This document shows, one piece after another, positions 1-61,835 of a DNA stretch of 61,835 bases; position 1 is the first letter of the stretch; every line of letters begins with the position of its first letter. Position numbers and translations under genes: made by a program. The notes below the pieces were generated by a model. It made no database searches and had not been told where the DNA came from. It saw only the letters and a program-made list of their open reading frames with translations. Origin of the DNA: a virus (taxonomy: Duplodnaviria > Caudoviricetes); the IMG/VR virus record IMGVR_UViG_3300032291_002198, positions 1-61,835 of that record; one strand, written 5' to 3'.

Positions 1-713
1 AAAGGCTCACAAGGAAACACTGGTCCCACTGGAGACAAAGGAAACAAAGGTGAGCTTGGAACCAAGGGCGATAAGGGTCGTGACGGCAACAAGGGAGCCC
101 AAGGACCTAAGGGAGACCAAGGTCCGAAAGGAGAAGTAGGCCCGAAAGGAAATACTGGAGCCCAAGGAGACAAGGGTGAAAAGGGTATCGGAGAGAAAGG
201 TCAAAAGGGCCGAGACGGACAACTAGGTCCAAAAGGAGAGGTTGGTCCAAAAGGTGACCAGGGACCCAAAGGCTCTCAGGGAAATACAGGTCCAACTGGC
301 GATAAAGGAACTAAAGGAGACTTTGGCGACAAAGGCGATAAGGGCCGTGATGGCAATAAAGGTGCTCAGGGTCCGAAAGGAGACCAGGGACCAAAGGGAA
401 CCGCTGGTACTAACGGAGACAAGGGAACTAAAGGAGACTTTGGCGACAAAGGTCAAAAAGGTCGTGATGGCAACAAGGGCGCCCAAGGTCCAAAAGGAGA
501 GGTTGGGCCCAAAGGAGAGGTTGGTCCAAAAGGTGAAGTCGGACCAAAGGGTGACACTGGAGCAAAAGGCCCACAGGGCAACACTGGCCCAACTGGAGAC
601 AAAGGAAACAAGGGTGACTTTGGCGATAAGGGCGACAAGGGTCGTGATGGCAATAAAGGAGCTCAAGGTCCTAAGGGAGACCAGGGACCAAAGGGCGACC
701 AGGGACCTAAGGG
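1..713 (+). repeat. Imperfect direct repeat with window end (1..713 vs 61240..61835)
   Basis: Position 1 aligns to 61240 and 713 to 61835; the end copy lacks a 117-nt in-frame block and has several substitutions. Confidence 0.9.
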
Positions 714-3700
714 AGACCAGGGTCCCAAGGGAGACCAAGGAACTAAAGGTTCTCAAGGCAATACTGGTCCTGTTGGGAATAAAGGAAGTAAAGGCGAACT
801 TGGAGACAAAGGTCAAAAGGGCCGTGATGGTGCCACTGGACCTAAAGGAGAAATTGGACCTCAAGGTGATATCGGTCCTAAGGGAGACGTTGGCCCTAAG
901 GGAGACCAGGGCCCCAAGGGAAATACTGGCTCAAAAGGAGAGATAGGTCCTAAAGGAAACACTGGAGCCAAAGGAGACCAAGGCCCACAAGGCATTGAAG
1001 GCCAGAAAGGCGAAAAGGGCCGAGACGGACAGCTAGGACCCAAAGGCGATACTGGTGCTCAAGGTCCCAAGGGAGACCAAGGACCTAAGGGAGACCAAGG
1101 ACCTAAAGGTTCTCAAGGTAACACTGGTCCTACTGGAGACAAAGGGAACAAGGGAGACTTTGGCGACAAAGGTGACAAGGGTCGCGACGGCAATAAGGGC
1201 GCTCAAGGACCCAAAGGTGAAGTTGGGCCTAAAGGAGAGGTTGGCCCGAAAGGAGACCAAGGTCCTAAAGGTGACCAAGGGCCCAAGGGAGACCTTGGTC
1301 CTCAGGGAGATATTGGACCTAAAGGAAGCCAGGGAGACAAGGGCTCAACTGGCGCCACTGGCCCGATAGGACCAACCGGTCCTCTAGGCCCGCAAGGACC
1401 AAAAGGCGACCAGGGTCCACAAGGCATTGAAGGCCAGAAGGGTGAAAAGGGCCGAGACGGACAGCTAGGACCCAAGGGCGATACTGGTGCTCAAGGCCCC
1501 AAGGGAGACCAGGGTCCTAAAGGCGACCAAGGTTCAAAAGGTTCCCAGGGAAATACTGGTCCTACCGGCAACAAGGGCAGCAAAGGAGAGCTTGGAGACA
1601 AAGGTCAAAAAGGTCGTGATGGTAACAAGGGTGCTCAGGGTCCTAAGGGCGACCAAGGCCCAAAAGGAGACCAAGGCCCAAAAGGAGACCAAGGCACAAA
1701 AGGTAGTCAGGGCCCTAAGGGGGACCAAGGCCCTAAGGGCGACTTGGGCCCCAAGGGAGATATTGGACCTACTGGCCCAACTGGACCAACTGGCGCCAAA
1801 GGAAGTCAAGGAAATACCGGACCCACTGGCGACAAAGGGAATAAAGGTGAAATTGGAGATAAGGGTCAGAAGGGACGTGATGGCAATAAGGGTGCCCAGG
1901 GCCCGAAAGGTGACCTTGGTCCACAGGGTCCAACTGGGCCTACCGGACCTCAAGGAACAAAGGGAAATACTGGAGCACAGGGACCCATTGGTCCTCAAGG
2001 TCCAACCGGCCCAACTGGTCCTACTGGTCCTCAAGGTAGAAAAGGCGAGCCGGGAGAAAAGGGCAACGAGGGACAAACCGGTCCTCAGGGCCCTAAAGGA
2101 AATACTGGAGCTCAGGGACCAACTGGACCTACTGGACCTACTGGACCAAAAGGTGATACTGGTGGCCCTGGAGAAAAGGGACGCAAAGGAGATGACGGAC
2201 CGCAAGGCCCACAGGGTAACCAAGGTCCAAAAGGTGACTTAGGCCCTCAAGGTCCTATTGGACCAACTGGTCCTACTGGTGCTACTGGTCCTCAAGGACC
2301 CAAGGGTAACACCGGAGCTCAAGGCGACACTGGAGAAAAGGGCCGTGAAGGTCAAAAGGGTGAGGCTGGTCCTGCTGGAGCTCAGGGCGCCAAGGGAAGC
2401 ACCGGAGCTCAGGGCCCAATTGGACCTACTGGACCTACTGGTCCTCAGGGTGCCAAGGGAAATACTGGCGCACAGGGACCGGCTGGCCCAACTGGACCTC
2501 AGGGACCAAAGGGAACTAAAGGAGACCTCGGTCCTCAAGGTGATACAGGTCCTCAAGGTAACAAAGGCAATACTGGTGCTCAAGGTCCTCAAGGTGCTAC
2601 TGGTCCTCAAGGTCCCAAAGGTGACTTAGGTCCTCAAGGTGACACGGGTCCTCAGGGCAACAAGGGAAATACGGGTGCTCAAGGTGCTCAAGGTCCCAAA
2701 GGTGACTTAGGTCCTCAAGGTGACACGGGTCCTCAGGGTAACAAAGGCAATACTGGTGCTCAAGGTCCTCAGGGTGCTACGGGTCCACAAGGTGCTCAAG
2801 GTCCCAAAGGTGACTTAGGTCCTCAAGGTGCTACTGGTCCACAAGGCCCTACGGGTCCAGTCGGTCCATTAGGTCCTCAAGGTGATACGGGTCCTCAAGG
2901 TAACAAAGGCAATACTGGTGCTCAAGGTCCTATCGGTCCAACTGGTCCATTAGGTCCTCAAGGCCCAATTGGTCCAACGGGAGCCAAAGGTGCTCAAGGC
3001 GCTCAGGGTCCTACGGGTCCCCAAGGTGCTAAGGGTCATAAGGGTTCTACTGGTTCTCAAGGCGGACTAGGCCCTCAAGGACAAAAAGGACAAGTCGGTC
3101 CTCAAGGTGAACCTGGTCAAGATGGTGCTAAGGGTGCTCCTGGTCCTACTGGGCCTCAGGGTCAAAAAGGTGCAACTGGAGCTCAAGGACCTATTGGTCC
3201 AACTGGACCACAGGGTGCTCAAGGTCAGAAAGGTGCAACTGGCGCTCAAGGACCGATTGGCCCAACTGGACCGCAGGGCGCACAGGGAGCTCAAGGTCCT
3301 AAGGGCGATATTGGACCAACTGGACCAACCGGCCCAACTGGACCGCAGGGTGCAAAGGGTAATACCGGAGCTCAAGGACCTATCGGCCCTACTGGCCCTA
3401 CTGGACCGCAGGGTGCTCAAGGTCAGAAAGGTGCAACTGGAGCCCAAGGTGCAACGGGTCCTACTGGACCTACTGGACCTCAAGGTGCGCAAGGAGCAAA
3501 AGGCAATACTGGTGCTCAAGGTCCCGCTGGACCAACTGGCCCTGTTGGTCCTCTTGGGCCTACTGGACCTACTGGACCTCAAGGGGCTAAGGGTAATACT
3601 GGTGCCCAGGGAGCTCAGGGTCCAACCGGTCCTGTTGGACCTCTTGGCCCGCAGGGTCCCGCTGGACCTACTGGTCCGCAGGGTCCGCAGGGCCTAAAGG

Positions 3701-4053
3701 GCCGCAAGGGAGACATTGGTCCTCAGGGAGACATTGGCTCTACTGGTCCTACGGGTCCAACGGGTCAAAAGGGTAATACTGGAGCTACTGGTCCACAAGG
3801 CCCTACTGGTCCTCAGGGAGCTACTGGTCCACAAGGCCCTGCTGGTCCTACGGGTCCAACTGGAGCTCAGGGTCCCAAGGGTCAAAAGGGTGCCGATGGA
3901 GGAAGTGCGAATTTCGTTTCATCAGGTTCAGCGTGTAACAGCTGTGGATTCAACAGTGCTCCAGACGATACAGAATACTATCCAGTTGGATGGCTGAAAA
4001 TTGGTGTATCTGGAAATGACTATTTTGTTCCAGCATGGCAGCAATACAACTAA
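1..4053 (+). CDS. Giant collagen-like fibre protein, C-terminal part (5' partial; continues from 60442)
   Basis: Frame 1 is open from base 1 ([19 protein letters not shown]...) to TAA at 4051-4053; nearly uninterrupted Gly-X-Y; short non-collagenous C-terminus; the ORF track start at 1744 is only the first in-frame TTG. Confidence 0.95.
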
Positions 4054-4070
4054 GAACCACAATAGTGAAA

Positions 4071-4104
4071 AACATGGGCGCCCAAAAGGCGCCCTGTTTG
4101 TTTT
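4071..4104 (+). terminator. Intrinsic terminator after collagen gene
   Basis: GGGCGCC-CAAAA-GGCGCCC hairpin followed by TGTTTGTTTT. Confidence 0.75.
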
Positions 4105-4120
4105 ATGACATCTAATTGAC

Positions 4121-4128
4121 TACATTTG
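4121..4128 (+). promoter_or_regulatory. Bacteroidota -7 promoter element (TACATTTG) for the modification operon
   Basis: Matches TAnnTTTG, about 20 nt upstream of ATG 4148. Confidence 0.7.
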
Positions 4129-4147
4129 AGCATCAAATTGAATTCAC

Positions 4148-4702
4148 ATGATGCTAAATGCCTTTATTGTAGATGGCTTCTACGACAATCCAGATGAGGT
4201 TCGTGCCTTTGCTCTAGTCCAAGATTTCAACGTAACTGGCAACTTCCCCGGGGCTCGCACCAAAAGCTTCAACAATGATAGCGTATTCAGTGTGCTCCAA
4301 TCAATAGTTGGTCCCCACGCTGGGAAAATCAACTATTTTCCAGAAGACTACAACGGGGCTTACCAAATAACAACAGCCAGTGACCGCTCTTGGATACACG
4401 CAGACAACGGAACAAAGTGGGCTGGAGTAGTCTATCTTACTCCAAACGCACCCCTATCTAGCGGAACTGGATTCTTCAAGCACAAGGCTTCTGGACTCAC
4501 TTGGTCTTCCGATGGAAAGGGAGACTGGAATGATGATTCTCAGGACATGACAAAGTGGGAGCTTACTTCATCTGTCGGGAATATGTACAACCGATTGATA
4601 CTGTACCGAGGCAAGCAGTTTCATTCATCTCTTGACTACTTTGGCAACAGCTTAGAAAACGGCAGACTGTTCCAAACCTTCTTCTTCTCTACTGAGCAGT
4701 GA
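4148..4702 (+). CDS. 2OG-Fe(II) oxygenase, DUF6445-like
   Basis: IVDGFYDNPDEVR N-terminus; WIHAD (HxD), FHS (distal His) and GRLFQTFF (2OG-binding Arg). Confidence 0.8.
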   Translation: MMLNAFIVDGFYDNPDEVRAFALVQDFNVTGNFPGARTKSFNNDSVFSVLQSIVGPHAGKINYFPEDYNGAYQITTASDRSWIHADNGTKWAGVVYLTPNAPLSSGTGFFKHKASGLTWSSDGKGDWNDDSQDMTKWELTSSVGNMYNRLILYRGKQFHSSLDYFGNSLENGRLFQTFFFSTEQ

Positions 4703-7029
4703 ACATAGTATTTCACGTAGGTTACTTTTCAAAACCATGGAACGCAAAGACAGGCGGTCCAGGTGGCACTGAACAGTGCGTGATTAGTCTTTCTGACGAG
4801 CTTGCAAAGCTTGGGCACTCCGTATACGTATTTGGAGAGGTCAATCCAATGCATACGGACTATCCAATTGGTAGCGTAACCTATTGCTCATTTGAAAATG
4901 CGTTAATCCCGCAAGAGATAGACTTTCTAATAGGTGTTGGATACCTACATTACCTTAAGCCATTTAGTGAGCATAGGGTTGAAAATAGGCTGTTCTGGCT
5001 CCACAATGAAGAGCCATACTTCTGGTACAATGGAGTCAGGATGTCAGATGACGAAATTCATCATGCGTTTGATTCAGCCGACAGAATCATCTGCCTAACT
5101 AGATGGCACAAGAATGACTTCATCTCAAGATATGGGTTACACGATGGTAAGGTTTCCATCATAGGAAATGGGATTGACGCAAAGAAAATTAGGAGAAGGG
5201 GCAAAAAGAGGGCGGATTCATACATTTACACTTCCCACGCAGAGCGTGGCCTTTCTAAGGTTCTTGACGATTTTGAAACCGGAGTCATATCTGGAGAACT
5301 GCATATATGTACTCCTAGGTATGGTATTGAATATCTTGAGTCATGGTTTTTAGACAGGATATCTAAGAATCCGAACATCATATACCATGGAGCTCTTTCT
5401 CAAGAAGAGCTCTATGGATTGCTTAGCCAAATGCAATACTGGTATTATCCCACCCAGTACAACGAAACCTATTGCATAACAGCTATTGAAATGCTTGCGC
5501 ATCATGTGATTCCAATGGTAAATCCAATTGCAGGACTCGCGGATACGCTAAATGAATTTGCTTATAGTATTGATTGCTGGAATTGTGTTGACGATTACGT
5601 CAAGACAAGGTTCTGGAGCAATGTCGTAAGCGAATGGGAATTGTTATTTTATCAAATTCAAAACCAATCAAGTATGAATATATATGATTTAGAGGTAGAT
5701 AGTGTCGAGTTCATCCCGGCAGCCGCAAAAACAGCGCCGTATGATGTAGAAAAGACATACATCATCTGCCTTTACCCAACAGAGGAAAAGAAGGCCGAGT
5801 TATTGAATCGGTTCTCGTCTTCTGGCATAAGCTCAAAACAAGTAGTTGTCTTTGAGGCAAGTAACGGCTATACAAGAAACCTGATTCCGCCAGACACAAA
5901 AGTTTGGAAGGATTGGAAAATCAATAGCGATAACAGCTGGTGGAATCGTGACGTGCTTCCTGGAGAAATTGGGTGTGCTGTATCACATTGGCGGATATGG
6001 AATGATGCACATTCGCATCGTCATAGCAAAATTCTCATCCTTGAGGAGGACTTTACCGTCATTCGACCATTCAACAGAGAGGCGGTTAATACATCTGAAG
6101 ACTGGACCATTATGTATCTCGGTCACAGCTTCGTGAATCAGCCAGTTAGGACCGTAACTGCAAATCTTGTTCAGCCTGGATATACATATACGACACACGC
6201 GTATATGCTTACCTATGACGGCTGTCGTCTTCTCCTTGAGCAGAACTTCTTAAGCTCAATCATCCCTCTTGATGAGTTTCTGAGTGCTACCTTTTGCGAC
6301 CATCCAAGAAAAGACCTGTCATGGATTTGGAAGGACAGCAAGGCGCTCGCAACAGTTCCAGCTTTCTTTGGGCAGAGCAGTACGAAAGAGACATCTACGA
6401 CAGAAAATCAACCGGCCTTATCTAGAATGAATCTAAATAACTATAGCTACGAAGAATTCGTGCAGCGCTTTGTGACCTACTCTGCGCGGACGAAAGAATG
6501 GGAGCTCATTGTTGATGAGCCAATCAATGACGTATTTGTGTTCCCTCTGTTTACCGAAGAGTTCTGCAGCTTGCTAATAGAGCAAGCGGAAGAATCTCAG
6601 AAGTGGACCAGGAACCGACACTACTTCTATCCGACTTGTGATATGCTAATCAACGAGCTAGGACTTCAAGATTACTACCAGCGAATCCTTGAGGAATTCG
6701 TCTATCCGGTGGCCATTCAAAAGTGGGCACTAGAAGGAAAAGAGTGGCCCGTGCTTTCAAGCGAAAACTTCATCATCAAGTACGATGAGTCTGTGCAGGG
6801 TCATCTTGCGCTGCATCACGATAGCGCAGACATCTCAATGGTCCTTGCTTTGAATGATGACTATGAAGGCGGAGGAACCTACTTCTGGCGTCAGAAGCAG
6901 CTCCACAAGGGCAAGACTGGACACATCTCAATTCACCCATCTGTAATCACCCACCGACATGGTGCTCGCGCTGTTACGAAAGGAAAGCGCTTTGTACTTG
7001 TCTCATTTTGTAACAAACCCAAAAAATGA
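4699..7029 (+). CDS. Trifunctional fusion: GT4-like glycosyltransferase + GT25/COLGALT-like glycosyltransferase + PLOD-type lysyl hydroxylase domain
   Basis: N-terminal GPGGTEQ, WLHN, YTSHAERGL and ETYCITAIE (GT-B); middle GEIGCAVSH, ILEED, YTYTTHAYMLT and IIPLDEFL (GT25); C-terminal VFPLFTEEFC, NFIIKY, LHHDS, YEGGG, HPSVITHRHG and GKRFVLVSF (PLOD catalytic domain). Confidence 0.88.
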   Translation: MNIVFHVGYFSKPWNAKTGGPGGTEQCVISLSDELAKLGHSVYVFGEVNPMHTDYPIGSVTYCSFENALIPQEIDFLIGVGYLHYLKPFSEHRVENRLFWLHNEEPYFWYNGVRMSDDEIHHAFDSADRIICLTRWHKNDFISRYGLHDGKVSIIGNGIDAKKIRRRGKKRADSYIYTSHAERGLSKVLDDFETGVISGELHICTPRYGIEYLESWFLDRISKNPNIIYHGALSQEELYGLLSQMQYWYYPTQYNETYCITAIEMLAHHVIPMVNPIAGLADTLNEFAYSIDCWNCVDDYVKTRFWSNVVSEWELLFYQIQNQSSMNIYDLEVDSVEFIPAAAKTAPYDVEKTYIICLYPTEEKKAELLNRFSSSGISSKQVVVFEASNGYTRNLIPPDTKVWKDWKINSDNSWWNRDVLPGEIGCAVSHWRIWNDAHSHRHSKILILEEDFTVIRPFNREAVNTSEDWTIMYLGHSFVNQPVRTVTANLVQPGYTYTTHAYMLTYDGCRLLLEQNFLSSIIPLDEFLSATFCDHPRKDLSWIWKDSKALATVPAFFGQSSTKETSTTENQPALSRMNLNNYSYEEFVQRFVTYSARTKEWELIVDEPINDVFVFPLFTEEFCSLLIEQAEESQKWTRNRHYFYPTCDMLINELGLQDYYQRILEEFVYPVAIQKWALEGKEWPVLSSENFIIKYDESVQGHLALHHDSADISMVLALNDDYEGGGTYFWRQKQLHKGKTGHISIHPSVITHRHGARAVTKGKRFVLVSFCNKPKK

Positions 7030-7625
7030 ATCTAAATCTGATATTTGAACCAGGAAAGCCCCGCGATATGACGGGGTGGTATTTCTTTGAGGCAGCTTTC
7101 TCTCGTGAGGAAATTGCTAAAATCAAAGAGGAAATTGAGAAGGTGAGTTTCTCAAAGGCGGGAATCGCCAGTCATGCAACTGGCGAGGCCCTTAGTGTTG
7201 TCCGCAGGTCAAACATCAAGTGGCTACCGAAGGATAAGGCTTTCGCTTGGGTTTACGAGCGACTGATGAACTACATCACCATAGCAAATGAAAATATGTG
7301 GGGATTTGACCTCTACAGCGTATTAGACTCTATTCAGTACACCCAGTATGATGGCACGGAGAAGGGTTTTTACGACTGGCATTTGGATACGGGACCTAAC
7401 GAGTTATCGTACCGAAAGGTATCGTTGGTTGTACAGCTGTCCGACCCAACTGCTTACAATGGAGGAGACCTTGAGATTCGTAGCGGCGGCGGAATAAGCA
7501 GTGCCTCTAAGACCATTGGAACCGTGACAATTTTCCCATCATATTTACTGCACCGAGTGACGCCTGTAACATCCGGATTACGAGAGTCTCTCGTGCTTTG
7601 GGCGGGGGGAGAACACTATCGGTAG
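7026..7625 (+). CDS. 2OG-Fe(II) oxygenase, prolyl-hydroxylase/PKHD-like
   Basis: YDWHLD (HxD), RKVSLVVQLSDP..Y.GG.LE, FPSYLLHRVTPVTSGLRESLVLW. Confidence 0.88.
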   Translation: MNLNLIFEPGKPRDMTGWYFFEAAFSREEIAKIKEEIEKVSFSKAGIASHATGEALSVVRRSNIKWLPKDKAFAWVYERLMNYITIANENMWGFDLYSVLDSIQYTQYDGTEKGFYDWHLDTGPNELSYRKVSLVVQLSDPTAYNGGDLEIRSGGGISSASKTIGTVTIFPSYLLHRVTPVTSGLRESLVLWAGGEHYR

Positions 7626-7630
7626 TTTGC

Positions 7631-7638
7631 TATCTTTG
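7631..7638 (+). promoter_or_regulatory. Bacteroidota -7 promoter (TATCTTTG)
   Basis: TAnnTTTG immediately before ATG 7644 (near-leaderless). Confidence 0.6.
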
Positions 7639-7643
7639 CCTTT

Positions 7644-7964
7644 ATGGCAAATGATGCAAACTTTCTCAAGAGGTATGGTCTTTCAGGCTTCAGCAAGCCA
7701 AAGAAGACTCCATCTCATCCTACGAAGAAGGGCATTGTTGCCGTCAAGATAGACGGCAAGCCCAGAATCATACGATTTGGTGACCAGAATATGGGTCACA
7801 ACTATAGCCCAGAGGCCCGCAAAGCTTTCAAAACCCGCCATGCAAAGAACATTGCTAAGGGTCCGAGCAGTGCAGCCTACTGGGCTAATAAGTTTTTCTG
7901 GGGTGGTCCAAGCGCTGATAAGAAGATGCCACCAAAGTCTCAAAAATATACCCGTGGAATCTGA
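7644..7964 (+). CDS. Small basic conserved phage protein
   Basis: KPKKTPSHPTK, IIRFGD, RKAFKTRH and SAAYWA pattern common in aquatic phages. Confidence 0.7.
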   Translation: MANDANFLKRYGLSGFSKPKKTPSHPTKKGIVAVKIDGKPRIIRFGDQNMGHNYSPEARKAFKTRHAKNIAKGPSSAAYWANKFFWGGPSADKKMPPKSQKYTRGI

Positions 7965-8353
7965 TGGCAACAGCTACCAAAAAGAACCCAGCGCTTTGGA
8001 AACGAATAGTCTCCCAGGTGAAGTCTGGCAGCAAGGGTGGGGACCCCGGGGAGTGGAGTGCGAGGAAAGCGCAATTAGCAGTTTCGTTATACAAGAAAGC
8101 CGGAGGCTCTTACGGGGGGCCCAAGCGCTCGACTTCTCTCTCAAAGTGGACCCAGCAGAACTGGCGTACAAAAAGCGGTAAGCCTTCATCTGAAACGGGC
8201 GAACGTTACCTGCCAGAGAAAGCCATAAAGTCCTTGTCTTCAGCCGAATACGCTGCAACAAGCCGAGCAAAGAGAGAGGGAACAGCCAAGGGGAAGCAGT
8301 TCGTTGCTCAGCCAAAATCAATAGCAAAGAAGGTCAAGAAGTTTCGTTCTTAA
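7964..8353 (+). CDS. DUF5872-like basic phage protein
   Basis: LWKRI, GEWSARKAQL, YKKAGG and GERYLP motifs. Confidence 0.7.
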   Translation: MATATKKNPALWKRIVSQVKSGSKGGDPGEWSARKAQLAVSLYKKAGGSYGGPKRSTSLSKWTQQNWRTKSGKPSSETGERYLPEKAIKSLSSAEYAATSRAKREGTAKGKQFVAQPKSIAKKVKKFRS

Positions 8354-8383
8354 CTCACGCAAAATGCAAAGTGGTCATATCTA

Positions 8384-8391
8384 TACATTTG
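8384..8391 (+). promoter_or_regulatory. Bacteroidota -7 promoter (TACATTTG) for the head operon
   Basis: TAnnTTTG upstream of 8415. Confidence 0.7.
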
Positions 8392-8414
8392 CATAAACCA
8401 TTAAATAAATTTTC

Positions 8415-9521
8415 ATGAATTCAGCAGAATCACAAATGGCGGAGGCACTCACTAGTGCGGGATTTACGGTGTCGGATACACCACCCGCATTTCTAATGAA
8501 TGATGCCCCAGGACAATTTACGGAGCCAGCTCCGGTGCAAACCGAAGCAGCTCCGCAAGCGCAGGAATCGACTCAGCCTGCGGCGGCACCTGAGCCACAA
8601 GCTCAGGGGCAACCGGAAAGTGAGCCGAGTTCTTTGACAGAACCCCTTACCGGGGAACAATTCATGCCATTCCCAGATGACATCTTTGGCGAAACGCCTA
8701 CCGATGACGCATTCTCGGGAATGAGTGATGATGAGTTCTCCGATTTGTATGCTCAACTTGACCCTCGCATTCAAGTTATCGCAGACTTCGTTGCCAAGAC
8801 AGGACGTTCTCCTGAAGATTGGTTCCGCTACCAAGCTCTAGACCCATCCGAAATGGATGATTTGACCGCGGTGCGAATCAATATCGCAAGTGAATATCCT
8901 AACCTTTCTAACGAAGAGGTAAATCTGCTGCTGTCCAGCAAATACAAACTGGACGACTCGATTTACAGCGAAGATGACCTTCGCCTCGGTAGCCTGCAGC
9001 TAAAGCTTGATGCTACAAAAGCTCGTACGCAAATGGAAACGCTCCGTGAGCAATTCCAAATGCCTGAGTTTGAAGAACAGCAAACATTTGACTCATTTGA
9101 GAATCCGTTCGATGAGAGTTGGATGCGCGGAATGCACCAGTCGCTCGGTGAACTTGGACAGATTTCATTTGACCTGCCCAATGGAAAAGAGTTCAACTAC
9201 GGCATCCCCGAATCTTACCGAAACGAATTGTTTCAGGAGAATGTGCAGATGGAAAAGTTCTTCGATAAGTACATGGACGACCAGGGCAACTGGGACCACG
9301 ACCTATGGAATATGCACCGCACGGTAACGGATAACCTTCCGAACATCTTGCAGAACATATACCAGCAGGGGCTTAGCGACGGACAGCGAGCAATCGTTGA
9401 ACGCGCTGCCAACGTGGACGCATCTACTCCAGTCGCACCAGTACAAAATCAAAAAAGCGCCTTAGCCGAGCAAATCTTAGATGCGCTCGGACGGCAACAA
9501 ACCTTAACATTCAAAATCTAG
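8415..9521 (+). CDS. Putative capsid scaffolding protein
   Basis: Acidic, Pro/Gln-rich N-terminus, helical; immediately upstream of the capsid gene; KTGRSPEDW motif. Confidence 0.65.
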   Translation: MNSAESQMAEALTSAGFTVSDTPPAFLMNDAPGQFTEPAPVQTEAAPQAQESTQPAAAPEPQAQGQPESEPSSLTEPLTGEQFMPFPDDIFGETPTDDAFSGMSDDEFSDLYAQLDPRIQVIADFVAKTGRSPEDWFRYQALDPSEMDDLTAVRINIASEYPNLSNEEVNLLLSSKYKLDDSIYSEDDLRLGSLQLKLDATKARTQMETLREQFQMPEFEEQQTFDSFENPFDESWMRGMHQSLGELGQISFDLPNGKEFNYGIPESYRNELFQENVQMEKFFDKYMDDQGNWDHDLWNMHRTVTDNLPNILQNIYQQGLSDGQRAIVERAANVDASTPVAPVQNQKSALAEQILDALGRQQTLTFKI

Positions 9522-9529
9522 CATAAGTC

Positions 9530-10924
9530 ATGTCTTTAACTAGCTCACCTCCCGTTTTTAACGACAACAAGGCAGCAGTATTCCGCCGCCTTGACCCGAC
9601 CAAGTACAGCTCCTTGGGCGACTACATCGACGAAGTAAACGCTCCTGACAACCGTGACCAATTGGTTAAAACCTACGGTTACCAGCAAATCAGTGGCGGT
9701 CTTACGGGGTTTCTAAACCTTACAGGCGCCGTACGCGGAAACGGTACCGCCGATGAGGTTCAATACTGGGAAGAAACTCGCCTGCACTCTTACGCGTCTG
9801 TAGCTCCTACGGCTTCTGCCGCTGCTGCTGCTACTACGTTCGTAGGCCTAAAGGCAACCAGCGACGCTTCTGTCCTTCGCTTGAATGACGTAGTTCTTGT
9901 TGGTGGTCAAGACCGCTTCATCGTTACGGCTATCAGCCCGACCGGTGAAGTTTCAAACACCGCTACCGCTAACTACACCTTCCAAGCTCTTTCTAGCACT
10001 GGCCTGACCGCCTCTGTAAGCACGGCTTCCATCAACCTTCCGGTTATTGGTAACCTGTTTGCTCAAGGCACCGACCAGAACACTGGCTACTTGGAATCTA
10101 ACGTTATCAAGCGTACGAATCCTTACAGCATCATCAAGGAAGTATTCAAGGTTACCGGTTCGCAAGCAACGAACATCGGCTGGATTAACGTCGGAAACGG
10201 CGACTACCGCTGGTACGTTAAGGGCGAAATGGACACCCGTGCTCGCTTCCTAGACAAGCGTGAGATGATGTTGTTGCTCGGCCAGAACATCACTAGCTCT
10301 CTGACCACCACGAACATCCAAGGTCTTCCTACGGCTGGCGAAGGTTACTTCTCTGCCATCGAGAACCGCGGTATCGTACAAGCTGGCCAGATTGATGACT
10401 TCACCGAGTTCGACCTTTTGGTTGCTGAACTTGACAAGCAAGGCGCCGCTCCTGAGTACGCCATGTACGTCAATACGGCTCAAGACCTCAAGCTTGACGA
10501 TATGGTTGCTACGTTGAACGGTGCTGCTGGATTCGGAAGCGCTACTATCGGTGTTAACGCATTCGGTGGTAAAGTGAACGAAGCTGCAATGCTGGGCTTC
10601 AAGTCGTTCTCTCGTGGTTCTTACACGTTCCACAAGCACTCTTGGAAGCTTCTCAACGACCCGACCTTGTTGTCTGGTTCAAAGTACCTCGGCGTAATGA
10701 TTCCTATGACCACTGTTGTTGACCCCAAGACCGGCAACCGCGCCGCTGCCTTGGAGCTTAACTACAAGGACACGAATGGTTACAGCCGCGAAATGGAGCA
10801 CTGGATGACCGGTTCTATCCTGGGCGTTGCTAACACGAACGAGGACTCACTGCAGTTCAACTACCGTTCGGAGTGCGCTCTGGTTACACGTGCCGCCAAC
10901 CAGCACATCCTTATCAAGGCCTAA
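9530..10924 (+). CDS. Major capsid protein
   Basis: 464 aa; strongly biased codons; WEETRLH, GFKSFSRGSYTFHK and YRSECAL pattern; followed by a strong terminator. Confidence 0.8.
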   Translation: MSLTSSPPVFNDNKAAVFRRLDPTKYSSLGDYIDEVNAPDNRDQLVKTYGYQQISGGLTGFLNLTGAVRGNGTADEVQYWEETRLHSYASVAPTASAAAAATTFVGLKATSDASVLRLNDVVLVGGQDRFIVTAISPTGEVSNTATANYTFQALSSTGLTASVSTASINLPVIGNLFAQGTDQNTGYLESNVIKRTNPYSIIKEVFKVTGSQATNIGWINVGNGDYRWYVKGEMDTRARFLDKREMMLLLGQNITSSLTTTNIQGLPTAGEGYFSAIENRGIVQAGQIDDFTEFDLLVAELDKQGAAPEYAMYVNTAQDLKLDDMVATLNGAAGFGSATIGVNAFGGKVNEAAMLGFKSFSRGSYTFHKHSWKLLNDPTLLSGSKYLGVMIPMTTVVDPKTGNRAAALELNYKDTNGYSREMEHWMTGSILGVANTNEDSLQFNYRSECALVTRAANQHILIKA

Positions 10925-10936
10925 ACCTTGAAATCT

Positions 10937-10968
10937 GAGGAAGGGGGCTTCGGCCCCCTCCTCTTTTT
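10937..10968 (+). terminator. Intrinsic terminator after MCP
   Basis: AGGGGGC-TTCG-GCCCCCT hairpin followed by a T-tract. Confidence 0.9.
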
Positions 10969-10991
10969 CTTTCTCTTAATTTCATTTAGTA

Positions 10992-11813
10992 ATGAGCACT
11001 GAACAAACCCCAGCACCCGCCAAGCGCGGACCCCGTGTCATCGAGGCACCTACTCCAACAGCTCCGCGTGGAGTACCCGTTGTAAAGCGGGAGCAAACAC
11101 CAGACCTTCAAAAAATCTATGAGATTCCTTACGGAGGAGGTATTGTTTGCAAAATCAAATCTGAATCAACCGTATACGATAAGGAGACTCGCCAAGTACG
11201 AGGAATTCGTTACTGCCCTAACGAGCCAAGCGTATACATGGATGAGCAAAGCTACAGCGCACGCCGTGAGCACATTGTCTTCCGTAATGGAATGCTGATT
11301 GTCCCTGAGAACAAGCCGAACCTGGCCCAGTTCCTTGACCTGCACCCACAGAACCGTGCTAATGGTGGTGAATTATTTCAACTCGTAGAGCGTAGCCGTA
11401 ACGTACAGGCTCAGGTTGACCGCGAGTTCTTGCTGCATGATGCTGTTGCTCTCGTGCGCAACAAGGAGCTCGACGAGCTACTTGCTGTTGCCGTAGCTCT
11501 TGGCATCAACATCCAGCAGAAGACCATTGAAATTCGCCGTGAGCTTCTCACAGAAGCTAAGGCGAATCCGGAGGCATTCATGAAGATGTTTGACGACCCT
11601 CGTGTCAAGTGCCGTTCTGCGGTAATCCAATCAAATGATTTTCAAATCATTTCACTGCGTCCTGACGGGGTGTACTGGTTTGATAGCGGTCGCTTGATTC
11701 TGTCTGTTCCTGCTGGTCAAGACCCGACAGATATCATGGTTCGTTTCTGCTTGACAGAAAAGGGAGCGTCTGTATATGAGGAACTTGTTTCACGACTCGA
11801 GAAATTGTCGTAG
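10992..11813 (+). CDS. Conserved phage protein downstream of MCP (likely structural/assembly)
   Basis: 273-aa ORF; IRYCPNEPS, IVFRNG and FLDLHP motifs; position in the head module. Confidence 0.7.
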   Translation: MSTEQTPAPAKRGPRVIEAPTPTAPRGVPVVKREQTPDLQKIYEIPYGGGIVCKIKSESTVYDKETRQVRGIRYCPNEPSVYMDEQSYSARREHIVFRNGMLIVPENKPNLAQFLDLHPQNRANGGELFQLVERSRNVQAQVDREFLLHDAVALVRNKELDELLAVAVALGINIQQKTIEIRRELLTEAKANPEAFMKMFDDPRVKCRSAVIQSNDFQIISLRPDGVYWFDSGRLILSVPAGQDPTDIMVRFCLTEKGASVYEELVSRLEKLS

Positions 11814-11899
11814 ATTTGTTCCACACATCAAGCGTCAGACCATTCTGGTTGGTATCCATGGTCTGACAAACTGGGGGCTTAGGCCCCCTTTTTCTTTTT
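11811..11899 (+). ncRNA. Candidate ~75-nt small RNA with its own promoter and terminator
   Basis: TAGATTTG at 11811; perfect 10-bp stem GTCAGACCAT/ATGGTCTGAC; then GGGGGC-TTAG-GCCCCC and a T-tract. Confidence 0.5.
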
Positions 11900-11900
11900 G

Positions 11901-11908
11901 TATATTTG
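11901..11908 (+). promoter_or_regulatory. Bacteroidota -7 promoter (TATATTTG) for the tail operon
   Basis: TAnnTTTG after the terminator and before ATG 11926. Confidence 0.65.
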
Positions 11909-11925
11909 CTTCAAAGCCAAAGACT

Positions 11926-12678
11926 ATGGCAAGTGTAGAAAGAATATACCGTGCAGTAAAGGACATAGCGAACAAAGACCAGCGTGGATTCATTACGCCG
12001 GCCATCTTCAACGAGTTCGCAGGCATCGCTCAAATGAACGTATTCAACCGTTTGTTTGACGAGATGAGCCTTGCTGTGCGAATGCGCCGCGCTGGCACAG
12101 ATGCTCAGCGTCAGTTCGCTAAAGCAAAAAAAGTTGAAGAAGACCTTTCCACGTTTTCAAAGAAAGCCACTTTGAATCTGGCTTCTGGAGTTGTTGATAA
12201 GCCGGCAGACTTTGCTCGTGTCATTTCTATAACGACACCTGGACGATACGTGCTTGGACAATACCAGCAGTACCAAGTCCAGATTGTGTACAACACGGAG
12301 CACATCGACAGAATCCTAAACAGCGACTTATCTAAGCCGACGAGCACTGCACCAGTGGCGCTGATTGGAAATCAGATTGAGGTCTTTCCAAACGTAAATA
12401 CGAGTGTCACTTCTATTGTGCTTCGCTACTACAAGCTGCCTCAGGGAATCGTTCCTACTACTGGAGCGAAGACAACCGCTGCGCCAACGTATGGATATAC
12501 TTCGGTAGTTCCTGGTGTTGAGCTATACTCTGCAGCAAACAGCGTTGACTTTGAGCTTCCAGAGCAGTATTTCACTGAGATTGTTACGGAGATTTTGATG
12601 CTTGTTGGAGTGAACCTCAGGGACAACGACGTATACAACTACGCAGCAAGTGAAACCGCTAAAGACGAAGCTCAATAA
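11926..12678 (+). CDS. Putative tail adaptor/tubular protein
   Basis: Start reassigned to ATG 11926 (after terminator and promoter); ANKDQRGFITPAIFN motif; DFELP near the C-terminus. Confidence 0.7.
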   Translation: MASVERIYRAVKDIANKDQRGFITPAIFNEFAGIAQMNVFNRLFDEMSLAVRMRRAGTDAQRQFAKAKKVEEDLSTFSKKATLNLASGVVDKPADFARVISITTPGRYVLGQYQQYQVQIVYNTEHIDRILNSDLSKPTSTAPVALIGNQIEVFPNVNTSVTSIVLRYYKLPQGIVPTTGAKTTAAPTYGYTSVVPGVELYSAANSVDFELPEQYFTEIVTEILMLVGVNLRDNDVYNYAASETAKDEAQ

Positions 12679-13427
12679 TGGCCACATCATACGCATTCAT
12701 TCCATTAGACCAGGTAATCAACGACTACATCATTGCGATGCAGGAGGACGATTACGCGTCCAATGTATCTGACTACCAAATCCGCCAATACGCTCTTCGT
12801 GGTATTCGTGAGTTCGGGATGGATATCTCTGCGAATATCAAGAGCACGCAGCTTACGGTTAACGAGCAATATGGATATGTTGAGATTCCAAGTGACCTTC
12901 TTGCCCTGACCAAAATCGGACAGCTAGGTGCCGACGGTCTGGTATATGTTTTTGCCGAAAACAAAAACATGAACCTTCTCAAGAATCAGCCGGCTGAAGA
13001 CGTACCAGATTACCTTCTTGGTTTTGATTCTTACGTCTTTCGCAATTTCATCTTTGAGTCTACTGTTGGCCGTTTGTACGGTATGGGTGGTGGACAGGGC
13101 GCTGGCGAATACCGCATGAACTGGGCAGAGAATCGCATTGAGATTTCCATGCTGTCCGATACTACTCAAGTAGTTATTGAGTACATCACCGATGAAGCCA
13201 AATGCGAAAACCCATGTGTACCGACCGCTGCAGAAGAAGCCCTGAGGGCATACATATACTTCAAGACGCTGGAGCGAAAGTCCAGCGTACCGATGGGGGA
13301 AAAGCAGCGTGCACGTGCCGAATACTACAACCAGCTCCGTCTGGCGAACTCCCGTCTGAAGTCGTTCAGCAAGGATGATGCTCTGCAAATCATCCGCCGC
13401 AACTACCGTCTCAGTCCTAAAGCATAA
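12678..13427 (+). CDS. Putative tail/neck structural protein
   Basis: Coupled to the upstream gene; VVIEYITD and AEEALRAYI; position before the tail stabilisation gene. Confidence 0.65.
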   Translation: MATSYAFIPLDQVINDYIIAMQEDDYASNVSDYQIRQYALRGIREFGMDISANIKSTQLTVNEQYGYVEIPSDLLALTKIGQLGADGLVYVFAENKNMNLLKNQPAEDVPDYLLGFDSYVFRNFIFESTVGRLYGMGGGQGAGEYRMNWAENRIEISMLSDTTQVVIEYITDEAKCENPCVPTAAEEALRAYIYFKTLERKSSVPMGEKQRARAEYYNQLRLANSRLKSFSKDDALQIIRRNYRLSPKA

Positions 13428-13430
13428 TCT

Positions 13431-16400
13431 ATGCCGTCTATTGATAAGCTCATACCGCGCTATCTCAACACCGATGATGATGAGCGCCTCGTAAAGAACG
13501 TAGAAATGACTGATGCGCAAAACCTGCGCGTGTCAGTTGACGTTGAGCGAGATGCGCTTGTAATCAAAAATGCTTACGGAAACGTAGCACGGTCTAGCAC
13601 GCTTCAGAATGGCTCAATGCCTGCCGGAACCAACAAGACTATTGGCTCTGTTACTGACGACACGACCAATCAAATCTACTTCGCTGTATACAACAGCAAC
13701 GACGCGCACCTAATCATCCGTTACGATGGTAATGGAAAGAAGGCATACAAGGTGTACCAGGACTCTGTGCTGCAGTTCTCGCAGAACTCATTTGTGCAGA
13801 TGTCTGTCGTTCGCAACTCGAACACTGACATCTTGCTGTACCTCAACGATGGACTTACTCCGCCCAAAAAGATTAACGCAACTAAGGCAGAGCAGAGCTT
13901 CACTGGAATCGGTGGATACCCCGCTCCATTTTCTACTGGGACAGATGCGGAAAAGCTGCTCTACATCACTGTTGCTAAGCAGCCTCCTTTGGAGCCCCCA
14001 ACCATATCTTTCACAAACAATCCAAACTACCCTCAGAACGACATATTTGAGAAGAACTTTCAGTTCGCTTATCAGTATGAGTACATGGATGGTGAGCAGT
14101 CTGCGCTCAGCCCGTATTCGGAGCTGAGCGTTACGGAGTTTCAGCTGAAGGATGGATTCATCAACAACGCAGACAGGTATACGCTCAACCAGATAAATAT
14201 CTCTGTAACCAACAGCAAAGGAGACGTAAACAAAATCAAGATATACGCTCGTCGCGGCGACCGAGATGCTCCTTTCTTCCTGATTGGAACGCTGCTAAAC
14301 AACACCACTATAGGAACTCAGGTACTTCAATTTCGTGATGACCAGAGCTATATTCCGCTAGCAGCCGAAGTACAGGACAAGCGATACGACAACGTTCCAC
14401 AGGTTGCTGACTCACAAGCTATCTGCAGTAGCCGCCTCTTCTATGGCGGCTACACCGAGGGATATCCAAACCTTTCAGTAGAGGGTACATCAGTCACTCC
14501 AAACTATAACGAAAAGCCAACGGTATATGACCTATCTGTTGCGTTTGTTTCGAATCCTGGGTCTGCCTATACTAATGATGAAACTCTTCAGAACAGATAC
14601 TTCTCTATTGATTACTCGGGCCTTCCTGCTACTGTTACTGAGGACTCATCGTTGTTCTTGTCATTTGCGTTTGATGATGGCTTTGTAGTACTGAAAAATA
14701 TACTTGGCGATAACGACAACTACAGCTTCTTCGCGGGAAACGGAAGTTCGGCAATCAATGTTTCTCCAAATGTGTCAGGAGCATCAAATCAACTTGAGGC
14801 CATTTCTGGCATGCGGATACCTGCAGATGGAAGTGGTTTGACTCCTGGACCAAATGCAAATGGTCCGTTGAACTGTCCTCCGACTATTCACTTCATTAAG
14901 CAAAAAGACACGAGCGAAACTGAAGACACGCAAATTCCAATCAATCATATCATTGGCGGAATCAAACTTCTAACTAGTGGGATACAAGTTCGTGAACGTG
15001 TAGATATTCCATCTGGAACTTCTCGAGCAAGCACTATTGCTTTAGTAGAGCGTGCTATCTGCAAACGCTACCCTTTTCTGGCTAATTCCCAGCCTGGTAA
15101 TGGTGGATTTAGCCGATTCACAACGGGAGGAGATACTCCAAGCACTACTGAATCTGCTGCATTCAAAGGAAAAGGATATGCTCGTGTATTGCCAGAGGCA
15201 AACGGAGGGACTTCAACTCTGAAAACGTACAAAGTCTTGATTGACTCTCTTACTATTTCAGTTGACAAGTTTGTATTTGGAACGAAGCAGGCAGACGTAA
15301 TAGACCCAGAGTCGCCAACAGCCCAATTTGATTTCATTGAGGGAGCTCGCAACTCATTCGGTCAAAATAATAGAATTCGCATCCCTGATTTTGTAAGCAA
15401 TGGCCGCGGACAGCTTGTTAAGCTAAATGATTTCAGGGGTCAAACGGACGCTAGGGATGGACAAGTATTGCGGACCAATGCCTCTGTGACTCAAGCTGGA
15501 TGCTTCATGATTGCAAATGCAAAAATGAATGGTACCCAATGCTTCAAGTCTGGCTCTATGCACCAGCTTGGAGTCATCTATTTTGACGACCGAGGTCGAG
15601 CTGGAGGTGTTCAAAAGGTTGGCGCTGCTGATATCCTTCATACCAACAACAGAAGCACTCAGAACGGCTTAGATGGCTTTGCTAATGTGGTTATGCGTAT
15701 CAAGCACAATCCGCCAGTATGGGCCAAGAGATACGCCCCAGTATACGTTGGAAGAGGTTCAATCATAAACAAGGTTCAGTACAGTGTAGGTGGTGCATAT
15801 CTTGCATTCAACGATATGTCAAACCAGGGTTCTTTTGGTGCAAACCAAAGCATCTATCTATCTCTGAATACTCTTCAGGGGAAAGAGAACTCTTACACAA
15901 ATCAGTTCGGAGCGATTATTGAATATGGATTCGCTATTGGAGACAAGGTGCGTATCGTAAGGTATGGAAACAATCAAAAGGTTCAGTACGTATTCAAGGT
16001 AGTCAAAACGGTAAACCTCATAGATGATTCCTTATTGAATCCTCTGTTGGACAGAAGCTCGATGGCTGCTATTCAAAATACCACCGGTACGTTTCTTGTA
16101 ATTGAGGACAACTCTCTAGCTGATGGCTTCAACTCAAAGAGCATCCTTGATGATAACACAAATTGGAATGACGATTGCGTTATTGAGATATATCGAGAGA
16201 ACAAAGCGTTTGATACCACGCTCTACTACGAGATAGGCACCAACCTACCAATCACCGCTGGAGTTCACGGCTCAGAACGCACTACGCTTACCACCAGCGT
16301 TAAGCTCACTTCTCAATCTAGCAATCAGGTAAGCGGATATACCGTTGCTCAGATATACAAAGGAGACATCATTCAAGATAGCTCCGGAAAGAAAATAACT

Positions 16401-18479
16401 GTAGGTAACGTAACGCCAAGTACTGCAGAGTCTGGATTCAACTACCTGTTCTACGGAACTACTGACGCAAACTTCAGTATACCGTCCACAGCAAACTTCA
16501 CTGTGACAAACCCAGATGCTGTTCTGCTTCTAAACAACGGTGATTCATACTATCGTCTTCGCACGCTCCTGACTGGGGCCGGAGCTGCGAATCAGAATAT
16601 CGTTAGCAATACTCGGATTGCATTTGCGCAGAACAATATCGTTGACTTTGTGGAAGACTACCGAGTTAGTGACTTCTACACTTCTGATTATCAATCACTT
16701 GGTCGGACGTTCCCGTTTCTTCCAGATGCCAGAACCTACAAGCGCATTGGCTCGCTTACTTGGTCAGACCCATTCAACAACGAGAACACTACGCTTGGAC
16801 TTTCTTCGTTTAACCTTACGAAGATTAACTATAAGGACCTTGCCTACGACTATGGTTCAATCAGAAGTCTTGTGCCATACAATGAGCTCATGTATGTATT
16901 GCATGAGCGCAGGACTGGTGTAATCCCAGTAGGACGAAACATCATAACTGCAGATACTGGAGAATCTCTGGTGGCTTCTAATTTGATTCTTGGCCCGGTC
17001 AAGTACTACACTGGCGAGTTCGGAATCAACAACAACCCCGAATCTGTCGCTTCATACCGTGGATATGTGTTCTTCATTGATGCCATCGCAGCTAAGGTTT
17101 GCCGCATAGGATTTGAGAGTGGAATCGAGGTAATCAGCGAACAGCTTGTTGACGCATTCTTTGAAAGCAATCTGTACTCTACGCAAACGACAGCCACAAA
17201 CCGTCGGTACATCGGTGGGGTAGACAAGGAGAACACTGAGTATATCATTAGCGCTGAGGCCCTGTATACGTCAGAGATTACGGTTGATGACACGCTAACA
17301 GGAAATGCTGCAATTGGATTTGGCTCTACCAATAGTGCGTCATCGCTAATCAATGCAATCCCAGTTTACGACGATACTCTCACGTTCAACTTTGAGTCTG
17401 ACCCTCGCGACTTTGACGTTAACCAGGATAACTTTGGAACTTCTGGAGCTGGTTTGATTATTACAAACCAGCTTACCAATCAGCCAATTGTAGCCCTGGC
17501 AGAGAGCTATTCCCCGGCGTACCAAAATGGCGCCCTTACTGCAGCCGTACCAGTTGCTGTTACGAGCTCTTCGTTTAACGCCTTCATGCTTTCTACCTTC
17601 AGCCAACAGACCACCCAGCTTACGCTGACCAATTCTGCTGAGTCTACGGGTACAATTACCAATACAGTCCAAACACTTCCTGCGTTTACTATAGCCTACG
17701 ACATCCGTGAAAACTACTGGAGCACGAGGTATTCGTACATACCTGAGCAAATTGTATCACTATCTGATGCGCTCTACACCTTCAAGAACGGAATCATTTA
17801 CGAACATAATCCTAGTGTTGCTCGCAATACATTTTATGGCGTTGCTTCTCCAAGTATCGTTGAAGTGATTTCAAACTTCAACCCATCCATGATTAAGGTC
17901 TATGAGGCGGTTAGTCTGGAAGGCAATAGTTCTGCGTGGTCTTGTACGATGAACAACTCATCTCAGACATCTGCAATTGCAAGCACCATCTGGCAGGACA
18001 AGGAAGGGTTCTACTATGCGCCAATCCATCAGGATTCGACGATGGGCGCCATCTCCACCACATCGACAGCTAACATCACCTCGGTAGATGGAACGTCTCA
18101 GTTCTTCTCTTTGGGCGTAGTTGACTCTGCTTCTGGTAGCGTAATCAACTTCAAGAATGCAATCAACAACATTCCGTTCCCAGTTGGTAGCACTACGGCA
18201 CTGTACAAGCTCAACGTAGCATCAAGCCGTCTTGAGCCACTTGGGTACCGCGCCGACAGCAAGAGTGGGGAGAAGCAAATCACCTGCAATGCAACAGCCT
18301 CTGGCCTTGCCCAGAACAATGTTGTCGTTCTTGTAGCTACTCCGTCCATTGAGGGAGACCCCATGCGAGACTACTACTTGCAGTTGACTTTCACAAACTC
18401 TGTCACCACTGCGCACGAGTTGTACGCTATCAATTTGATATACTCTAAGTCTAATCTACATAACCAGCAAGGTCAGTAA
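13431..18479 (+). CDS. Tail stabilisation/nozzle protein (P22 gp10-like, large Bacteroidetes-phage type)
   Basis: 1682 aa, beta-rich; LNTDDDERLV..DAQN N-terminus, FAYQYEY.DGEQSALSP, GVIYFDDRGR, FGINNNPES and WSTRYSY. Confidence 0.75.
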   Translation: MPSIDKLIPRYLNTDDDERLVKNVEMTDAQNLRVSVDVERDALVIKNAYGNVARSSTLQNGSMPAGTNKTIGSVTDDTTNQIYFAVYNSNDAHLIIRYDGNGKKAYKVYQDSVLQFSQNSFVQMSVVRNSNTDILLYLNDGLTPPKKINATKAEQSFTGIGGYPAPFSTGTDAEKLLYITVAKQPPLEPPTISFTNNPNYPQNDIFEKNFQFAYQYEYMDGEQSALSPYSELSVTEFQLKDGFINNADRYTLNQINISVTNSKGDVNKIKIYARRGDRDAPFFLIGTLLNNTTIGTQVLQFRDDQSYIPLAAEVQDKRYDNVPQVADSQAICSSRLFYGGYTEGYPNLSVEGTSVTPNYNEKPTVYDLSVAFVSNPGSAYTNDETLQNRYFSIDYSGLPATVTEDSSLFLSFAFDDGFVVLKNILGDNDNYSFFAGNGSSAINVSPNVSGASNQLEAISGMRIPADGSGLTPGPNANGPLNCPPTIHFIKQKDTSETEDTQIPINHIIGGIKLLTSGIQVRERVDIPSGTSRASTIALVERAICKRYPFLANSQPGNGGFSRFTTGGDTPSTTESAAFKGKGYARVLPEANGGTSTLKTYKVLIDSLTISVDKFVFGTKQADVIDPESPTAQFDFIEGARNSFGQNNRIRIPDFVSNGRGQLVKLNDFRGQTDARDGQVLRTNASVTQAGCFMIANAKMNGTQCFKSGSMHQLGVIYFDDRGRAGGVQKVGAADILHTNNRSTQNGLDGFANVVMRIKHNPPVWAKRYAPVYVGRGSIINKVQYSVGGAYLAFNDMSNQGSFGANQSIYLSLNTLQGKENSYTNQFGAIIEYGFAIGDKVRIVRYGNNQKVQYVFKVVKTVNLIDDSLLNPLLDRSSMAAIQNTTGTFLVIEDNSLADGFNSKSILDDNTNWNDDCVIEIYRENKAFDTTLYYEIGTNLPITAGVHGSERTTLTTSVKLTSQSSNQVSGYTVAQIYKGDIIQDSSGKKITVGNVTPSTAESGFNYLFYGTTDANFSIPSTANFTVTNPDAVLLLNNGDSYYRLRTLLTGAGAANQNIVSNTRIAFAQNNIVDFVEDYRVSDFYTSDYQSLGRTFPFLPDARTYKRIGSLTWSDPFNNENTTLGLSSFNLTKINYKDLAYDYGSIRSLVPYNELMYVLHERRTGVIPVGRNIITADTGESLVASNLILGPVKYYTGEFGINNNPESVASYRGYVFFIDAIAAKVCRIGFESGIEVISEQLVDAFFESNLYSTQTTATNRRYIGGVDKENTEYIISAEALYTSEITVDDTLTGNAAIGFGSTNSASSLINAIPVYDDTLTFNFESDPRDFDVNQDNFGTSGAGLIITNQLTNQPIVALAESYSPAYQNGALTAAVPVAVTSSSFNAFMLSTFSQQTTQLTLTNSAESTGTITNTVQTLPAFTIAYDIRENYWSTRYSYIPEQIVSLSDALYTFKNGIIYEHNPSVARNTFYGVASPSIVEVISNFNPSMIKVYEAVSLEGNSSAWSCTMNNSSQTSAIASTIWQDKEGFYYAPIHQDSTMGAISTTSTANITSVDGTSQFFSLGVVDSASGSVINFKNAINNIPFPVGSTTALYKLNVASSRLEPLGYRADSKSGEKQITCNATASGLAQNNVVVLVATPSIEGDPMRDYYLQLTFTNSVTTAHELYAINLIYSKSNLHNQQGQ

Positions 18480-18486
18480 AAAACGC

Positions 18487-18494
18487 TACTTTTG
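18487..18494 (+). promoter_or_regulatory. Bacteroidota -7 promoter (TACTTTTG)
   Basis: TAnnTTTG directly before ATG 18499. Confidence 0.6.
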
Positions 18495-18498
18495 TAAT

Positions 18499-19422
18499 AT
18501 GGCTAAACCCAAGAAATTTGTTGTAGGAGGTCTGTTGAACCTCGGCTATGGTCTCGCCACTGCTGGAGCTTCGTATGCTCAGCGTCAGAAAGCTCTGCGC
18601 CAGATGGCTCAGCTCGACCAGTCAGAGCAAGGCATTGTGATGTCAGAAGCTGCTCGCCGTCGTGTTGCTCGTCAAGAGACCGACGCACAAATGGCTCTTG
18701 ACCAAGCAGCCCGCTCTTCGGCATCTTCACTAGCCGCGGCCCAAGAGGCCGGCGGCTCTCGTGCTGTTAGTGCAATCAGCCCTTCTGTCGCTCGTGCACA
18801 AGAGGAGGCTACTGCTCGTGCGCTTCAAGCGTTTGGGTCATACGGCGCACAGATGAGCCAACAGCAGGATTCTGACTTGCTGAACATGAGCCGTAGCCGC
18901 ATTGGACAGGAGCGCGGCGCCCTAAGGGCAGCCGCGGACGCAGCAACCCAGAACATGGTTTCTGGATTGGGAATGGCTGCCGGTGGATTCGCAGAAACGC
19001 TCGGAAGTCTTCCCAAATTGGGCAAGAAGGATAAGACTCAGGAAACGGAAAGCAACTTGGGTACTCGTAGCTTGGGAACTCAACTCAATTTCCCGAACGT
19101 GAAAAAGCCAGCTCCTCTATTCGGAGCTACTGCAACAGAAGAGTACGAGTCTCCAGCTGGAAATATCGTTCTTGATGAGGTGTCAGTAACACCGCGTATT
19201 CAAGCCCAAGGAGGAAAAGCAGTCAAGACACCTGGTGCATTCTCTCACAAAACCAATCCTATTGATGTCATGAAAGACGGAAAGAAGATTGCTGAAATGA
19301 CTGGTGGCGAGTATATCTTTAACCCCAAGCAGTCCGAACAAATGCGAAGCCTTTCCAAGCAAGGAAACTCTGCGCTCCATAAGTTCGTTCGTGACTTGCT
19401 GAGCAAACGTCAGTTCAAATAA
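18499..19422 (+). CDS. Putative internal virion/ejection protein
   Basis: Ala/Gln-rich helical body; C-terminal G.FSH..NPI and EMTGGEYIFN motifs. Confidence 0.65.
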   Translation: MAKPKKFVVGGLLNLGYGLATAGASYAQRQKALRQMAQLDQSEQGIVMSEAARRRVARQETDAQMALDQAARSSASSLAAAQEAGGSRAVSAISPSVARAQEEATARALQAFGSYGAQMSQQQDSDLLNMSRSRIGQERGALRAAADAATQNMVSGLGMAAGGFAETLGSLPKLGKKDKTQETESNLGTRSLGTQLNFPNVKKPAPLFGATATEEYESPAGNIVLDEVSVTPRIQAQGGKAVKTPGAFSHKTNPIDVMKDGKKIAEMTGGEYIFNPKQSEQMRSLSKQGNSALHKFVRDLLSKRQFK

Positions 19423-20840
19423 TGCGCAACGCAGATTACATACCCGTTGGCCAGATTCCAATGGTCGACCTTGGCGCCAAGTATGAGGCGGCCAAGGCTC
19501 GACGTGAAGAAGCTGAATTACGGAAGCTAGAGTACCTAAGCCAGTTCAAGAAAGTCCGCGGACAGATTGCACCAGGGGTTTTGCCAGAGCTTGAGAAGTA
19601 CTGGAATGAAATCCAGCAGAGCCTTGATTCTGGCGATATGTCTTTTGAGGCAAAGAAGAAGCGTCAGCAATTGCTCAGCGCCTATCAGGATATCGGCGCA
19701 AACTACCTTGACTGGACCAAAGAGCTTGACGAGCGAGAGGCTAGCATCTTAGCTGAGCCAGAGAAGTTCAACAACCCAGCTGAGCTTATCAAGCAAATCG
19801 ATGCCGATAGAAACAGATATATTCCTGCTGACATCATTCAGTCTGAAATATCTAGCCTTCCCCAGTTGGGCACCTTTTACCGCTACAAAATGCGGGAGAT
19901 GTCTCCAGTGAAGGCCGCAGAAGGCCTTCTTTCCTCGCTGAAGCAGGGCGGTGGTCTTAGCAATGTCTACGACCCGAATACTGGCAAGATAAACCGCGAG
20001 GCTCTTGCCCGTACGGTGAACGCATACTTTGACATCAATCAGCTCACCCAAGAAGAAGAAGACCAGGCAATTGCATCTGTCGCTCAAGACCTTGGAGTGG
20101 GCATTGAGCAGTTTGGAAACTTGCAAAACCTATCTTCTGACAAGAGGAAAGAGTATCTGGGTATGTTTGGAGAGAACCTCCTTAACGCCCTAAACACTTT
20201 GGTTGCAAACGACATCACTACAGAGAAGGAAGAGGACGCTCGCCAGATTGCGATATATCGAGCAAAAGCAAAGATTGAGCAGTCAATGAAGCAATCGGGG
20301 ACTCAAATGCCCACCTTTAACCTATTCACTGGAAGCGTTCCATTGGTTCAGGTTGACAAGCGAGACAAGAAGGGCAATCCTATATCAACTTCGTCTGGTG
20401 ATGCAAATTTTGTATTTCACTATACGGTCCCAGGAGATAAGCCTTCTTTCATTGACCCCAGAACTAATACGAAGTTCACCATTACAAACGCTGGTGTTAC
20501 TAGTGATGGAAGGCCAATGCTTGTGGGAACTCGGAGCCTAAAATTGGCGAACAAGGATACAGAAGTCGTGAGTGAGTTGATTCCAGTAACTCAAGAAATT
20601 CTGTCATCATTGAGCAACGTAAAGCAATCGCAGGCAATTGCTGCTGCTATACAACAGCTAAACGCTACATACAATGAACTTGCCTCAACCCCAGCGGGTC
20701 AGGCATCGTTGATGCAAATGCTTGGACAAATGCCAGCAACTCCAGGAGCCCTCGGCTCTATCGGTGTTCCGGCTACCAATGCACTTACCGACCCCATTTT
20801 AGCTCAGACATACAAAAACCTTTACGGTATCGACTACTAA
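19422..20840 (+). CDS. Putative internal virion/ejection protein
   Basis: 472 aa, helical, coupled between ejection-type genes. Confidence 0.6.
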   Translation: MRNADYIPVGQIPMVDLGAKYEAAKARREEAELRKLEYLSQFKKVRGQIAPGVLPELEKYWNEIQQSLDSGDMSFEAKKKRQQLLSAYQDIGANYLDWTKELDEREASILAEPEKFNNPAELIKQIDADRNRYIPADIIQSEISSLPQLGTFYRYKMREMSPVKAAEGLLSSLKQGGGLSNVYDPNTGKINREALARTVNAYFDINQLTQEEEDQAIASVAQDLGVGIEQFGNLQNLSSDKRKEYLGMFGENLLNALNTLVANDITTEKEEDARQIAIYRAKAKIEQSMKQSGTQMPTFNLFTGSVPLVQVDKRDKKGNPISTSSGDANFVFHYTVPGDKPSFIDPRTNTKFTITNAGVTSDGRPMLVGTRSLKLANKDTEVVSELIPVTQEILSSLSNVKQSQAIAAAIQQLNATYNELASTPAGQASLMQMLGQMPATPGALGSIGVPATNALTDPILAQTYKNLYGIDY

Positions 20841-20844
20841 GTAT

Positions 20845-23800
20845 ATGGAAGACGAATTGATTCTCTCCCCGGCAGACCAGGCCAAACTTTCCAACGTCTT
20901 GAACAAGATGCGGGAAAAGGGCGCCCCAGAGTCTGCAATTGATTTCGTTACTAAAGACTTCACTCAGAAGTATGCTCAGCCGGCAGTAGCGGAAGAGGTT
21001 AAAAAAAAAAGCACTGGCGAATTTCCATCACAGTTGGAAACTTCTCCTGCGGCTTTTTCGTGGAGAGACCTCTATGAGACTCCCAAAAGTGACGTTCCAA
21101 AGATATTTGGTAGCCTAAGCGAGCTTAGGAAGTCTCCATCTACGGCTTACGGAGCTACGTCTTTCAAGGCAGACGAGAAGTTCACGTATCCGTTCTTCCA
21201 TGGGGAGAAGAAGGAAAAAGAAGATGCTAGCGGATTTTTCCCGTCGTTCAAGGAAGAGAAGCCACTTGCCGGACTAGAAGCTGCTGTTGAGGGCAAAGCA
21301 GAATTTGCTGCACCCGATAAGCTTATCGTAGATGAATCTCCTAATGAGCTTCAGCGTCTTTACAACCGCTCGGTTGCGCGCGGACTGCGCGGACAGATTG
21401 CAACAGGGGTTTCTCGCCCCGGAAATCGCATTGAAGACCTTGCGTACCTAAACTACATTGAGCAACGTGACGCTCCTCGTAAAGGAGACTGGCTTGCTGC
21501 TGCTCCCGGAACATTCGTTGGGGCTCCTGCATTCCTTCTTGATGCTATTCGTAGCTCAGCAGAGAGCCTTATCTCTCAGTTCGCTGCATCTCCAGTCGGT
21601 ATCGCTGGAGCTGTTGCTGGCGCAGGTGCCGGTGCTGGAACTGGTGCTGCGCTTGGCGCAGTTGGTGGTCCGCTTGCTGGTGTGACCGCAGCTGGAGGCG
21701 CAACTCTTGGTGCCATGGGTGGATTCTCTGCAGCCACATCTGCGGCTATTGAGTACGGCAGCAAGATAAATGAAGTATTGGCCGAGAACGGAGTAGACGT
21801 TACAAACGAAGAACAGCTAACCAAAGCATTCGCCGACGAAGAACTGATGGCCAAGGCCAAAGAAATGGGTCTTCGCCGAGCTATCCCAGTTGCCGCATTT
21901 GATGCCATTGCCGGAATGGTAGGTGGCAAGCTGATAGCTCCCGCTTTGGCAGGAGCTACCGCTAAGCAGGTAGCGAAAGTAGCAGCCAAAGAGGCAGGCA
22001 TTCAAGCCGGCCTCGGTGCAGCTGGAGAGCTGTCTGGACAGGTTGTCGCAGGAGAAGAAATCAAGCCGCGAGAAATCGCTCTTGAGGCCTTTTCGGAGGT
22101 TCTTACGCCTGGTCTATCCACTGCATACAACATCATCAAGGAGAAGGCTCCTACGGAGGCCGAGCGCCAGTATGCGCAGTTTGCATCGGAGCAAGACCAA
22201 AAGCGTCTTGCTGAAATCCGCAACCTCACGTTTGCCGTAAACAACGCTGAGATTGCAAACCTTGATGACCAAATAAGTGACCTTCGCCGTAGTCGAATCG
22301 AAGAGAGCCGCCCTGAGCGGAAGGCGATTGATGAAAAAATCAAGAGCCTGGTAGAGCAGAAGTACACCCGTATGCGCTCAATTCAGGAAGACCTTCTTGG
22401 TGTTCTGTCCGATGAGGAAATAGCGCAGGCTAATACCTTGGTCGGAGATGTCATCAACGCAAGCGATGCGCTAAAGAAAAACCCCGACCTGTCGGAGGCT
22501 GAGCGAACTGCTATTGAAGAGCAGTTCAACTCAGCCGCACAGCAACTTCAAGACATCTATGACTTTGCTGCTCAATCTCGTCAACAACAAGTATTTCAAG
22601 GAGTCCCGGCAGATGTAGATATCACTTTTGGAACTGCGTTTGATTTGCAGAACGAAACTGCTGAAAGGACTGTTTCAGATAAGCAAGCTTGGGGAGGGTC
22701 TGGGCTTATTCGTGAGCGTGTTGAAAATGCTGGAGATATACTGAGAGAATTATCGTCTAGGGGTGAAAATCCAGACATTGAATACATTCAAGAGAAAATA
22801 GACAAGCTTAGGTCTTGGATTCCATACAATGCCAAAGTTCAAGCCAACGCAATACCTAGTGATATCAAAACTATTGAAGACTTCAATAAGACGAATCTTA
22901 GGCTTACTAATGTGATTGATGGATTTGAATATCTGATGAAGTTCAACCCAGAGGTCGTCAATAAGATAAAGTCAGAGTATGAAGCTATTCCAACGTATAC
23001 GAAAGAGCAGAAGCTTGCTAAAGACTCAGTGCTTGCTCTTTTGAATCAGGACATAAATGGTCTTGAAAAAAATCTTGATAGTCTACAGGCTATCGTAGAT
23101 ACTGCCAGGAAAGAAGGAAAGCTGGAAATAGTAAAATCAGTTGAATTCCCAAAACAACAAATACCTCAACCAAGTGATACGGAAACTGTCGCCCAAGAAG
23201 TACAGAGTAGAATCCCAGAAGGGCAAGAACCTGGGGGAGTATTCCAGCCTGCAGCAGGCCAAAAAGAGACTACAGCAGGTAGAGCTCTTCAAAAAGCTAG
23301 AGAAGAAATCCTAAGGACTAATATCCTCCGGCGGTCGTTTCCTGGAACAGCAAGAATGTCCGAGGAACAACGTAACGAATTGGCTAAATCTAAGATTGAG
23401 CAAGGACTTACGCCAGAGGATGAGACATGGCTTTCAAACATTGAGGACACAGCCATAGAGCAGTTCAAAAATCGCGAGTTCGCAAACCTATTTGACCCAT
23501 ACGAACGCCTTGCGTACGTCAAGGAGATGGAGTCTCAAACTCCATCGTTCCGTCGTGAGATGGAGAAGCTGTTGCTTGCGTTTGACGCATTCAAGAGCGT
23601 TGCTCCAAATGCTCAGTACTTCAATGTTGGATTTGGAAAGAAGGGATATACAAAAGCAGCTAGAGATGCTGGGTTCTCTGCACAGTCAGTCAAGGATACT
23701 CTTGGAATCACTGCTGCCGCTTTAGGCGACAGGGTAGTTGTTCAGTTCAGCCCACAGAAAGAAGACGTTATGGGAGTTGGATACAAGGGAGTCCAAACGC

Positions 23801-26800
23801 CATTTAAGACCGCCTCACACGAGATATTTCACAATGTTTGGAGTCAGCATTTTGACAAAAACCTTAATGACTTCAATCAATTTCGCAAATTAGTCATACG
23901 CAGACTGAAAGAAAGTGATGTCAAGAGATTGAATGACTTTGCTAATCTGTACGAGGAACGTGAAGACTCGCGTTCTGGCGGAGCGTATAGGTCAGAAGAA
24001 TTCATGACAGACCTTGGTGCATTGCTTGCTGATGACCAGGTTACGTTTGAGAACAATTTTCTAGAGGAGCTCAAAGCCTTCTTGAACAACATCGTAGCAA
24101 AGCTCACTGGTCAGCGGGTTCAAATTTTCGAGGACTCTGCACTTGCTAGGGATATTGCCTCATACATGACTGGTGTTTCTCAGACCATTAAAACAGGTGG
24201 AGATGTGTCGGCTGTTCCGGTATCCGCCCGCCTCAAGTCCGACAGATTCCGTCGTGCGAATAAGTCAAGGTTTGAGGCCGACGGTGCAGTCACTGATATT
24301 CGTTACGAAAACATGGCTGGGCGACCTGAGCCAACGACATACGAACGTCAACTGCGTTCAGATGAAAAGTTCATTCGGAAAGTTGGGGCGCTTGGCGATG
24401 ATATATTGTTGCGCATAGAAAAATTCCTTAAGAGCGACCGGCTTCGCGGAATTCCAAAAGCAATTGTTCAGGCTATGGAAGTGTCTGAGTCGATGAACAT
24501 TCAGCACATGAACCGCTTGTTCTTGGCCATGAGTCGGATTCGGAAAGAAATCAGAGGAACCGTCCTGCAAAAAGGGCTTACTCCAGAACAGACAGAAAGG
24601 GTAAATAAGCTTACCTATGACGTGATGTTTTCTGAAGATGAAGCTGTCCGCGCCGAAGCAGCGGCACAGCTTCAAGAGGAATATCCTAAGATAGCGTCAG
24701 ACGTATCAATACTTGTTTCTATTCGTGCTGCGCTTCAGGACACCTTGATGAATAGTACTGCTTTTGACAATCTCAGCGATGTGCTTCGTGAGACAATCAA
24801 GGACAGAAACCAATACTACGGAACGCGCACTTATCGTCTATTCACCGACCCGAAATTCAAGGTAGATGAGTCTTTGCGTGAACAGGCCATTAACGATATC
24901 ATTCTTCTGGAAACAGAACGAATGGCCGAGGATATGGCTTTGGAAGAGGAGGATAGCGATACAACGCAGATATTCTATCGTGGCCCTCGTGGTGAAAAAT
25001 ATCCTTTTGATGAGGTCCGTCCTGGTCAAGTTCCAGACAAAGATGACTACATGGCCTTTGTTCAGCAGGAATTTGGCAAGAAGATTTCAGACGATGCGCG
25101 CAAAAAAGTCAATGGAATTCTTGAGCTAAAGGGACAAAGCAAGTCAATGGGTGACTCGAAGCTTGGTGAGCTACGCGTTCCCACAAAGCAGTTCAAACAG
25201 CGCAGCGACCTGCCTGATAGCCTGCGTAAGCTCATGGGCGAAGAGACAAATCCGTTTGTCAAATTCAGCCAGACCGTAACGAATCTTACCTCAATCATCG
25301 AGCGATATACGCTCGTTGATAGGGTTAACCAAGCCGCTAGAAATTCAGGCCTAAACGCATTGATTGTTCCTCAGTCAGTAGTAAAGGCACTGAAAGATGC
25401 AAAGCTTAGTTGGGGGAAAATGAATTCTCTTGCCGCTCAAATGCGCCTTATTGACCCAGATGATACTACGGCAAACAACAAGCGTACCGTTGCCCAGCTC
25501 CGGAATATGATTATGGATAAACTTCGAGCTGACTATACCGAGATTACAGAGCAAAAGTCGCCGATGTATGGAAAGTGGGCAGCCAATGACTTCTTAACGC
25601 TATTCCAGCAGACGCCGCTTTACGACTCAAGCAACGTAGCTCTTAAGTTCTACTATAAGCAGCTTCTGCAGCTTCGTCGTATTCGTGTGCTATACAATCT
25701 CCCTACTTGGCGCAAGAATATCATGGGCGGGTGGTACTTTCTATTTGCCAATGGCGTGCTTCCATACAACAGCGCCCGCGGTGGGGTCACTGTGTTTAAG
25801 GATTTTGCTAACCGCATGAGAAAATGGAAATCCGGCCAGTATGATGCAGACACTGAGGCGGTGTTTGATGAGCTTGCAGAGTTGGGACTCCTTGGCGCAT
25901 CTATAAATGCCGGTTTGCTTAGTTCAATCAACAAGTCTTACATGGATATGTATAGCAATGATGCTAATCCTAATGTTGCATGGAGATGGTTGAATCGCTT
26001 GAACACAAAGGGTTCTCGTATTGGATATCAGTACGGCGCCATTGACGACTACACCAAGATGATTGCATACCTCTACAAGCGAGAGAACTTTGCCAAGCGT
26101 CTTGCGTCAAACCCAGAAGGGAAGTCGTATGCTGAGCTGAGTCCAGAACAGCAAGCTGAGGTACGTCAAATGACTGCAGAGCGAATCAAGCAGACCTTCC
26201 CAACGATGTCTCGCCTGCACCCGTCGTTCCGTCAGATATCTAAGCTTCCGTTTGGAGACTTCCTTTCGTTCCGTCTTGAAGCATTCCGTTCATACTATGG
26301 AATCTTTGAGAATGCCATAGCCGATATCAACGAGGGAATCAACAATACAAACCTGTCCGCATCACAGCGTCAGGCATACATGGTAGATGGTCTTAAGTCG
26401 TTGTCGGCCTTGATTATCCAGTCTACGATGTCAAACATTGGATACATCGCCATTGCTCAGTCGTTCTTTGATGATGAAGAAGAGAAGGAGCTTGCTGTCA
26501 AGATGCGCGGCGTTCCGTTCTTGATGCCTGACTGGATGAAAGGCTCTAACGTCGTACCAATATCTATGGCTGAAGATGGAACGATTCGTTACATCAACAT
26601 ATCATCCGAAGACCCATACGATGAAGTTTCTTCTTTGATTTTCGGAAGAGATGGCATAGCCAGAAGCGAAAGCCTCCAGTCATTGATTGGAAACTTCGCC
26701 GAACCAAACATCTCGGTAAAACTTTGGTACAACATTCTTGAAGGCAAGGACAACTACGGAAAGCCAATCATTGACAACAAGGATGCAACTTGGTATGCCA

Positions 26801-27255
26801 AGGCTCTTGGAACTGGTGCATACATTGGCCGTCAATACTTTGTGCCTCCCAACATTGACTTCATTCGCCGAGAGATTCTAAAGCGTATGGAGGCCAGGGC
26901 AGAAGACCCAGAGATTGACCTCCGTCCACTAGAGACCACCGCACAGCTTTCTCAGAACCTGGTATTCCGCGACTACCCAGTCAACATCGGACAGCAGTTC
27001 TACTACAACCTTAAGGACCAGAAGTTTGAGGATTCGGATTTGGCTCCTTGGGTTGAGCTTGGTGAGGCAGAGCGCGCTAACAGGCGCGCTCGCTTAGACC
27101 AGGTGAAGGAGGCATACCAGACAATCGTTCAGTACGGTGAGCATTTTGAGAACTACGAGCTTATTGACAAGGCTCAAAAGAACCTAAATACCTCATTTAG
27201 AAACGATGACGATGCACTCTACTACGTGCTTTACGACATCCCCCTTCCTGAATAA
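20845..27255 (+). CDS. Very large internal virion (ejection/polyvalent) protein with glycine-zipper region and HExxH metallopeptidase-like motif
   Basis: 2136 aa; GAVAGAGAGAGTGAALGAVGG hydrophobic stretch; ASHEIFH...EEF motif. Confidence 0.75.
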   Translation: MEDELILSPADQAKLSNVLNKMREKGAPESAIDFVTKDFTQKYAQPAVAEEVKKKSTGEFPSQLETSPAAFSWRDLYETPKSDVPKIFGSLSELRKSPSTAYGATSFKADEKFTYPFFHGEKKEKEDASGFFPSFKEEKPLAGLEAAVEGKAEFAAPDKLIVDESPNELQRLYNRSVARGLRGQIATGVSRPGNRIEDLAYLNYIEQRDAPRKGDWLAAAPGTFVGAPAFLLDAIRSSAESLISQFAASPVGIAGAVAGAGAGAGTGAALGAVGGPLAGVTAAGGATLGAMGGFSAATSAAIEYGSKINEVLAENGVDVTNEEQLTKAFADEELMAKAKEMGLRRAIPVAAFDAIAGMVGGKLIAPALAGATAKQVAKVAAKEAGIQAGLGAAGELSGQVVAGEEIKPREIALEAFSEVLTPGLSTAYNIIKEKAPTEAERQYAQFASEQDQKRLAEIRNLTFAVNNAEIANLDDQISDLRRSRIEESRPERKAIDEKIKSLVEQKYTRMRSIQEDLLGVLSDEEIAQANTLVGDVINASDALKKNPDLSEAERTAIEEQFNSAAQQLQDIYDFAAQSRQQQVFQGVPADVDITFGTAFDLQNETAERTVSDKQAWGGSGLIRERVENAGDILRELSSRGENPDIEYIQEKIDKLRSWIPYNAKVQANAIPSDIKTIEDFNKTNLRLTNVIDGFEYLMKFNPEVVNKIKSEYEAIPTYTKEQKLAKDSVLALLNQDINGLEKNLDSLQAIVDTARKEGKLEIVKSVEFPKQQIPQPSDTETVAQEVQSRIPEGQEPGGVFQPAAGQKETTAGRALQKAREEILRTNILRRSFPGTARMSEEQRNELAKSKIEQGLTPEDETWLSNIEDTAIEQFKNREFANLFDPYERLAYVKEMESQTPSFRREMEKLLLAFDAFKSVAPNAQYFNVGFGKKGYTKAARDAGFSAQSVKDTLGITAAALGDRVVVQFSPQKEDVMGVGYKGVQTPFKTASHEIFHNVWSQHFDKNLNDFNQFRKLVIRRLKESDVKRLNDFANLYEEREDSRSGGAYRSEEFMTDLGALLADDQVTFENNFLEELKAFLNNIVAKLTGQRVQIFEDSALARDIASYMTGVSQTIKTGGDVSAVPVSARLKSDRFRRANKSRFEADGAVTDIRYENMAGRPEPTTYERQLRSDEKFIRKVGALGDDILLRIEKFLKSDRLRGIPKAIVQAMEVSESMNIQHMNRLFLAMSRIRKEIRGTVLQKGLTPEQTERVNKLTYDVMFSEDEAVRAEAAAQLQEEYPKIASDVSILVSIRAALQDTLMNSTAFDNLSDVLRETIKDRNQYYGTRTYRLFTDPKFKVDESLREQAINDIILLETERMAEDMALEEEDSDTTQIFYRGPRGEKYPFDEVRPGQVPDKDDYMAFVQQEFGKKISDDARKKVNGILELKGQSKSMGDSKLGELRVPTKQFKQRSDLPDSLRKLMGEETNPFVKFSQTVTNLTSIIERYTLVDRVNQAARNSGLNALIVPQSVVKALKDAKLSWGKMNSLAAQMRLIDPDDTTANNKRTVAQLRNMIMDKLRADYTEITEQKSPMYGKWAANDFLTLFQQTPLYDSSNVALKFYYKQLLQLRRIRVLYNLPTWRKNIMGGWYFLFANGVLPYNSARGGVTVFKDFANRMRKWKSGQYDADTEAVFDELAELGLLGASINAGLLSSINKSYMDMYSNDANPNVAWRWLNRLNTKGSRIGYQYGAIDDYTKMIAYLYKRENFAKRLASNPEGKSYAELSPEQQAEVRQMTAERIKQTFPTMSRLHPSFRQISKLPFGDFLSFRLEAFRSYYGIFENAIADINEGINNTNLSASQRQAYMVDGLKSLSALIIQSTMSNIGYIAIAQSFFDDEEEKELAVKMRGVPFLMPDWMKGSNVVPISMAEDGTIRYINISSEDPYDEVSSLIFGRDGIARSESLQSLIGNFAEPNISVKLWYNILEGKDNYGKPIIDNKDATWYAKALGTGAYIGRQYFVPPNIDFIRREILKRMEARAEDPEIDLRPLETTAQLSQNLVFRDYPVNIGQQFYYNLKDQKFEDSDLAPWVELGEAERANRRARLDQVKEAYQTIVQYGEHFENYELIDKAQKNLNTSFRNDDDALYYVLYDIPLPE

Positions 27256-27299
27256 TTCACTATGAAAACCAGTTCGTTTATACGCGAAATTTGTGCCCC

Positions 27300-27581
27300 A
27301 TGAAAGAGTTCATGTTTGAGATAGGGGTCAACATTGGGTTGGCCGTCAGCGGATTCTTCGGCTCATTGATGCTTGTTGGAAAGCAGCAAAAGCATAGCCT
27401 TAGAGAGCAAATTTTCAGTGTGGTAGGTGGCACCATGAGTGCCAACTACCTTACCCCAGTAATCATTGATATCTTCAATGTCGACGCAGAGAGCCTCCAG
27501 TATGGTGTTGCCTTCGTGATAGGCTTTGGCGGCCTTAAGGTGGTTGAGTTCGTGTTTGAAAAATGGTTTAACAAAGGTTAG
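27300..27581 (+). CDS. Putative holin (multi-TM small membrane protein)
   Basis: Three hydrophobic segments; GFFGSL, ANYLTP and AFVIGFGGL. Confidence 0.6.
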   Translation: MKEFMFEIGVNIGLAVSGFFGSLMLVGKQQKHSLREQIFSVVGGTMSANYLTPVIIDIFNVDAESLQYGVAFVIGFGGLKVVEFVFEKWFNKG

Positions 27582-27583
27582 AA

Positions 27584-27859
27584 ATGGTTCAGTTCATCAA
27601 CTTCTTAGCAAATCTGGTCCTCTGTGCTAGCGGTACAATTTTCTTTCTCTACATATACGGAAGAGGCTCAAGCGCAGTTCACAAGTTCAACTTGCTAACC
27701 CACTGGTCGCTGAAGTTCGGTCTGTCTGCATTCGTTGCTGGGTCATTCTTCAACATCCTAACATACAGCTCGCCACCAGACAGCGAAGTATTGATGAACA
27801 TTGGCTTGGCTGCCATATTTTCGTGGGCCGTTTTGTTCCACAAAAAGTATTTCGTATAG
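27584..27859 (+). CDS. Small membrane protein (lysis cassette)
   Basis: Three predicted TM segments. Confidence 0.6.
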   Translation: MVQFINFLANLVLCASGTIFFLYIYGRGSSAVHKFNLLTHWSLKFGLSAFVAGSFFNILTYSSPPDSEVLMNIGLAAIFSWAVLFHKKYFV

Positions 27860-28302
27860 TGAAATGGTTCTCTCTGGTTTTCGCAATCCCCTTGCTGGTT
27901 GGGTGTTCAGCAGAATGGCACTTAAGAAAGGCCATCGACAAGAATCCGGCCCTATTGTTGGAGCCCACGGTTGTTACGAAATGGGACACGATTACGATGC
28001 CCCCGATAACGATAGTCGACACACTGGAAATACCCGCGGTAGGCGACAGCGTAGTCATAGAAAATGACTCTATTAAGGTAACGGTTAAGACTATTGCCGA
28101 CAAGAAGGGAAAGAAGAAGCTTTCCGTATCTGCCAAAACAAAGACCATTGAGGTCCCCCATTTCATCAAGGTGAAGTGTCCTCCACAGGTTAAGCTGTTG
28201 CCTATCCCGTGGTACTACAAAGTCTACAAGGTGTCGTTTTTCATCTTGCTAGTGATGCTGATTGTGGCTCTTGCTCGGCGCCTCAGCTCATACCTTGTTT
28301 AA
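27859..28302 (+). CDS. Putative unimolecular spanin (lipoprotein with C-terminal TM)
   Basis: GTG start overlapping the upstream TAG; signal peptide with LVGC lipobox; beta-rich middle; C-terminal hydrophobic helix. Confidence 0.6.
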   Translation: MKWFSLVFAIPLLVGCSAEWHLRKAIDKNPALLLEPTVVTKWDTITMPPITIVDTLEIPAVGDSVVIENDSIKVTVKTIADKKGKKKLSVSAKTKTIEVPHFIKVKCPPQVKLLPIPWYYKVYKVSFFILLVMLIVALARRLSSYLV

Positions 28303-28363
28303 CCCAAAAATACAACTACCTTTGAATCAGGAAGTAACGGCTATTGCCAAAAAGAAACTACCA

Positions 28364-28567
28364 ATGGAATGGGAATACTACACCAATCCGAGCAAGAAAA
28401 TTCAAATTGACGGCCTTCTTGAGAGGGCAGCTTCGGTATTCGCTAACTGCGATTCTACCTCAGAAGCACGTGCTGAAGCACGTCGTCAAGAGAAGAAAAT
28501 CTTGAGCGAGATTGCTAAGATTGATGCCCTCTTCGCTGAGCGATGCGGGTGCAACGAGCTATACTAA
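28364..28567 (+). CDS. Hypothetical protein
   Basis: ATG 28364 downstream of TACCTTTG promoter at 28317. Confidence 0.55.
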   Translation: MEWEYYTNPSKKIQIDGLLERAASVFANCDSTSEARAEARRQEKKILSEIAKIDALFAERCGCNELY

Positions 28568-29524
28568 GCCCTTTAGTCGCTCCTTGTTGATTTGGGAGAT
28601 ATCGTAGTGCTTCTTGCAGTACTCGTATAGCTCCCCGCCAAGGTTTTGCGCTTTTTCCAACGTCATATCAGCAACAGCTTTCCTCCACTCCTCAGGCGTG
28701 GAGCAGAGTATTCCTGTCTTGTTGTGGATGATAGCCTGCTTGTATGGCGTTGTATTTGAGGCAATGATTGCCGTCTTGGTGTACCCTGCCTCAACCACCT
28801 TTAGGTCCGACTTGCATCGGTTGAACTTGTTGTTCAAGAGCGGAGCCAGAGCCACATCAAAGTGGCGATAGAGCTGCGCGTATAGGTGGATGTCAAGGGG
28901 GTACATTGTGTACTTGGCCCGAAGGATGTCTGGGTAGTCCATCAGGTTCATGCAGTACAGCTCATGATTCTCAAAAGTGACCCCCATTGAAAGAAGGTCA
29001 TTGCGGTGGCCATTGGCTCCGATGTATCCAAAGCGAACAAGTCCTTTTGGATTCGGGTCTTTCTCTTGTTCAGCCCACTGCTTTTCTTGCTCGTATACCG
29101 TGTTGGGGATTACGCGGTATACAGCGTTCTTATTCACCTTTCGCATCTTGTGCGCAAGGGTTTCAGATGGAGTCCATATCTCGTCAGCAATACGGATGCT
29201 TGCAAGAATCTCCCCAGATACTTGCTTCTTGTAGTGTTCCTTTGCTGGATTGTCGTCTGGAAGTTCCCAGAAGTCGTCGTTGTCAAGGATTAGCTTGACC
29301 TTGTGCTTCTTGAGCCACTTCTTGAACTCGATGTAGTTGGAAACGGTACACCGACGAGAAACGATGACAGAGCCAACCTTGGTCATGTCAAACTCCTTAA
29401 GCTCATTGAAGCTTGAGAAGAAGTGGATGTTGACACCCTCCTCCGCTTTGAGGCGGAGGAATGGAGTCATCAGTCTGTGGTAGTTGATGCCGTTTAGGCC
29501 GTCAAGAAATATCAGCGTTATCAT
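28559..29524 (-). CDS. Glycosyltransferase (GT-B, GT4-like)
   Basis: GINYHRL, LILDNDDFW and LAPLLNNKFNRCKSDLKVVE; start reassigned to ATG 29524. Confidence 0.85.
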   Translation of the reverse strand: MITLIFLDGLNGINYHRLMTPFLRLKAEEGVNIHFFSSFNELKEFDMTKVGSVIVSRRCTVSNYIEFKKWLKKHKVKLILDNDDFWELPDDNPAKEHYKKQVSGEILASIRIADEIWTPSETLAHKMRKVNKNAVYRVIPNTVYEQEKQWAEQEKDPNPKGLVRFGYIGANGHRNDLLSMGVTFENHELYCMNLMDYPDILRAKYTMYPLDIHLYAQLYRHFDVALAPLLNNKFNRCKSDLKVVEAGYTKTAIIASNTTPYKQAIIHNKTGILCSTPEEWRKAVADMTLEKAQNLGGELYEYCKKHYDISQINKERLKGLV

Positions 29525-29729
29525 CGTGGTATTCCAGTAATGCTGAGCGAACCATGTCAAACTCGTTATCTATTTCTCTCTTGAACTTGCGTATGGTATT
29601 ATGAAGCCTATCAGCGTCAGTCCGCGCTGTTCCGCCTTCGTCGTGTAGGCTTTCATACAGGAGTGTGGCTGCGTTTGCCATCCTCGATGTCGCCATAAAG
29701 TAGGTCTTACTCAGTTCCTCTTTGTCCAT
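29502..29729 (-). CDS. Hypothetical protein
   Basis: ORF overlapping both neighbours in the operon. Confidence 0.6.
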   Translation of the reverse strand: MDKEELSKTYFMATSRMANAATLLYESLHDEGGTARTDADRLHNTIRKFKREIDNEFDMVRSALLEYHDDNADIS

Positions 29730-30078
29730 GTGAGATGATGGTTGCTATGAATTGCTCTTTAGGTAAACTCGGGTCGTATCTTGTTTCCTGTGAAAGATAA
29801 TACTTTGGAGTGTCGTCAGGAATATGGCCGTGATTACGTAGATAATCCGCAAGAAACTTGCTACAACAAATAGCGTTATCAACGTCATAGCGGCAATTGT
29901 AACGAACAGCAATAGACATTCGTTCCATGCGAAATTTACCAAATGGAGCAAGTGCCGCAGCGATGGCTTTCCAGTATGTATCCTTGTGTTTTTTTCTGAC
30001 CATGAAGTGCCTTCCCGCATAATATGCGTTAAGGCTTGGCGGCTTCGGTAGTATAATCTCAATGGTCTCATTGTTCAC
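29707..30078 (-). CDS. RusA-like Holliday junction resolvase
   Basis: LPKPPSLN, DVDN..K..D.L and IPDD motifs. Confidence 0.75.
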   Translation of the reverse strand: MNNETIEIILPKPPSLNAYYAGRHFMVRKKHKDTYWKAIAAALAPFGKFRMERMSIAVRYNCRYDVDNAICCSKFLADYLRNHGHIPDDTPKYYLSQETRYDPSLPKEQFIATIISHGQRGTE

Positions 30079-30083
30079 CTCAT

Positions 30084-31868
30084 CTAAGGTAGAACAATCC
30101 GACTAGAATTCAAATGCATAGGAGTGAAAGTTTTTGCCCCAAACAATGGATACATTCCAGTTCGGTCGTTGTTGAGCTGAAACACAACTGGTTGGTCAAA
30201 TGGAGTAGGAGAACCACCGGTCTCAGTATTGCGAACCTTTCGCACGTGTATCTCTGTGCGGTAGCGCATCTCTGGTTCTGGGTGCAAAACCTTGCGGTGA
30301 AACGTAACGAATGAATCAGCACGGTTGACCCACTTGCCCCCGCCTTCAGTGTCTTCGGCAAACGGAGCCACCGGGAGTCCATCGGGGCCCTTTCTACGTA
30401 CAGCTTCTGTGATGGCGTGCGTATTCACCCATACGGCCATATCGTTCTGCGTAGCGAAGGTTAGGAACTCGGAAGCTGCCTCGTAGTGGTATTCGTGTGA
30501 TGTGATTCCAGAGCTGTTCTTTCCTACGGAAATTTTCAAGCTGTTGTATGGGTCAATCAGGTATCCATCGTATCGCTCTTGCCGTACCAACTTTTCAGCA
30601 AAAACCATCAGGTCTGCATAGCTGTACACCTGCGCATTGCTGATGATGGTGAAGTGCTTGTTCACCCATTTGAAGGCTTCTGTTCGTTCTTCGTGGCGCA
30701 TCATGTCAATTGGCTTGTCAAGAAGGAACTCCATAAGGCGCATCTTGAACGATGCGGTCTTGTTCTCGCTTGAGTAGACAACCCAACGCCACCCATGCAG
30801 GACAGATGATGAGACCATAAGGAACTGCGCCATGGTGGTCTTACCCACGTTGCTGTGTCCGTTGATGATGGTAAACTCCTTCTTAAGCAAGAAGTGCTTG
30901 TCAAGCCATTCAAATCCAGTGCTGAGTCCACGTATGATTTCTCCCTTGGCGAATTTCTCAATCCAGTTGTAGTCGGAATCATCGGATGAGATGAACGACA
31001 TATCTCCGTCGTTGATTTGCATCTCTCTGCGGATGCGTGCCTCATCTTCAATTACATCTCGGATTGGCATTTGCTTTCCTTCCAGGATGCCATCCTTGAT
31101 GGTGTTACGTGCGTTAGCTAAGTCATCTACATTTTCCTTCTTTTGGATTTCACGTAGTAGAACTCGCTCGGCTTCGTCCTCCTCCATCCGACCGGCGGCA
31201 ATATAGCCGCCGCAAAGGATGGCTGCCCGTAGTAGTGTGATATGCTTTTCTCCGTCTTGCGCACGGCGTACCATTCGCGCTACAACGTTTAGCTTCTCGT
31301 AGTCGGTATGTAGTTCTTGAATTTGCGCTACCTGCTTCTCTTGTTGTTCACGCAACATACCCCCGAATACCTTGCTGTCGGGGTTGTGTACCAGCTCTGG
31401 GTCATAGCTCTCAAAACACGCACGAGATTCGTTAACTCCCGACGGGTCAGCCAGGAGTCCATAGGTGCTATCAAAGTACGTCTGGAGCGACCTAAAGTGC
31501 TCCCTGTGCCTCTCTGGGTTGCTTATCTTGACGAGGGCTTTCAGGCCCTCGCCAGATGGGGATATCCAGCAGGCAAAAACATATTCGTCCGTGGATAGAA
31601 GAGCCTTTGATGCTTCTGCGTTTACATGGTCAAAATCAAGTACGATTAGTCCGCTGTGCGCTTCAAGCGCATCGTCCCTTCTTGTGGTAAATACGCCAGA
31701 GAAAAGAGTTACTGGAAGTGAGCGCTTAAGCTCGGAGTTCCCGGCGCGTATTGCCAGGATGTTCTCCATGCTTCTCCCACTTACAATGCGCTCAAGGGCA
31801 ACATCGACATCTATGTAGTACGGCTCATCCGTCTTGGTGACGGATTGGAACATTGTAATGTTACTCAT
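30084..31868 (-). CDS. Primase-helicase: BT4734/VirE-N-like domain + SF4-like P-loop helicase
   Basis: HSGLIVLDFD, SPSGEGLK and RACFESYDP; Walker A GHSNVGKT; IDPYN. Confidence 0.85.
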   Translation of the reverse strand: MSNITMFQSVTKTDEPYYIDVDVALERIVSGRSMENILAIRAGNSELKRSLPVTLFSGVFTTRRDDALEAHSGLIVLDFDHVNAEASKALLSTDEYVFACWISPSGEGLKALVKISNPERHREHFRSLQTYFDSTYGLLADPSGVNESRACFESYDPELVHNPDSKVFGGMLREQQEKQVAQIQELHTDYEKLNVVARMVRRAQDGEKHITLLRAAILCGGYIAAGRMEEDEAERVLLREIQKKENVDDLANARNTIKDGILEGKQMPIRDVIEDEARIRREMQINDGDMSFISSDDSDYNWIEKFAKGEIIRGLSTGFEWLDKHFLLKKEFTIINGHSNVGKTTMAQFLMVSSSVLHGWRWVVYSSENKTASFKMRLMEFLLDKPIDMMRHEERTEAFKWVNKHFTIISNAQVYSYADLMVFAEKLVRQERYDGYLIDPYNSLKISVGKNSSGITSHEYHYEAASEFLTFATQNDMAVWVNTHAITEAVRRKGPDGLPVAPFAEDTEGGGKWVNRADSFVTFHRKVLHPEPEMRYRTEIHVRKVRNTETGGSPTPFDQPVVFQLNNDRTGMYPLFGAKTFTPMHLNSSRIVLP

Positions 31869-32146
31869 TTGAATTCCTTATCGTAGTCTTTTTCTTTGTG
31901 ATGAAACGAACGGGATATTGGCTTACTATCAAATATCTTGATGACTCGGAAGTTGTGCACAATCTTGTTGCCCAATACTGCCGCGCGTAGCGAATCCATT
32001 ATCTCTTTTGACTTATTCATTGAGAGTAAGTCCTTTGCCCTTGATACTATTTGAATGGGCACCTCTTGGGTGCCCTTCGTGTTTGATATAAGGTTCTTTC
32101 CTTTCTTGGTGTGCCAGAATACCTGCAACTTGTGCAGATATATCAT
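31865..32146 (-). CDS. Hypothetical protein
   Basis: ATG 32146; stop overlaps the primase start. Confidence 0.55.
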   Translation of the reverse strand: MIYLHKLQVFWHTKKGKNLISNTKGTQEVPIQIVSRAKDLLSMNKSKEIMDSLRAAVLGNKIVHNFRVIKIFDSKPISRSFHHKEKDYDKEFK

Positions 32147-32156
32147 TTGGCCAAGG

Positions 32157-32807
32157 CTATCGGAAGTCGTATCCGAATCTGAGGAAGTCTGCATGGTATA
32201 GTGCGCTGATAAGAAGTTTTGCCTCGTCGTCCAACTTTAGCCTTTCCGAAAAGCTTCTGTTTTCTTTCTCAGGCTTCTTTTCTAAAGCCATGCCGATAGC
32301 GTTTGCTGCTACCGCCATATCCACATCAAAGTCCTCAAGCTTTCCAACGAAGTCAATGTCATCTGGAACCCAGGCTGATTGCGTTACCATTGTTTCATGT
32401 TTGTCGCCGAGGTAATTTCCATGGTGCCAAAACTGCATCATTGACGCATGAGCAAACGCTTTTGCTCCATTGATGGTGCCATCCCATGGCTCTGGAAGTG
32501 CATGATTTTCTTGTAAAATTTCATGCACTCCCCACACGTCGTCAAGTTGATACTTCATGTGGTCAGCATAGCTGCTCAGGAACCACGTGTATGGATTTCG
32601 CACAAAGGTGAACTTGAAGTACGAGTTCCATCGTTCTTCTCCAGCCATAGCGCGTACCGAATTGGGACCGAAGTGCCCATAGGGCGGTGTGCTGTTGTCT
32701 GAGCTTATGCAGTCTGGGTCGGCCGCAATCAACAGATTCTCCACGGTGGTACTCCCGGTCTTGGGAATGCGAATGAAGATGCACTTGTATTTGTCTGAGA
32801 TTATCAT
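32157..32807 (-). CDS. Sulfotransferase (Sulfotransfer_2 family)
   Basis: 5'-PSB FIRIPKTGSTT; 3'-PB FVRNPY...SSY; DFVGKLE and YHADF..FGY. Confidence 0.88.
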   Translation of the reverse strand: MIISDKYKCIFIRIPKTGSTTVENLLIAADPDCISSDNSTPPYGHFGPNSVRAMAGEERWNSYFKFTFVRNPYTWFLSSYADHMKYQLDDVWGVHEILQENHALPEPWDGTINGAKAFAHASMMQFWHHGNYLGDKHETMVTQSAWVPDDIDFVGKLEDFDVDMAVAANAIGMALEKKPEKENRSFSERLKLDDEAKLLISALYHADFLRFGYDFR

Positions 32808-33301
32808 ACCAAAGACACCGATATCAATTCAAGGTTGTCTACTTCGTTAACCGATTCATATAGGTAGATAGAGTCGGCTATTGAAGAGGACATCACGATT
32901 ACCTGGTGCATACTTGCATCACCCGTGAGACTCTTGTAGGTTAGCTTGTAGTTGTTGAACTTCTTGTTGTAGTCCAGCTCTTTCCGCATCTTGAACAAAA
33001 TAGATGCGCCTTCTTGGTAAGCCGTAGCATACTTTGGGTATAGCCACTTACCTCTTTCCGACTTCTCCATAAGCTCATCATGGCGATTCACATGGAACAG
33101 AGATGTTGCATGAGTTTTGCCAAAAACATCTGCGATTTCCAATAAGGTCATGGAAGTCGTTTCCCGTAGGTATGCGTATATCATCCTGCGGCAATCAATA
33201 AGCGTTCTCCTTCTGGTGTCAGAAAACAGCATCTCAATGTTGACATCGTTCACCATTGCAAACGTGTCTATGGTCTTTTCAATTATCTTTTCTCGTTTCA
33301 T
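32804..33301 (-). CDS. DnaA C-terminal-like HTH protein
   Basis: RRMIYAYLRE.T.MTLLEIADVFGKTHAT pattern. Confidence 0.7.
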   Translation of the reverse strand: MKREKIIEKTIDTFAMVNDVNIEMLFSDTRRRTLIDCRRMIYAYLRETTSMTLLEIADVFGKTHATSLFHVNRHDELMEKSERGKWLYPKYATAYQEGASILFKMRKELDYNKKFNNYKLTYKSLTGDASMHQVIVMSSSIADSIYLYESVNEVDNLELISVSLV

Positions 33302-33855
33302 TTTCTCAAATCAATTGCATACAAATCGTCTTTCTCTTGGTATACTAAGTAGTCGCGCTCCTCAAGGAGAGCGACGGCTGCACTTTTGTTCTTTCCAAGG
33401 TGCTTTGTTTCCGCCTTGATGAGCTTGGGTCGCAATGGCCCTTCATAGATGACCATTTGGAGTATTACCCAATCGTGACCTTCCGTGTCAATCTTCAGGA
33501 AATCAATTCTCTTGACCTCATGTATGAACATCAGTTCCGAGTATGGAATCGTGGCTACACGAACCGTTTCCAATAGGTCTCTGTTTGCTTCTATCACGTA
33601 TTCACCAAATGAACTCATGCCGCTAAAGTCTCGGTCTTTACTACATAGGTCTTCATTGTACACGTACATATCCCTGAAGGATGAGCGCACATCAATTGCG
33701 CGATTGACGTATTGTACTCCGGGATGCTTTTCCAACCTGTCAAGGTACTTTTGGATTGGCTCAACGATAAGTCCGCCCCACCCCTTCAGTGCGAGGCCAT
33801 TGAGCGTCCCGAAGTCGCAGCTACCTATCTCTACGAAGAACTTAGAATCGCTCAT
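33298..33855 (-). CDS. FkbM-family methyltransferase
   Basis: FVEIG, GLIVEP and IDFLKIDTEGHD; start reassigned to ATG 33855. Confidence 0.85.
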   Translation of the reverse strand: MSDSKFFVEIGSCDFGTLNGLALKGWGGLIVEPIQKYLDRLEKHPGVQYVNRAIDVRSSFRDMYVYNEDLCSKDRDFSGMSSFGEYVIEANRDLLETVRVATIPYSELMFIHEVKRIDFLKIDTEGHDWVILQMVIYEGPLRPKLIKAETKHLGKNKSAAVALLEERDYLVYQEKDDLYAIDLRK

Positions 33856-34306
33856 AGTAGGTAAGGTTGTCGTATTCGTTAGGGCCAAAGTATACCCATG
33901 CCGTGATGGGCGTGTCTATCTCTTGGATGGTAACGCTAATCTCTCGGCGGCGATACCAATCTGGATGCCCCTCAAGCATATCCAACTTGCGTAGCGTGTC
34001 TTTGTTGACCAGGTACAGCTCAACCTCTACGTTGTGCCCTTGGTTCTTTTTGTACAGCAAGAACGGAAGTCCTCCGCTACGAATGATTAGTGGGAATTTT
34101 TCGGTGGTGTTCCCCTTGCCAACCATTGTAGCTTTCTCAAGGAGTATGTTGTTTCCATACCCGCTCTTTAGCGTGCCATATACTGCGACAGCGATATCGT
34201 TGTCTAAGCTATTATGTTCCCGTTGCATACCAGAAGATTTAGATAGTACTCCAGATACTCCTTTGTCCCGCTCATTATTGGTTTCTTTCCCCATGTTAGT
34301 TTCCAT
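33842..34306 (-). CDS. Gamma-glutamylcyclotransferase (AIG2/GGACT-like)
   Basis: VYGTLK.G..N, LD.LEGHP..Y.R and AWVY. Confidence 0.88.
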   Translation of the reverse strand: METNMGKETNNERDKGVSGVLSKSSGMQREHNSLDNDIAVAVYGTLKSGYGNNILLEKATMVGKGNTTEKFPLIIRSGGLPFLLYKKNQGHNVEVELYLVNKDTLRKLDMLEGHPDWYRRREISVTIQEIDTPITAWVYFGPNEYDNLTYYERF

Positions 34307-34351
34307 TGATTTGAATTTTCATCATACGTGATTTGATATAACTGATAGAAA

Positions 34352-34543
34352 TCACTTCGTCTTTTCCCCTGCTTCATCTGCTTTCCTGTTTATCCAACGA
34401 ACATACATCTTTGAAGCGACAGCAAGTCGCTGAGGCGGGAACTTGTAAATGCTTTTGAGTCTTGCTTGTGCAATCCTCATGAATTGGTTCATTTCGTCTT
34501 CGTTCTTCTTGAGGAAGAACTGCTGAAGGTCATATAGTGTCAT
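34352..34543 (-). CDS. Hypothetical protein
   Basis: Coupled ORF. Confidence 0.55.
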   Translation of the reverse strand: MTLYDLQQFFLKKNEDEMNQFMRIAQARLKSIYKFPPQRLAVASKMYVRWINRKADEAGEKTK

Positions 34544-34938
34544 AGTAAGTCAACTGCTTTGATTAGAACACCACGCGAAGTATTCTCATCTCCGCCCGGC
34601 ACATCCTTACGCTCATACTTAGTTCTGCATAAGTCCTTCAACCTCTTGGTTGAAATGATAACCAAGTACAGAATATCATCTTCTTCCATGAAGACTTCGT
34701 TCTCCTTGTGTCGGCATCCTTTCTCGGATGCCGCAATCAGAACCCAGTAGTCTGCTTCTGTCGTGGCTATGCCTGACGGGCGCCCGCGCGAGGAGTACTC
34801 AATGTAGAAGTTTCCAGTTCGGTGCGTTGCAAAGTCGAGCTTGACCTCAACGGTTGTGTTGCCGAGCAGCTTGCCAAGGAGTAGCTCGCTCATTTTGCCG
34901 ACGCGCAGGTCATGACGGAAATCAGAATTGTATTCCAC
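34540..34938 (-). CDS. Putative PD-(D/E)xK-type nuclease-like phage protein
   Basis: GTG start at VEYNSDF; EVK.D, TGNFYIEY and PSGIATTEADYW. Confidence 0.6.
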   Translation of the reverse strand: MEYNSDFRHDLRVGKMSELLLGKLLGNTTVEVKLDFATHRTGNFYIEYSSRGRPSGIATTEADYWVLIAASEKGCRHKENEVFMEEDDILYLVIISTKRLKDLCRTKYERKDVPGGDENTSRGVLIKAVDLL

Positions 34939-34960
34939 GAAAAAAGAAAGAGATGATAGT

Positions 34961-35040
34961 GAAAAGAAAGAGCGGCCGCCATGCCCCACCGGAACAACCT
35001 ACTGCATGGCGTAACCAACTTGCTGCCGCTACATTCTTTT
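34961..35040 (-). terminator. Structured intergenic element/terminator after the SSB-like gene
   Basis: Nested stems AGCGGC/GCCGCT and CGCCATGC/GCATGGCG followed by CTTTCTTTT. Confidence 0.5.
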
Positions 35041-35045
35041 GCTAT

Positions 35046-35312
35046 TTAGAAGGGTAGGTCGTCGTCGCGGTGCATTTTAGCCTTGCTCGCAGCAGGCTTT
35101 GAAGCGGCCGCAGCGTGCGGATTGAATACACTCACGAACGCAGAGTCGTCCGTCTTGATAACGAAGTCAAGGTTCACGCTTCCGCGAGCGGTCACGTACT
35201 TCTTGAGCTCATCAAGCTGTTCGGTCTTGAACGAGATTGAGTACTTGCGTGTGCCGGAATCGTAAGTCTTAAGCTCGCCTACGTATCCGATATAGATGTC
35301 TTTCTTTTCCAT
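35046..35312 (-). CDS. Putative ssDNA-binding protein
   Basis: Small beta-rich protein with acidic DDDLPF C-terminal tail, in the recombination module. Confidence 0.55.
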   Translation of the reverse strand: MEKKDIYIGYVGELKTYDSGTRKYSISFKTEQLDELKKYVTARGSVNLDFVIKTDDSAFVSVFNPHAAAASKPAASKAKMHRDDDLPF

Positions 35313-35324
35313 TTTGATTGACAA

Positions 35325-36110
35325 TTAAATTTCCCCTTCAAGGTAGAACGAAGCCGATGGCTTGTCCTTTTCAAAGTGCTCTCGGATGGTGTTAATCGCC
35401 CGATTGAACTTCTCCTCACCGAAGCGAAGGGTTTGCTCCGATGCTTTGTATACGGCAGGTACATACGGGAAAGACTTCTCTTGGGCAACCCAGTAGAAGT
35501 CCTCGTATCCGAAGACCTTGCAGTAAAGGTACGCTTGAATATCGTACCCTAAATATCTTACGTCAGAACGAAACACTGACATTGAACGTGTTGTCTTGGA
35601 GTCGGAGATGAATCCGTCTCCTTTGCAGTCAAGGAATCCCCTGAAAGGGATTCCGTCTACCTCCTCATTGAACTCTACCTGGTAGTCTCCACTCAGGTAT
35701 ATTTCCACAATGCCACAATCATTCAGGCGTGTAACCATGTCAATGATTTGCTGATGGTCTTCAAGGCTCAAGATGGCACGGTTGCCAATAGATGCGTCCA
35801 TTTCGTTCTTCCACTCTTTGTAGATACTCGTAGCTCGTGGGCTCTTGGCTCCATCAGCCAACAGCTTAGATACTATCTCGGTATCATCCATCACGAAGAA
35901 GCGTTCATCAAACGCTTCGGGGGTAAATAGCTGGCAGTCGTATGCGCTGCCAAACTGCAACGCCTCGCTGTCCTTCTTGAGCTTGCCCATCATGTACATC
36001 TCAAAGAGCGCGATGTCTTGTAGCGCGTACTTGATGGAGCTGTATGATAGATATGGCTTACCAGTGCGTTCAATCATCTGGCGAATCCACTTGTCTTTCT
36101 TCTTAGCCAT
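35325..36110 (-). CDS. PD-(D/E)xK exonuclease (RecE/DUF3799-like)
   Basis: LSYSSIK, FGSAYD, RGFLD, DSKTT and YDIQAYLY. Confidence 0.85.
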   Translation of the reverse strand: MAKKKDKWIRQMIERTGKPYLSYSSIKYALQDIALFEMYMMGKLKKDSEALQFGSAYDCQLFTPEAFDERFFVMDDTEIVSKLLADGAKSPRATSIYKEWKNEMDASIGNRAILSLEDHQQIIDMVTRLNDCGIVEIYLSGDYQVEFNEEVDGIPFRGFLDCKGDGFISDSKTTRSMSVFRSDVRYLGYDIQAYLYCKVFGYEDFYWVAQEKSFPYVPAVYKASEQTLRFGEEKFNRAINTIREHFEKDKPSASFYLEGEI

Positions 36111-36357
36111 TGTGGTACTTGTTGCTTATTGAATTGTACGCGCCTTGAAGCTGGTCAGCAACCTCTTTTGCCTGCTTGGTTTCTATCATGTCCACAATGC
36201 TGATTGCTTTCTCAAGTTCTTCCATTGCCGTAACCATAGCTGGCACGTTGTATGAGCTGCCGTAGTTAGACATGATTCGGCTGCCAAGCATTTCGGCTTC
36301 CTTCTTCTTGATGTGTGGATGCTCCTTGAAATACTCAAGGTATTCTGATGGCTTCAT
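36103..36357 (-). CDS. Hypothetical protein
   Basis: Coupled ORF. Confidence 0.55.
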   Translation of the reverse strand: MKPSEYLEYFKEHPHIKKKEAEMLGSRIMSNYGSSYNVPAMVTAMEELEKAISIVDMIETKQAKEVADQLQGAYNSISNKYHNG

Positions 36358-36509
36358 TTGAATTTCTCTATGATTAAACTAAGTGCGTTGACATATCCCT
36401 CCCAGTACTTGGCCTCGGTATCTCTACGGCTGTACAAACATACGTTCCGATTGTATTGCGCCTTCTTGTATTGCTCAAGAATATCCTGAGATATGCTAAT
36501 CTTTTCCAT
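36354..36509 (-). CDS. Small hypothetical protein (51 aa, not in ORF track)
   Basis: MEKISISQDIL...KYWEGYVNAL fills the gap, with ATGA overlap. Confidence 0.55.
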   Translation of the reverse strand: MEKISISQDILEQYKKAQYNRNVCLYSRRDTEAKYWEGYVNALSLIIEKFK

Positions 36510-36801
36510 TCTTTTGATGTTCTTCAAATTCTAAGCATTCATAACATACGCTTTCAAACTTCCACGTGTCACCATCCTGTTTGACGTTTGAGTATACACG
36601 ATTGGATGAGCCGCATCTGTCGCACTTGACCACGTTTGGGAATACTCTTGACAAGTCTGGCTCGTAGTTCATGTCTTCATTAGACACCTCAACGTACCAT
36701 AGGCCCAAGTCAAATATGACTGACCACGTTACGTTCGGGTAGCGCAACCACGTTACGCCAATGGCGAACTGGTCAACGTATTTTCCTGATGTGATTTTCA
36801 T
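36496..36801 (-). CDS. Hypothetical protein with CxxC...CxxC Zn-ribbon
   Basis: CDRC and CYEC. Confidence 0.55.
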   Translation of the reverse strand: MKITSGKYVDQFAIGVTWLRYPNVTWSVIFDLGLWYVEVSNEDMNYEPDLSRVFPNVVKCDRCGSSNRVYSNVKQDGDTWKFESVCYECLEFEEHQKNGKD

Positions 36802-36813
36802 TTCTCTTTTGTA

Positions 36814-37419
36814 TTAAAGGTTTCCCCATTGGTTAGCCATAGCCTCAGCCACTCCCTCAAAGGTCTTTGCGCTTTGTTTCCAATTTTTGCTAATTCCAAT
36901 AGAGTAAGACTGCCCTCGTTTTTTGCCTCCCGTATTAGACGGTAGGTATGGCTTGTAATTGTCAATAATGTTTGTTGGTTTAAGCATTGGTAGATTCTTT
37001 AGCCACAACAAGGTACGCTTAGAGTAAGGGTGTCCAAACTCATAAGGCTGTATGGCTTGGGTATGGCAAGGCAAATTATACACCTTCAGAGGTGTTGGAT
37101 TTTCAACTGCAATTCTTTCGCACTTTGCATTCATCATTGCATAAAAAAATTCTCTTGCGGCTTTGCCTTTTTCAAGACGTTCCTCATCAATTTTTCCACC
37201 TGCATAGAGCCACCTTGCCCCTGCCTTACTAAGGTAAGTACACGGTGGGTGCGCTATGATTAAGTCCCATCCATCATTTAGAATATCTAAAACATCGCCT
37301 TGGTAGTGAGGCCCTTCGGTTTCTGTTGGTAATATGTCGCAACTCATCGCATAATGGCCTTGCTTTGCAAAGGCATCACGAACTGTACCACTATATTCGC
37401 AGGCTACTAAAACTCTCAT
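36814..37419 (-). CDS. DNA cytosine methyltransferase-like protein
   Basis: VLVACEYSG, DLIIAHPPC (catalytic PC) and AVENP (ENV-like). Confidence 0.8.
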   Translation of the reverse strand: MRVLVACEYSGTVRDAFAKQGHYAMSCDILPTETEGPHYQGDVLDILNDGWDLIIAHPPCTYLSKAGARWLYAGGKIDEERLEKGKAAREFFYAMMNAKCERIAVENPTPLKVYNLPCHTQAIQPYEFGHPYSKRTLLWLKNLPMLKPTNIIDNYKPYLPSNTGGKKRGQSYSIGISKNWKQSAKTFEGVAEAMANQWGNL

Positions 37420-37589
37420 TTCTCGTTGGTGCGCTTTACTATAGCCTTTACAAATCCACGAACGAATCCAATACCAAAACTAATTGGCGCAGGAGAGAGT
37501 ACCCAAAGCCAAGACCAACCAATAACGGAGGTCAGTTTGAGCGTGACAAACAGTGCTGTCAATAGGATTACAAATAAGTTGTTTTTCAT
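37416..37589 (-). CDS. Small membrane protein (57 aa, not in ORF track)
   Basis: MKNNLFVILLTALFVTLKLTSVIGWSWLWVLSP. Confidence 0.6.
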   Translation of the reverse strand: MKNNLFVILLTALFVTLKLTSVIGWSWLWVLSPAPISFGIGFVRGFVKAIVKRTNEK

Positions 37590-37626
37590 TTCTAATTGTT
37601 GTTAAATATTTCGTTTAATAGTTCTA

Positions 37627-37878
37627 CTAACTCTTAAGCACTATCTCCCAATAGTCTCCGTGGTCAACGAATCCTGACGCGACTCCTTTAAGTCCATATA
37701 GAGACATATCCTCTCCTATGCCTATGAATGGGCCTCCGCTCGGGTCTACGAATATCTTCTTACCAGAGTCATCCCATCCGTAGCGTGTGTACTTGAAGTT
37801 TCCCTTCCAGTCAATGTTTCCGTTCTCGTTCTTCTCAAACGTGAACTCGTCTCCGTATCGGTTGGTGTACTTACTCAT
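37627..37878 (-). CDS. Hypothetical phage protein
   Basis: NRYGDEFTF and FVDPSGGPFI motifs. Confidence 0.65.
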   Translation of the reverse strand: MSKYTNRYGDEFTFEKNENGNIDWKGNFKYTRYGWDDSGKKIFVDPSGGPFIGIGEDMSLYGLKGVASGFVDHGDYWEIVLKS

Positions 37879-38129
37879 CGTCCTTGTTGAAGGTATAGGC
37901 GACAGCTAAGAATCCTCCAAGCGCTACGAACGCCAGCTTTGTTGTTGCCTCATCGGCCACCAATAGGCCGATGATGGATAGTATCGTACCGAAAAGGTAT
38001 GTTCTCTTGTTGACCATTACTCGTCGCTTCTGTCTGATGGTTCATCGGAGAAGAGGAGCCACGCCAAGATGGCGGTGGCCCCAATCATCCCGATTGCAAA
38101 CGCTAACAATACCAACGCTTGCACTAACA

Positions 38130-38675
38130 TTAGGCCGTTACGTGTAAGCGCAGAGAATGTGCCTGCTCCTCAGTGATGACATCACCATACTTAGACATCA
38201 CTGCGTCAAAGCGCTTCTTGCGCTCTGGTGCATTAGTTCCTGCCTTGATATGCTCAGCGGCTTTCTCAAGGTCAAGGCTTGCAGCAGGCGCAGCTTTAGC
38301 CTTGGGCTTCTCGGGTATATCCTGCTTGGCGATAGCAAGCGATACCTCCTCGGCTGTTGCAATAGATGATTCAACACCGATACCAAGGAAGCCAAGCGCG
38401 CGACCTACGGCTGAGGTCTCGCAGTTCTCCACGTACGATGTCTTGTTAATCATAGATGATGAGCGGTCTTCCTGGGCAAAGCCAGTAGCAGCGATGGCTC
38501 CCTTGCCGTCGCGGATGGTCGCCTTCATGACGCACATATCTGAGTCAATCGCTACCATCTCGGTCTCAATAGAATAGCCCTTGTACTCGGGCAGTTTGCG
38601 TAGGGCAATGATGCGTTCGTTCACCTGAACGTATTCCTTACCCTTGATGTTTGTTGTCTTAAGCTGATAAGCCAT
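38130..38675 (-). CDS. Single-strand annealing/recombination protein
   Basis: IKGKEYVQVNERI and INKTSYVENCETSAVGRAL. Confidence 0.7.
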   Translation of the reverse strand: MAYQLKTTNIKGKEYVQVNERIIALRKLPEYKGYSIETEMVAIDSDMCVMKATIRDGKGAIAATGFAQEDRSSSMINKTSYVENCETSAVGRALGFLGIGVESSIATAEEVSLAIAKQDIPEKPKAKAAPAASLDLEKAAEHIKAGTNAPERKKRFDAVMSKYGDVITEEQAHSLRLHVTA

Positions 38676-38838
38676 TTGTTTGAATTTGAATTGATTAAAG
38701 TTACGAAATCATTTTGACTTGGCCAAAGAATGCTGCATATCTCGTGCAATTCCTTTGTCAAGTTCCACATCGCATCCGTAGTAAACCGACTGAATCTTCA
38801 TCATCCATTCGGTGTACGACAGCTTACGTTCGTCTGCA

Positions 38839-39117
38839 TTAGAGCCAGCCTTCTTCAACATATACGTTGCGAATTACTTTGAGTGTTCTAAGAAACGAAG
38901 ATATAGTTTCAAGTTCCTGGTACTTGACAGCAAGCGGTGTGTCGTCAGAAAATTTGTCTATCCACATGACCTGCGACGCTGGCTCACTCATGAGTAAGTC
39001 CATGAAGTTTGACTCCTTGCGCGCTTGAAGCACCATCGTCTTTGCGATGATGCTGTTGGTATCGTCGTCTGGTGTAACATTCAGTATGTCCAGAATCTTT
39101 TCGCCTACGCTGCTCAT
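38839..39117 (-). CDS. Hypothetical protein
   Basis: Start reassigned to ATG 39117. Confidence 0.5.
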   Translation of the reverse strand: MSSVGEKILDILNVTPDDDTNSIIAKTMVLQARKESNFMDLLMSEPASQVMWIDKFSDDTPLAVKYQELETISSFLRTLKVIRNVYVEEGWL

Positions 39118-39269
39118 TGCATGAAGTTTTTTTTGATTAGGTCTCCAAGTATGCGCACGCTGAAGTAGAACACTGCGTAGTAGGGGATGTGGATGAATAG
39201 CCACGCAAGTGCCTCAATGATGAATGGCGGCTTGCGTCGGGGGTTGAAGTTCGGTTCTTGATTGCTCAT
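39114..39269 (-). CDS. Small membrane protein
   Basis: ATG 39269; one hydrophobic segment. Confidence 0.45.
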   Translation of the reverse strand: MSNQEPNFNPRRKPPFIIEALAWLFIHIPYYAVFYFSVRILGDLIKKNFMQ

Positions 39270-39462
39270 GTAGTTGTATGTATTTCTTGATTTCTTGTAT
39301 GTCTGATAGGCACTCCTCTGCCTTAACGCCAACAAGCGTTAAGTGCATAAGCCTGCTGTAATTAGCGATGAAGCGGACGTTGGCCTCTAACTTGGCCAAC
39401 TCCGCCCCCATCGCATCTTCTACGTTAAGCGATTTCAAGGATTGATATTTCTTCGTTATCAA
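39214..39462 (-). CDS. Hypothetical protein
   Basis: ORF in the operon. Confidence 0.45.
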   Translation of the reverse strand: MITKKYQSLKSLNVEDAMGAELAKLEANVRFIANYSRLMHLTLVGVKAEECLSDIQEIKKYIQLHEQSRTELQPPTQAAIHH

Positions 39463-39928
39463 TGTCTACGTCGCTGCGGCTTACGTCGCTTATGCTAACA
39501 GCATTGGCAGGTATCTCGCCCGCTTGATAGCTGCGCAATGTTTTGGCCGCCTCCTCCTCACTTGTAGCCTCAACCACCATAGTGAGGGATTCAACAAAGC
39601 TGATGCGCTGCTTCGCCACAACCTCGTACGTATGGATAAGCGGAAGCACCTCTTGTGTCGCTATGCTTTCTATTGGTGTGGCGGCATACATATCAATGAA
39701 CAGCTCCCTCTTCATGCGTGGGTCTGATGCTACCTGGGTCAGCGTTGTTCCGTCTGGAACCTTACGCATTCCGAAATGACCTGCGGTAAGCTCACGCGCT
39801 CGCTTGTCGTTCTCGGCGTAGCAGATGAACGTAGAGAACGTAGGCTCTCCACGCTTGGGCTTGCGGTTGAAACCCCGGGCTCCCTTCCCCTGAATCGGGT
39901 TTGGGATGTTAATTACATATTGTTTCAT
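39425..39928 (-). CDS. Hypothetical protein
   Basis: A-rich leader; 167-aa ORF. Confidence 0.65.
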   Translation of the reverse strand: MKQYVINIPNPIQGKGARGFNRKPKRGEPTFSTFICYAENDKRARELTAGHFGMRKVPDGTTLTQVASDPRMKRELFIDMYAATPIESIATQEVLPLIHTYEVVAKQRISFVESLTMVVEATSEEEAAKTLRSYQAGEIPANAVSISDVSRSDVDIDNEEISILEIA

Positions 39929-40037
39929 AAAATTGTTTTGAATTTGTTAATACAAAGGTTGAGTTAAAAAAGTGAATTGCGCAAGTTTTGTTTCAGCAAA
40001 AATTGCAAGTTGATTGTATCTCCCTGATTGTCAGCTG

Positions 40038-40403
40038 CTATTGTGTTCCATAAAGTATTTCTTTCATGTGTTTAATCCTGTACTTTTTGCGCAATTCAAG
40101 GATGTCAAGTCGCAATGCGAACCTTGAGTTGTACTTGAATGCGAAGTACTCCGATGCTATCTCTTGGTCAGTCGTCGGAAAATACGGCAGCTCTCCCGCT
40201 GGTATCTTGCCCATATATCGCTGGCCGTTAAGTTCTTGCGCTCGTCGCCGCGCTTCGCCAGGTGTGATTGACTCGCCTCGGTTGAACAATGCGGTAGCGT
40301 GTATCCCGATACGTGTTGCGCCATCCGTGGCCAATGGTAACGAGATGAACGAAAAGGTGCGCTTGAATGCGTCAAGCGGAACGATTGACATTTCTTCTTT
40401 CAT
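40038..40403 (-). CDS. Hypothetical protein
   Basis: Coupled ORF. Confidence 0.55.
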   Translation of the reverse strand: MKEEMSIVPLDAFKRTFSFISLPLATDGATRIGIHATALFNRGESITPGEARRRAQELNGQRYMGKIPAGELPYFPTTDQEIASEYFAFKYNSRFALRLDILELRKKYRIKHMKEILYGTQ

Positions 40404-40597
40404 GATTTCTTATTGTTGTTATGTTCTCTCCACTCCAGGTAGAATCCAATGGCTACGACGATGTTCATGCCCATAGACGCTACGATTTCGTGGATGTCTT
40501 GATATACATTGGTTGATAGGTGAACGTGTCCCACCATCCAAAAAGGAATGGACAAGTTCCCTGCTATCCATCGCACTGCAAAGTCCACGAACCTCAT
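40400..40597 (-). CDS. Small membrane protein
   Basis: Two hydrophobic segments; coupled ORF. Confidence 0.6.
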   Translation of the reverse strand: MRFVDFAVRWIAGNLSIPFWMVGHVHLSTNVYQDIHEIVASMGMNIVVAIGFYLEWREHNNNKKS

Positions 40598-41127
40598 TAG
40601 CCTCGGCTCATGATTGTACGCAGCTTGGCTACGTAGTTCGGGTCTTCTGCATAGTATCCGTTGAGCAGCGATAAGAACTGCTCATCGGTTCTGCAATGCT
40701 TGGCGTATGATGCGCACCACATCGCATAGTCAAGCACGCTATCCTCCCACGTATCGTAGTAGGCATGGCCGTGTTGGCTGCCCTTCGCCAGGTTGATACG
40801 CATGGTAGCCTCCTTCATGCCGAACAGGTTGTTGTTCTCCACGAAGATGTTTGACCTAAACGTATTTGTTTCCAGCTTGGCTTGGGCAACAGCTACGTCA
40901 ACGAACCGCACGTTCAGCTCGCTGAGCTTGGAACGTAGGCGTTCCTCGCTGAACTGATTGCCCATCCCTCGCACCTGAAGGATGCGCTCATACTCGGTAG
41001 CATCCACAACATTGATTGATAGTAAGACAAAGAGGGCGGCTACAAAGGCCGCCCCTTTGGCTATGGTTTTAGACAAGGGAAGCCTACGATACGTAAGTGT
41101 TTCCCTATTGAATACGTAGAAGCTCAT
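40597..41127 (-). CDS. Membrane-anchored glucosaminidase (GH73-like)
   Basis: N-terminal TM; AQAKLET (catalytic E), NNLFGMK and YAEDPNY. Confidence 0.85.
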   Translation of the reverse strand: MSFYVFNRETLTYRRLPLSKTIAKGAAFVAALFVLLSINVVDATEYERILQVRGMGNQFSEERLRSKLSELNVRFVDVAVAQAKLETNTFRSNIFVENNNLFGMKEATMRINLAKGSQHGHAYYDTWEDSVLDYAMWCASYAKHCRTDEQFLSLLNGYYAEDPNYVAKLRTIMSRG

Positions 41128-41129
41128 GG

Positions 41130-41900
41130 CTATTGGTTTTCAAATACAATTCCGTTGCGCTTGGACACTCGGCAAGCCATCGGGTAGTGTGTCTTGCTTG
41201 CCTTGTCAAGGAAAACTACGTGTGTGTTGTATCCTCCCCACGTGCGCTCAACTTTCTTCACGAAGGCCTTGACTCCTGTTCTGTCCCCTGTTGTGATGAT
41301 GATTGTGTCACCTGCACGAGGAATTGGGTCGGTGTCACTCGCGGACTCACGTGGCGGAATGCTGGTTATGTACATCCAATCGCGATGCCATGTGTATGAG
41401 CTCCTTTCTCCGTCTTGATAAACAAAGAAGTACCTGCTTGACCACGCCGTACTGGCGTCTCTCTCAATGATAATTGGTTGCCGCCATTGGTTTGCAACAA
41501 CATCAACCATGTCGTCATTGATATTGTTTCGGTCGCGATACATACCCCCCATTGTCCGCAAGTCGTGGAAAAGAACTCGCGTACCTGGTTCTATGTTCAT
41601 CGGCGCAGGTTCCAGCCACTCTGCGTTGATAGCAAAAGACGTAATGCCCGAATCAAATGGTGAGCGAATAACGACAGATTGGTCAGACACAATGGAAACA
41701 ATCTCGTACTCGTTTCCAAACTTATTTTCAGACCATAGTTCGCGTGGACAATCGGTAGGCGACAGCATAACGCGGTCGCCCAGTTGCGGGTTGCTTGGGT
41801 CGTAGTCATACGAGAAGCGCATCAATGAGTTTCCATCAATCGGTATCGTTAACTCTTGTATAGGTTCTTGTGTTGTGCGTTGAAGATGCGGTAGTGGCAT
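41130..41900 (-). CDS. Hypothetical protein with repeated SH3/KOW-like modules
   Basis: Three GDRV/GTRV/GDTI-type beta modules. Confidence 0.55.
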   Translation of the reverse strand: MPLPHLQRTTQEPIQELTIPIDGNSLMRFSYDYDPSNPQLGDRVMLSPTDCPRELWSENKFGNEYEIVSIVSDQSVVIRSPFDSGITSFAINAEWLEPAPMNIEPGTRVLFHDLRTMGGMYRDRNNINDDMVDVVANQWRQPIIIERDASTAWSSRYFFVYQDGERSSYTWHRDWMYITSIPPRESASDTDPIPRAGDTIIITTGDRTGVKAFVKKVERTWGGYNTHVVFLDKASKTHYPMACRVSKRNGIVFENQ

Positions 41901-41923
41901 ATCTGGTTATTTTTAGATGTTAA

Positions 41924-42838
41924 TTAGTGAGTAGTCCCGCTCTGCTTGAAGCTGTTGTTCCACTCAATCTCCTCAAGTTTCTCGTACACGTCGTTGACTG
42001 CGGCCGGGATGTACTCGTAGCAATCAACGCACTCGCTGTTGAAGTTGACCTTTGCTTGGTCATGCTTGCACGTTGAACATTTGAAGGTCTTGTCAATGAA
42101 TGGCGCATCGTAGTCAAAGTCATCGGAGGAGTAGGACTCGTATGGGTACATGATGCGCTTGTCCTCAAGGTCATCAAAGTATCCATCGTCGTACTTGGTA
42201 GCGTAGGCTCCCGTAGTAACGCCGCCCTTGTAGTAGCTGCCGTATGCTCCGTAGCCCCGGTCAAAGTCAAGTGAGTCGTAGGTGTGTGATTTGTTGGAGT
42301 ACCAATTGCCGTCAACCCACTCACCGACACCCTCGTTGAAGATGCGGTAGTCGCCCGTTTCGTCAAGGAAGATGAGCTTGTTGTCCGTTTCAATGAAGCG
42401 GTAGATGCTCTCCTCAATGAAGGGGTTGTCAAGCGTGGCTACGTTGTCAATGCTGATGCACGATAGTAGGTCTGCGAAATCTGCGGTATCTGACCGCTCC
42501 TTGGTGCCGAGGCCGAAGATGATGCCGTTGTGGATGAAGCCCACGGAATCGGACACGAAGAATGGGTGCAGGTACTCTGGCGTTAGGCCATGGGTCGCGA
42601 TGCGGAAGTGTATGAGCATGGGTAGGTCGCCGTACTGCGAGTACACCTCTACATATCGTGCGTAGAATTTCTCAAAGTTCTGCGCGCTCTCTGATAGTAG
42701 TTGGTTGGGGAACTTTTCTGCGATGAGCTTGCCGTCGGCTACGTATAGGATGCCGGCGCCATCATCGTTGTTGTTCCACGAATTAGATAGTTTTTTCTTG
42801 CTGATTTGCTTGCCTGAATTAAGAATTGCGATGCACAT
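41924..42838 (-). CDS. Class II (Ntn) glutamine amidotransferase-like protein
   Basis: N-terminal Cys2 (MCIAI), HFRIATHG, HPF, HNG and SDT. Confidence 0.9.
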   Translation of the reverse strand: MCIAILNSGKQISKKKLSNSWNNNDDGAGILYVADGKLIAEKFPNQLLSESAQNFEKFYARYVEVYSQYGDLPMLIHFRIATHGLTPEYLHPFFVSDSVGFIHNGIIFGLGTKERSDTADFADLLSCISIDNVATLDNPFIEESIYRFIETDNKLIFLDETGDYRIFNEGVGEWVDGNWYSNKSHTYDSLDFDRGYGAYGSYYKGGVTTGAYATKYDDGYFDDLEDKRIMYPYESYSSDDFDYDAPFIDKTFKCSTCKHDQAKVNFNSECVDCYEYIPAAVNDVYEKLEEIEWNNSFKQSGTTH

Positions 42839-42884
42839 ATAGATATAGTATTAGGGTTAGTAAAGGGAAGGAAGGGGTAGTCGC

Positions 42885-44483
42885 CTACCCCTTTTTGTTT
42901 TCAAGGAACCGAAGCACCTTGTCGTCAATGCGCTTGACCTTATCGGTGTACAAGTTGCCGTCGCCCATGTTCCGCACAAGGTCATAGCCAATGTTAGCCC
43001 ACTCTTGTACATCACTGATAGCCACGGAGATACGCTTGCTTGTGCGCTTGAGGCTGCTGATGAAGAACTCCATCATCACGCCCTGCCCGGTCTTGCTGAA
43101 CTGCAAGGTGTCGTACATGGCGTCAGCGAACTGCGAGTACCAGCACACAAGGCGCAACAGCTTCTCCTCATCGTACTGCTTGGCCAGGTGCTTGTGCAAT
43201 GCACTGCGCTTGTTGAGCATCATACGCTGAACATCCGCCGCCGAAGCGTTGGGGAACTTGGTCATAATGCGGAACAAGTCCCGACGCCATAGCAAAGTGT
43301 CTACGTCATGCACTCGTGAGATGATGCGGAACTCAATGTACTCGTACTTGATATTGAAGGCCACGTATCGCTCATCGCGGGCAAGGTACTTGTCTGACTT
43401 GGCGTAAGCACGTGACCACCGCGATGTAGCACGCTTTCGGTATAAGGCTACGAACAGCGGCATAAACGCGGCGTACTGCTTGAACAGGTCGCTGCCTGAA
43501 GTGCCGCGCTTGCCGAAGTTGATATGCCCACCGCAATTCGTTGAGGAAGTGGCGTTGATGTGGTCGCGCAAAAGTTGGCTGTTCGCAATATCGTCGTCAA
43601 GTTTGGAACTAAATAGGTCGTACACGGGCGACACAAGCTCAAAGCCAGTGTCGCTGTCAAGTGAGCCGTCGTGTTCACGCGACCAACGAGTGCGGTCTAC
43701 CTCGCTCAAGTCGTACTCGCTGAACATATCGGAGTCCTCTTTCTCAACCTCAAACCCAATGGTGAACAAGGTGTCCGAAGTGCTGAAGTCCTCGCGCGGG
43801 CCGCCGTGGTACTCGTGGTTGTCATTCGCAGGCTCATCGGTGCGGTACTCATCAATGCCTTCGTGCCAGAATACGTACTCACCCGCATCACTTTCGTGGT
43901 AGTATTCTTGTACGTCTGCGGCATAGATAGAATCTTCCTGCCAGATAAGTTCACCATCGCAGCTGCCGCCGCCGCAAAGCACGTAGTCGTCCTCGTCAAC
44001 GGACTCACGTAGGTACAGGTCGCCACCGATTTCTAACACGTGGTCTGACCACTCGTCGTCAAGTAGGACAACTTGCTCTACTGATGCGCTTCTCCCGCGC
44101 CCTTCTCGCACTAACGCGGTCGTGGTGTCAACGCGTCGTGCCCACTGGCCTGCGAACTCGCTTGGCTCGGTGAGAATACGGCACTCTGCCTGTTGATGCT
44201 CTTGCCCGTCGTATGTAATAACCATAATTGGTTCGTTTGGTGTTAATGTTTCATCTTGCGCAGGAGTGGCTGCGCTCACAAGCGTAAGCCACTCATCCAC
44301 ATATACCCACCCCTCCATACCACGAATTACGTATCGCGGGGTGGCGTCAGTCCCCTTGAAGGAGTGAATGATTACGCCTTCGCGTCCCTGGAACTCACGC
44401 ATAGGTGGCGCAATGTTACACGTGCCGTGGTAGGGCGCATTAAGGTCGAGGCGAACTACGTCGCCGATATTGAATTTGCTCAT
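42885..44483 (-). CDS. Putative amidoligase (COOH-NH2 ligase, Amidoligase_2-like)
   Basis: IGFEVE, DGSL, GFELVSP, CGGHIN, RYVAFN and IEFR. Confidence 0.82.
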   Translation of the reverse strand: MSKFNIGDVVRLDLNAPYHGTCNIAPPMREFQGREGVIIHSFKGTDATPRYVIRGMEGWVYVDEWLTLVSAATPAQDETLTPNEPIMVITYDGQEHQQAECRILTEPSEFAGQWARRVDTTTALVREGRGRSASVEQVVLLDDEWSDHVLEIGGDLYLRESVDEDDYVLCGGGSCDGELIWQEDSIYAADVQEYYHESDAGEYVFWHEGIDEYRTDEPANDNHEYHGGPREDFSTSDTLFTIGFEVEKEDSDMFSEYDLSEVDRTRWSREHDGSLDSDTGFELVSPVYDLFSSKLDDDIANSQLLRDHINATSSTNCGGHINFGKRGTSGSDLFKQYAAFMPLFVALYRKRATSRWSRAYAKSDKYLARDERYVAFNIKYEYIEFRIISRVHDVDTLLWRRDLFRIMTKFPNASAADVQRMMLNKRSALHKHLAKQYDEEKLLRLVCWYSQFADAMYDTLQFSKTGQGVMMEFFISSLKRTSKRISVAISDVQEWANIGYDLVRNMGDGNLYTDKVKRIDDKVLRFLENKKG

Positions 44484-44535
44484 TACACATCAAGCATTTT
44501 TGCCTACGTATTACACCTCGTAGGCATAGGTGTTT

Positions 44536-44674
44536 CGTGCATCACCAAGCCCTGCACGTATGGGCTTTGAGGGGTGCATGGTCATGAACCACCGCGCCGC
44601 TACGTACCAATGAACCAATCCAAACCAAAACGCACGGCATACACCCCATAGTCCGTTTATAGTGTGGTCGCCAC
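44536..44674 (-). ncRNA. Leader + tRNA-like element + H-type pseudoknot (paralogue of the tRNA-Tyr cassette)
   Basis: GGGGTG/CACCCC acceptor-like stem; GGTGG-TTCATGA-CCATG T-arm-like segment; 3' pseudoknot AAGCCC/GGGCTT + CGTGCA/TGCACG. Confidence 0.55.
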
Positions 44675-44696
44675 TCTGTCCCCTAAATCGTTACTG

Positions 44697-44751
44697 CAAA
44701 CCTACAACTCCAATGTTACCTGAATGTTAAGGCCAGGTTATTTCTTCGTTA
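44697..44751 (-). promoter_or_regulatory. Promoter TAGGTTTG with four 11-bp-spaced TAAC repeats
   Basis: GTTA (plus strand) at 44715, 44726, 44737 and 44748. Confidence 0.75.
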
Positions 44752-44914
44752 AGTTTTCTCTCCCGATGAGCCTGGACACAAGCCCACACCCAGCAGACGT
44801 AAACACAATCACGGACAGCACAAATACAAGCGCACTCATTTTATTTTTTATTTGTTTCGTGTAAGTAAATCCATACGTAAACACACGCTACTAGAAATGC
44901 CCCAATCATCTCTC

Positions 44915-45076
44915 TTATCGTGTTAGTTCCTCAATCGTTGCCGGGTTGATAGTCCCGTACTTTTCATGCACCTTGTCTAGGTACGCCTTCGCGTCCTTAA
45001 ACGCTTCGCTTCTCTCGTCTGCATACATATAGGCATGGGTAGCCATACGTATGCGCTGTATCTCGTTCACGGCCAT
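44915..45076 (-). CDS. Small hypothetical protein (53 aa)
   Basis: ATG 45076 downstream of the tRNA and pseudoknot. Confidence 0.5.
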   Translation of the reverse strand: MAVNEIQRIRMATHAYMYADERSEAFKDAKAYLDKVHEKYGTINPATIEELTR

Positions 45077-45101
45077 GTGCTGGTGTGTTATGTGTATATG
45101 T

Positions 45102-45132
45102 GTGTGCATCTCGCGCCCTGCACACTTGGGCG
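45102..45132 (-). ncRNA. H-type pseudoknot in tRNA-Tyr 3' trailer
   Basis: CGCCC-AA-GTGTGCA-GGGCG-CGAGA-TGCACAC. Confidence 0.6.
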
Positions 45133-45135
45133 TTG

Positions 45136-45217
45136 TGGGGGTAGGTGGACTCGAACCACCGATGCCGTGAGGCGACAGAGTTACAATCTGCTGCAATAGC
45201 CGCTATGCGATACCCCC
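45136..45217 (-). tRNA. tRNA-Tyr (GTA), CCA not encoded
   Basis: Acceptor GGGGGTA/TACCCCC + A; anticodon arm GCAGA-TTGTAAC-TCTGT; long variable arm; T-arm GGTGG-TTCGAGT-CCACC. Confidence 0.92.
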
Positions 45218-45246
45218 ATAGGAAGGGGCATAGGTATCCCCTTCGT

Positions 45247-45270
45247 GTCCGTTTTACGTGTGGTCGCCAC
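45247..45270 (-). repeat. 24-nt leader motif, second copy at 44651..44674
   Basis: GTGGCGACCACAC-NNN-AAACGGAC; 21/24 identical. Confidence 0.85.
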
Positions 45271-45291
45271 ATATCCCGTAAGTGTGTGAGC

Positions 45292-45525
45292 CTAACGTCT
45301 GCGCTTAGCTCGTCGGTCGTGTAACTGCTCAACCCTGCGCTCCTCGCGGCGGTCTATGCGACCCGCCACGAATAGTTCCACGGCATCGGCTTTGCGCTTG
45401 CCCCGTACTTTGCGCTCGGTTCGGCGAAGTGAAGTGCCGCCGTCAAGCGACGGCGCACTTTGCACACGGACTACGCACTCTGTGCCGTAGCGTGAGGGGT
45501 CGGAGTGGGTGGTGTACCGGCTCAT
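45292..45525 (-). CDS. Small Arg-rich hypothetical protein
   Basis: ATGA overlap with the upstream gene. Confidence 0.5.
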   Translation of the reverse strand: MSRYTTHSDPSRYGTECVVRVQSAPSLDGGTSLRRTERKVRGKRKADAVELFVAGRIDRREERRVEQLHDRRAKRRR

Positions 45526-45776
45526 TGCTCAAAGGTGTTGAGGTCAACGAGAGCCGCCTTTTGGGCGGCGCGGTTGCAGTACACGTCTGCTTGGCCACGG
45601 ATGATGTCTGCCCATTCGGGTGAGCCGTCTGCATAGGCGGCGGTGAGGCGGTCGCGGAACCCTGCATACGAGGCGAAGGCGTCGGTGGCGAGGAAGTCGT
45701 CGTACAAGTCAAGCACGAAGTCAATGCCCATGCTGCGCTCAAGGGCTGAAAGGGCGGTTGCGATTTTCTTGTTCAT
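45522..45776 (-). CDS. Early hypothetical protein
   Basis: ATG 45776 just downstream of the promoter at 45812. Confidence 0.65.
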   Translation of the reverse strand: MNKKIATALSALERSMGIDFVLDLYDDFLATDAFASYAGFRDRLTAAYADGSPEWADIIRGQADVYCNRAAQKAALVDLNTFEQ

Positions 45777-45811
45777 GGTCGGTCGTTTTTTGGTTAGTCG
45801 GTTGAACAATG

Positions 45812-45866
45812 CAAACGTATAACGCCAATGTTAAGTGGGTGTTAAGGATACGTTATCTTTACGTTA
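45812..45866 (-). promoter_or_regulatory. Promoter TACGTTTG with four 11-bp-spaced TAAC repeats
   Basis: GTTA (plus strand) at 45830, 45841, 45852 and 45863. Confidence 0.78.
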
Positions 45867-45889
45867 AATCTTACATTCGTAAGATTTCA

Positions 45890-46535
45890 ACTGCGCGCGT
45901 GTAGCGCGTACGTGTGTAGCGTACGTATGCGTGCGCCCCGCCGCTCACGCAGGAACACGGCAACCGAGCCGAAAGCTCCTCGCGCGTTGAGCAGCCATAG
46001 GCTGCGAAAGCGCAAGCGTGCCCACGCGCACGCGCCTTGATTGCCGAAGGCAATGTTAAGCGAAGGTTACGAAATGCAGGCTTGATTTGAGGCCGTTTTT
46101 AGGCCGTTTGCTGCCGGTTGGGGTGGTTTTGAGCCGACCATACAGCCCACCACGAGAAAATAGTTTAGTATCCCTTCTTCCCTACGGAAAGAAGGGTAAT
46201 AAACTAAAAAAAATTGACATATCCAAACCGAAACCAAAAAGATAACGAAACCTTAACGATTTGGTAACATTGGAAAGGCTGTTGGAACACGGATGTTGGA
46301 ACACGAATCTCACGTAAGGCGTGCAGGCACACACGGGCGCACACGCCCGGGCGCACACCCGCCCGGGCGCACGCGCACAGGGTGGGTGATACCCACCCCC
46401 TATTATCTTATCTTACCCTACCGAGCGCACGCAGCGCGTACGTATGCAGGCCAGCGCGTACGTAGGCGAGCGCGTACGCACGTGCGCGAGTGCGCGCAGG
46501 CGCGAGTGGGCGCGCGTAGGCACACACACGTATAG
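45890..46535. other. Non-coding divergence region with alternating purine/pyrimidine tracts and a long inverted repeat (candidate origin/genome terminus)
   Basis: CGCGTA/CGCGCA/CACACG tracts; hairpin at 46161-46206; the coding strand switches here. Confidence 0.5.
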
Positions 46536-46551
46536 GGGTCACTGGTAAGCT

Positions 46552-46605
46552 TAACGAAAAGATAACATTGGTTAACGCTGGGATAACATTGGACACGTAG
46601 GTTTG
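46552..46605 (+). promoter_or_regulatory. Promoter TAGGTTTG with four ~11-bp-spaced TAAC repeats
   Basis: TAAC at 46552, 46563, 46573 and 46584; TAGGTTTG at 46598. Confidence 0.78.
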
Positions 46606-46630
46606 CTGAACTAATCTAAACCCCGAAACA

Positions 46631-47035
46631 ATGAAAACTGAGCAAAAATATAATATCTACGTAGCCACCAAAGCCGCAAAAATTCTCTATGCACAAGCGT
46701 GCAAAGGCGCGGAACTCCGTTCTGCGCGCTTTAAGTCGGGCGAACTTGCCGTGATGGTTTACCTGAACATAAGCCCCGCACAGCCTTGCGATGCGTATGG
46801 GTGCGGAGCCACGCACACTTGCGAGATGTGCGGACACGAGGCCGACGAGGCCGCCATCGCCAACGTTGAGCGTTACTCTGAACTTGTGCAAGATTTGTAC
46901 TACATCGGCGAGGCAATCTCTGCCGTAGGCCGTGCGAGCGGCGAGTACCTACGAGTGCAGTGCGACCTACGTTTGCGCAAGAAATTCGGGCGTGATGCAC
47001 ACGAGTGCTTGCTTGCACACATAGCGGAGGCGTGA
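46631..47035 (+). CDS. Early hypothetical Cys-rich protein
   Basis: Own promoter and terminator; CDAYGC...CEMC. Confidence 0.65.
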   Translation: MKTEQKYNIYVATKAAKILYAQACKGAELRSARFKSGELAVMVYLNISPAQPCDAYGCGATHTCEMCGHEADEAAIANVERYSELVQDLYYIGEAISAVGRASGEYLRVQCDLRLRKKFGRDAHECLLAHIAEA

Positions 47036-47055
47036 GCCACCACCGCCGACCTTTA

Positions 47056-47081
47056 GGCCGCCTTCGGGCGGCTTTTTTTTT
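47056..47081 (+). terminator. Intrinsic terminator
   Basis: GGCCGCC-TTCG-GGCGGCT followed by a T run. Confidence 0.9.
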
Positions 47082-47494
47082 GCCCTTTTTTTGGCTTCTG
47101 CGGCACTTTCTGCCCTTGTGTGGGACTCTGCCCTATGCGTTACCTATTTGGGGCTTCTGCGTGGATTTTTTTGTGTGGGTGATTTTGTGGGTGGGGTGTG
47201 TTCGCCCCCTCTGTACGTATGGCGCGCGGAATCGTGCGGCTGTCATGCGCCCCCCTGCGTGCATCCTGCGCGCGACCAGCTGCAAACGCCAGAATGCGTG
47301 TGCGTTTACGCATTATGCGCACCCCCGTGTATGCGCGCTGCGCGTTTGGGTGCGTGCGTGCCCACGTCCCTATGTGTATGTTCTCCCCAACCTCCACATG
47401 ACTCAAAAATTTTTCCAGGCATTTTCGTTGTTTAGAACCGTTCTAAATAGTGCGTCTTTGGGCTGTGATGATGGTGTGGCGCGAGACGCTTGCT

Positions 47495-47929
47495 TCAGCG
47501 GGCGTCGCAGCGTCGTTCGGCAGTTACTATCGTATGACAGTTGGCGCAGCGGATTTGGCATTTGCGTATTTCGGCTTTGATGACCTTGATGGAATTGCCG
47601 CAGTAAATCATGGAGGAGACGTCGTTCTTTTTGTCGGCCAGGTGGTCGAACTGAAGGACGCGTGGGTCTGTTATGCCGCAGTCTGTGCATTTGCCGTAGC
47701 GGCGTTTGTATCGGTCTACGAATGCTCTGTTGCGGTCACGCTGTGATTTGTTCTGTGCTACGCGAGTATGGCTGTTGGAGGAGTACCACGAGGCTGACCT
47801 GCGGGCAGAACAGCTTTTACAGGACGACTGTAGGCCGTCTGATTTGCGTTTGTTCTTGGAGAACTCTGTGAGTGGCTTTACGGTATCGCAGCCAGGACAG
47901 CGTTTCATGGGTGTGAATATAGCTGTCAT
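47495..47929 (-). CDS. HNH endonuclease with N-terminal Zn-finger
   Basis: CPGC..CKSC; CTDCG, QFDH and CQIRCANCH. Confidence 0.8.
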   Translation of the reverse strand: MTAIFTPMKRCPGCDTVKPLTEFSKNKRKSDGLQSSCKSCSARRSASWYSSNSHTRVAQNKSQRDRNRAFVDRYKRRYGKCTDCGITDPRVLQFDHLADKKNDVSSMIYCGNSIKVIKAEIRKCQIRCANCHTIVTAERRCDAR

Positions 47930-48234
47930 TGACTGAATTTGTGCAATGATTTGCAAAAAAAATAGGCTGCTCACGTCAGAGCATAGTGCGCCTGTATTGT
48001 TTGTACTTCGGTGGTTCTGCGGCGGTGTGTCGCTGGGTTGGTGTGGCGTAGTGGTGCCAGTGTCCTGCGTTCGTTGTGCTCTCCGTTGCTCTGCCCCTGT
48101 TTTGAGACAGGGGCGACGCTAGTGCGTCGGCGATGTCGGGTGTGCTACCGCGGTGTCCTTCGACTAAGCGAAGTTAGTTCATATTTTCCGTAAAGTCAAT
48201 AGCTGAAGCATGGATTTGCAATATTTGCAAAAAC

Positions 48235-48849
48235 TTATTTCAACCAACTGTAGTACTGCTTGGTGCGGCTAGCGCGGTCCTCAAGACCGTGCGTGCCGCC
48301 ATTTATCTTCCGGGTAAGCAATAGGATGGTCTCGTCGCTGACGCCCTTGTCGCAGATGTCCCACAACTTGTTACGGTCAAAGAAGAAGCGAGCGCTGTCG
48401 AATGCGTGCTCAGTAGCAACAGCATCTGGCTTCTCCAACAGCTCTGGTTTCTTCAGCCACTTAGCAAACGCCTCGTAGTTGGACTTGCCAGTCAACTGCA
48501 GTGCACCACGACCACGGTACTTCCATCCATCAAACGTAGCCTCATCACCGTTGCCCATACGCGAAGCATATACCCTAGAGGCAATGCCAACAGCATTACG
48601 TGCGTACTTATCAGCCAATGTCTTCGTAGGGAAGTACTTCTTGAAAATCTTCATAAGACCCTCAGAAGAGTAGTTCAGGTTCTCAGAGAACAATCTGAAG
48701 CCTCCCGTCTCATGAGCCGTCTGCCCGAAGAAGTGTGCTGCGCGCTCCGGCGACATACCATAGTGCTTCGCTGCTGCACGCAACGTGGCAGGACCAAACT
48801 CGCCATCAGCTTTTACACCGATAGCTTCCTGTAAATTCTTTAAGCTCAT
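48235..48849 (-). CDS. Endolysin: peptidoglycan-binding motif + GH19 domain
   Basis: DGEFGPAT; FFGQTAHETGG, ENLNYS, YRGRGALQLTGK.NY and INGG..GL.DR. Confidence 0.92.
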   Translation of the reverse strand: MSLKNLQEAIGVKADGEFGPATLRAAAKHYGMSPERAAHFFGQTAHETGGFRLFSENLNYSSEGLMKIFKKYFPTKTLADKYARNAVGIASRVYASRMGNGDEATFDGWKYRGRGALQLTGKSNYEAFAKWLKKPELLEKPDAVATEHAFDSARFFFDRNKLWDICDKGVSDETILLLTRKINGGTHGLEDRASRTKQYYSWLK

Positions 48850-48986
48850 CGTCCTTGTGCGTTATATGGCTTGGAGTAGTTCTTAGATGACTTGTTATTG
48901 GAAGCCTTCTTGGAGTGCTTCCCGCGTTTCCTACTCTTGCTTATGAATTTCGCAACAGTCAATACCTTACTGCCCTTACCAGCCAT
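48846..48986 (-). CDS. Small basic protein (46 aa, not in ORF track)
   Basis: MAGKGSK...KNYSKPYNAQGR; ATGA overlap with the endolysin. Confidence 0.65.
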   Translation of the reverse strand: MAGKGSKVLTVAKFISKSRKRGKHSKKASNNKSSKNYSKPYNAQGR

Positions 48987-49018
48987 CGTTCACGTATTTT
49001 GTTAAAGTGTAAATCTAC

Positions 49019-49026
49019 TAACTTTG
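49019..49026 (+). promoter_or_regulatory. Bacteroidota -7 promoter (TAACTTTG)
   Basis: TAnnTTTG before ATG 49043. Confidence 0.65.
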
Positions 49027-49042
49027 TCTCACTTACTAGGTT

Positions 49043-50098
49043 ATGAGAAACAGCAAACCACCCAAGCGCCCAGCGGGAATGACCCCAGAAATGGAGAAGA
49101 AGCTTCGTGCTGAGTTCGCCAAATTCGGGAAGAACCAGGCCATTAAGTCGGTCAATCCGATGGTGGGCGCCATGGCCGGTCGCGCCGGCCTGGCAGCCAT
49201 AGGACGCGCTATGGCTACATCTGGACCGCAGCGCGAATTCGAGAAGCAGGTGCCTCAGGAAATTCGCAAGTTCATGGAGTTCGCAGGAGGCCTACGTGAC
49301 AACCTAGGACTGCGTGGCCAAGTACGCCCAGTCAACAGCAAAGAGATTGCCGACATGGCACGCCGCTATGCCGAGAAAGACAAAAGCGTGCTGCAGGAAG
49401 TTGGTAAGCTCACCCCCCGCCAACAGCAAATGGTACGCGACGAGATTGCTCGCCAGTACCAAAAGGTTACGCCAATGGATAAAGCAAAGTCCCTGGTGCG
49501 TAAAATAGACCGTAAATTAGACCCAGCCAATACCGGACGCACTGGCGCTATCGGCATAGGTGTAGAAGAACAAACCCCAACAACTCAACTCGACGAAGTA
49601 ACAGTTATGAAATCCAAGAAGTACGCTACGGGAGGCGCCCTTAAGCCCGTCCCCTCAGAGAAGAAAGGCCTCGCGAAGTTGCCTACCGAGGTTCGCAACA
49701 AGATGGGCTACATGATGGGCGGCGGTAAGCTGGGCATGATGTACCAAAACGGAGGCAAGACGGCCGACCAGAAGTTCAACGCAAACGCAAAGGCCCGTGA
49801 GATGGAGAACCTGACCGAGATGCGCAACGCATTGAAGAAGTCTGACCCGGACGCACTGGCAGCATTTGACCGCAGCCTCAAGGCTAAGGGCATGATGGTT
49901 GCCAAGAAGCCCGTCAAGAAGATGGCCCAAGGCGGTATGCTCAAGAAGGCTGGAGCCCCGAACCCCCTGAATCCCACCAAGGACAACAACAGCTTCATCT
50001 CTAACGCTGTTGACATGAGCCCCTCAACGAAGAAACAAATGCAAGCCCTTCGTCAAGCCATGATGTACTTCACCGGCGTAAGCCCCAAGAATAAGTAA
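49043..50098 (+). CDS. Basic Met/Lys-rich protein with repeated [YM]xxGG motifs (putative internal head protein)
   Basis: KKYATGG, YMMGG, MYQNGG and KKMAQGG. Confidence 0.65.
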   Translation: MRNSKPPKRPAGMTPEMEKKLRAEFAKFGKNQAIKSVNPMVGAMAGRAGLAAIGRAMATSGPQREFEKQVPQEIRKFMEFAGGLRDNLGLRGQVRPVNSKEIADMARRYAEKDKSVLQEVGKLTPRQQQMVRDEIARQYQKVTPMDKAKSLVRKIDRKLDPANTGRTGAIGIGVEEQTPTTQLDEVTVMKSKKYATGGALKPVPSEKKGLAKLPTEVRNKMGYMMGGGKLGMMYQNGGKTADQKFNANAKAREMENLTEMRNALKKSDPDALAAFDRSLKAKGMMVAKKPVKKMAQGGMLKKAGAPNPLNPTKDNNSFISNAVDMSPSTKKQMQALRQAMMYFTGVSPKNK

Positions 50099-50100
50099 CA

Positions 50101-50283
50101 ATGGCAAAGCAGTGGATTCAAAAGGCCCTCGCTGACCATAAGCCCGGAGCGCTTCACAAAGCGCTCGGGGTTAAGAAAGGCGAGAAGATTCCAGTCGCTA
50201 AGCTGAAGGCTGCAGCAGCATCCAAAGGCAAGGTGGCAAAAATGGCTAACTTAGCAATGACTCTTAGAAAACTCAACAAATGA
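50101..50283 (+). CDS. Small basic phage protein
   Basis: KQWIQKA, KPGALHKALGV and LA.TL pattern. Confidence 0.7.
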   Translation: MAKQWIQKALADHKPGALHKALGVKKGEKIPVAKLKAAAASKGKVAKMANLAMTLRKLNK

Positions 50284-50750
50284 AAAAGTACCGCACTAAA
50301 GCATACGCAAATGGTGGCGTAGGCCCAAAAGGAAAAGCCGCAACGAAGCCTATTGCAAAAACCCGTAAGCAGGAAATCGAAGAAGCTGCTATGGTTAGCA
50401 AGCGTGAGTCTGAAGACCGCGCAACCGCAGAGCGAATTCGTACAGATGTTCGTTCAGAGGTTGGTCCTGGCCAAGGTCGTGCTTCACGAAACACCGGAAA
50501 CGTAACCCTTGGAATGGCTAAGTCTCAAGAGATTACAAAAGGAGGAAGCCGTACGCCTGCCAAATACACGCGCGCAGACCTTGCGGCGCAGTTTGGCGGA
50601 CAGAAGATGCAGCCAATCTACCTCAAAGGCGAAACGCTTGAGTACGCCCCCGGTCGTGAGATAAGCCGTGGCGCAGGCTTCACCATGACACCAGTAAAGC
50701 CTGGCTCTCGAAAGATGAGTTACGGAGGAATGATGAAGAAGAAGAAATAA
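50280..50750 (+). CDS. Basic protein with YxxGG/MxxGG motifs
   Basis: MKKYRTKAYANGG...KMSYGG. Confidence 0.65.
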   Translation: MKKYRTKAYANGGVGPKGKAATKPIAKTRKQEIEEAAMVSKRESEDRATAERIRTDVRSEVGPGQGRASRNTGNVTLGMAKSQEITKGGSRTPAKYTRADLAAQFGGQKMQPIYLKGETLEYAPGREISRGAGFTMTPVKPGSRKMSYGGMMKKKK

Positions 50751-50752
50751 GA

Positions 50753-50773
50753 AAGGGGGCTTTTGGCCCCCTT
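50753..50773. terminator. Hairpin between convergent genes (likely bidirectional terminator)
   Basis: AAGGGGGC-TTTTG-GCCCCCTT. Confidence 0.7.
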
Positions 50774-50774
50774 C

Positions 50775-51092
50775 TTAGTTCTCGTAGACGCTGAACGCCT
50801 GGAAGCCAGGGGCTCGACCGAGAATCATTGTGTACTTGCCGTTGCTTCGTGCGCGGTATACGATTCCACCGCTGACCCAAGTTGATTCGTACTTCATAGA
50901 ACGAAACAGCTTTTTCAGTGACTTGAACTCTTCGTTGTTCTTCGCAGACACAACATAGCAGTCAAAGGCCTCTCCGTCATCTGAGACGGCCTTTTCTGTT
51001 TTGTAGTTGAAGCCGTCAAGGAACTTGGGGGGCTCTTGAGAGAAGAGAGAAAGGCTGGCGACCAGCAGGGTTGAAAGAAGTGTAGTTTTCAT
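50775..51092 (-). CDS. Small exported protein (signal peptide)
   Basis: MKTTLLSTLLVASLSLFSQ, Bacteroidota-style signal peptide with Gln at +1. Confidence 0.7.
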   Translation of the reverse strand: MKTTLLSTLLVASLSLFSQEPPKFLDGFNYKTEKAVSDDGEAFDCYVVSAKNNEEFKSLKKLFRSMKYESTWVSGGIVYRARSNGKYTMILGRAPGFQAFSVYEN

Positions 51093-51209
51093 GGTTGGTA
51101 AATTGAAGTTGACTGCAATACTACGAAATCAAAAAACGTCAGTCAATACCCCAGGGTGAAAAATGTCTAAATTTGCTCTTATGTCTTACCCCTTTCTAAA
51201 GAAAGAAAA

Positions 51210-51401
51210 ATGAAGAAGTACCGAACCAAAGCCTACAATGAGGGCGGATATATGGAGTCAGAGCAGGAAATCGAGGTCATGAACCCCGACCTGATTATGG
51301 CTATGAAGCAGATTCAAGCAGCTGTCAAAGCCACAGGTATGGCTCCGGCACACTACAAAATCAAAGCTTGCTACTACTCCGAGGAAGGTGAAGACAAGTA
51401 A
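51210..51401 (+). CDS. Small protein sharing its N-terminus with 50280
   Basis: MKKYRTKAYNEGG; TAAATTTG promoter at 51168. Confidence 0.6.
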   Translation: MKKYRTKAYNEGGYMESEQEIEVMNPDLIMAMKQIQAAVKATGMAPAHYKIKACYYSEEGEDK

Positions 51402-51606
51402 GTATTACGCCAGTAATGCAAAAGCTCGCGCTAAGAAGGCTGAGTACGATACCGAGTATCACTCAACCAAAGAGCGCAAGAAATACCGTGCGTACCTAAA
51501 TAAGAAGAACCGCGATGCGGGCACCTACGGAAACGGGGACGATAAGGACTACGACCATGACGAGCGCCGCATGATTTCATCATCACGCAACCGAGCAAAA
51601 AAATAA
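51388..51606 (+). CDS. Small basic phage protein
   Basis: YGNGD.KDYDH...NR pattern, resembling a degenerate HNH. Confidence 0.55.
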   Translation: MKTSKYYASNAKARAKKAEYDTEYHSTKERKKYRAYLNKKNRDAGTYGNGDDKDYDHDERRMISSSRNRAKK

Positions 51607-51617
51607 CACCAAACAAA

Positions 51618-51722
51618 ATGACCGGAGTAGAATTTGAGGACTGGCTGGAGCAGCTAGAAGAAGCCAAGCAGCCTACCTGCAACATTGAGAACCCCGAAGA
51701 TTGCGAAGCTTGTGGCAGCTAA
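51618..51722 (+). CDS. 34-aa peptide resembling the ribonucleotide reductase alpha C-terminal Cys tail (not in ORF track)
   Basis: MTGVEFEDWLEQLEEAKQPTCNIENPEDCEACGS; A-rich leader. Confidence 0.65.
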   Translation: MTGVEFEDWLEQLEEAKQPTCNIENPEDCEACGS

Positions 51723-52320
51723 TACCAAACTAGGTGAGATGTATCGTTCGGTCTGTGCATACCCAGGCCGTCCGGGATTCTACACTTCTGACAAAGGAGC
51801 AGACCACGACTACATCGACTCCTACTATGCAGCAGAGTTCGAAGGAAAGCGAGAGAGCGTATCAAACGTGCTCGAGCTTGGCGTGCAGTGGGGAGGAAGC
51901 CTGATGCTCTGGAGCTCATGGTTTCCAAATGCTAAGGTCATTGGACTTGATATCTATGAGGGCGTGCCTCAGCACTACGATGAGATGCGCGGAGACCGCG
52001 AGTTTCCAAATGTGGAGATACGCATACAAGACGGATATGCAGAGCCGGTTATCGCCGAGCATGAAAACGACTTCTATGACTACGTTATTGACGACGGCCC
52101 TCATAGTCTTGCAAGCATGGTGATTGCTATCCACCGTTGGCTTCCTAAGGTTAAGCCTGGAGGAAAATTGGTCATCGAAGATATCCAGGATTTCAAATGG
52201 TTTGAGAAGCTAGAGAAAGAAGTTGAGCTCTCGGGCATATCTGCCGAATGCCGTAGATTTGATTTCCGAAAGAACAAGAATCGTTCTGACGATATGATTT
52301 TTGAAGTCACCAGGAAATGA
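51712..52320 (+). CDS. Class I SAM methyltransferase (Methyltransf_24/sugar O-MTase-like)
   Basis: SDKG..HDY, VLELGVQWGGSL, GLDI, VIDDGPH and KPGG.LVIED. Confidence 0.85.
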   Translation: MAANTKLGEMYRSVCAYPGRPGFYTSDKGADHDYIDSYYAAEFEGKRESVSNVLELGVQWGGSLMLWSSWFPNAKVIGLDIYEGVPQHYDEMRGDREFPNVEIRIQDGYAEPVIAEHENDFYDYVIDDGPHSLASMVIAIHRWLPKVKPGGKLVIEDIQDFKWFEKLEKEVELSGISAECRRFDFRKNKNRSDDMIFEVTRK

Positions 52321-52544
52321 ACCTAAAGAAGCTCAACAAGAACGTGATGGTGAAGGCCCCAGAGGGCTATCACTGGATGAACGACGGAAAGGGTCGCTTC
52401 TACCTCATGAAGCATTCTGGAAAGTTCGTCAAGCATCCTGGAGCCAGCCTTGAGGCCCCGTTCCGACTTGTCTCTCATGACAAGCCTGGAACGGCCAAAG
52501 AGAAGATGGCTATTGGGGCTCTGGTACGGTTGAAGAAACCTTAA
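52317..52544 (+). CDS. Small phage protein
   Basis: VKAPEGYHWM motif. Confidence 0.6.
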   Translation: MNLKKLNKNVMVKAPEGYHWMNDGKGRFYLMKHSGKFVKHPGASLEAPFRLVSHDKPGTAKEKMAIGALVRLKKP

Positions 52545-52977
52545 GGGGCTCTTCCCCGTAAATCTTACGATACATACGGGCTACAAGCAGACGCGCCTTT
52601 TGCGTAAGCGCGTACCGCACCCTGTAGTTGAACTTGTTCTCCTCCCTGAAGAAAGCCGCCGCTACCTCCTTGTTGTTTGGAGTGAGCTTGTCAAAGTGTG
52701 CATATATCAGGCCATCATTGACCATCTTATAGATTTGTTTCTTCCTCAGCTGTGTTTCGCTGCGCATCATGCCTTTGGCTAGGTACTCAATGGTCCAGAA
52801 CTCAAGGTCATAAGCAAACAGAAGAAGCTCAACCTCTGCTGCGCCAAGGCCGTAGTTCTCTTTCATGTCTCGGTATAGAAACGTCAAGTACTTCAGGTCG
52901 TTTCTCTGGATGAACTTAGGGTCAATCTTGGAGAATTCCCTGAACAGCTTCTTTCGGCTGACAGTAGTCTTGGGCAT
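52510..52977 (-). CDS. Winged-helix DNA-binding protein (putative regulator)
   Basis: EVELLLFAYD...YALTQKARLLV MarR-like pattern. Confidence 0.55.
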   Translation of the reverse strand: MPKTTVSRKKLFREFSKIDPKFIQRNDLKYLTFLYRDMKENYGLGAAEVELLLFAYDLEFWTIEYLAKGMMRSETQLRKKQIYKMVNDGLIYAHFDKLTPNNKEVAAAFFREENKFNYRVRYALTQKARLLVARMYRKIYGEEPLKVSSTVPEPQ

Positions 52978-53006
52978 ATCAGTATCTTTGTTTCAAAAGT
53001 ACTATT

Positions 53007-53969
53007 ATGGGAAGTCTTAGCGGAACTAAAATTAAAGACACCTTTGGCCTGTTGCTGAAGATGGCCACCTCTACGGTGTCTGCGTCTGAGCAAGTCGTAC
53101 AAGACGGCGAGGGAAACAATACGGCCCTAAAGCTCTCCACAGACACGGTTGAGTCAACTGGTGACTTCAAGTGCACTGGCACGATGACCACATCTACTAC
53201 TGATGTTCAAGCACTTATGCTTAGTTCAACGGGTGTGTTTGTGAAGCGCAACCTTAGCACCAATCCAATCGGAACCACGTCTGTCACTGCGAACTCTCCA
53301 CTTGGTGCTACCGGAAGCACTATTGGAGTGCTTCCTGCAAGTTCCCTTGTGCAGTTGACCTCACAGCAGACGGCAACCATAGACAAGTTTTTGATTTGGG
53401 ACGAGTCGTCTAGTTCCTACAAGTACATAGATGCCGTCAACTTGGCTGACTATGTAATCAACAGTGGAGCAACTGCAATCCCCGCAATGTTCATTGCTAA
53501 ACCTCAAGCGACTACGGCGCTTAGTACGGCGAGCACATTCATTGCATTTGCAGAAATTGCAAATCAGCCAGCAACCGGAGCTACCGACCCAGCTACTTCC
53601 TGTGTGGCCCTTGGTGGTGTCTTATCAGCTGTTTCGCTTGTTGACTACGGTGGTGGCTCCAGAAACAACATTAGGCTTAGCACTCAGGGGATGTATAGAC
53701 TTGAGTCTACTACTGAGATTATTATTGCCGCAGGAACGCCAAACACTACTGTCCAGATATACCTAAATGACGGAGCAAGTAGTGCGGTGCTTATAGAAGA
53801 GACACAGACTAATGCCACTGTTGGTAAACACGCGGTGACAATAGTGTATTACTTTTACGCTGACTCAGGAGTGCCATACGACGTTGGCGTCAGAGTATCT
53901 TCTACAACAGCCGCAACCCTCGGCCTTCAAACTTCGTTTAGCGTTACTAAATTAGGGGACGTAGTATAA
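53007..53969 (+). CDS. Fibre/spike-like structural protein with C1q/BclA-CTD-like C-terminus
   Basis: Ser/Thr-rich; GMYRLE...SFSVTKLG beta-sandwich pattern; TATCTTTG promoter at 52983. Confidence 0.55.
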   Translation: MGSLSGTKIKDTFGLLLKMATSTVSASEQVVQDGEGNNTALKLSTDTVESTGDFKCTGTMTTSTTDVQALMLSSTGVFVKRNLSTNPIGTTSVTANSPLGATGSTIGVLPASSLVQLTSQQTATIDKFLIWDESSSSYKYIDAVNLADYVINSGATAIPAMFIAKPQATTALSTASTFIAFAEIANQPATGATDPATSCVALGGVLSAVSLVDYGGGSRNNIRLSTQGMYRLESTTEIIIAAGTPNTTVQIYLNDGASSAVLIEETQTNATVGKHAVTIVYYFYADSGVPYDVGVRVSSTTAATLGLQTSFSVTKLGDVV

Positions 53970-53975
53970 CGCCCT

Positions 53976-54284
53976 ATGACCAGAGAAAAGCGAATCGAAA
54001 TGTTCATCCTCGTAAGAGAGAAGATGGATGAGATTGCCGACATTATCAAAGACAATAATGCTGGACCAGAGTTCATGGCGACATACTGCTTCGGTCTAGC
54101 CTGCGACGACGATAACGAAGACAGTCCAGAGAGCTACGAATTCCTAGCTGGATACAGCGTGGACGGTGGTGAGGAGTTGAATATCATGTTCAATGTTGTG
54201 GCCCATAGCTTTGCGGCAGAGCAGGACGAAGATGACGACGACGACGAACCAACCAACTCAATTGAATACTGGTTGAAGAAATAA
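53976..54284 (+). CDS. Acidic hypothetical protein
   Basis: Asp/Glu-rich, 102 aa. Confidence 0.6.
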   Translation: MTREKRIEMFILVREKMDEIADIIKDNNAGPEFMATYCFGLACDDDNEDSPESYEFLAGYSVDGGEELNIMFNVVAHSFAAEQDEDDDDDEPTNSIEYWLKK

Positions 54285-54294
54285 TGAAATTCAA

Positions 54295-54531
54295 ATGGAA
54301 CTTATCAGAAAAATCATCGTGGGGCAAAACCCCAAAGACGCCATGGCGTACTTCGTCGGTCAACGGACTGGCGATGCCGTAGTCGATTCAATCATTCAGG
54401 ACGAACGAGCCCTATCAGTGTATGGGATTCGTCGATATCTTGTCTACATTTACAATTCCGAAAAGGGCACCATGCTCTGGAAAACCATAGACGATATGCC
54501 CTGTTTAATTGAACACGATTGCGACTTCTAA
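54295..54531 (+). CDS. Conserved phage protein upstream of the GroES-like gene
   Basis: LIRKI.VG..PKDAM.Y.VGQ...WK....MP..IE. Confidence 0.65.
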   Translation: MELIRKIIVGQNPKDAMAYFVGQRTGDAVVDSIIQDERALSVYGIRRYLVYIYNSEKGTMLWKTIDDMPCLIEHDCDF

Positions 54532-55169
54532 TGAAACCAATTAGATACTTCATAGTACGAGTACCAAAGCCCGTAAAAGACACTATCGAGATTGCGGGCA
54601 AAGAGATGTACTTGGATACCAAGTTCAATGAGTTTGCTCACCGCGCAGTAGAGGGCGAAGTCATTGGAGTGCCTCAGCGATACAAGACCGATGTATCTGT
54701 TGGAGATACATTGTACTTTCATCACCACGTTTTGCTTGGGGGAAATCACCTCGTGTATGGTAACCAACAGTTTGATGAGGCAAAGCATCGCCGAGGGCAG
54801 TTTGTATTTGAAGACGATACCCTGTACTATGTGTGGTGGGATGGCGGTAATGACCCGCACAGCTGCCAAGCGTACGCATACAAGAGCAAAGAGACCGGAG
54901 AAGTTCGTCTTCTCGGGCCATGGATATTCCTTAGTCCAGCAGAGCAGGACGATGAGCTAAAGAGTGAGACACTTGAACTAGTTCAATCAAAGAAATCATA
55001 CAACCAGTACGGATACATTCGTTATCCATCAAATATGTTGGAGGAGCTCGGCCTCAAGCCGGGCGACAAGGTATTCATTCAAAAGAATGCTGACTACGAA
55101 ATGGAAGTAGACGGAGAGCGTCTGTATCGGGTAATGCTATCTCACATCTATGCCCAGGTCCAAGAATAG
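54531..55169 (+). CDS. Tandem GroES-like co-chaperonin
   Basis: GEVIGVP...VSVGDTLYF and LKPGDKVFI...YEMEVDGERLY. Confidence 0.7.
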   Translation: MKPIRYFIVRVPKPVKDTIEIAGKEMYLDTKFNEFAHRAVEGEVIGVPQRYKTDVSVGDTLYFHHHVLLGGNHLVYGNQQFDEAKHRRGQFVFEDDTLYYVWWDGGNDPHSCQAYAYKSKETGEVRLLGPWIFLSPAEQDDELKSETLELVQSKKSYNQYGYIRYPSNMLEELGLKPGDKVFIQKNADYEMEVDGERLYRVMLSHIYAQVQE

Positions 55170-55446
55170 CTTCGACAATGTAGGAACGGCAAACCGTCTC
55201 ATGTCCGCAATGGAGATTGCCATTGAGAACATGATTCAGGAGATACAGAAGCCCGTGGACCAAGAACTGTCTGGCTCTCAGAGAAAGGCAGAGCTACAGG
55301 CTATCAAGCAAACTGCAATTGACGCTAAAGAACTGATTGTTGAACGCGAGAAGCTCCAGCTTCTCATAAGGCAGCTGCACGACAGTGGAGAAATCAAAGA
55401 AGAGCGAGACTACTCAGGAGGATTCGCAGAACAATTCTCAAAATAG
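55150..55446 (+). CDS. Putative terminase small subunit
   Basis: Small helical protein directly upstream of TerL, ending GGFAEQFSK. Confidence 0.45.
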   Translation: MPRSKNSFDNVGTANRLMSAMEIAIENMIQEIQKPVDQELSGSQRKAELQAIKQTAIDAKELIVEREKLQLLIRQLHDSGEIKEERDYSGGFAEQFSK

Positions 55447-55476
55447 CGACTGGGTATTTATCTACTGGGATAGCTG

Positions 55477-57573
55477 ATGGCCGGATTAGTCGAAATAGAA
55501 GACGAGGTAATCGTCAACATTTGTTCCCAAGGAACGGCTGGGGACATTGTTGTCTATGGAGACCTGGCCATTCAGCTTCCCAAGAAGCCCAAAAAACAAG
55601 ACATTCTATTCCACGACCTTCCTAAGGAGCAGCAGATGTGGGAGCGCACTGAGCTCCCTGAAGAGCTCAGGAAGGTTAACTCCATGGAGGAGTGGATGAC
55701 GATGCCAGAAACCTTTAGAAAGAAGTACACACCTTACATTGCCCAGGAATATGAAAGACGAAGAAGTGGAGTTTGGTTCTTCAACAACGGAGTACCTACT
55801 TACATCACCGGAAACCATTACTTTTTTCTGCAGTGGGCCAAGATTGACGTGGGGTACCCATCTTACCTTGAGTTTCAACGTCAGCTATTCATACACCTAG
55901 AGGCCTGTAACGTAGACCCTCGCTCACTTGGGCAGGTGTACGTGAAGTGTCGACGCTCTGGATACACCAACATGAGCGCCTCAACCCTCATAAATGAGGC
56001 TACCCAGGTGAAAGAAAGGCTGTTGGGTATCATGTCCAAGACAGGAGGTGACGCCCAGGAGAACATCTTCATGAAGAAGGTGCTTCCAATCTACAAGTCG
56101 CTGCCTTTTTTCTTCAAGCCCATCCAGGATGGTACCACAAATCCACGGATGGAGCTTGCTTTCCGTGAGCCATCCAAGCGAATCACCAAGAATAACAAGA
56201 CATCGCAGCGCGGAGACGCCCTGAACACGGTAATCAACTGGAAAAACACCACCAACAACGCCTATGACGGTGAAAAACTGCACATCTTGTACCTTGATGA
56301 GGCTGGAAAGTGGGAAAAACCGACCGATATCAGGGAATCTTGGCGTATTCACCGTACCTGTCTGCTTGTTGGTCGTAAAATCGTGGGCAAAGCCATAGTT
56401 GGTTCTACGGTAAACCCGCTCGATAGGGGTGGCCGCCAGTTTCGTGACCTATACGACTCAAGCAACCCCAAGGAGCGCAACGAAAACGGACGCACAAAGA
56501 GCGGGCTTTACTCAATCTTCATCCCGGCGTACGAAGCCATGGAGGGCTTCTTTGACAAGTATGGATATCCCATAGTGGAAGACCCAGAAACGCCAATTTT
56601 TGGCATAGAGGGAGAGCCAATAAGCATAGGAGCCAAGACGTTTTTGAAGAACGAGAGAAAGGCCCTGGCCAGCGACAGCTATGAGCTTAACGAAGTCATC
56701 CGTCAGTTCCCATTCACCACCGCAGAGGCCTTCCGTGACAGCGCAAAGTCGTCGGTCTTCAACGTCCAGAAGATATACGAGCAAATCCAATACAACCAGG
56801 AGCTGTATCCAAACCCAGTGCTTGTTGGAAACTTCGTATGGAAAGACGGAAAGCAGGACACAGAGGTATATTTCAAGCCTGACGCAAATGGAAGGTGGCG
56901 AGTTACGTGGATGCCACCATTTGAGCTGCGAAATAAGCCGGGACCACAGAACGATTGGCTCGGAGTCGGCGGAGTTGACTCCTATGACATTGACGCTACC
57001 ATAGATGGCCGCGGCTCTAAGGGCGCGTGCCATCTGTACAACAAATTCAATCTTCAGTACCCCGCAAATATGTTCGTTGCGGAGTATGCTTCCCGCCCAC
57101 CGCTTGCTAAAATCTTCTATGAGGACGTGCTGATGGCGGCCAAGTTTTACGGATATAGTTTGCTGATAGAGAACAACAAGTACGGTATCGCTCGCTACTT
57201 TGAGCAGCGAGGATACGATAACTATCTGATGAACAGGCCAGAACACTTGGGTTCTGGATATGGCGGAGGCACAAAGACAAAGGGAATTCCTTCAAACTCG
57301 CAGGACATTATCCAAGCTCACGCCCAGGCTATCGAGGCGTTCATCCATTCGCACGTTGGCCTAAATGAAGAAAGCTTAGAATTCGGAAAGATGTACTTTG
57401 AAAGAACCCTCGAGGATTGGATTAACTTCAAGGTAGATGACCGTACTGCATTTGACTTGTCCATTTCCAGTGGCTTAGCTCTGTTGGCTGCGCAGGGAGC
57501 TACGGTCAAAAAGGAAAAGGCTGACTTCAATCTCAAGAAATTCTTCAGGCCTGGTCGGGTCATCATACGCTGA
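55477..57573 (+). CDS. terL: Terminase large subunit
   Basis: Walker A KCRRSGYT, Walker B LYLDEAGK, GST; nuclease GVDSYD, IENN and D..ISSGL. Confidence 0.92.
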   Translation: MAGLVEIEDEVIVNICSQGTAGDIVVYGDLAIQLPKKPKKQDILFHDLPKEQQMWERTELPEELRKVNSMEEWMTMPETFRKKYTPYIAQEYERRRSGVWFFNNGVPTYITGNHYFFLQWAKIDVGYPSYLEFQRQLFIHLEACNVDPRSLGQVYVKCRRSGYTNMSASTLINEATQVKERLLGIMSKTGGDAQENIFMKKVLPIYKSLPFFFKPIQDGTTNPRMELAFREPSKRITKNNKTSQRGDALNTVINWKNTTNNAYDGEKLHILYLDEAGKWEKPTDIRESWRIHRTCLLVGRKIVGKAIVGSTVNPLDRGGRQFRDLYDSSNPKERNENGRTKSGLYSIFIPAYEAMEGFFDKYGYPIVEDPETPIFGIEGEPISIGAKTFLKNERKALASDSYELNEVIRQFPFTTAEAFRDSAKSSVFNVQKIYEQIQYNQELYPNPVLVGNFVWKDGKQDTEVYFKPDANGRWRVTWMPPFELRNKPGPQNDWLGVGGVDSYDIDATIDGRGSKGACHLYNKFNLQYPANMFVAEYASRPPLAKIFYEDVLMAAKFYGYSLLIENNKYGIARYFEQRGYDNYLMNRPEHLGSGYGGGTKTKGIPSNSQDIIQAHAQAIEAFIHSHVGLNEESLEFGKMYFERTLEDWINFKVDDRTAFDLSISSGLALLAAQGATVKKEKADFNLKKFFRPGRVIIR

Positions 57574-57605
57574 ATCAAATAAGTATATTTGCATATTAGC
57601 CCGCA

Positions 57606-60047
57606 GTGGATATGCAAAGAGATTATACAGCAAAAGGCCAATCTACCTTTCCCGACCCGCTAGCGAGTACGGAAGAAAAAATGTCGCAAAGCTATGGCCT
57701 TCAGTATGCAAAGGCCATGTACGCACAGTGGATTGGTGTTGACTACAACAACTCACTATATGGTCGTAGGTTCAATGAAATGCAGAACAACCGCGACTAT
57801 GCACAAGGAACTCAGGATACGTCAATCTACCGACAGATTCTCAGCTCCTTGGATGCAAACAACGGAGACGGAACGATGCTTACGCTGGACTACACTCCCG
57901 TTCCCATCATCCCGAAGTTCGTTCGCATTGTAGTAAACAAGATTCTGTCGCGCAAGCCGTACCCTCAGGTACAAGCCGTTGACCCCCTTTCTCGTAGCGA
58001 GAAGGACAAGAAAAAGAATGTCGCTATTCTGCACATTGAAAACAAGGATATTCTTCAAGAGGCAAAAGCCCTTGGTCTCCCCGTTAAAGTAGACCCGGAT
58101 GCGCTTCCAGATACTCCAGAAGAAACGGAAATCTTCTTGGATACCAATGTCAAAACTGACGCAGAAATCGCAGCACAGCTAGCCACGGAGATGACTCTTA
58201 CGTGGAATGACTTTGACGACGCCATCTACCGTCGCTGCGTTGAGGATTTGGTTAACTGTGGTATGGCTGTTACCAAGCGTACCAACGACCCGAACTACGG
58301 AATTCGTGAGCAATACGTAGACCCAGCATACTTCATTCACAACTATACTGATGACCCCAATATGACGGAGCTGACCTACGCTGGTCACTTCCGCACGGTC
58401 ACCATCATGGAGCTCAAGCGATTGGCTGGGAACCAGTTCACCGAAGAGCAGTACCAGCAGATTGCTCAGACGGTTATGAATCGCTACGGGAATGACCCGT
58501 TGCGCTACGCTACTCAGGGGTACAACTACGAAACCATCAACAACCGCTATCGCTACGGATACGACGAGTACAAGGTGCAAATCATGGACTTTGAGTTCAT
58601 GTCTGTTGACGATATCATCTTTGAAAAGAAAGAGTCCAAGTTTGGAAACATTGGATTCTACTACAAGGGTCATGAGTACAATGCCCCGCAGCAATCAGTA
58701 TTTGACCGTGAGGCAGTATACATGAGGAATGCCACCGTATACGGAGGCATATTCGTTATTGGAACTGAGCTGATGTTCAACTACGGAGTTCAGAAGAATA
58801 TCCCGAAAAACGTACACGACATCTCTCGTGCTCGCCTTTCATACTCTTGCGTAGCCACGAATCTACGTGGCATGATTCCCAAGTCTATGGTGTCAAGCAT
58901 CATCGGCTTTGGCGATATGCTGCAAATCACTCACTTGAAGATTCAGCAGTCAATCGCTAAGGCTAAGCCTGATGGTCTCATCATTGACATCGAAGGACTT
59001 GAGAACGTACAACTCGGACGCGGTGGTGAACTGCAACCTCTGGAGATTCAAGATATCTACGAGCAGACTGGTGTATTCTACTACCGCTCAAAGAATCCAG
59101 AGGGCGGGTTCCAAAACCCGCCTGTCCGCGAAATCGGAAACTCCATCCGAAACATTGAGCAGTTGGTTGGAATCTACAACCACTACTTGCGCATGATTCG
59201 CGATGCTACGGGAATCAATGAAGTTGTTGACGCGAGCACGCCTAAAGCAGACGCTCTTGTTGGTGTTCGCGAGCAGGCTATTGCTGCTTCTAACAATGCT
59301 ACCTACGACATCACTCATGCTGCCCAGGTACTATACAAGAAGGTATGCGAGGACATCGTTAAGTGCCTTCAGGTGATTCCGCCGAAGAGCATCATCTACA
59401 AGTCCTACACCAATGCGATAGGAGAAACCAACATGGCTGTCCTTACGTCGTTTGACAATCTGTCGATGTACAACTTTGGTGTCATCGTGATGGGGGAGAT
59501 GGACGACCGCGCTAAGATTTACCTTGAGCAGAACATCAACATGGCCCTTTCTCAGAAGGAGATTGACCTTGAAGATGCAATCGCTATCCGACAGCTAAGA
59601 GACCCAGAGCAAGCAGAGCGCTTGCTTGTCGTACGCCGTAAGAAGCGTATGCGTCAGCGCATGGATGAGGCAGCTCAGCAAGCCCAGCTTCAGGCTGATT
59701 CCAACGCTCAGGCTGCCCAAGTAGCCTCTCAAGCAGAGATTCAAGCAGAGCAGATAAAAGCTCAGCTTGAAGCTCAGAAGATTCAGTTGGAGACGCAATC
59801 AAAGGCTGAGCTTATGGGACTTCAGCACACATACGATATGGAACTACAGCGCCTCAAGAACGAGGCTGTTGTGGGCTCTCAGGTCGTGCGTGGTCAGGTT
59901 CAAGAGACTACTGACATGATGAAGGAAAATCGTAAAGATGCCCGAATCAATAAGCAAGCAGAGGCTCAGTCTAAGTTGATTTCTCAGCGCCAAGGAGAGG
60001 CTCCGTCGTTTCAGCCCAGCCTAATGGATGCTCTAACTAATCAATAA
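57606..60047 (+). CDS. Portal protein
   Basis: Follows TerL; LDYTPVPIIPKFV, IRDATGINE and a Gln-rich coiled C-terminus; TATATTTG promoter at 57584; alternative ATG at 57612. Confidence 0.85.
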   Translation: MDMQRDYTAKGQSTFPDPLASTEEKMSQSYGLQYAKAMYAQWIGVDYNNSLYGRRFNEMQNNRDYAQGTQDTSIYRQILSSLDANNGDGTMLTLDYTPVPIIPKFVRIVVNKILSRKPYPQVQAVDPLSRSEKDKKKNVAILHIENKDILQEAKALGLPVKVDPDALPDTPEETEIFLDTNVKTDAEIAAQLATEMTLTWNDFDDAIYRRCVEDLVNCGMAVTKRTNDPNYGIREQYVDPAYFIHNYTDDPNMTELTYAGHFRTVTIMELKRLAGNQFTEEQYQQIAQTVMNRYGNDPLRYATQGYNYETINNRYRYGYDEYKVQIMDFEFMSVDDIIFEKKESKFGNIGFYYKGHEYNAPQQSVFDREAVYMRNATVYGGIFVIGTELMFNYGVQKNIPKNVHDISRARLSYSCVATNLRGMIPKSMVSSIIGFGDMLQITHLKIQQSIAKAKPDGLIIDIEGLENVQLGRGGELQPLEIQDIYEQTGVFYYRSKNPEGGFQNPPVREIGNSIRNIEQLVGIYNHYLRMIRDATGINEVVDASTPKADALVGVREQAIAASNNATYDITHAAQVLYKKVCEDIVKCLQVIPPKSIIYKSYTNAIGETNMAVLTSFDNLSMYNFGVIVMGEMDDRAKIYLEQNINMALSQKEIDLEDAIAIRQLRDPEQAERLLVVRRKKRMRQRMDEAAQQAQLQADSNAQAAQVASQAEIQAEQIKAQLEAQKIQLETQSKAELMGLQHTYDMELQRLKNEAVVGSQVVRGQVQETTDMMKENRKDARINKQAEAQSKLISQRQGEAPSFQPSLMDALTNQ

Positions 60048-60056
60048 ATTTGCAAT

Positions 60057-60440
60057 ATGTCCTGTTGTACCGTAACTCCTACTGCAGTTGTAAGCATAGC
60101 AACTAGAGTTGACATTGTATGTTGGCGAGGTGACACATTTGTGCTTACTGCTACCATTGCTGATGCAAATGGTAACGCTGTTGACCTGAGTGTTTACACT
60201 TGGAAAATGGAGGTGCGAGAATACGACAATGGCCCGCTAGTTATTACTAGTTCAAACATCACCGTTACTGGAACAAGTCTTGGTGTTCTTACCGTCACCA
60301 TTAGTTCTACGAATATGCTTGTAAACGCAGGAACTTACGTCTATGAAATTCAAGCTACAAACCCAACACCTAACCCAGATACCGTGACTACATACTTGTA
60401 TGGTCAATTCACTGTAACTCAAGATATTGCTGCAAACTAA
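60057..60440 (+). CDS. BppU-N/Ig-like fibre-anchoring protein
   Basis: [18 protein letters not shown] and YLYGQFTV; directly upstream of the collagen gene. Confidence 0.65.
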
Positions 60441-60441
60441 C

Positions 60442-61835
60442 ATGGCTGGAGAAGTTGATATTACCCTACCTGGACCCCTCGTTGTAGAGATTACTAACAC
60501 TGGAGTTCAACAGCTCCCCGGTTCAAAAGGAACCAAGGGAGCAAAAGGAACTCCTGGTGGTGCATCTGCAAAGGGAGACAAAGGAAATACTGGTGCTACT
60601 GGTCCTACTGGCCCTCAGGGAGCCACTGGTCCCACTGGTGCAACTGGACCAAAAGGCTCTGATGGTCCTACTGGTCCTACTGGACCTACCGGCTCTAAAG
60701 GAGCTACTGGAGCTCAGGGTCCTACTGGTCCTACTGGACCAAAAGGTTCTGATGGTCCTACTGGTCCTACTGGACCTACCGGCTCTAAAGGCGATACTGG
60801 AGCTCAGGGCCCAACTGGTCCTACTGGACCAAAAGGTTCTGATGGTGCAGCTGGACCAAAAGGAGACCAAGGCCCTAAAGGGGCCACTGGTCCCGCTGGA
60901 GACAAAGGACAAAAAGGACTAGGAGATAAAGGACAAAAAGGCCGTGACGGTTCTGCTGGACCTAAAGGCGAAGTCGGACCCAAGGGTACAGCCGGAACCA
61001 ATGGTGACAAAGGAAATAAAGGCGAACTCGGTACTAAAGGTCAAAAGGGCCGAGACGGAAACAAAGGCGCTCAAGGACCCAAAGGTGACCAAGGTCCCAA
61101 GGGAGAAGTAGGGCCTAAAGGAAGCACTGGAGCCCAAGGAGACAAAGGAGATAAGGGCATCGGAGAAAAGGGTGAAAAGGGCCGAGACGGACAGCTAGGA
61201 CCCAAGGGAGACGTTGGTCCAAAAGGCGACCAAGGCCCTAAAGGCTCACAAGGAAACACTGGTCCCACTGGAGACAAAGGAAACAAAGGTGAGCTTGGAA
61301 CCAAGGGCGATAAGGGTCGTGACGGCAACAAGGGAGCCCACGGACCTAAGGGAGACCAAGGTCCGAAAGGAGAAGTAGGCCCGAAAGGAAATACTGGAGC
61401 CCAAGGAGACAAGGGTGAAAAAGGAATTGGAGAGAAAGGTCAAAAGGGCCGAGACGGACAACTAGGTCCAAAAGGAGAGGTTGGTCCAAAAGGTGACCAG
61501 GGAACCAAAGGCTCTCAGGGAAATACAGGTCCAACTGGCGATAAAGGAACTAAAGGAGACTTTGGCGACAAAGGCGATAAGGGCCGCGATGGCAATAAGG
61601 GAGCTCAAGGTCCAAAAGGTGAAGTTGGTCCCAAGGGAGAGGTTGGTCCAAAAGGTGAAGTCGGACCAAAGGGTGACACTGGCGCAAAAGGCTCACAGGG
61701 CAACACTGGCCCAACTGGAGACAAAGGAAACAAGGGCGACTTTGGCGATAAGGGCGACAAAGGTCGTGATGGCAATAAAGGAGCTCAAGGTCCTAAGGGA
61801 GACCAGGGACCAAAGGGCGACCAGGGACCTAAGGG
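60442..61835 (+). CDS. Giant collagen-like fibre protein, N-terminal part (3' partial; not in ORF track)
   Basis: ATG 60442, [35 protein letters not shown], then Gly-X-Y to the window end, in the same frame as 1..4053. Confidence 0.93.

Follow-up and report, generated by a model that had tools for sequence, protein, structure and literature searches.

Organization of the collagen gene locus

The window analyzed here, a stretch of 61,835 nt, is the whole 61.8-kb record of a podovirus-like freshwater phage, in which genes for a terminase, a portal protein, a capsid protein, and a holin serve as identity markers. A collagen-like gene and the enzyme genes behind it form a cassette within the head-gene block, with the collagen gene between the portal and the scaffold/capsid genes. 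In Elemovirus, a cultured relative, the portal, scaffold, and capsid genes are uninterrupted and the cassette is absent, suggesting that the cassette is an accessory insert.

The collagen gene is broken across both ends of the record. Its N-terminal piece (60427..61835, + strand, 469 aa) has a probable ATG at 60442, directly 3' of the stop codon of the upstream gene, and comprises a 26–31-aa non-collagen head followed by 143 Gly-X-Y triplets that run off the record end. The C-terminal piece (1..4053, + strand, 1350 aa) carries 433 triplets, ends in 48 aa of non-collagen sequence, and is out of frame with the N-terminal piece. Window positions 1–101 are identical to 61240–61340, and only 489 of the 596 bases compared match across the ends, indicating an assembly break within repeats, with no clean overlap. 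One relative (locus L002), with an enzyme 99% identical to that of the window, carries a complete collagen of 1461 aa. Both pieces map to an overlapping part of its repeat region, which places the true length at approximately 1460–1815 aa. The initial annotation had given more than 1,600 aa, a value that is plausible but not fixed.

The collagen matches the Pfam Collagen family (PF01391, E 1.3e-10) over its last 117 aa, and its 576 visible triplets include a single run of 412. Lysine occurs 197 times at Y and never at X, in agreement with the initial description of a Lys-rich collagen with many Gly-X-Lys triplets. Proline is found 213 times at X and five times at Y, and threonine fills 123 of the 576 Y positions. 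Within the C-terminal piece, the density of lysine is higher over the first two thirds, that of proline over the last third. Gly-X-Lys followed by Gly-Asp or Gly-Glu is a salt-bridge motif, present at 90 of 200 Gly-X-Lys triplets, and this motif alone could explain the placement of lysine at Y. In a control set of 90 viral collagen ORFs, the 28 with at least five lysines had a median Y share of 0.85, and 12 of these 28 had at least 95% of their lysines at Y. A preference of lysine for Y is thus seen in viral collagens generally. With a collagen rise of 0.286 nm per residue, the 576 triplets would span approximately 0.5 μm as a fiber.

A terminator-like GC hairpin with a T-run (4076..4094, + strand; 7–8 pairs, seven of them G-C) lies 23 nt 3' of the collagen stop codon. 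The three-gene operon postulated downstream was confirmed: genes of 184, 776, and 199 aa (4148–4702, 4699–7029, and 7026–7625) follow one another with 4-nt overlaps. The promoter of its own that had been ascribed to the operon was not supported by our scan, in which sigma-70-like sites occurred at chance level (7 found vs 7.1 expected). A candidate promoter element, TACATTTG (4121..4128, + strand), is located 20 nt 5' of the operon ATG and fits TAnnTTTG, the Bacteroidota -7 box consensus. The motif also lies 12–33 nt 5' of at least eight other + strand gene starts, and its total count is at chance level (38 observed vs 34 expected).

The three-domain enzyme and its known counterparts

Pfam, a PDB sequence search, and a structure model (pLDDT 89.8) compared using Foldseek all confirmed that the 776-aa protein consists, from the N-terminus, of a GT4, a GT25, and a lysyl hydroxylase (LH) domain, and the domain assignments originally made from short motifs were thereby reproduced in full.

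The LH domain (residues 576–776 plus stop; 6424..7029, + strand) was identified by sequence, alignments, and Foldseek as PLOD/L230-type. In the PDB sequence search it matched human LH3 (E 3.8e-21, 78 bits, residues 571–772) and mimivirus L230 (E 1.2e-20, residues 593–772), and the match list contained LH3/L230 and no other oxygenase. The similarity extends over the whole domain, including its N-terminal helical part. The top nine Foldseek matches of the model were LH3, and on L230 (6ax6_B) it superposed with a TM-score (by target) of 0.84 and an rmsd of 1.9 Å over 196 columns at 31% identity. Residues Y695, H706, D708, H754, and R764 were invariant in an alignment of 23 sequences; in a larger alignment of 79, the first three never varied, while H754 and R764 were conserved in at least 90%. 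They correspond to Y814, H825, D827, H877, and R887 of L230, which form the Fe(II) triad and the 2-oxoglutarate-binding Arg and Tyr (PMC5802723). The phage domain thus has all five catalytic residues, identical to those of L230.

The GT25 domain (residues 346–572; 5734..6414, + strand) resembles the catalytic GT2 domain of COLGALT1 in Pfam, the PDB search, and Foldseek. The Pfam match (PF01755, 37.6 bits vs a cut-off of 24) covers only model positions 3–104 of 199, and the match to COLGALT1 GT2 has an E of 2.1e-16. A search with this domain by itself gave seven matches; among solved structures its relatives were COLGALT1 and, weakly, mimivirus R655. The phage segment LEEDF aligns with FEDDL of COLGALT1, bringing E449-E450-D451 onto the Glu-Asp-Asp motif that binds Mn, of which E435 and D437 are essential in COLGALT1 (PMC12003778). 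The phage domain retains this unusual Glu-x-Asp metal site of COLGALT1; E449 never varies among the 79 sequences, and D451 is kept in at least 90% of them.

The N-terminal domain (residues 1–324; 4699..5670, + strand) is a GT4-type glycosyltransferase of the GT-B fold according to Pfam (PF13439, Glyco_transf_4; 44.9 bits vs a cut-off of 28.5) and Foldseek. Its structural matches were retaining GT4 enzymes (7qsg, 7fga, 3fro, and 3c4q; E 1e-13 to 1e-10; TM by target 0.53–0.66), such as glycogen synthase and MshA, with no collagen-specific relative. E256 and E264, in the C-terminal half of the domain, are invariant and form the EX7E motif.

The closest viral counterpart is L230 of Acanthamoeba polyphaga mimivirus (895 aa; LH domain PDB 6ax6/9nev), which likewise joins a GT25-like transferase with Glu-Asp-Asp to a PLOD-type LH in one chain. 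According to the available text of PMC9614988, L230 hydroxylates collagen lysine and its GLT25D1-like domain glucosylates hydroxylysine in vitro, and the substrates are the virus's own Lys-rich, Pro-poor collagens; the L230 LH forms a tail-to-tail dimer via a conserved Leu and an aromatic pocket (PMC5802723 and the same portion of PMC9614988). The phage enzyme differs from L230 in its additional N-terminal GT4 domain and in lacking PLOD-GT (PF25342), for which there was no match in the 776-aa protein even at E up to 1; the absence of this accessory middle region sets it apart from the L230-type layout. In addition, an oxygenase gene lies on either side of the phage gene, which directly follows the gene of the presumed substrate. 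The enzyme is encoded by a tailed bacterial virus and so would, unlike L230, act in the bacterial cytoplasm.

Both catalytic modules have animal counterparts, LH3/PLOD3 (6fxk) and COLGALT1/GLT25D1 (9evj), the latter sharing its metal site with the phage GT25 domain; the expected substrate motif in both systems is lysine at Y of Gly-X-Y. The animal enzymes are two proteins complexed in the ER (LH3–COLGALT1, PDB 8zgc), whereas the phage modules share one chain. A third transferase activity, as in LH3, is predicted in the phage enzyme as well, but it would reside in a GT-B domain of family GT4 rather than in the GT-A domain of LH3. The non-catalytic GT1 domain of COLGALT1 is missing from the phage enzyme.

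Distribution among phages and the flanking oxygenases

Relatives of the enzyme are encoded on 338 IMG/VR contigs, and the best 80 loci among them served for the synteny counts. A giant collagen ORF lies directly 5' on the same strand in 61 of the 80 loci, which span podovirus-like, crAss-like, and T4-like phages, and lysine in these collagens is almost solely at Y. Co-occurrence with Lys-rich collagens had been set beforehand as a refutation test, and this outcome favors the initial reading. Of the 19 loci without an adjacent collagen, six offer no more than 1.8 kb upstream of the enzyme gene and 13 belong to a T4-like group in which collagen was absent within 10 kb; three of the four records searched from this group carry collagen genes elsewhere. 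In bacterial MAGs, none of six loci with GT4+LH or LH-only relatives had a collagen nearby. The LH domain occurs joined to GT25, GT4, or PLOD-GT domains in many architectures, which suggests functional coupling between hydroxylase and transferase.

The cultured phages S-CAM9, S-PRM1, and CRP-6 encode a related GT25–PLOD-GT–LH enzyme beside collagen-bearing fiber genes. PF25342 is recognized in the compact proteins of S-CAM9 (E 8e-47) and CRP-6 (E 4.5e-28), whose architecture is nearer to that of L230 than the window's enzyme is. In these two phages the collagen-bearing proteins are annotated, by prediction, as 'tail fiber' and are near other fiber genes. The arrangement is widespread among phages and unannotated in cultured phage genomes. 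Our literature searches found no phage description of collagen lysyl-hydroxylation or glycosylation enzymes, in line with the initial suspicion that the arrangement was undescribed in bacteriophages.

Three further proteins accompany the collagen gene and the operon. A 127-aa protein just 5' of the collagen gene (60057..60440, + strand; phrog_1084, E 3.7e-17) shows weak Ig-like matches (Big_1/Invasin_D3) under the cut-off, has a homologue 5' of the collagen in 43 of the 80 loci, and may be fibre-associated or an anchoring protein. Two small basic proteins of 106 and 129 aa (7644..8353, + strand) are found in 40 and 28 of the 80 loci, respectively.

In the initial annotation, two 2OG-Fe(II) oxygenases flank the 776-aa protein, and both were recovered. 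The upstream 184-aa protein (4148..4702, + strand) belongs to DUF6445 (PF20043, 44.9 bits vs a cut-off of 24) and is a predicted oxygenase: its HxD..H..R residues (H84, D86, H159, and R173) are invariant, every listed fold match of its model is a 2OG oxygenase, and its atlas neighbors are DUF6445 clusters that are 86–100% viral. The downstream 199-aa protein (7026..7625, + strand) is a 2OG-FeII_Oxy_3/PKHD-type oxygenase (PF13640, 46.3 bits vs a cut-off of 27); its H119, D121, H176, and R186 are the same in all 12 sequences aligned. Known viral and bacterial collagen prolyl hydroxylases include the P4Hs of PBCV-1 and Bacillus anthracis. The 199-aa protein shares 2OG-FeII_Oxy_3 and HxD..H..R with these and with the PKHD-type proteins PiuC, Sbal_3634, and YbiX; by sequence it is nearest to the latter (PKHD/PiuC first in the profile search, E 3e-12) and marginal to solved P4Hs (E 0.12–0.8).

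The presence of the 199-aa gene tracks the composition of the neighboring collagen. Where the gene is present, proline occupies 7–63% of X positions (n = 30 loci), and where it is absent, 0–3% (n = 17 loci). Proline at X was the strongest of 40 residue-and-position features, and all four independent contrasts on the enzyme tree agreed, giving a sign test p of 0.125, the minimum reachable with four events. Based on this correlation, we propose that the 199-aa protein is a candidate hydroxylase of X-position collagen proline. The animal collagen P4H, in contrast, acts on proline at Y.

Proposed maturation of the fiber and alternative explanations

Enzymes related to those that modify collagen lysine in animals and mimivirus lie beside a collagen gene, and phages therefore probably decorate their own fibers likewise. 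We consider it probable that the operon is a self-contained cassette for maturation of a virion fiber, providing lysine hydroxylation and glycosylation together with proline hydroxylation. The phage would produce a very long, trimeric collagen-like fiber with lysine filling roughly one in three Y positions, and all modification steps would precede or accompany chain folding in the cytoplasm of the infected cell. The LH domain would hydroxylate Y-position lysine (X-Lys-Gly) with Fe(II), 2-oxoglutarate, and O2. The fused GT25 domain would then move a first sugar from a UDP-sugar onto the new hydroxyl, and the GT4 domain, of a retaining family, would extend it or add a second sugar. X-position prolines would be hydroxylated by the 199-aa oxygenase, and the DUF6445 oxygenase would add one further hydroxylation. 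The analysis itself establishes the domains with their folds and catalytic residues, the order of the genes, and the co-occurrence counts; we infer these chemical steps, their order, and the nature of the sugars, as well as the position of the fiber on the virion, at head or tail.

The LH domain may instead hydroxylate collagen lysine while the transferase domains act elsewhere, on threonine at Y or on another protein, with hydroxylysine serving cross-linking or hydration. Bacillus BclA has O-glycosylated GXT repeats, and the abundance of threonine at Y in the phage collagen would suit such a role, as would the lack of a collagen-specific relative of the GT4 domain. A review moreover reports hydroxylysine in mimivirus particles, and its available part gives no glucosylation of it there (PMC9614988). 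We regard this alternative as unlikely: GT25 and LH have been fused repeatedly in different architectures, among solved structures the GT25 domain is closest to a hydroxylysine galactosyltransferase, and the corresponding domain of L230 acts on hydroxylysine in vitro, as noted above.

It is quite improbable that the enzymes are host-directed auxiliary proteins remodeling the envelope or host proteins, with the adjacency to collagen an accident of a variable region. Database labels point that way ('GR25 family glycosyltransferase involved in LPS biosynthesis'; PHROG category 'moron, auxiliary metabolic gene and host takeover'), GT4+LH genes occur in one bacterial MAG amid ordinary cellular genes without collagen, and a pelagimyophage paper, in its accessible portion, interprets phage glycosyltransferases as O-chain modifiers (PMC7029224). 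However, the adjacency recurs in unrelated phage lineages, the cassette is situated within the head-gene block, the LH domain is specifically PLOD/L230-like, and the accessory 199-aa oxygenase follows the collagen's own composition.

More improbable still is a reading in which the collagen undergoes the proposed modifications but serves outside the virion, as an adhesive or matrix protein that is made during infection and either released or kept on the cell: its placement on the particle is predicted from gene context and the cassette is an insert missing from relatives, but the gene lies between portal and scaffold/capsid genes, the short non-collagen head and tail pieces are typical of trimeric fibers, and the S-CAM9 and CRP-6 homologues carry predicted tail fiber annotations beside fiber genes.

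If the virion-fiber reading is extended, many tailed-phage lineages might hold a complete cytoplasmic collagen-maturation pathway (lysine hydroxylation, two-step GT25+GT4 glycosylation, PKHD-type X-Pro hydroxylation, DUF6445 hydroxylation, and, in some, sulfation) that builds half-micrometer glyco-collagen fibers, and the PLOD–COLGALT partnership that serves animals and giant viruses might go back to this phage/bacterial module rather than to animals. We put this forward as a possible but rather doubtful extension.

Iyer et al. (2010) predicted that prokaryotic 2OG oxygenases beside collagen-like/tail-collar proteins hydroxylate them, with sulfotransferases acting afterwards; the operons in the available part of that paper have neither a PLOD-type LH nor a GT25, whereas the phage cassette has both (PMC2938197). 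The window likewise carries a Sulfotransfer_2 family gene (32157..32807, - strand; Pfam E 4.8e-16), located outside the cassette, whose product could provide an accessory sulfation step. In eight of the 80 loci, all in one clade, such a gene lies directly 3' of the three-domain enzyme gene.

The three-domain enzyme and its collagen neighbor

Our analysis indicates that the observation made in the initial annotation, a phage collagen gene adjoined by animal-like enzymes for lysine hydroxylation and glycosylation, is real as a whole, and that the interpretation offered there is the best-supported one. The phage enzymes probably hydroxylate and glycosylate the lysines of the phage's own collagen fiber.

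The three domains proposed for the 776-aa enzyme, GT4-like at the N-terminus, COLGALT1/GT25-like in the middle and PLOD-like at the C-terminus, were all borne out. Pfam placed Glyco_transf_4 at residues 21–162, Glyco_transf_25 at 352–460 and an OGFOD2-like domain at 574–672, all above the cut-offs. A search of solved structures matched the last 200 residues to human LH3 (E 3.8e-21) and to the mimivirus L230 lysyl hydroxylase (LH) domain (E 1.2e-20), and the middle domain to COLGALT1 (E 1.3e-15; 2.1e-16 when searched alone). Full-length homologues were aligned in sets of 23 and 79 sequences, the larger at 35–88% identity. The LH residues Y695, H706, D708, H754 and R764 were invariant in the former; in the latter, Y695, H706 and D708 were invariant and H754 and R764 at least 90% conserved. 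These residues are the counterparts of Y814, H825, D827, H877 and R887 of L230, which are described as binding Fe and 2OG (PMC5802723). The GT25 motif LEEDF aligns with FEDDL of COLGALT1, reported to be an unusual Glu-Asp-Asp Mn site in which Glu435 and Asp437 are essential (PMC12003778), and E256 and E264 of the GT4 domain were conserved in both alignments.

The AlphaFold2 model built from the 79-sequence alignment (mean pLDDT 89.8) resolved the protein into three domains, with linkers of low confidence between them (325–345 and 573–575). Foldseek matched this model to human LH3 (E 2e-20), the LH3/ColGalT1 complex (E 1.1e-17), COLGALT1 (E 9e-15) and the L230 LH domain (TM 0.84, rmsd 1.9 Å, 31% identity), as well as to retaining GT4 enzymes, namely a mannosyltransferase, the alpha-1,2-glucosyltransferase tll1591, glycogen synthases and MshA (E 1e-13 to 1e-10).

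The collagen gene is split between the two ends of the record: a 469-aa N-terminal piece (60427..61835) runs off its end, and a 1350-aa C-terminal piece (1..4053) runs off its start. The two pieces are out of frame with each other at the record ends. A clean terminal overlap was ruled out, as 101 identical nucleotides are followed by divergence; what looks like an overlap stems from an internal repeat, with 489 of 596 bases matching overall. The viral locus L002, whose enzyme is 99% identical to that of the window, carries a complete collagen gene of 1461 aa. Since both pieces map to an overlapping part of this gene, and the collagens of other relatives have 1182–2147 aa, the true length in the window is probably about 1460–1815 aa. 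Thus, the giant collagen of the initial annotation stands, and its length of more than 1,600 aa is not fixed within this range.

We counted 576 Gly-X-Y triplets in the window, with a longest run of 412, flanked by non-collagen ends of about 26–31 residues at the head and 48 at the tail. As a collagen helix rises 0.286 nm per residue, the visible helix would be approximately 0.5 micrometers long. Lysine occupied Y 197 times and X 0 times, and proline occupied X 213 times and Y 5 times; the Y position was also filled by Thr (123 times) and Gln (134 times).

The placement of lysine could be explained without any modifying enzyme. G-X-K triplets followed by G-D or G-E are pairs that stabilize triple helices; they account for 90 of 200 G-X-K triplets in the window, and such pairs alone could explain lysine at Y. 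As a control, we consulted viral collagens picked regardless of LH (90 distinct ORFs with 30 or more triplets, from 139 loci). Twenty-eight of the 90 ORFs contained at least five lysines, with at least 95% of them at Y in 12 ORFs and at most 50% in 4. Since the median share at Y was 0.85, lysine at this position is a common tendency of viral collagens. What stands out in the collagens considered here is the density of lysine, which fills about a third to half of Y positions, together with its exclusiveness at Y. An LH gene lay on the contig in two of four Lys-rich control records (one being the contig of viral locus L032) versus none of three Lys-poor ones, although these records are fragments and too few. 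We retain modification of the fiber's lysines as the preferred reading.

Distribution of the cassette and related enzymes

Homologues of the enzyme co-occur with collagens, as expected if the collagen is the substrate envisaged in the initial annotation. A protein database held 178 relatives at E ≤ 0.001; among the 120 listed, 98 aligned over 97% or more of the query, with identities of 34–100%. IMG/VR contained 338 contigs encoding a relative, and synteny was determined in the best 80 of these. In 61 of the 80 loci, the same strand carries an upstream collagen ORF, 30 to 892 triplets long. Among the 19 misses, 6 had just 0.2–1.8 kb of upstream sequence, and 13 were one T4-like group, in which collagen genes occurred elsewhere in three of four records searched. 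One of these is a 1536-aa ORF about 1.5 kb past the flank, with lysine 44 times at Y and 0 times at X in the part read.

Related cassettes are widespread among phages, and the window's system is one of them. Carriers span at least three phage kinds: the podovirus-like clade of the window, crAss-like phages identified via the muzzle protein, and T4-like myoviruses identified via gp20, gp23 and the tail sheath. The gene order of the podovirus-like clade is portal, a 127-aa protein, collagen, enzymes, two small proteins, scaffold and capsid. In the cultured relative Elemovirus, nothing lies between the portal, scaffold and capsid genes; therefore, the cassette of roughly 8.3 kb is an accessory insert. 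The two small, very basic proteins (7644-7964, phrog_7595; 7964-8353, phrog_14910/17747 with a weak DUF5872 match) accompany the cassette in 40 and 28 of the 80 loci, respectively. The T4-like carrier L076 (L076:2-9926) carries three collagen genes in a row, each encoding about 1070–1120 aa, the first without Lys or Pro and the second and third with Pro at 60–88% of X positions and four lysines each, followed by the three-domain enzyme, a 199-aa-type oxygenase and an additional GT4+GT9 protein.

Cultured phages carry a related architecture. The Synechococcus phages S-CAM9 and S-PRM1 share a layout of an approximately 1830-aa fiber gene (annotated as "tail fiber protein" in the former and "hypothetical protein" in the latter), a small gene, a pair of 2OG-FeII_Oxy_3 genes and a 614-aa gene, whose product, annotated as hypothetical, consists of GT25, PLOD-GT (PF25342, E 8e-47) and LH domains. 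The S-CAM9 fiber protein has 59 Gly-X-Y triplets, with lysine 22 times at Y and 0 times at X. In the portal–capsid interval of Roseobacter phage CRP-6, a 489-aa "putative tail fiber protein" of GAKGQKGEVGAQG-type repeats is encoded two genes upstream of a 589-aa GT25 + PLOD-GT + LH protein. The S-CAM9-type architecture was found in 1301 protein clusters at E ≤ 0.001, and the LH domain alone in 2398 representative clusters at E ≤ 0.001, 700 at 1e-10 and 84 at 1e-30. No named animal PLOD or COLGALT and no named bacterial LPS GT25 appeared among the 120 listed S-CAM9-type relatives or the seven GT25-domain matches. The LH partners in 24 scanned proteins were GT25, PLOD-GT, GT4, a C39 peptidase, TPR repeats or none; for example, LH is fused to a C39 peptidase in protein P0283 (607 aa) and to GT25 and TPR repeats in P0250 (570 aa). 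The C39 and TPR fusions hint at roles of LH beyond collagen fibers.

A search of prokaryotes, with one genome for each of 185,579 species, returned only six loci, all in MAGs and of GT4+LH or LH-only form, and collagen was found within 10 kb of none of the six. One of them, L091:9992-11662, encodes a 556-aa GT4+LH protein in an Aliishimia MAG chromosome among ordinary cellular genes, including, as read from translations, a two-component system and transporter-like membrane proteins. Since no collagen lies within 10 kb, this protein must act on something other than collagen.

Full-text searches found no paper that connects phage collagen with an LH or PLOD-like enzyme from a phage. Iyer et al. 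2010 (PMC2938197) discuss bacterial collagen-like proteins predicted to be hydroxylated and sulfated by other oxygenase families, and a pelagimyophage paper (PMC7029224) mentions structural proteins with "triple collagen repeats" and treats phage glycosyltransferases as modifiers of the host O-chain. The closest described system is L230, a GLT25D1-like transferase joined to LH, which is reported to hydroxylate and glucosylate lysines of mimivirus collagens (PMC9614988). Unlike L230 and the PLOD–COLGALT pair, the window has a three-domain GT4–GT25–LH enzyme, whose gene lies directly behind that of its presumed substrate with two further oxygenases.

Collagen lysine hydroxylation and hydroxylysine glycosylation are regarded as chemistry of animals, with a single exception among viruses. 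Bacteriophages commonly encode the same catalytic modules (the 338 contigs and the 1301 and 2398 clusters), and the origin of animal PLOD and COLGALT becomes testable. The chemistry is measurable in the available cultured phages S-CAM9, S-PRM1 and CRP-6. If our reading is correct, a single enzyme of the bacterial cytoplasm that carries out both modifications of collagen lysines would be useful for producing modified recombinant collagen in E. coli.

The two flanking oxygenases

The two 2OG oxygenases said to flank the 776-aa enzyme were likewise recognized, one by Pfam and the other by invariant residues and model fold. The 199-aa protein belongs to 2OG-FeII_Oxy_3 (Pfam), with H119, D121, H176 and R186 invariant. 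In a profile search, its closest solved relatives were PKHD-type hydroxylases (E 3e-12), and prolyl 4-hydroxylase structures matched at E 0.12–0.8 only. The presence of its gene was compared with collagen composition in 47 loci including the window, each with at least 1.1 kb downstream of the enzyme gene. Proline filled 7–63% of X positions in the 30 loci with a 199-aa-type gene versus 0–3% in the 17 without. On the tree of the three-domain enzyme, each trait changes four times and all four independent pairs agree (sign test p = 0.125, the lowest value that four pairs can give). Proline at X was the strongest of 40 residue-and-position features among 35 distinct loci (32.5% versus 1.2%). Because gene presence tracks proline at X, we read the 199-aa protein as a predicted, collagen-prolyl-hydroxylase-like hydroxylase of X-position prolines, leaving aside membership in the prolyl 4-hydroxylase family. 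This offers a candidate substrate for phage 2OG oxygenase genes such as the phage prolyl 4-hydroxylase whose use, in the words of a Baltic Sea virome paper (PMC9301287), "remains cryptic".

The 184-aa protein belongs to DUF6445 (Pfam), a family almost wholly viral in the protein atlas, in which H84-x-D86, H159 and R173 are invariant. Neither its single sequence nor its profile matched any PDB sequence, and NCBIfam gave no match; profile–profile comparison gave no relation to the 199-aa family (probability 0.3%). Its model (pLDDT 74) gave 28 Foldseek matches at E ≤ 0.001, and all those listed were 2OG oxygenases (PtlH, PHD2, OkaE, ColD, HygX) at a TM of about 0.5. Among podovirus-like and crAss-like carriers, the gene separates the collagens by Gln at Y (12–35% with it, 0–6% without), completely so in 26 loci. 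The association does not extend to the T4-like clades, whose collagens are rich in Gln in the absence of the gene, and we regard the link of DUF6445 to Gln at Y as a lead only.

Operon layout and phage background

A terminator-like hairpin (4076-4094) followed by a T-run lies 3' of the collagen stop, and the three cassette genes (4148-4702, 4699-7029 and 7026-7625) overlap their neighbors by 4 nt. The operon's own promoter, claimed in the initial annotation, was dropped for the sigma-70 type, as the scan was at chance (7 sites versus 7.1 expected). A TAnnTTTG box (4121-4128), matching the consensus of the Bacteroidota promoter -7 box, is located 20 nt 5' of the first ATG of the operon and serves as a lead only. 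The motif occurs 12–33 nt 5' of at least nine + strand gene starts in the window (this site and 7631-7638, 8384-8391, 18487-18494, 46598-46605, 49019-49026, 52983-52990, 57584-57591 and 60045-60052), and its total count is at chance (38 versus 34 expected). Judged from sequence, these sites may be candidate Bacteroidota-type -7 boxes, and a Flavobacteriia-like host would be in keeping with this.

The window comprises an entire IMG/VR record (61,835 bases), which is listed as linear and has a CheckV completeness of 100. Its gene products include a large terminase, portal, capsid protein, holin and primase/helicase. By terminase, the nearest named phages are Elemovirus (Flavobacterium podoviruses, 39.7% identity) and Cellulophaga phages, and an uncultured spring-water phage is closer (47.5%). 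When 22 kb of the window were searched for near-identical DNA among 50,697 phage records, no relative emerged. Public DNA runs containing the window's DNA, from 14 studies, were mostly labeled as freshwater metagenomes, and no RNA run was among those listed.

Several genes outside the cassette were also noted. A 216-aa GroES-like gene (54519-55169) lies upstream of the terminase, and GroES-like and GroEL genes are present in the corresponding region of Elemovirus. A further GT-B glycosyltransferase is encoded at 28559-29560 on the - strand (phrog_7162, E 2.8e-40). In the early region, the - strand carries a Sulfotransfer_2 gene (32157-32807) of the carbohydrate sulfotransferase family, and such a gene directly follows the three-domain enzyme gene in one clade (8 of the 80 loci, e.g. 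L033:12247-12834 in a viral relative), which suggests sulfation of the fiber or its sugars.
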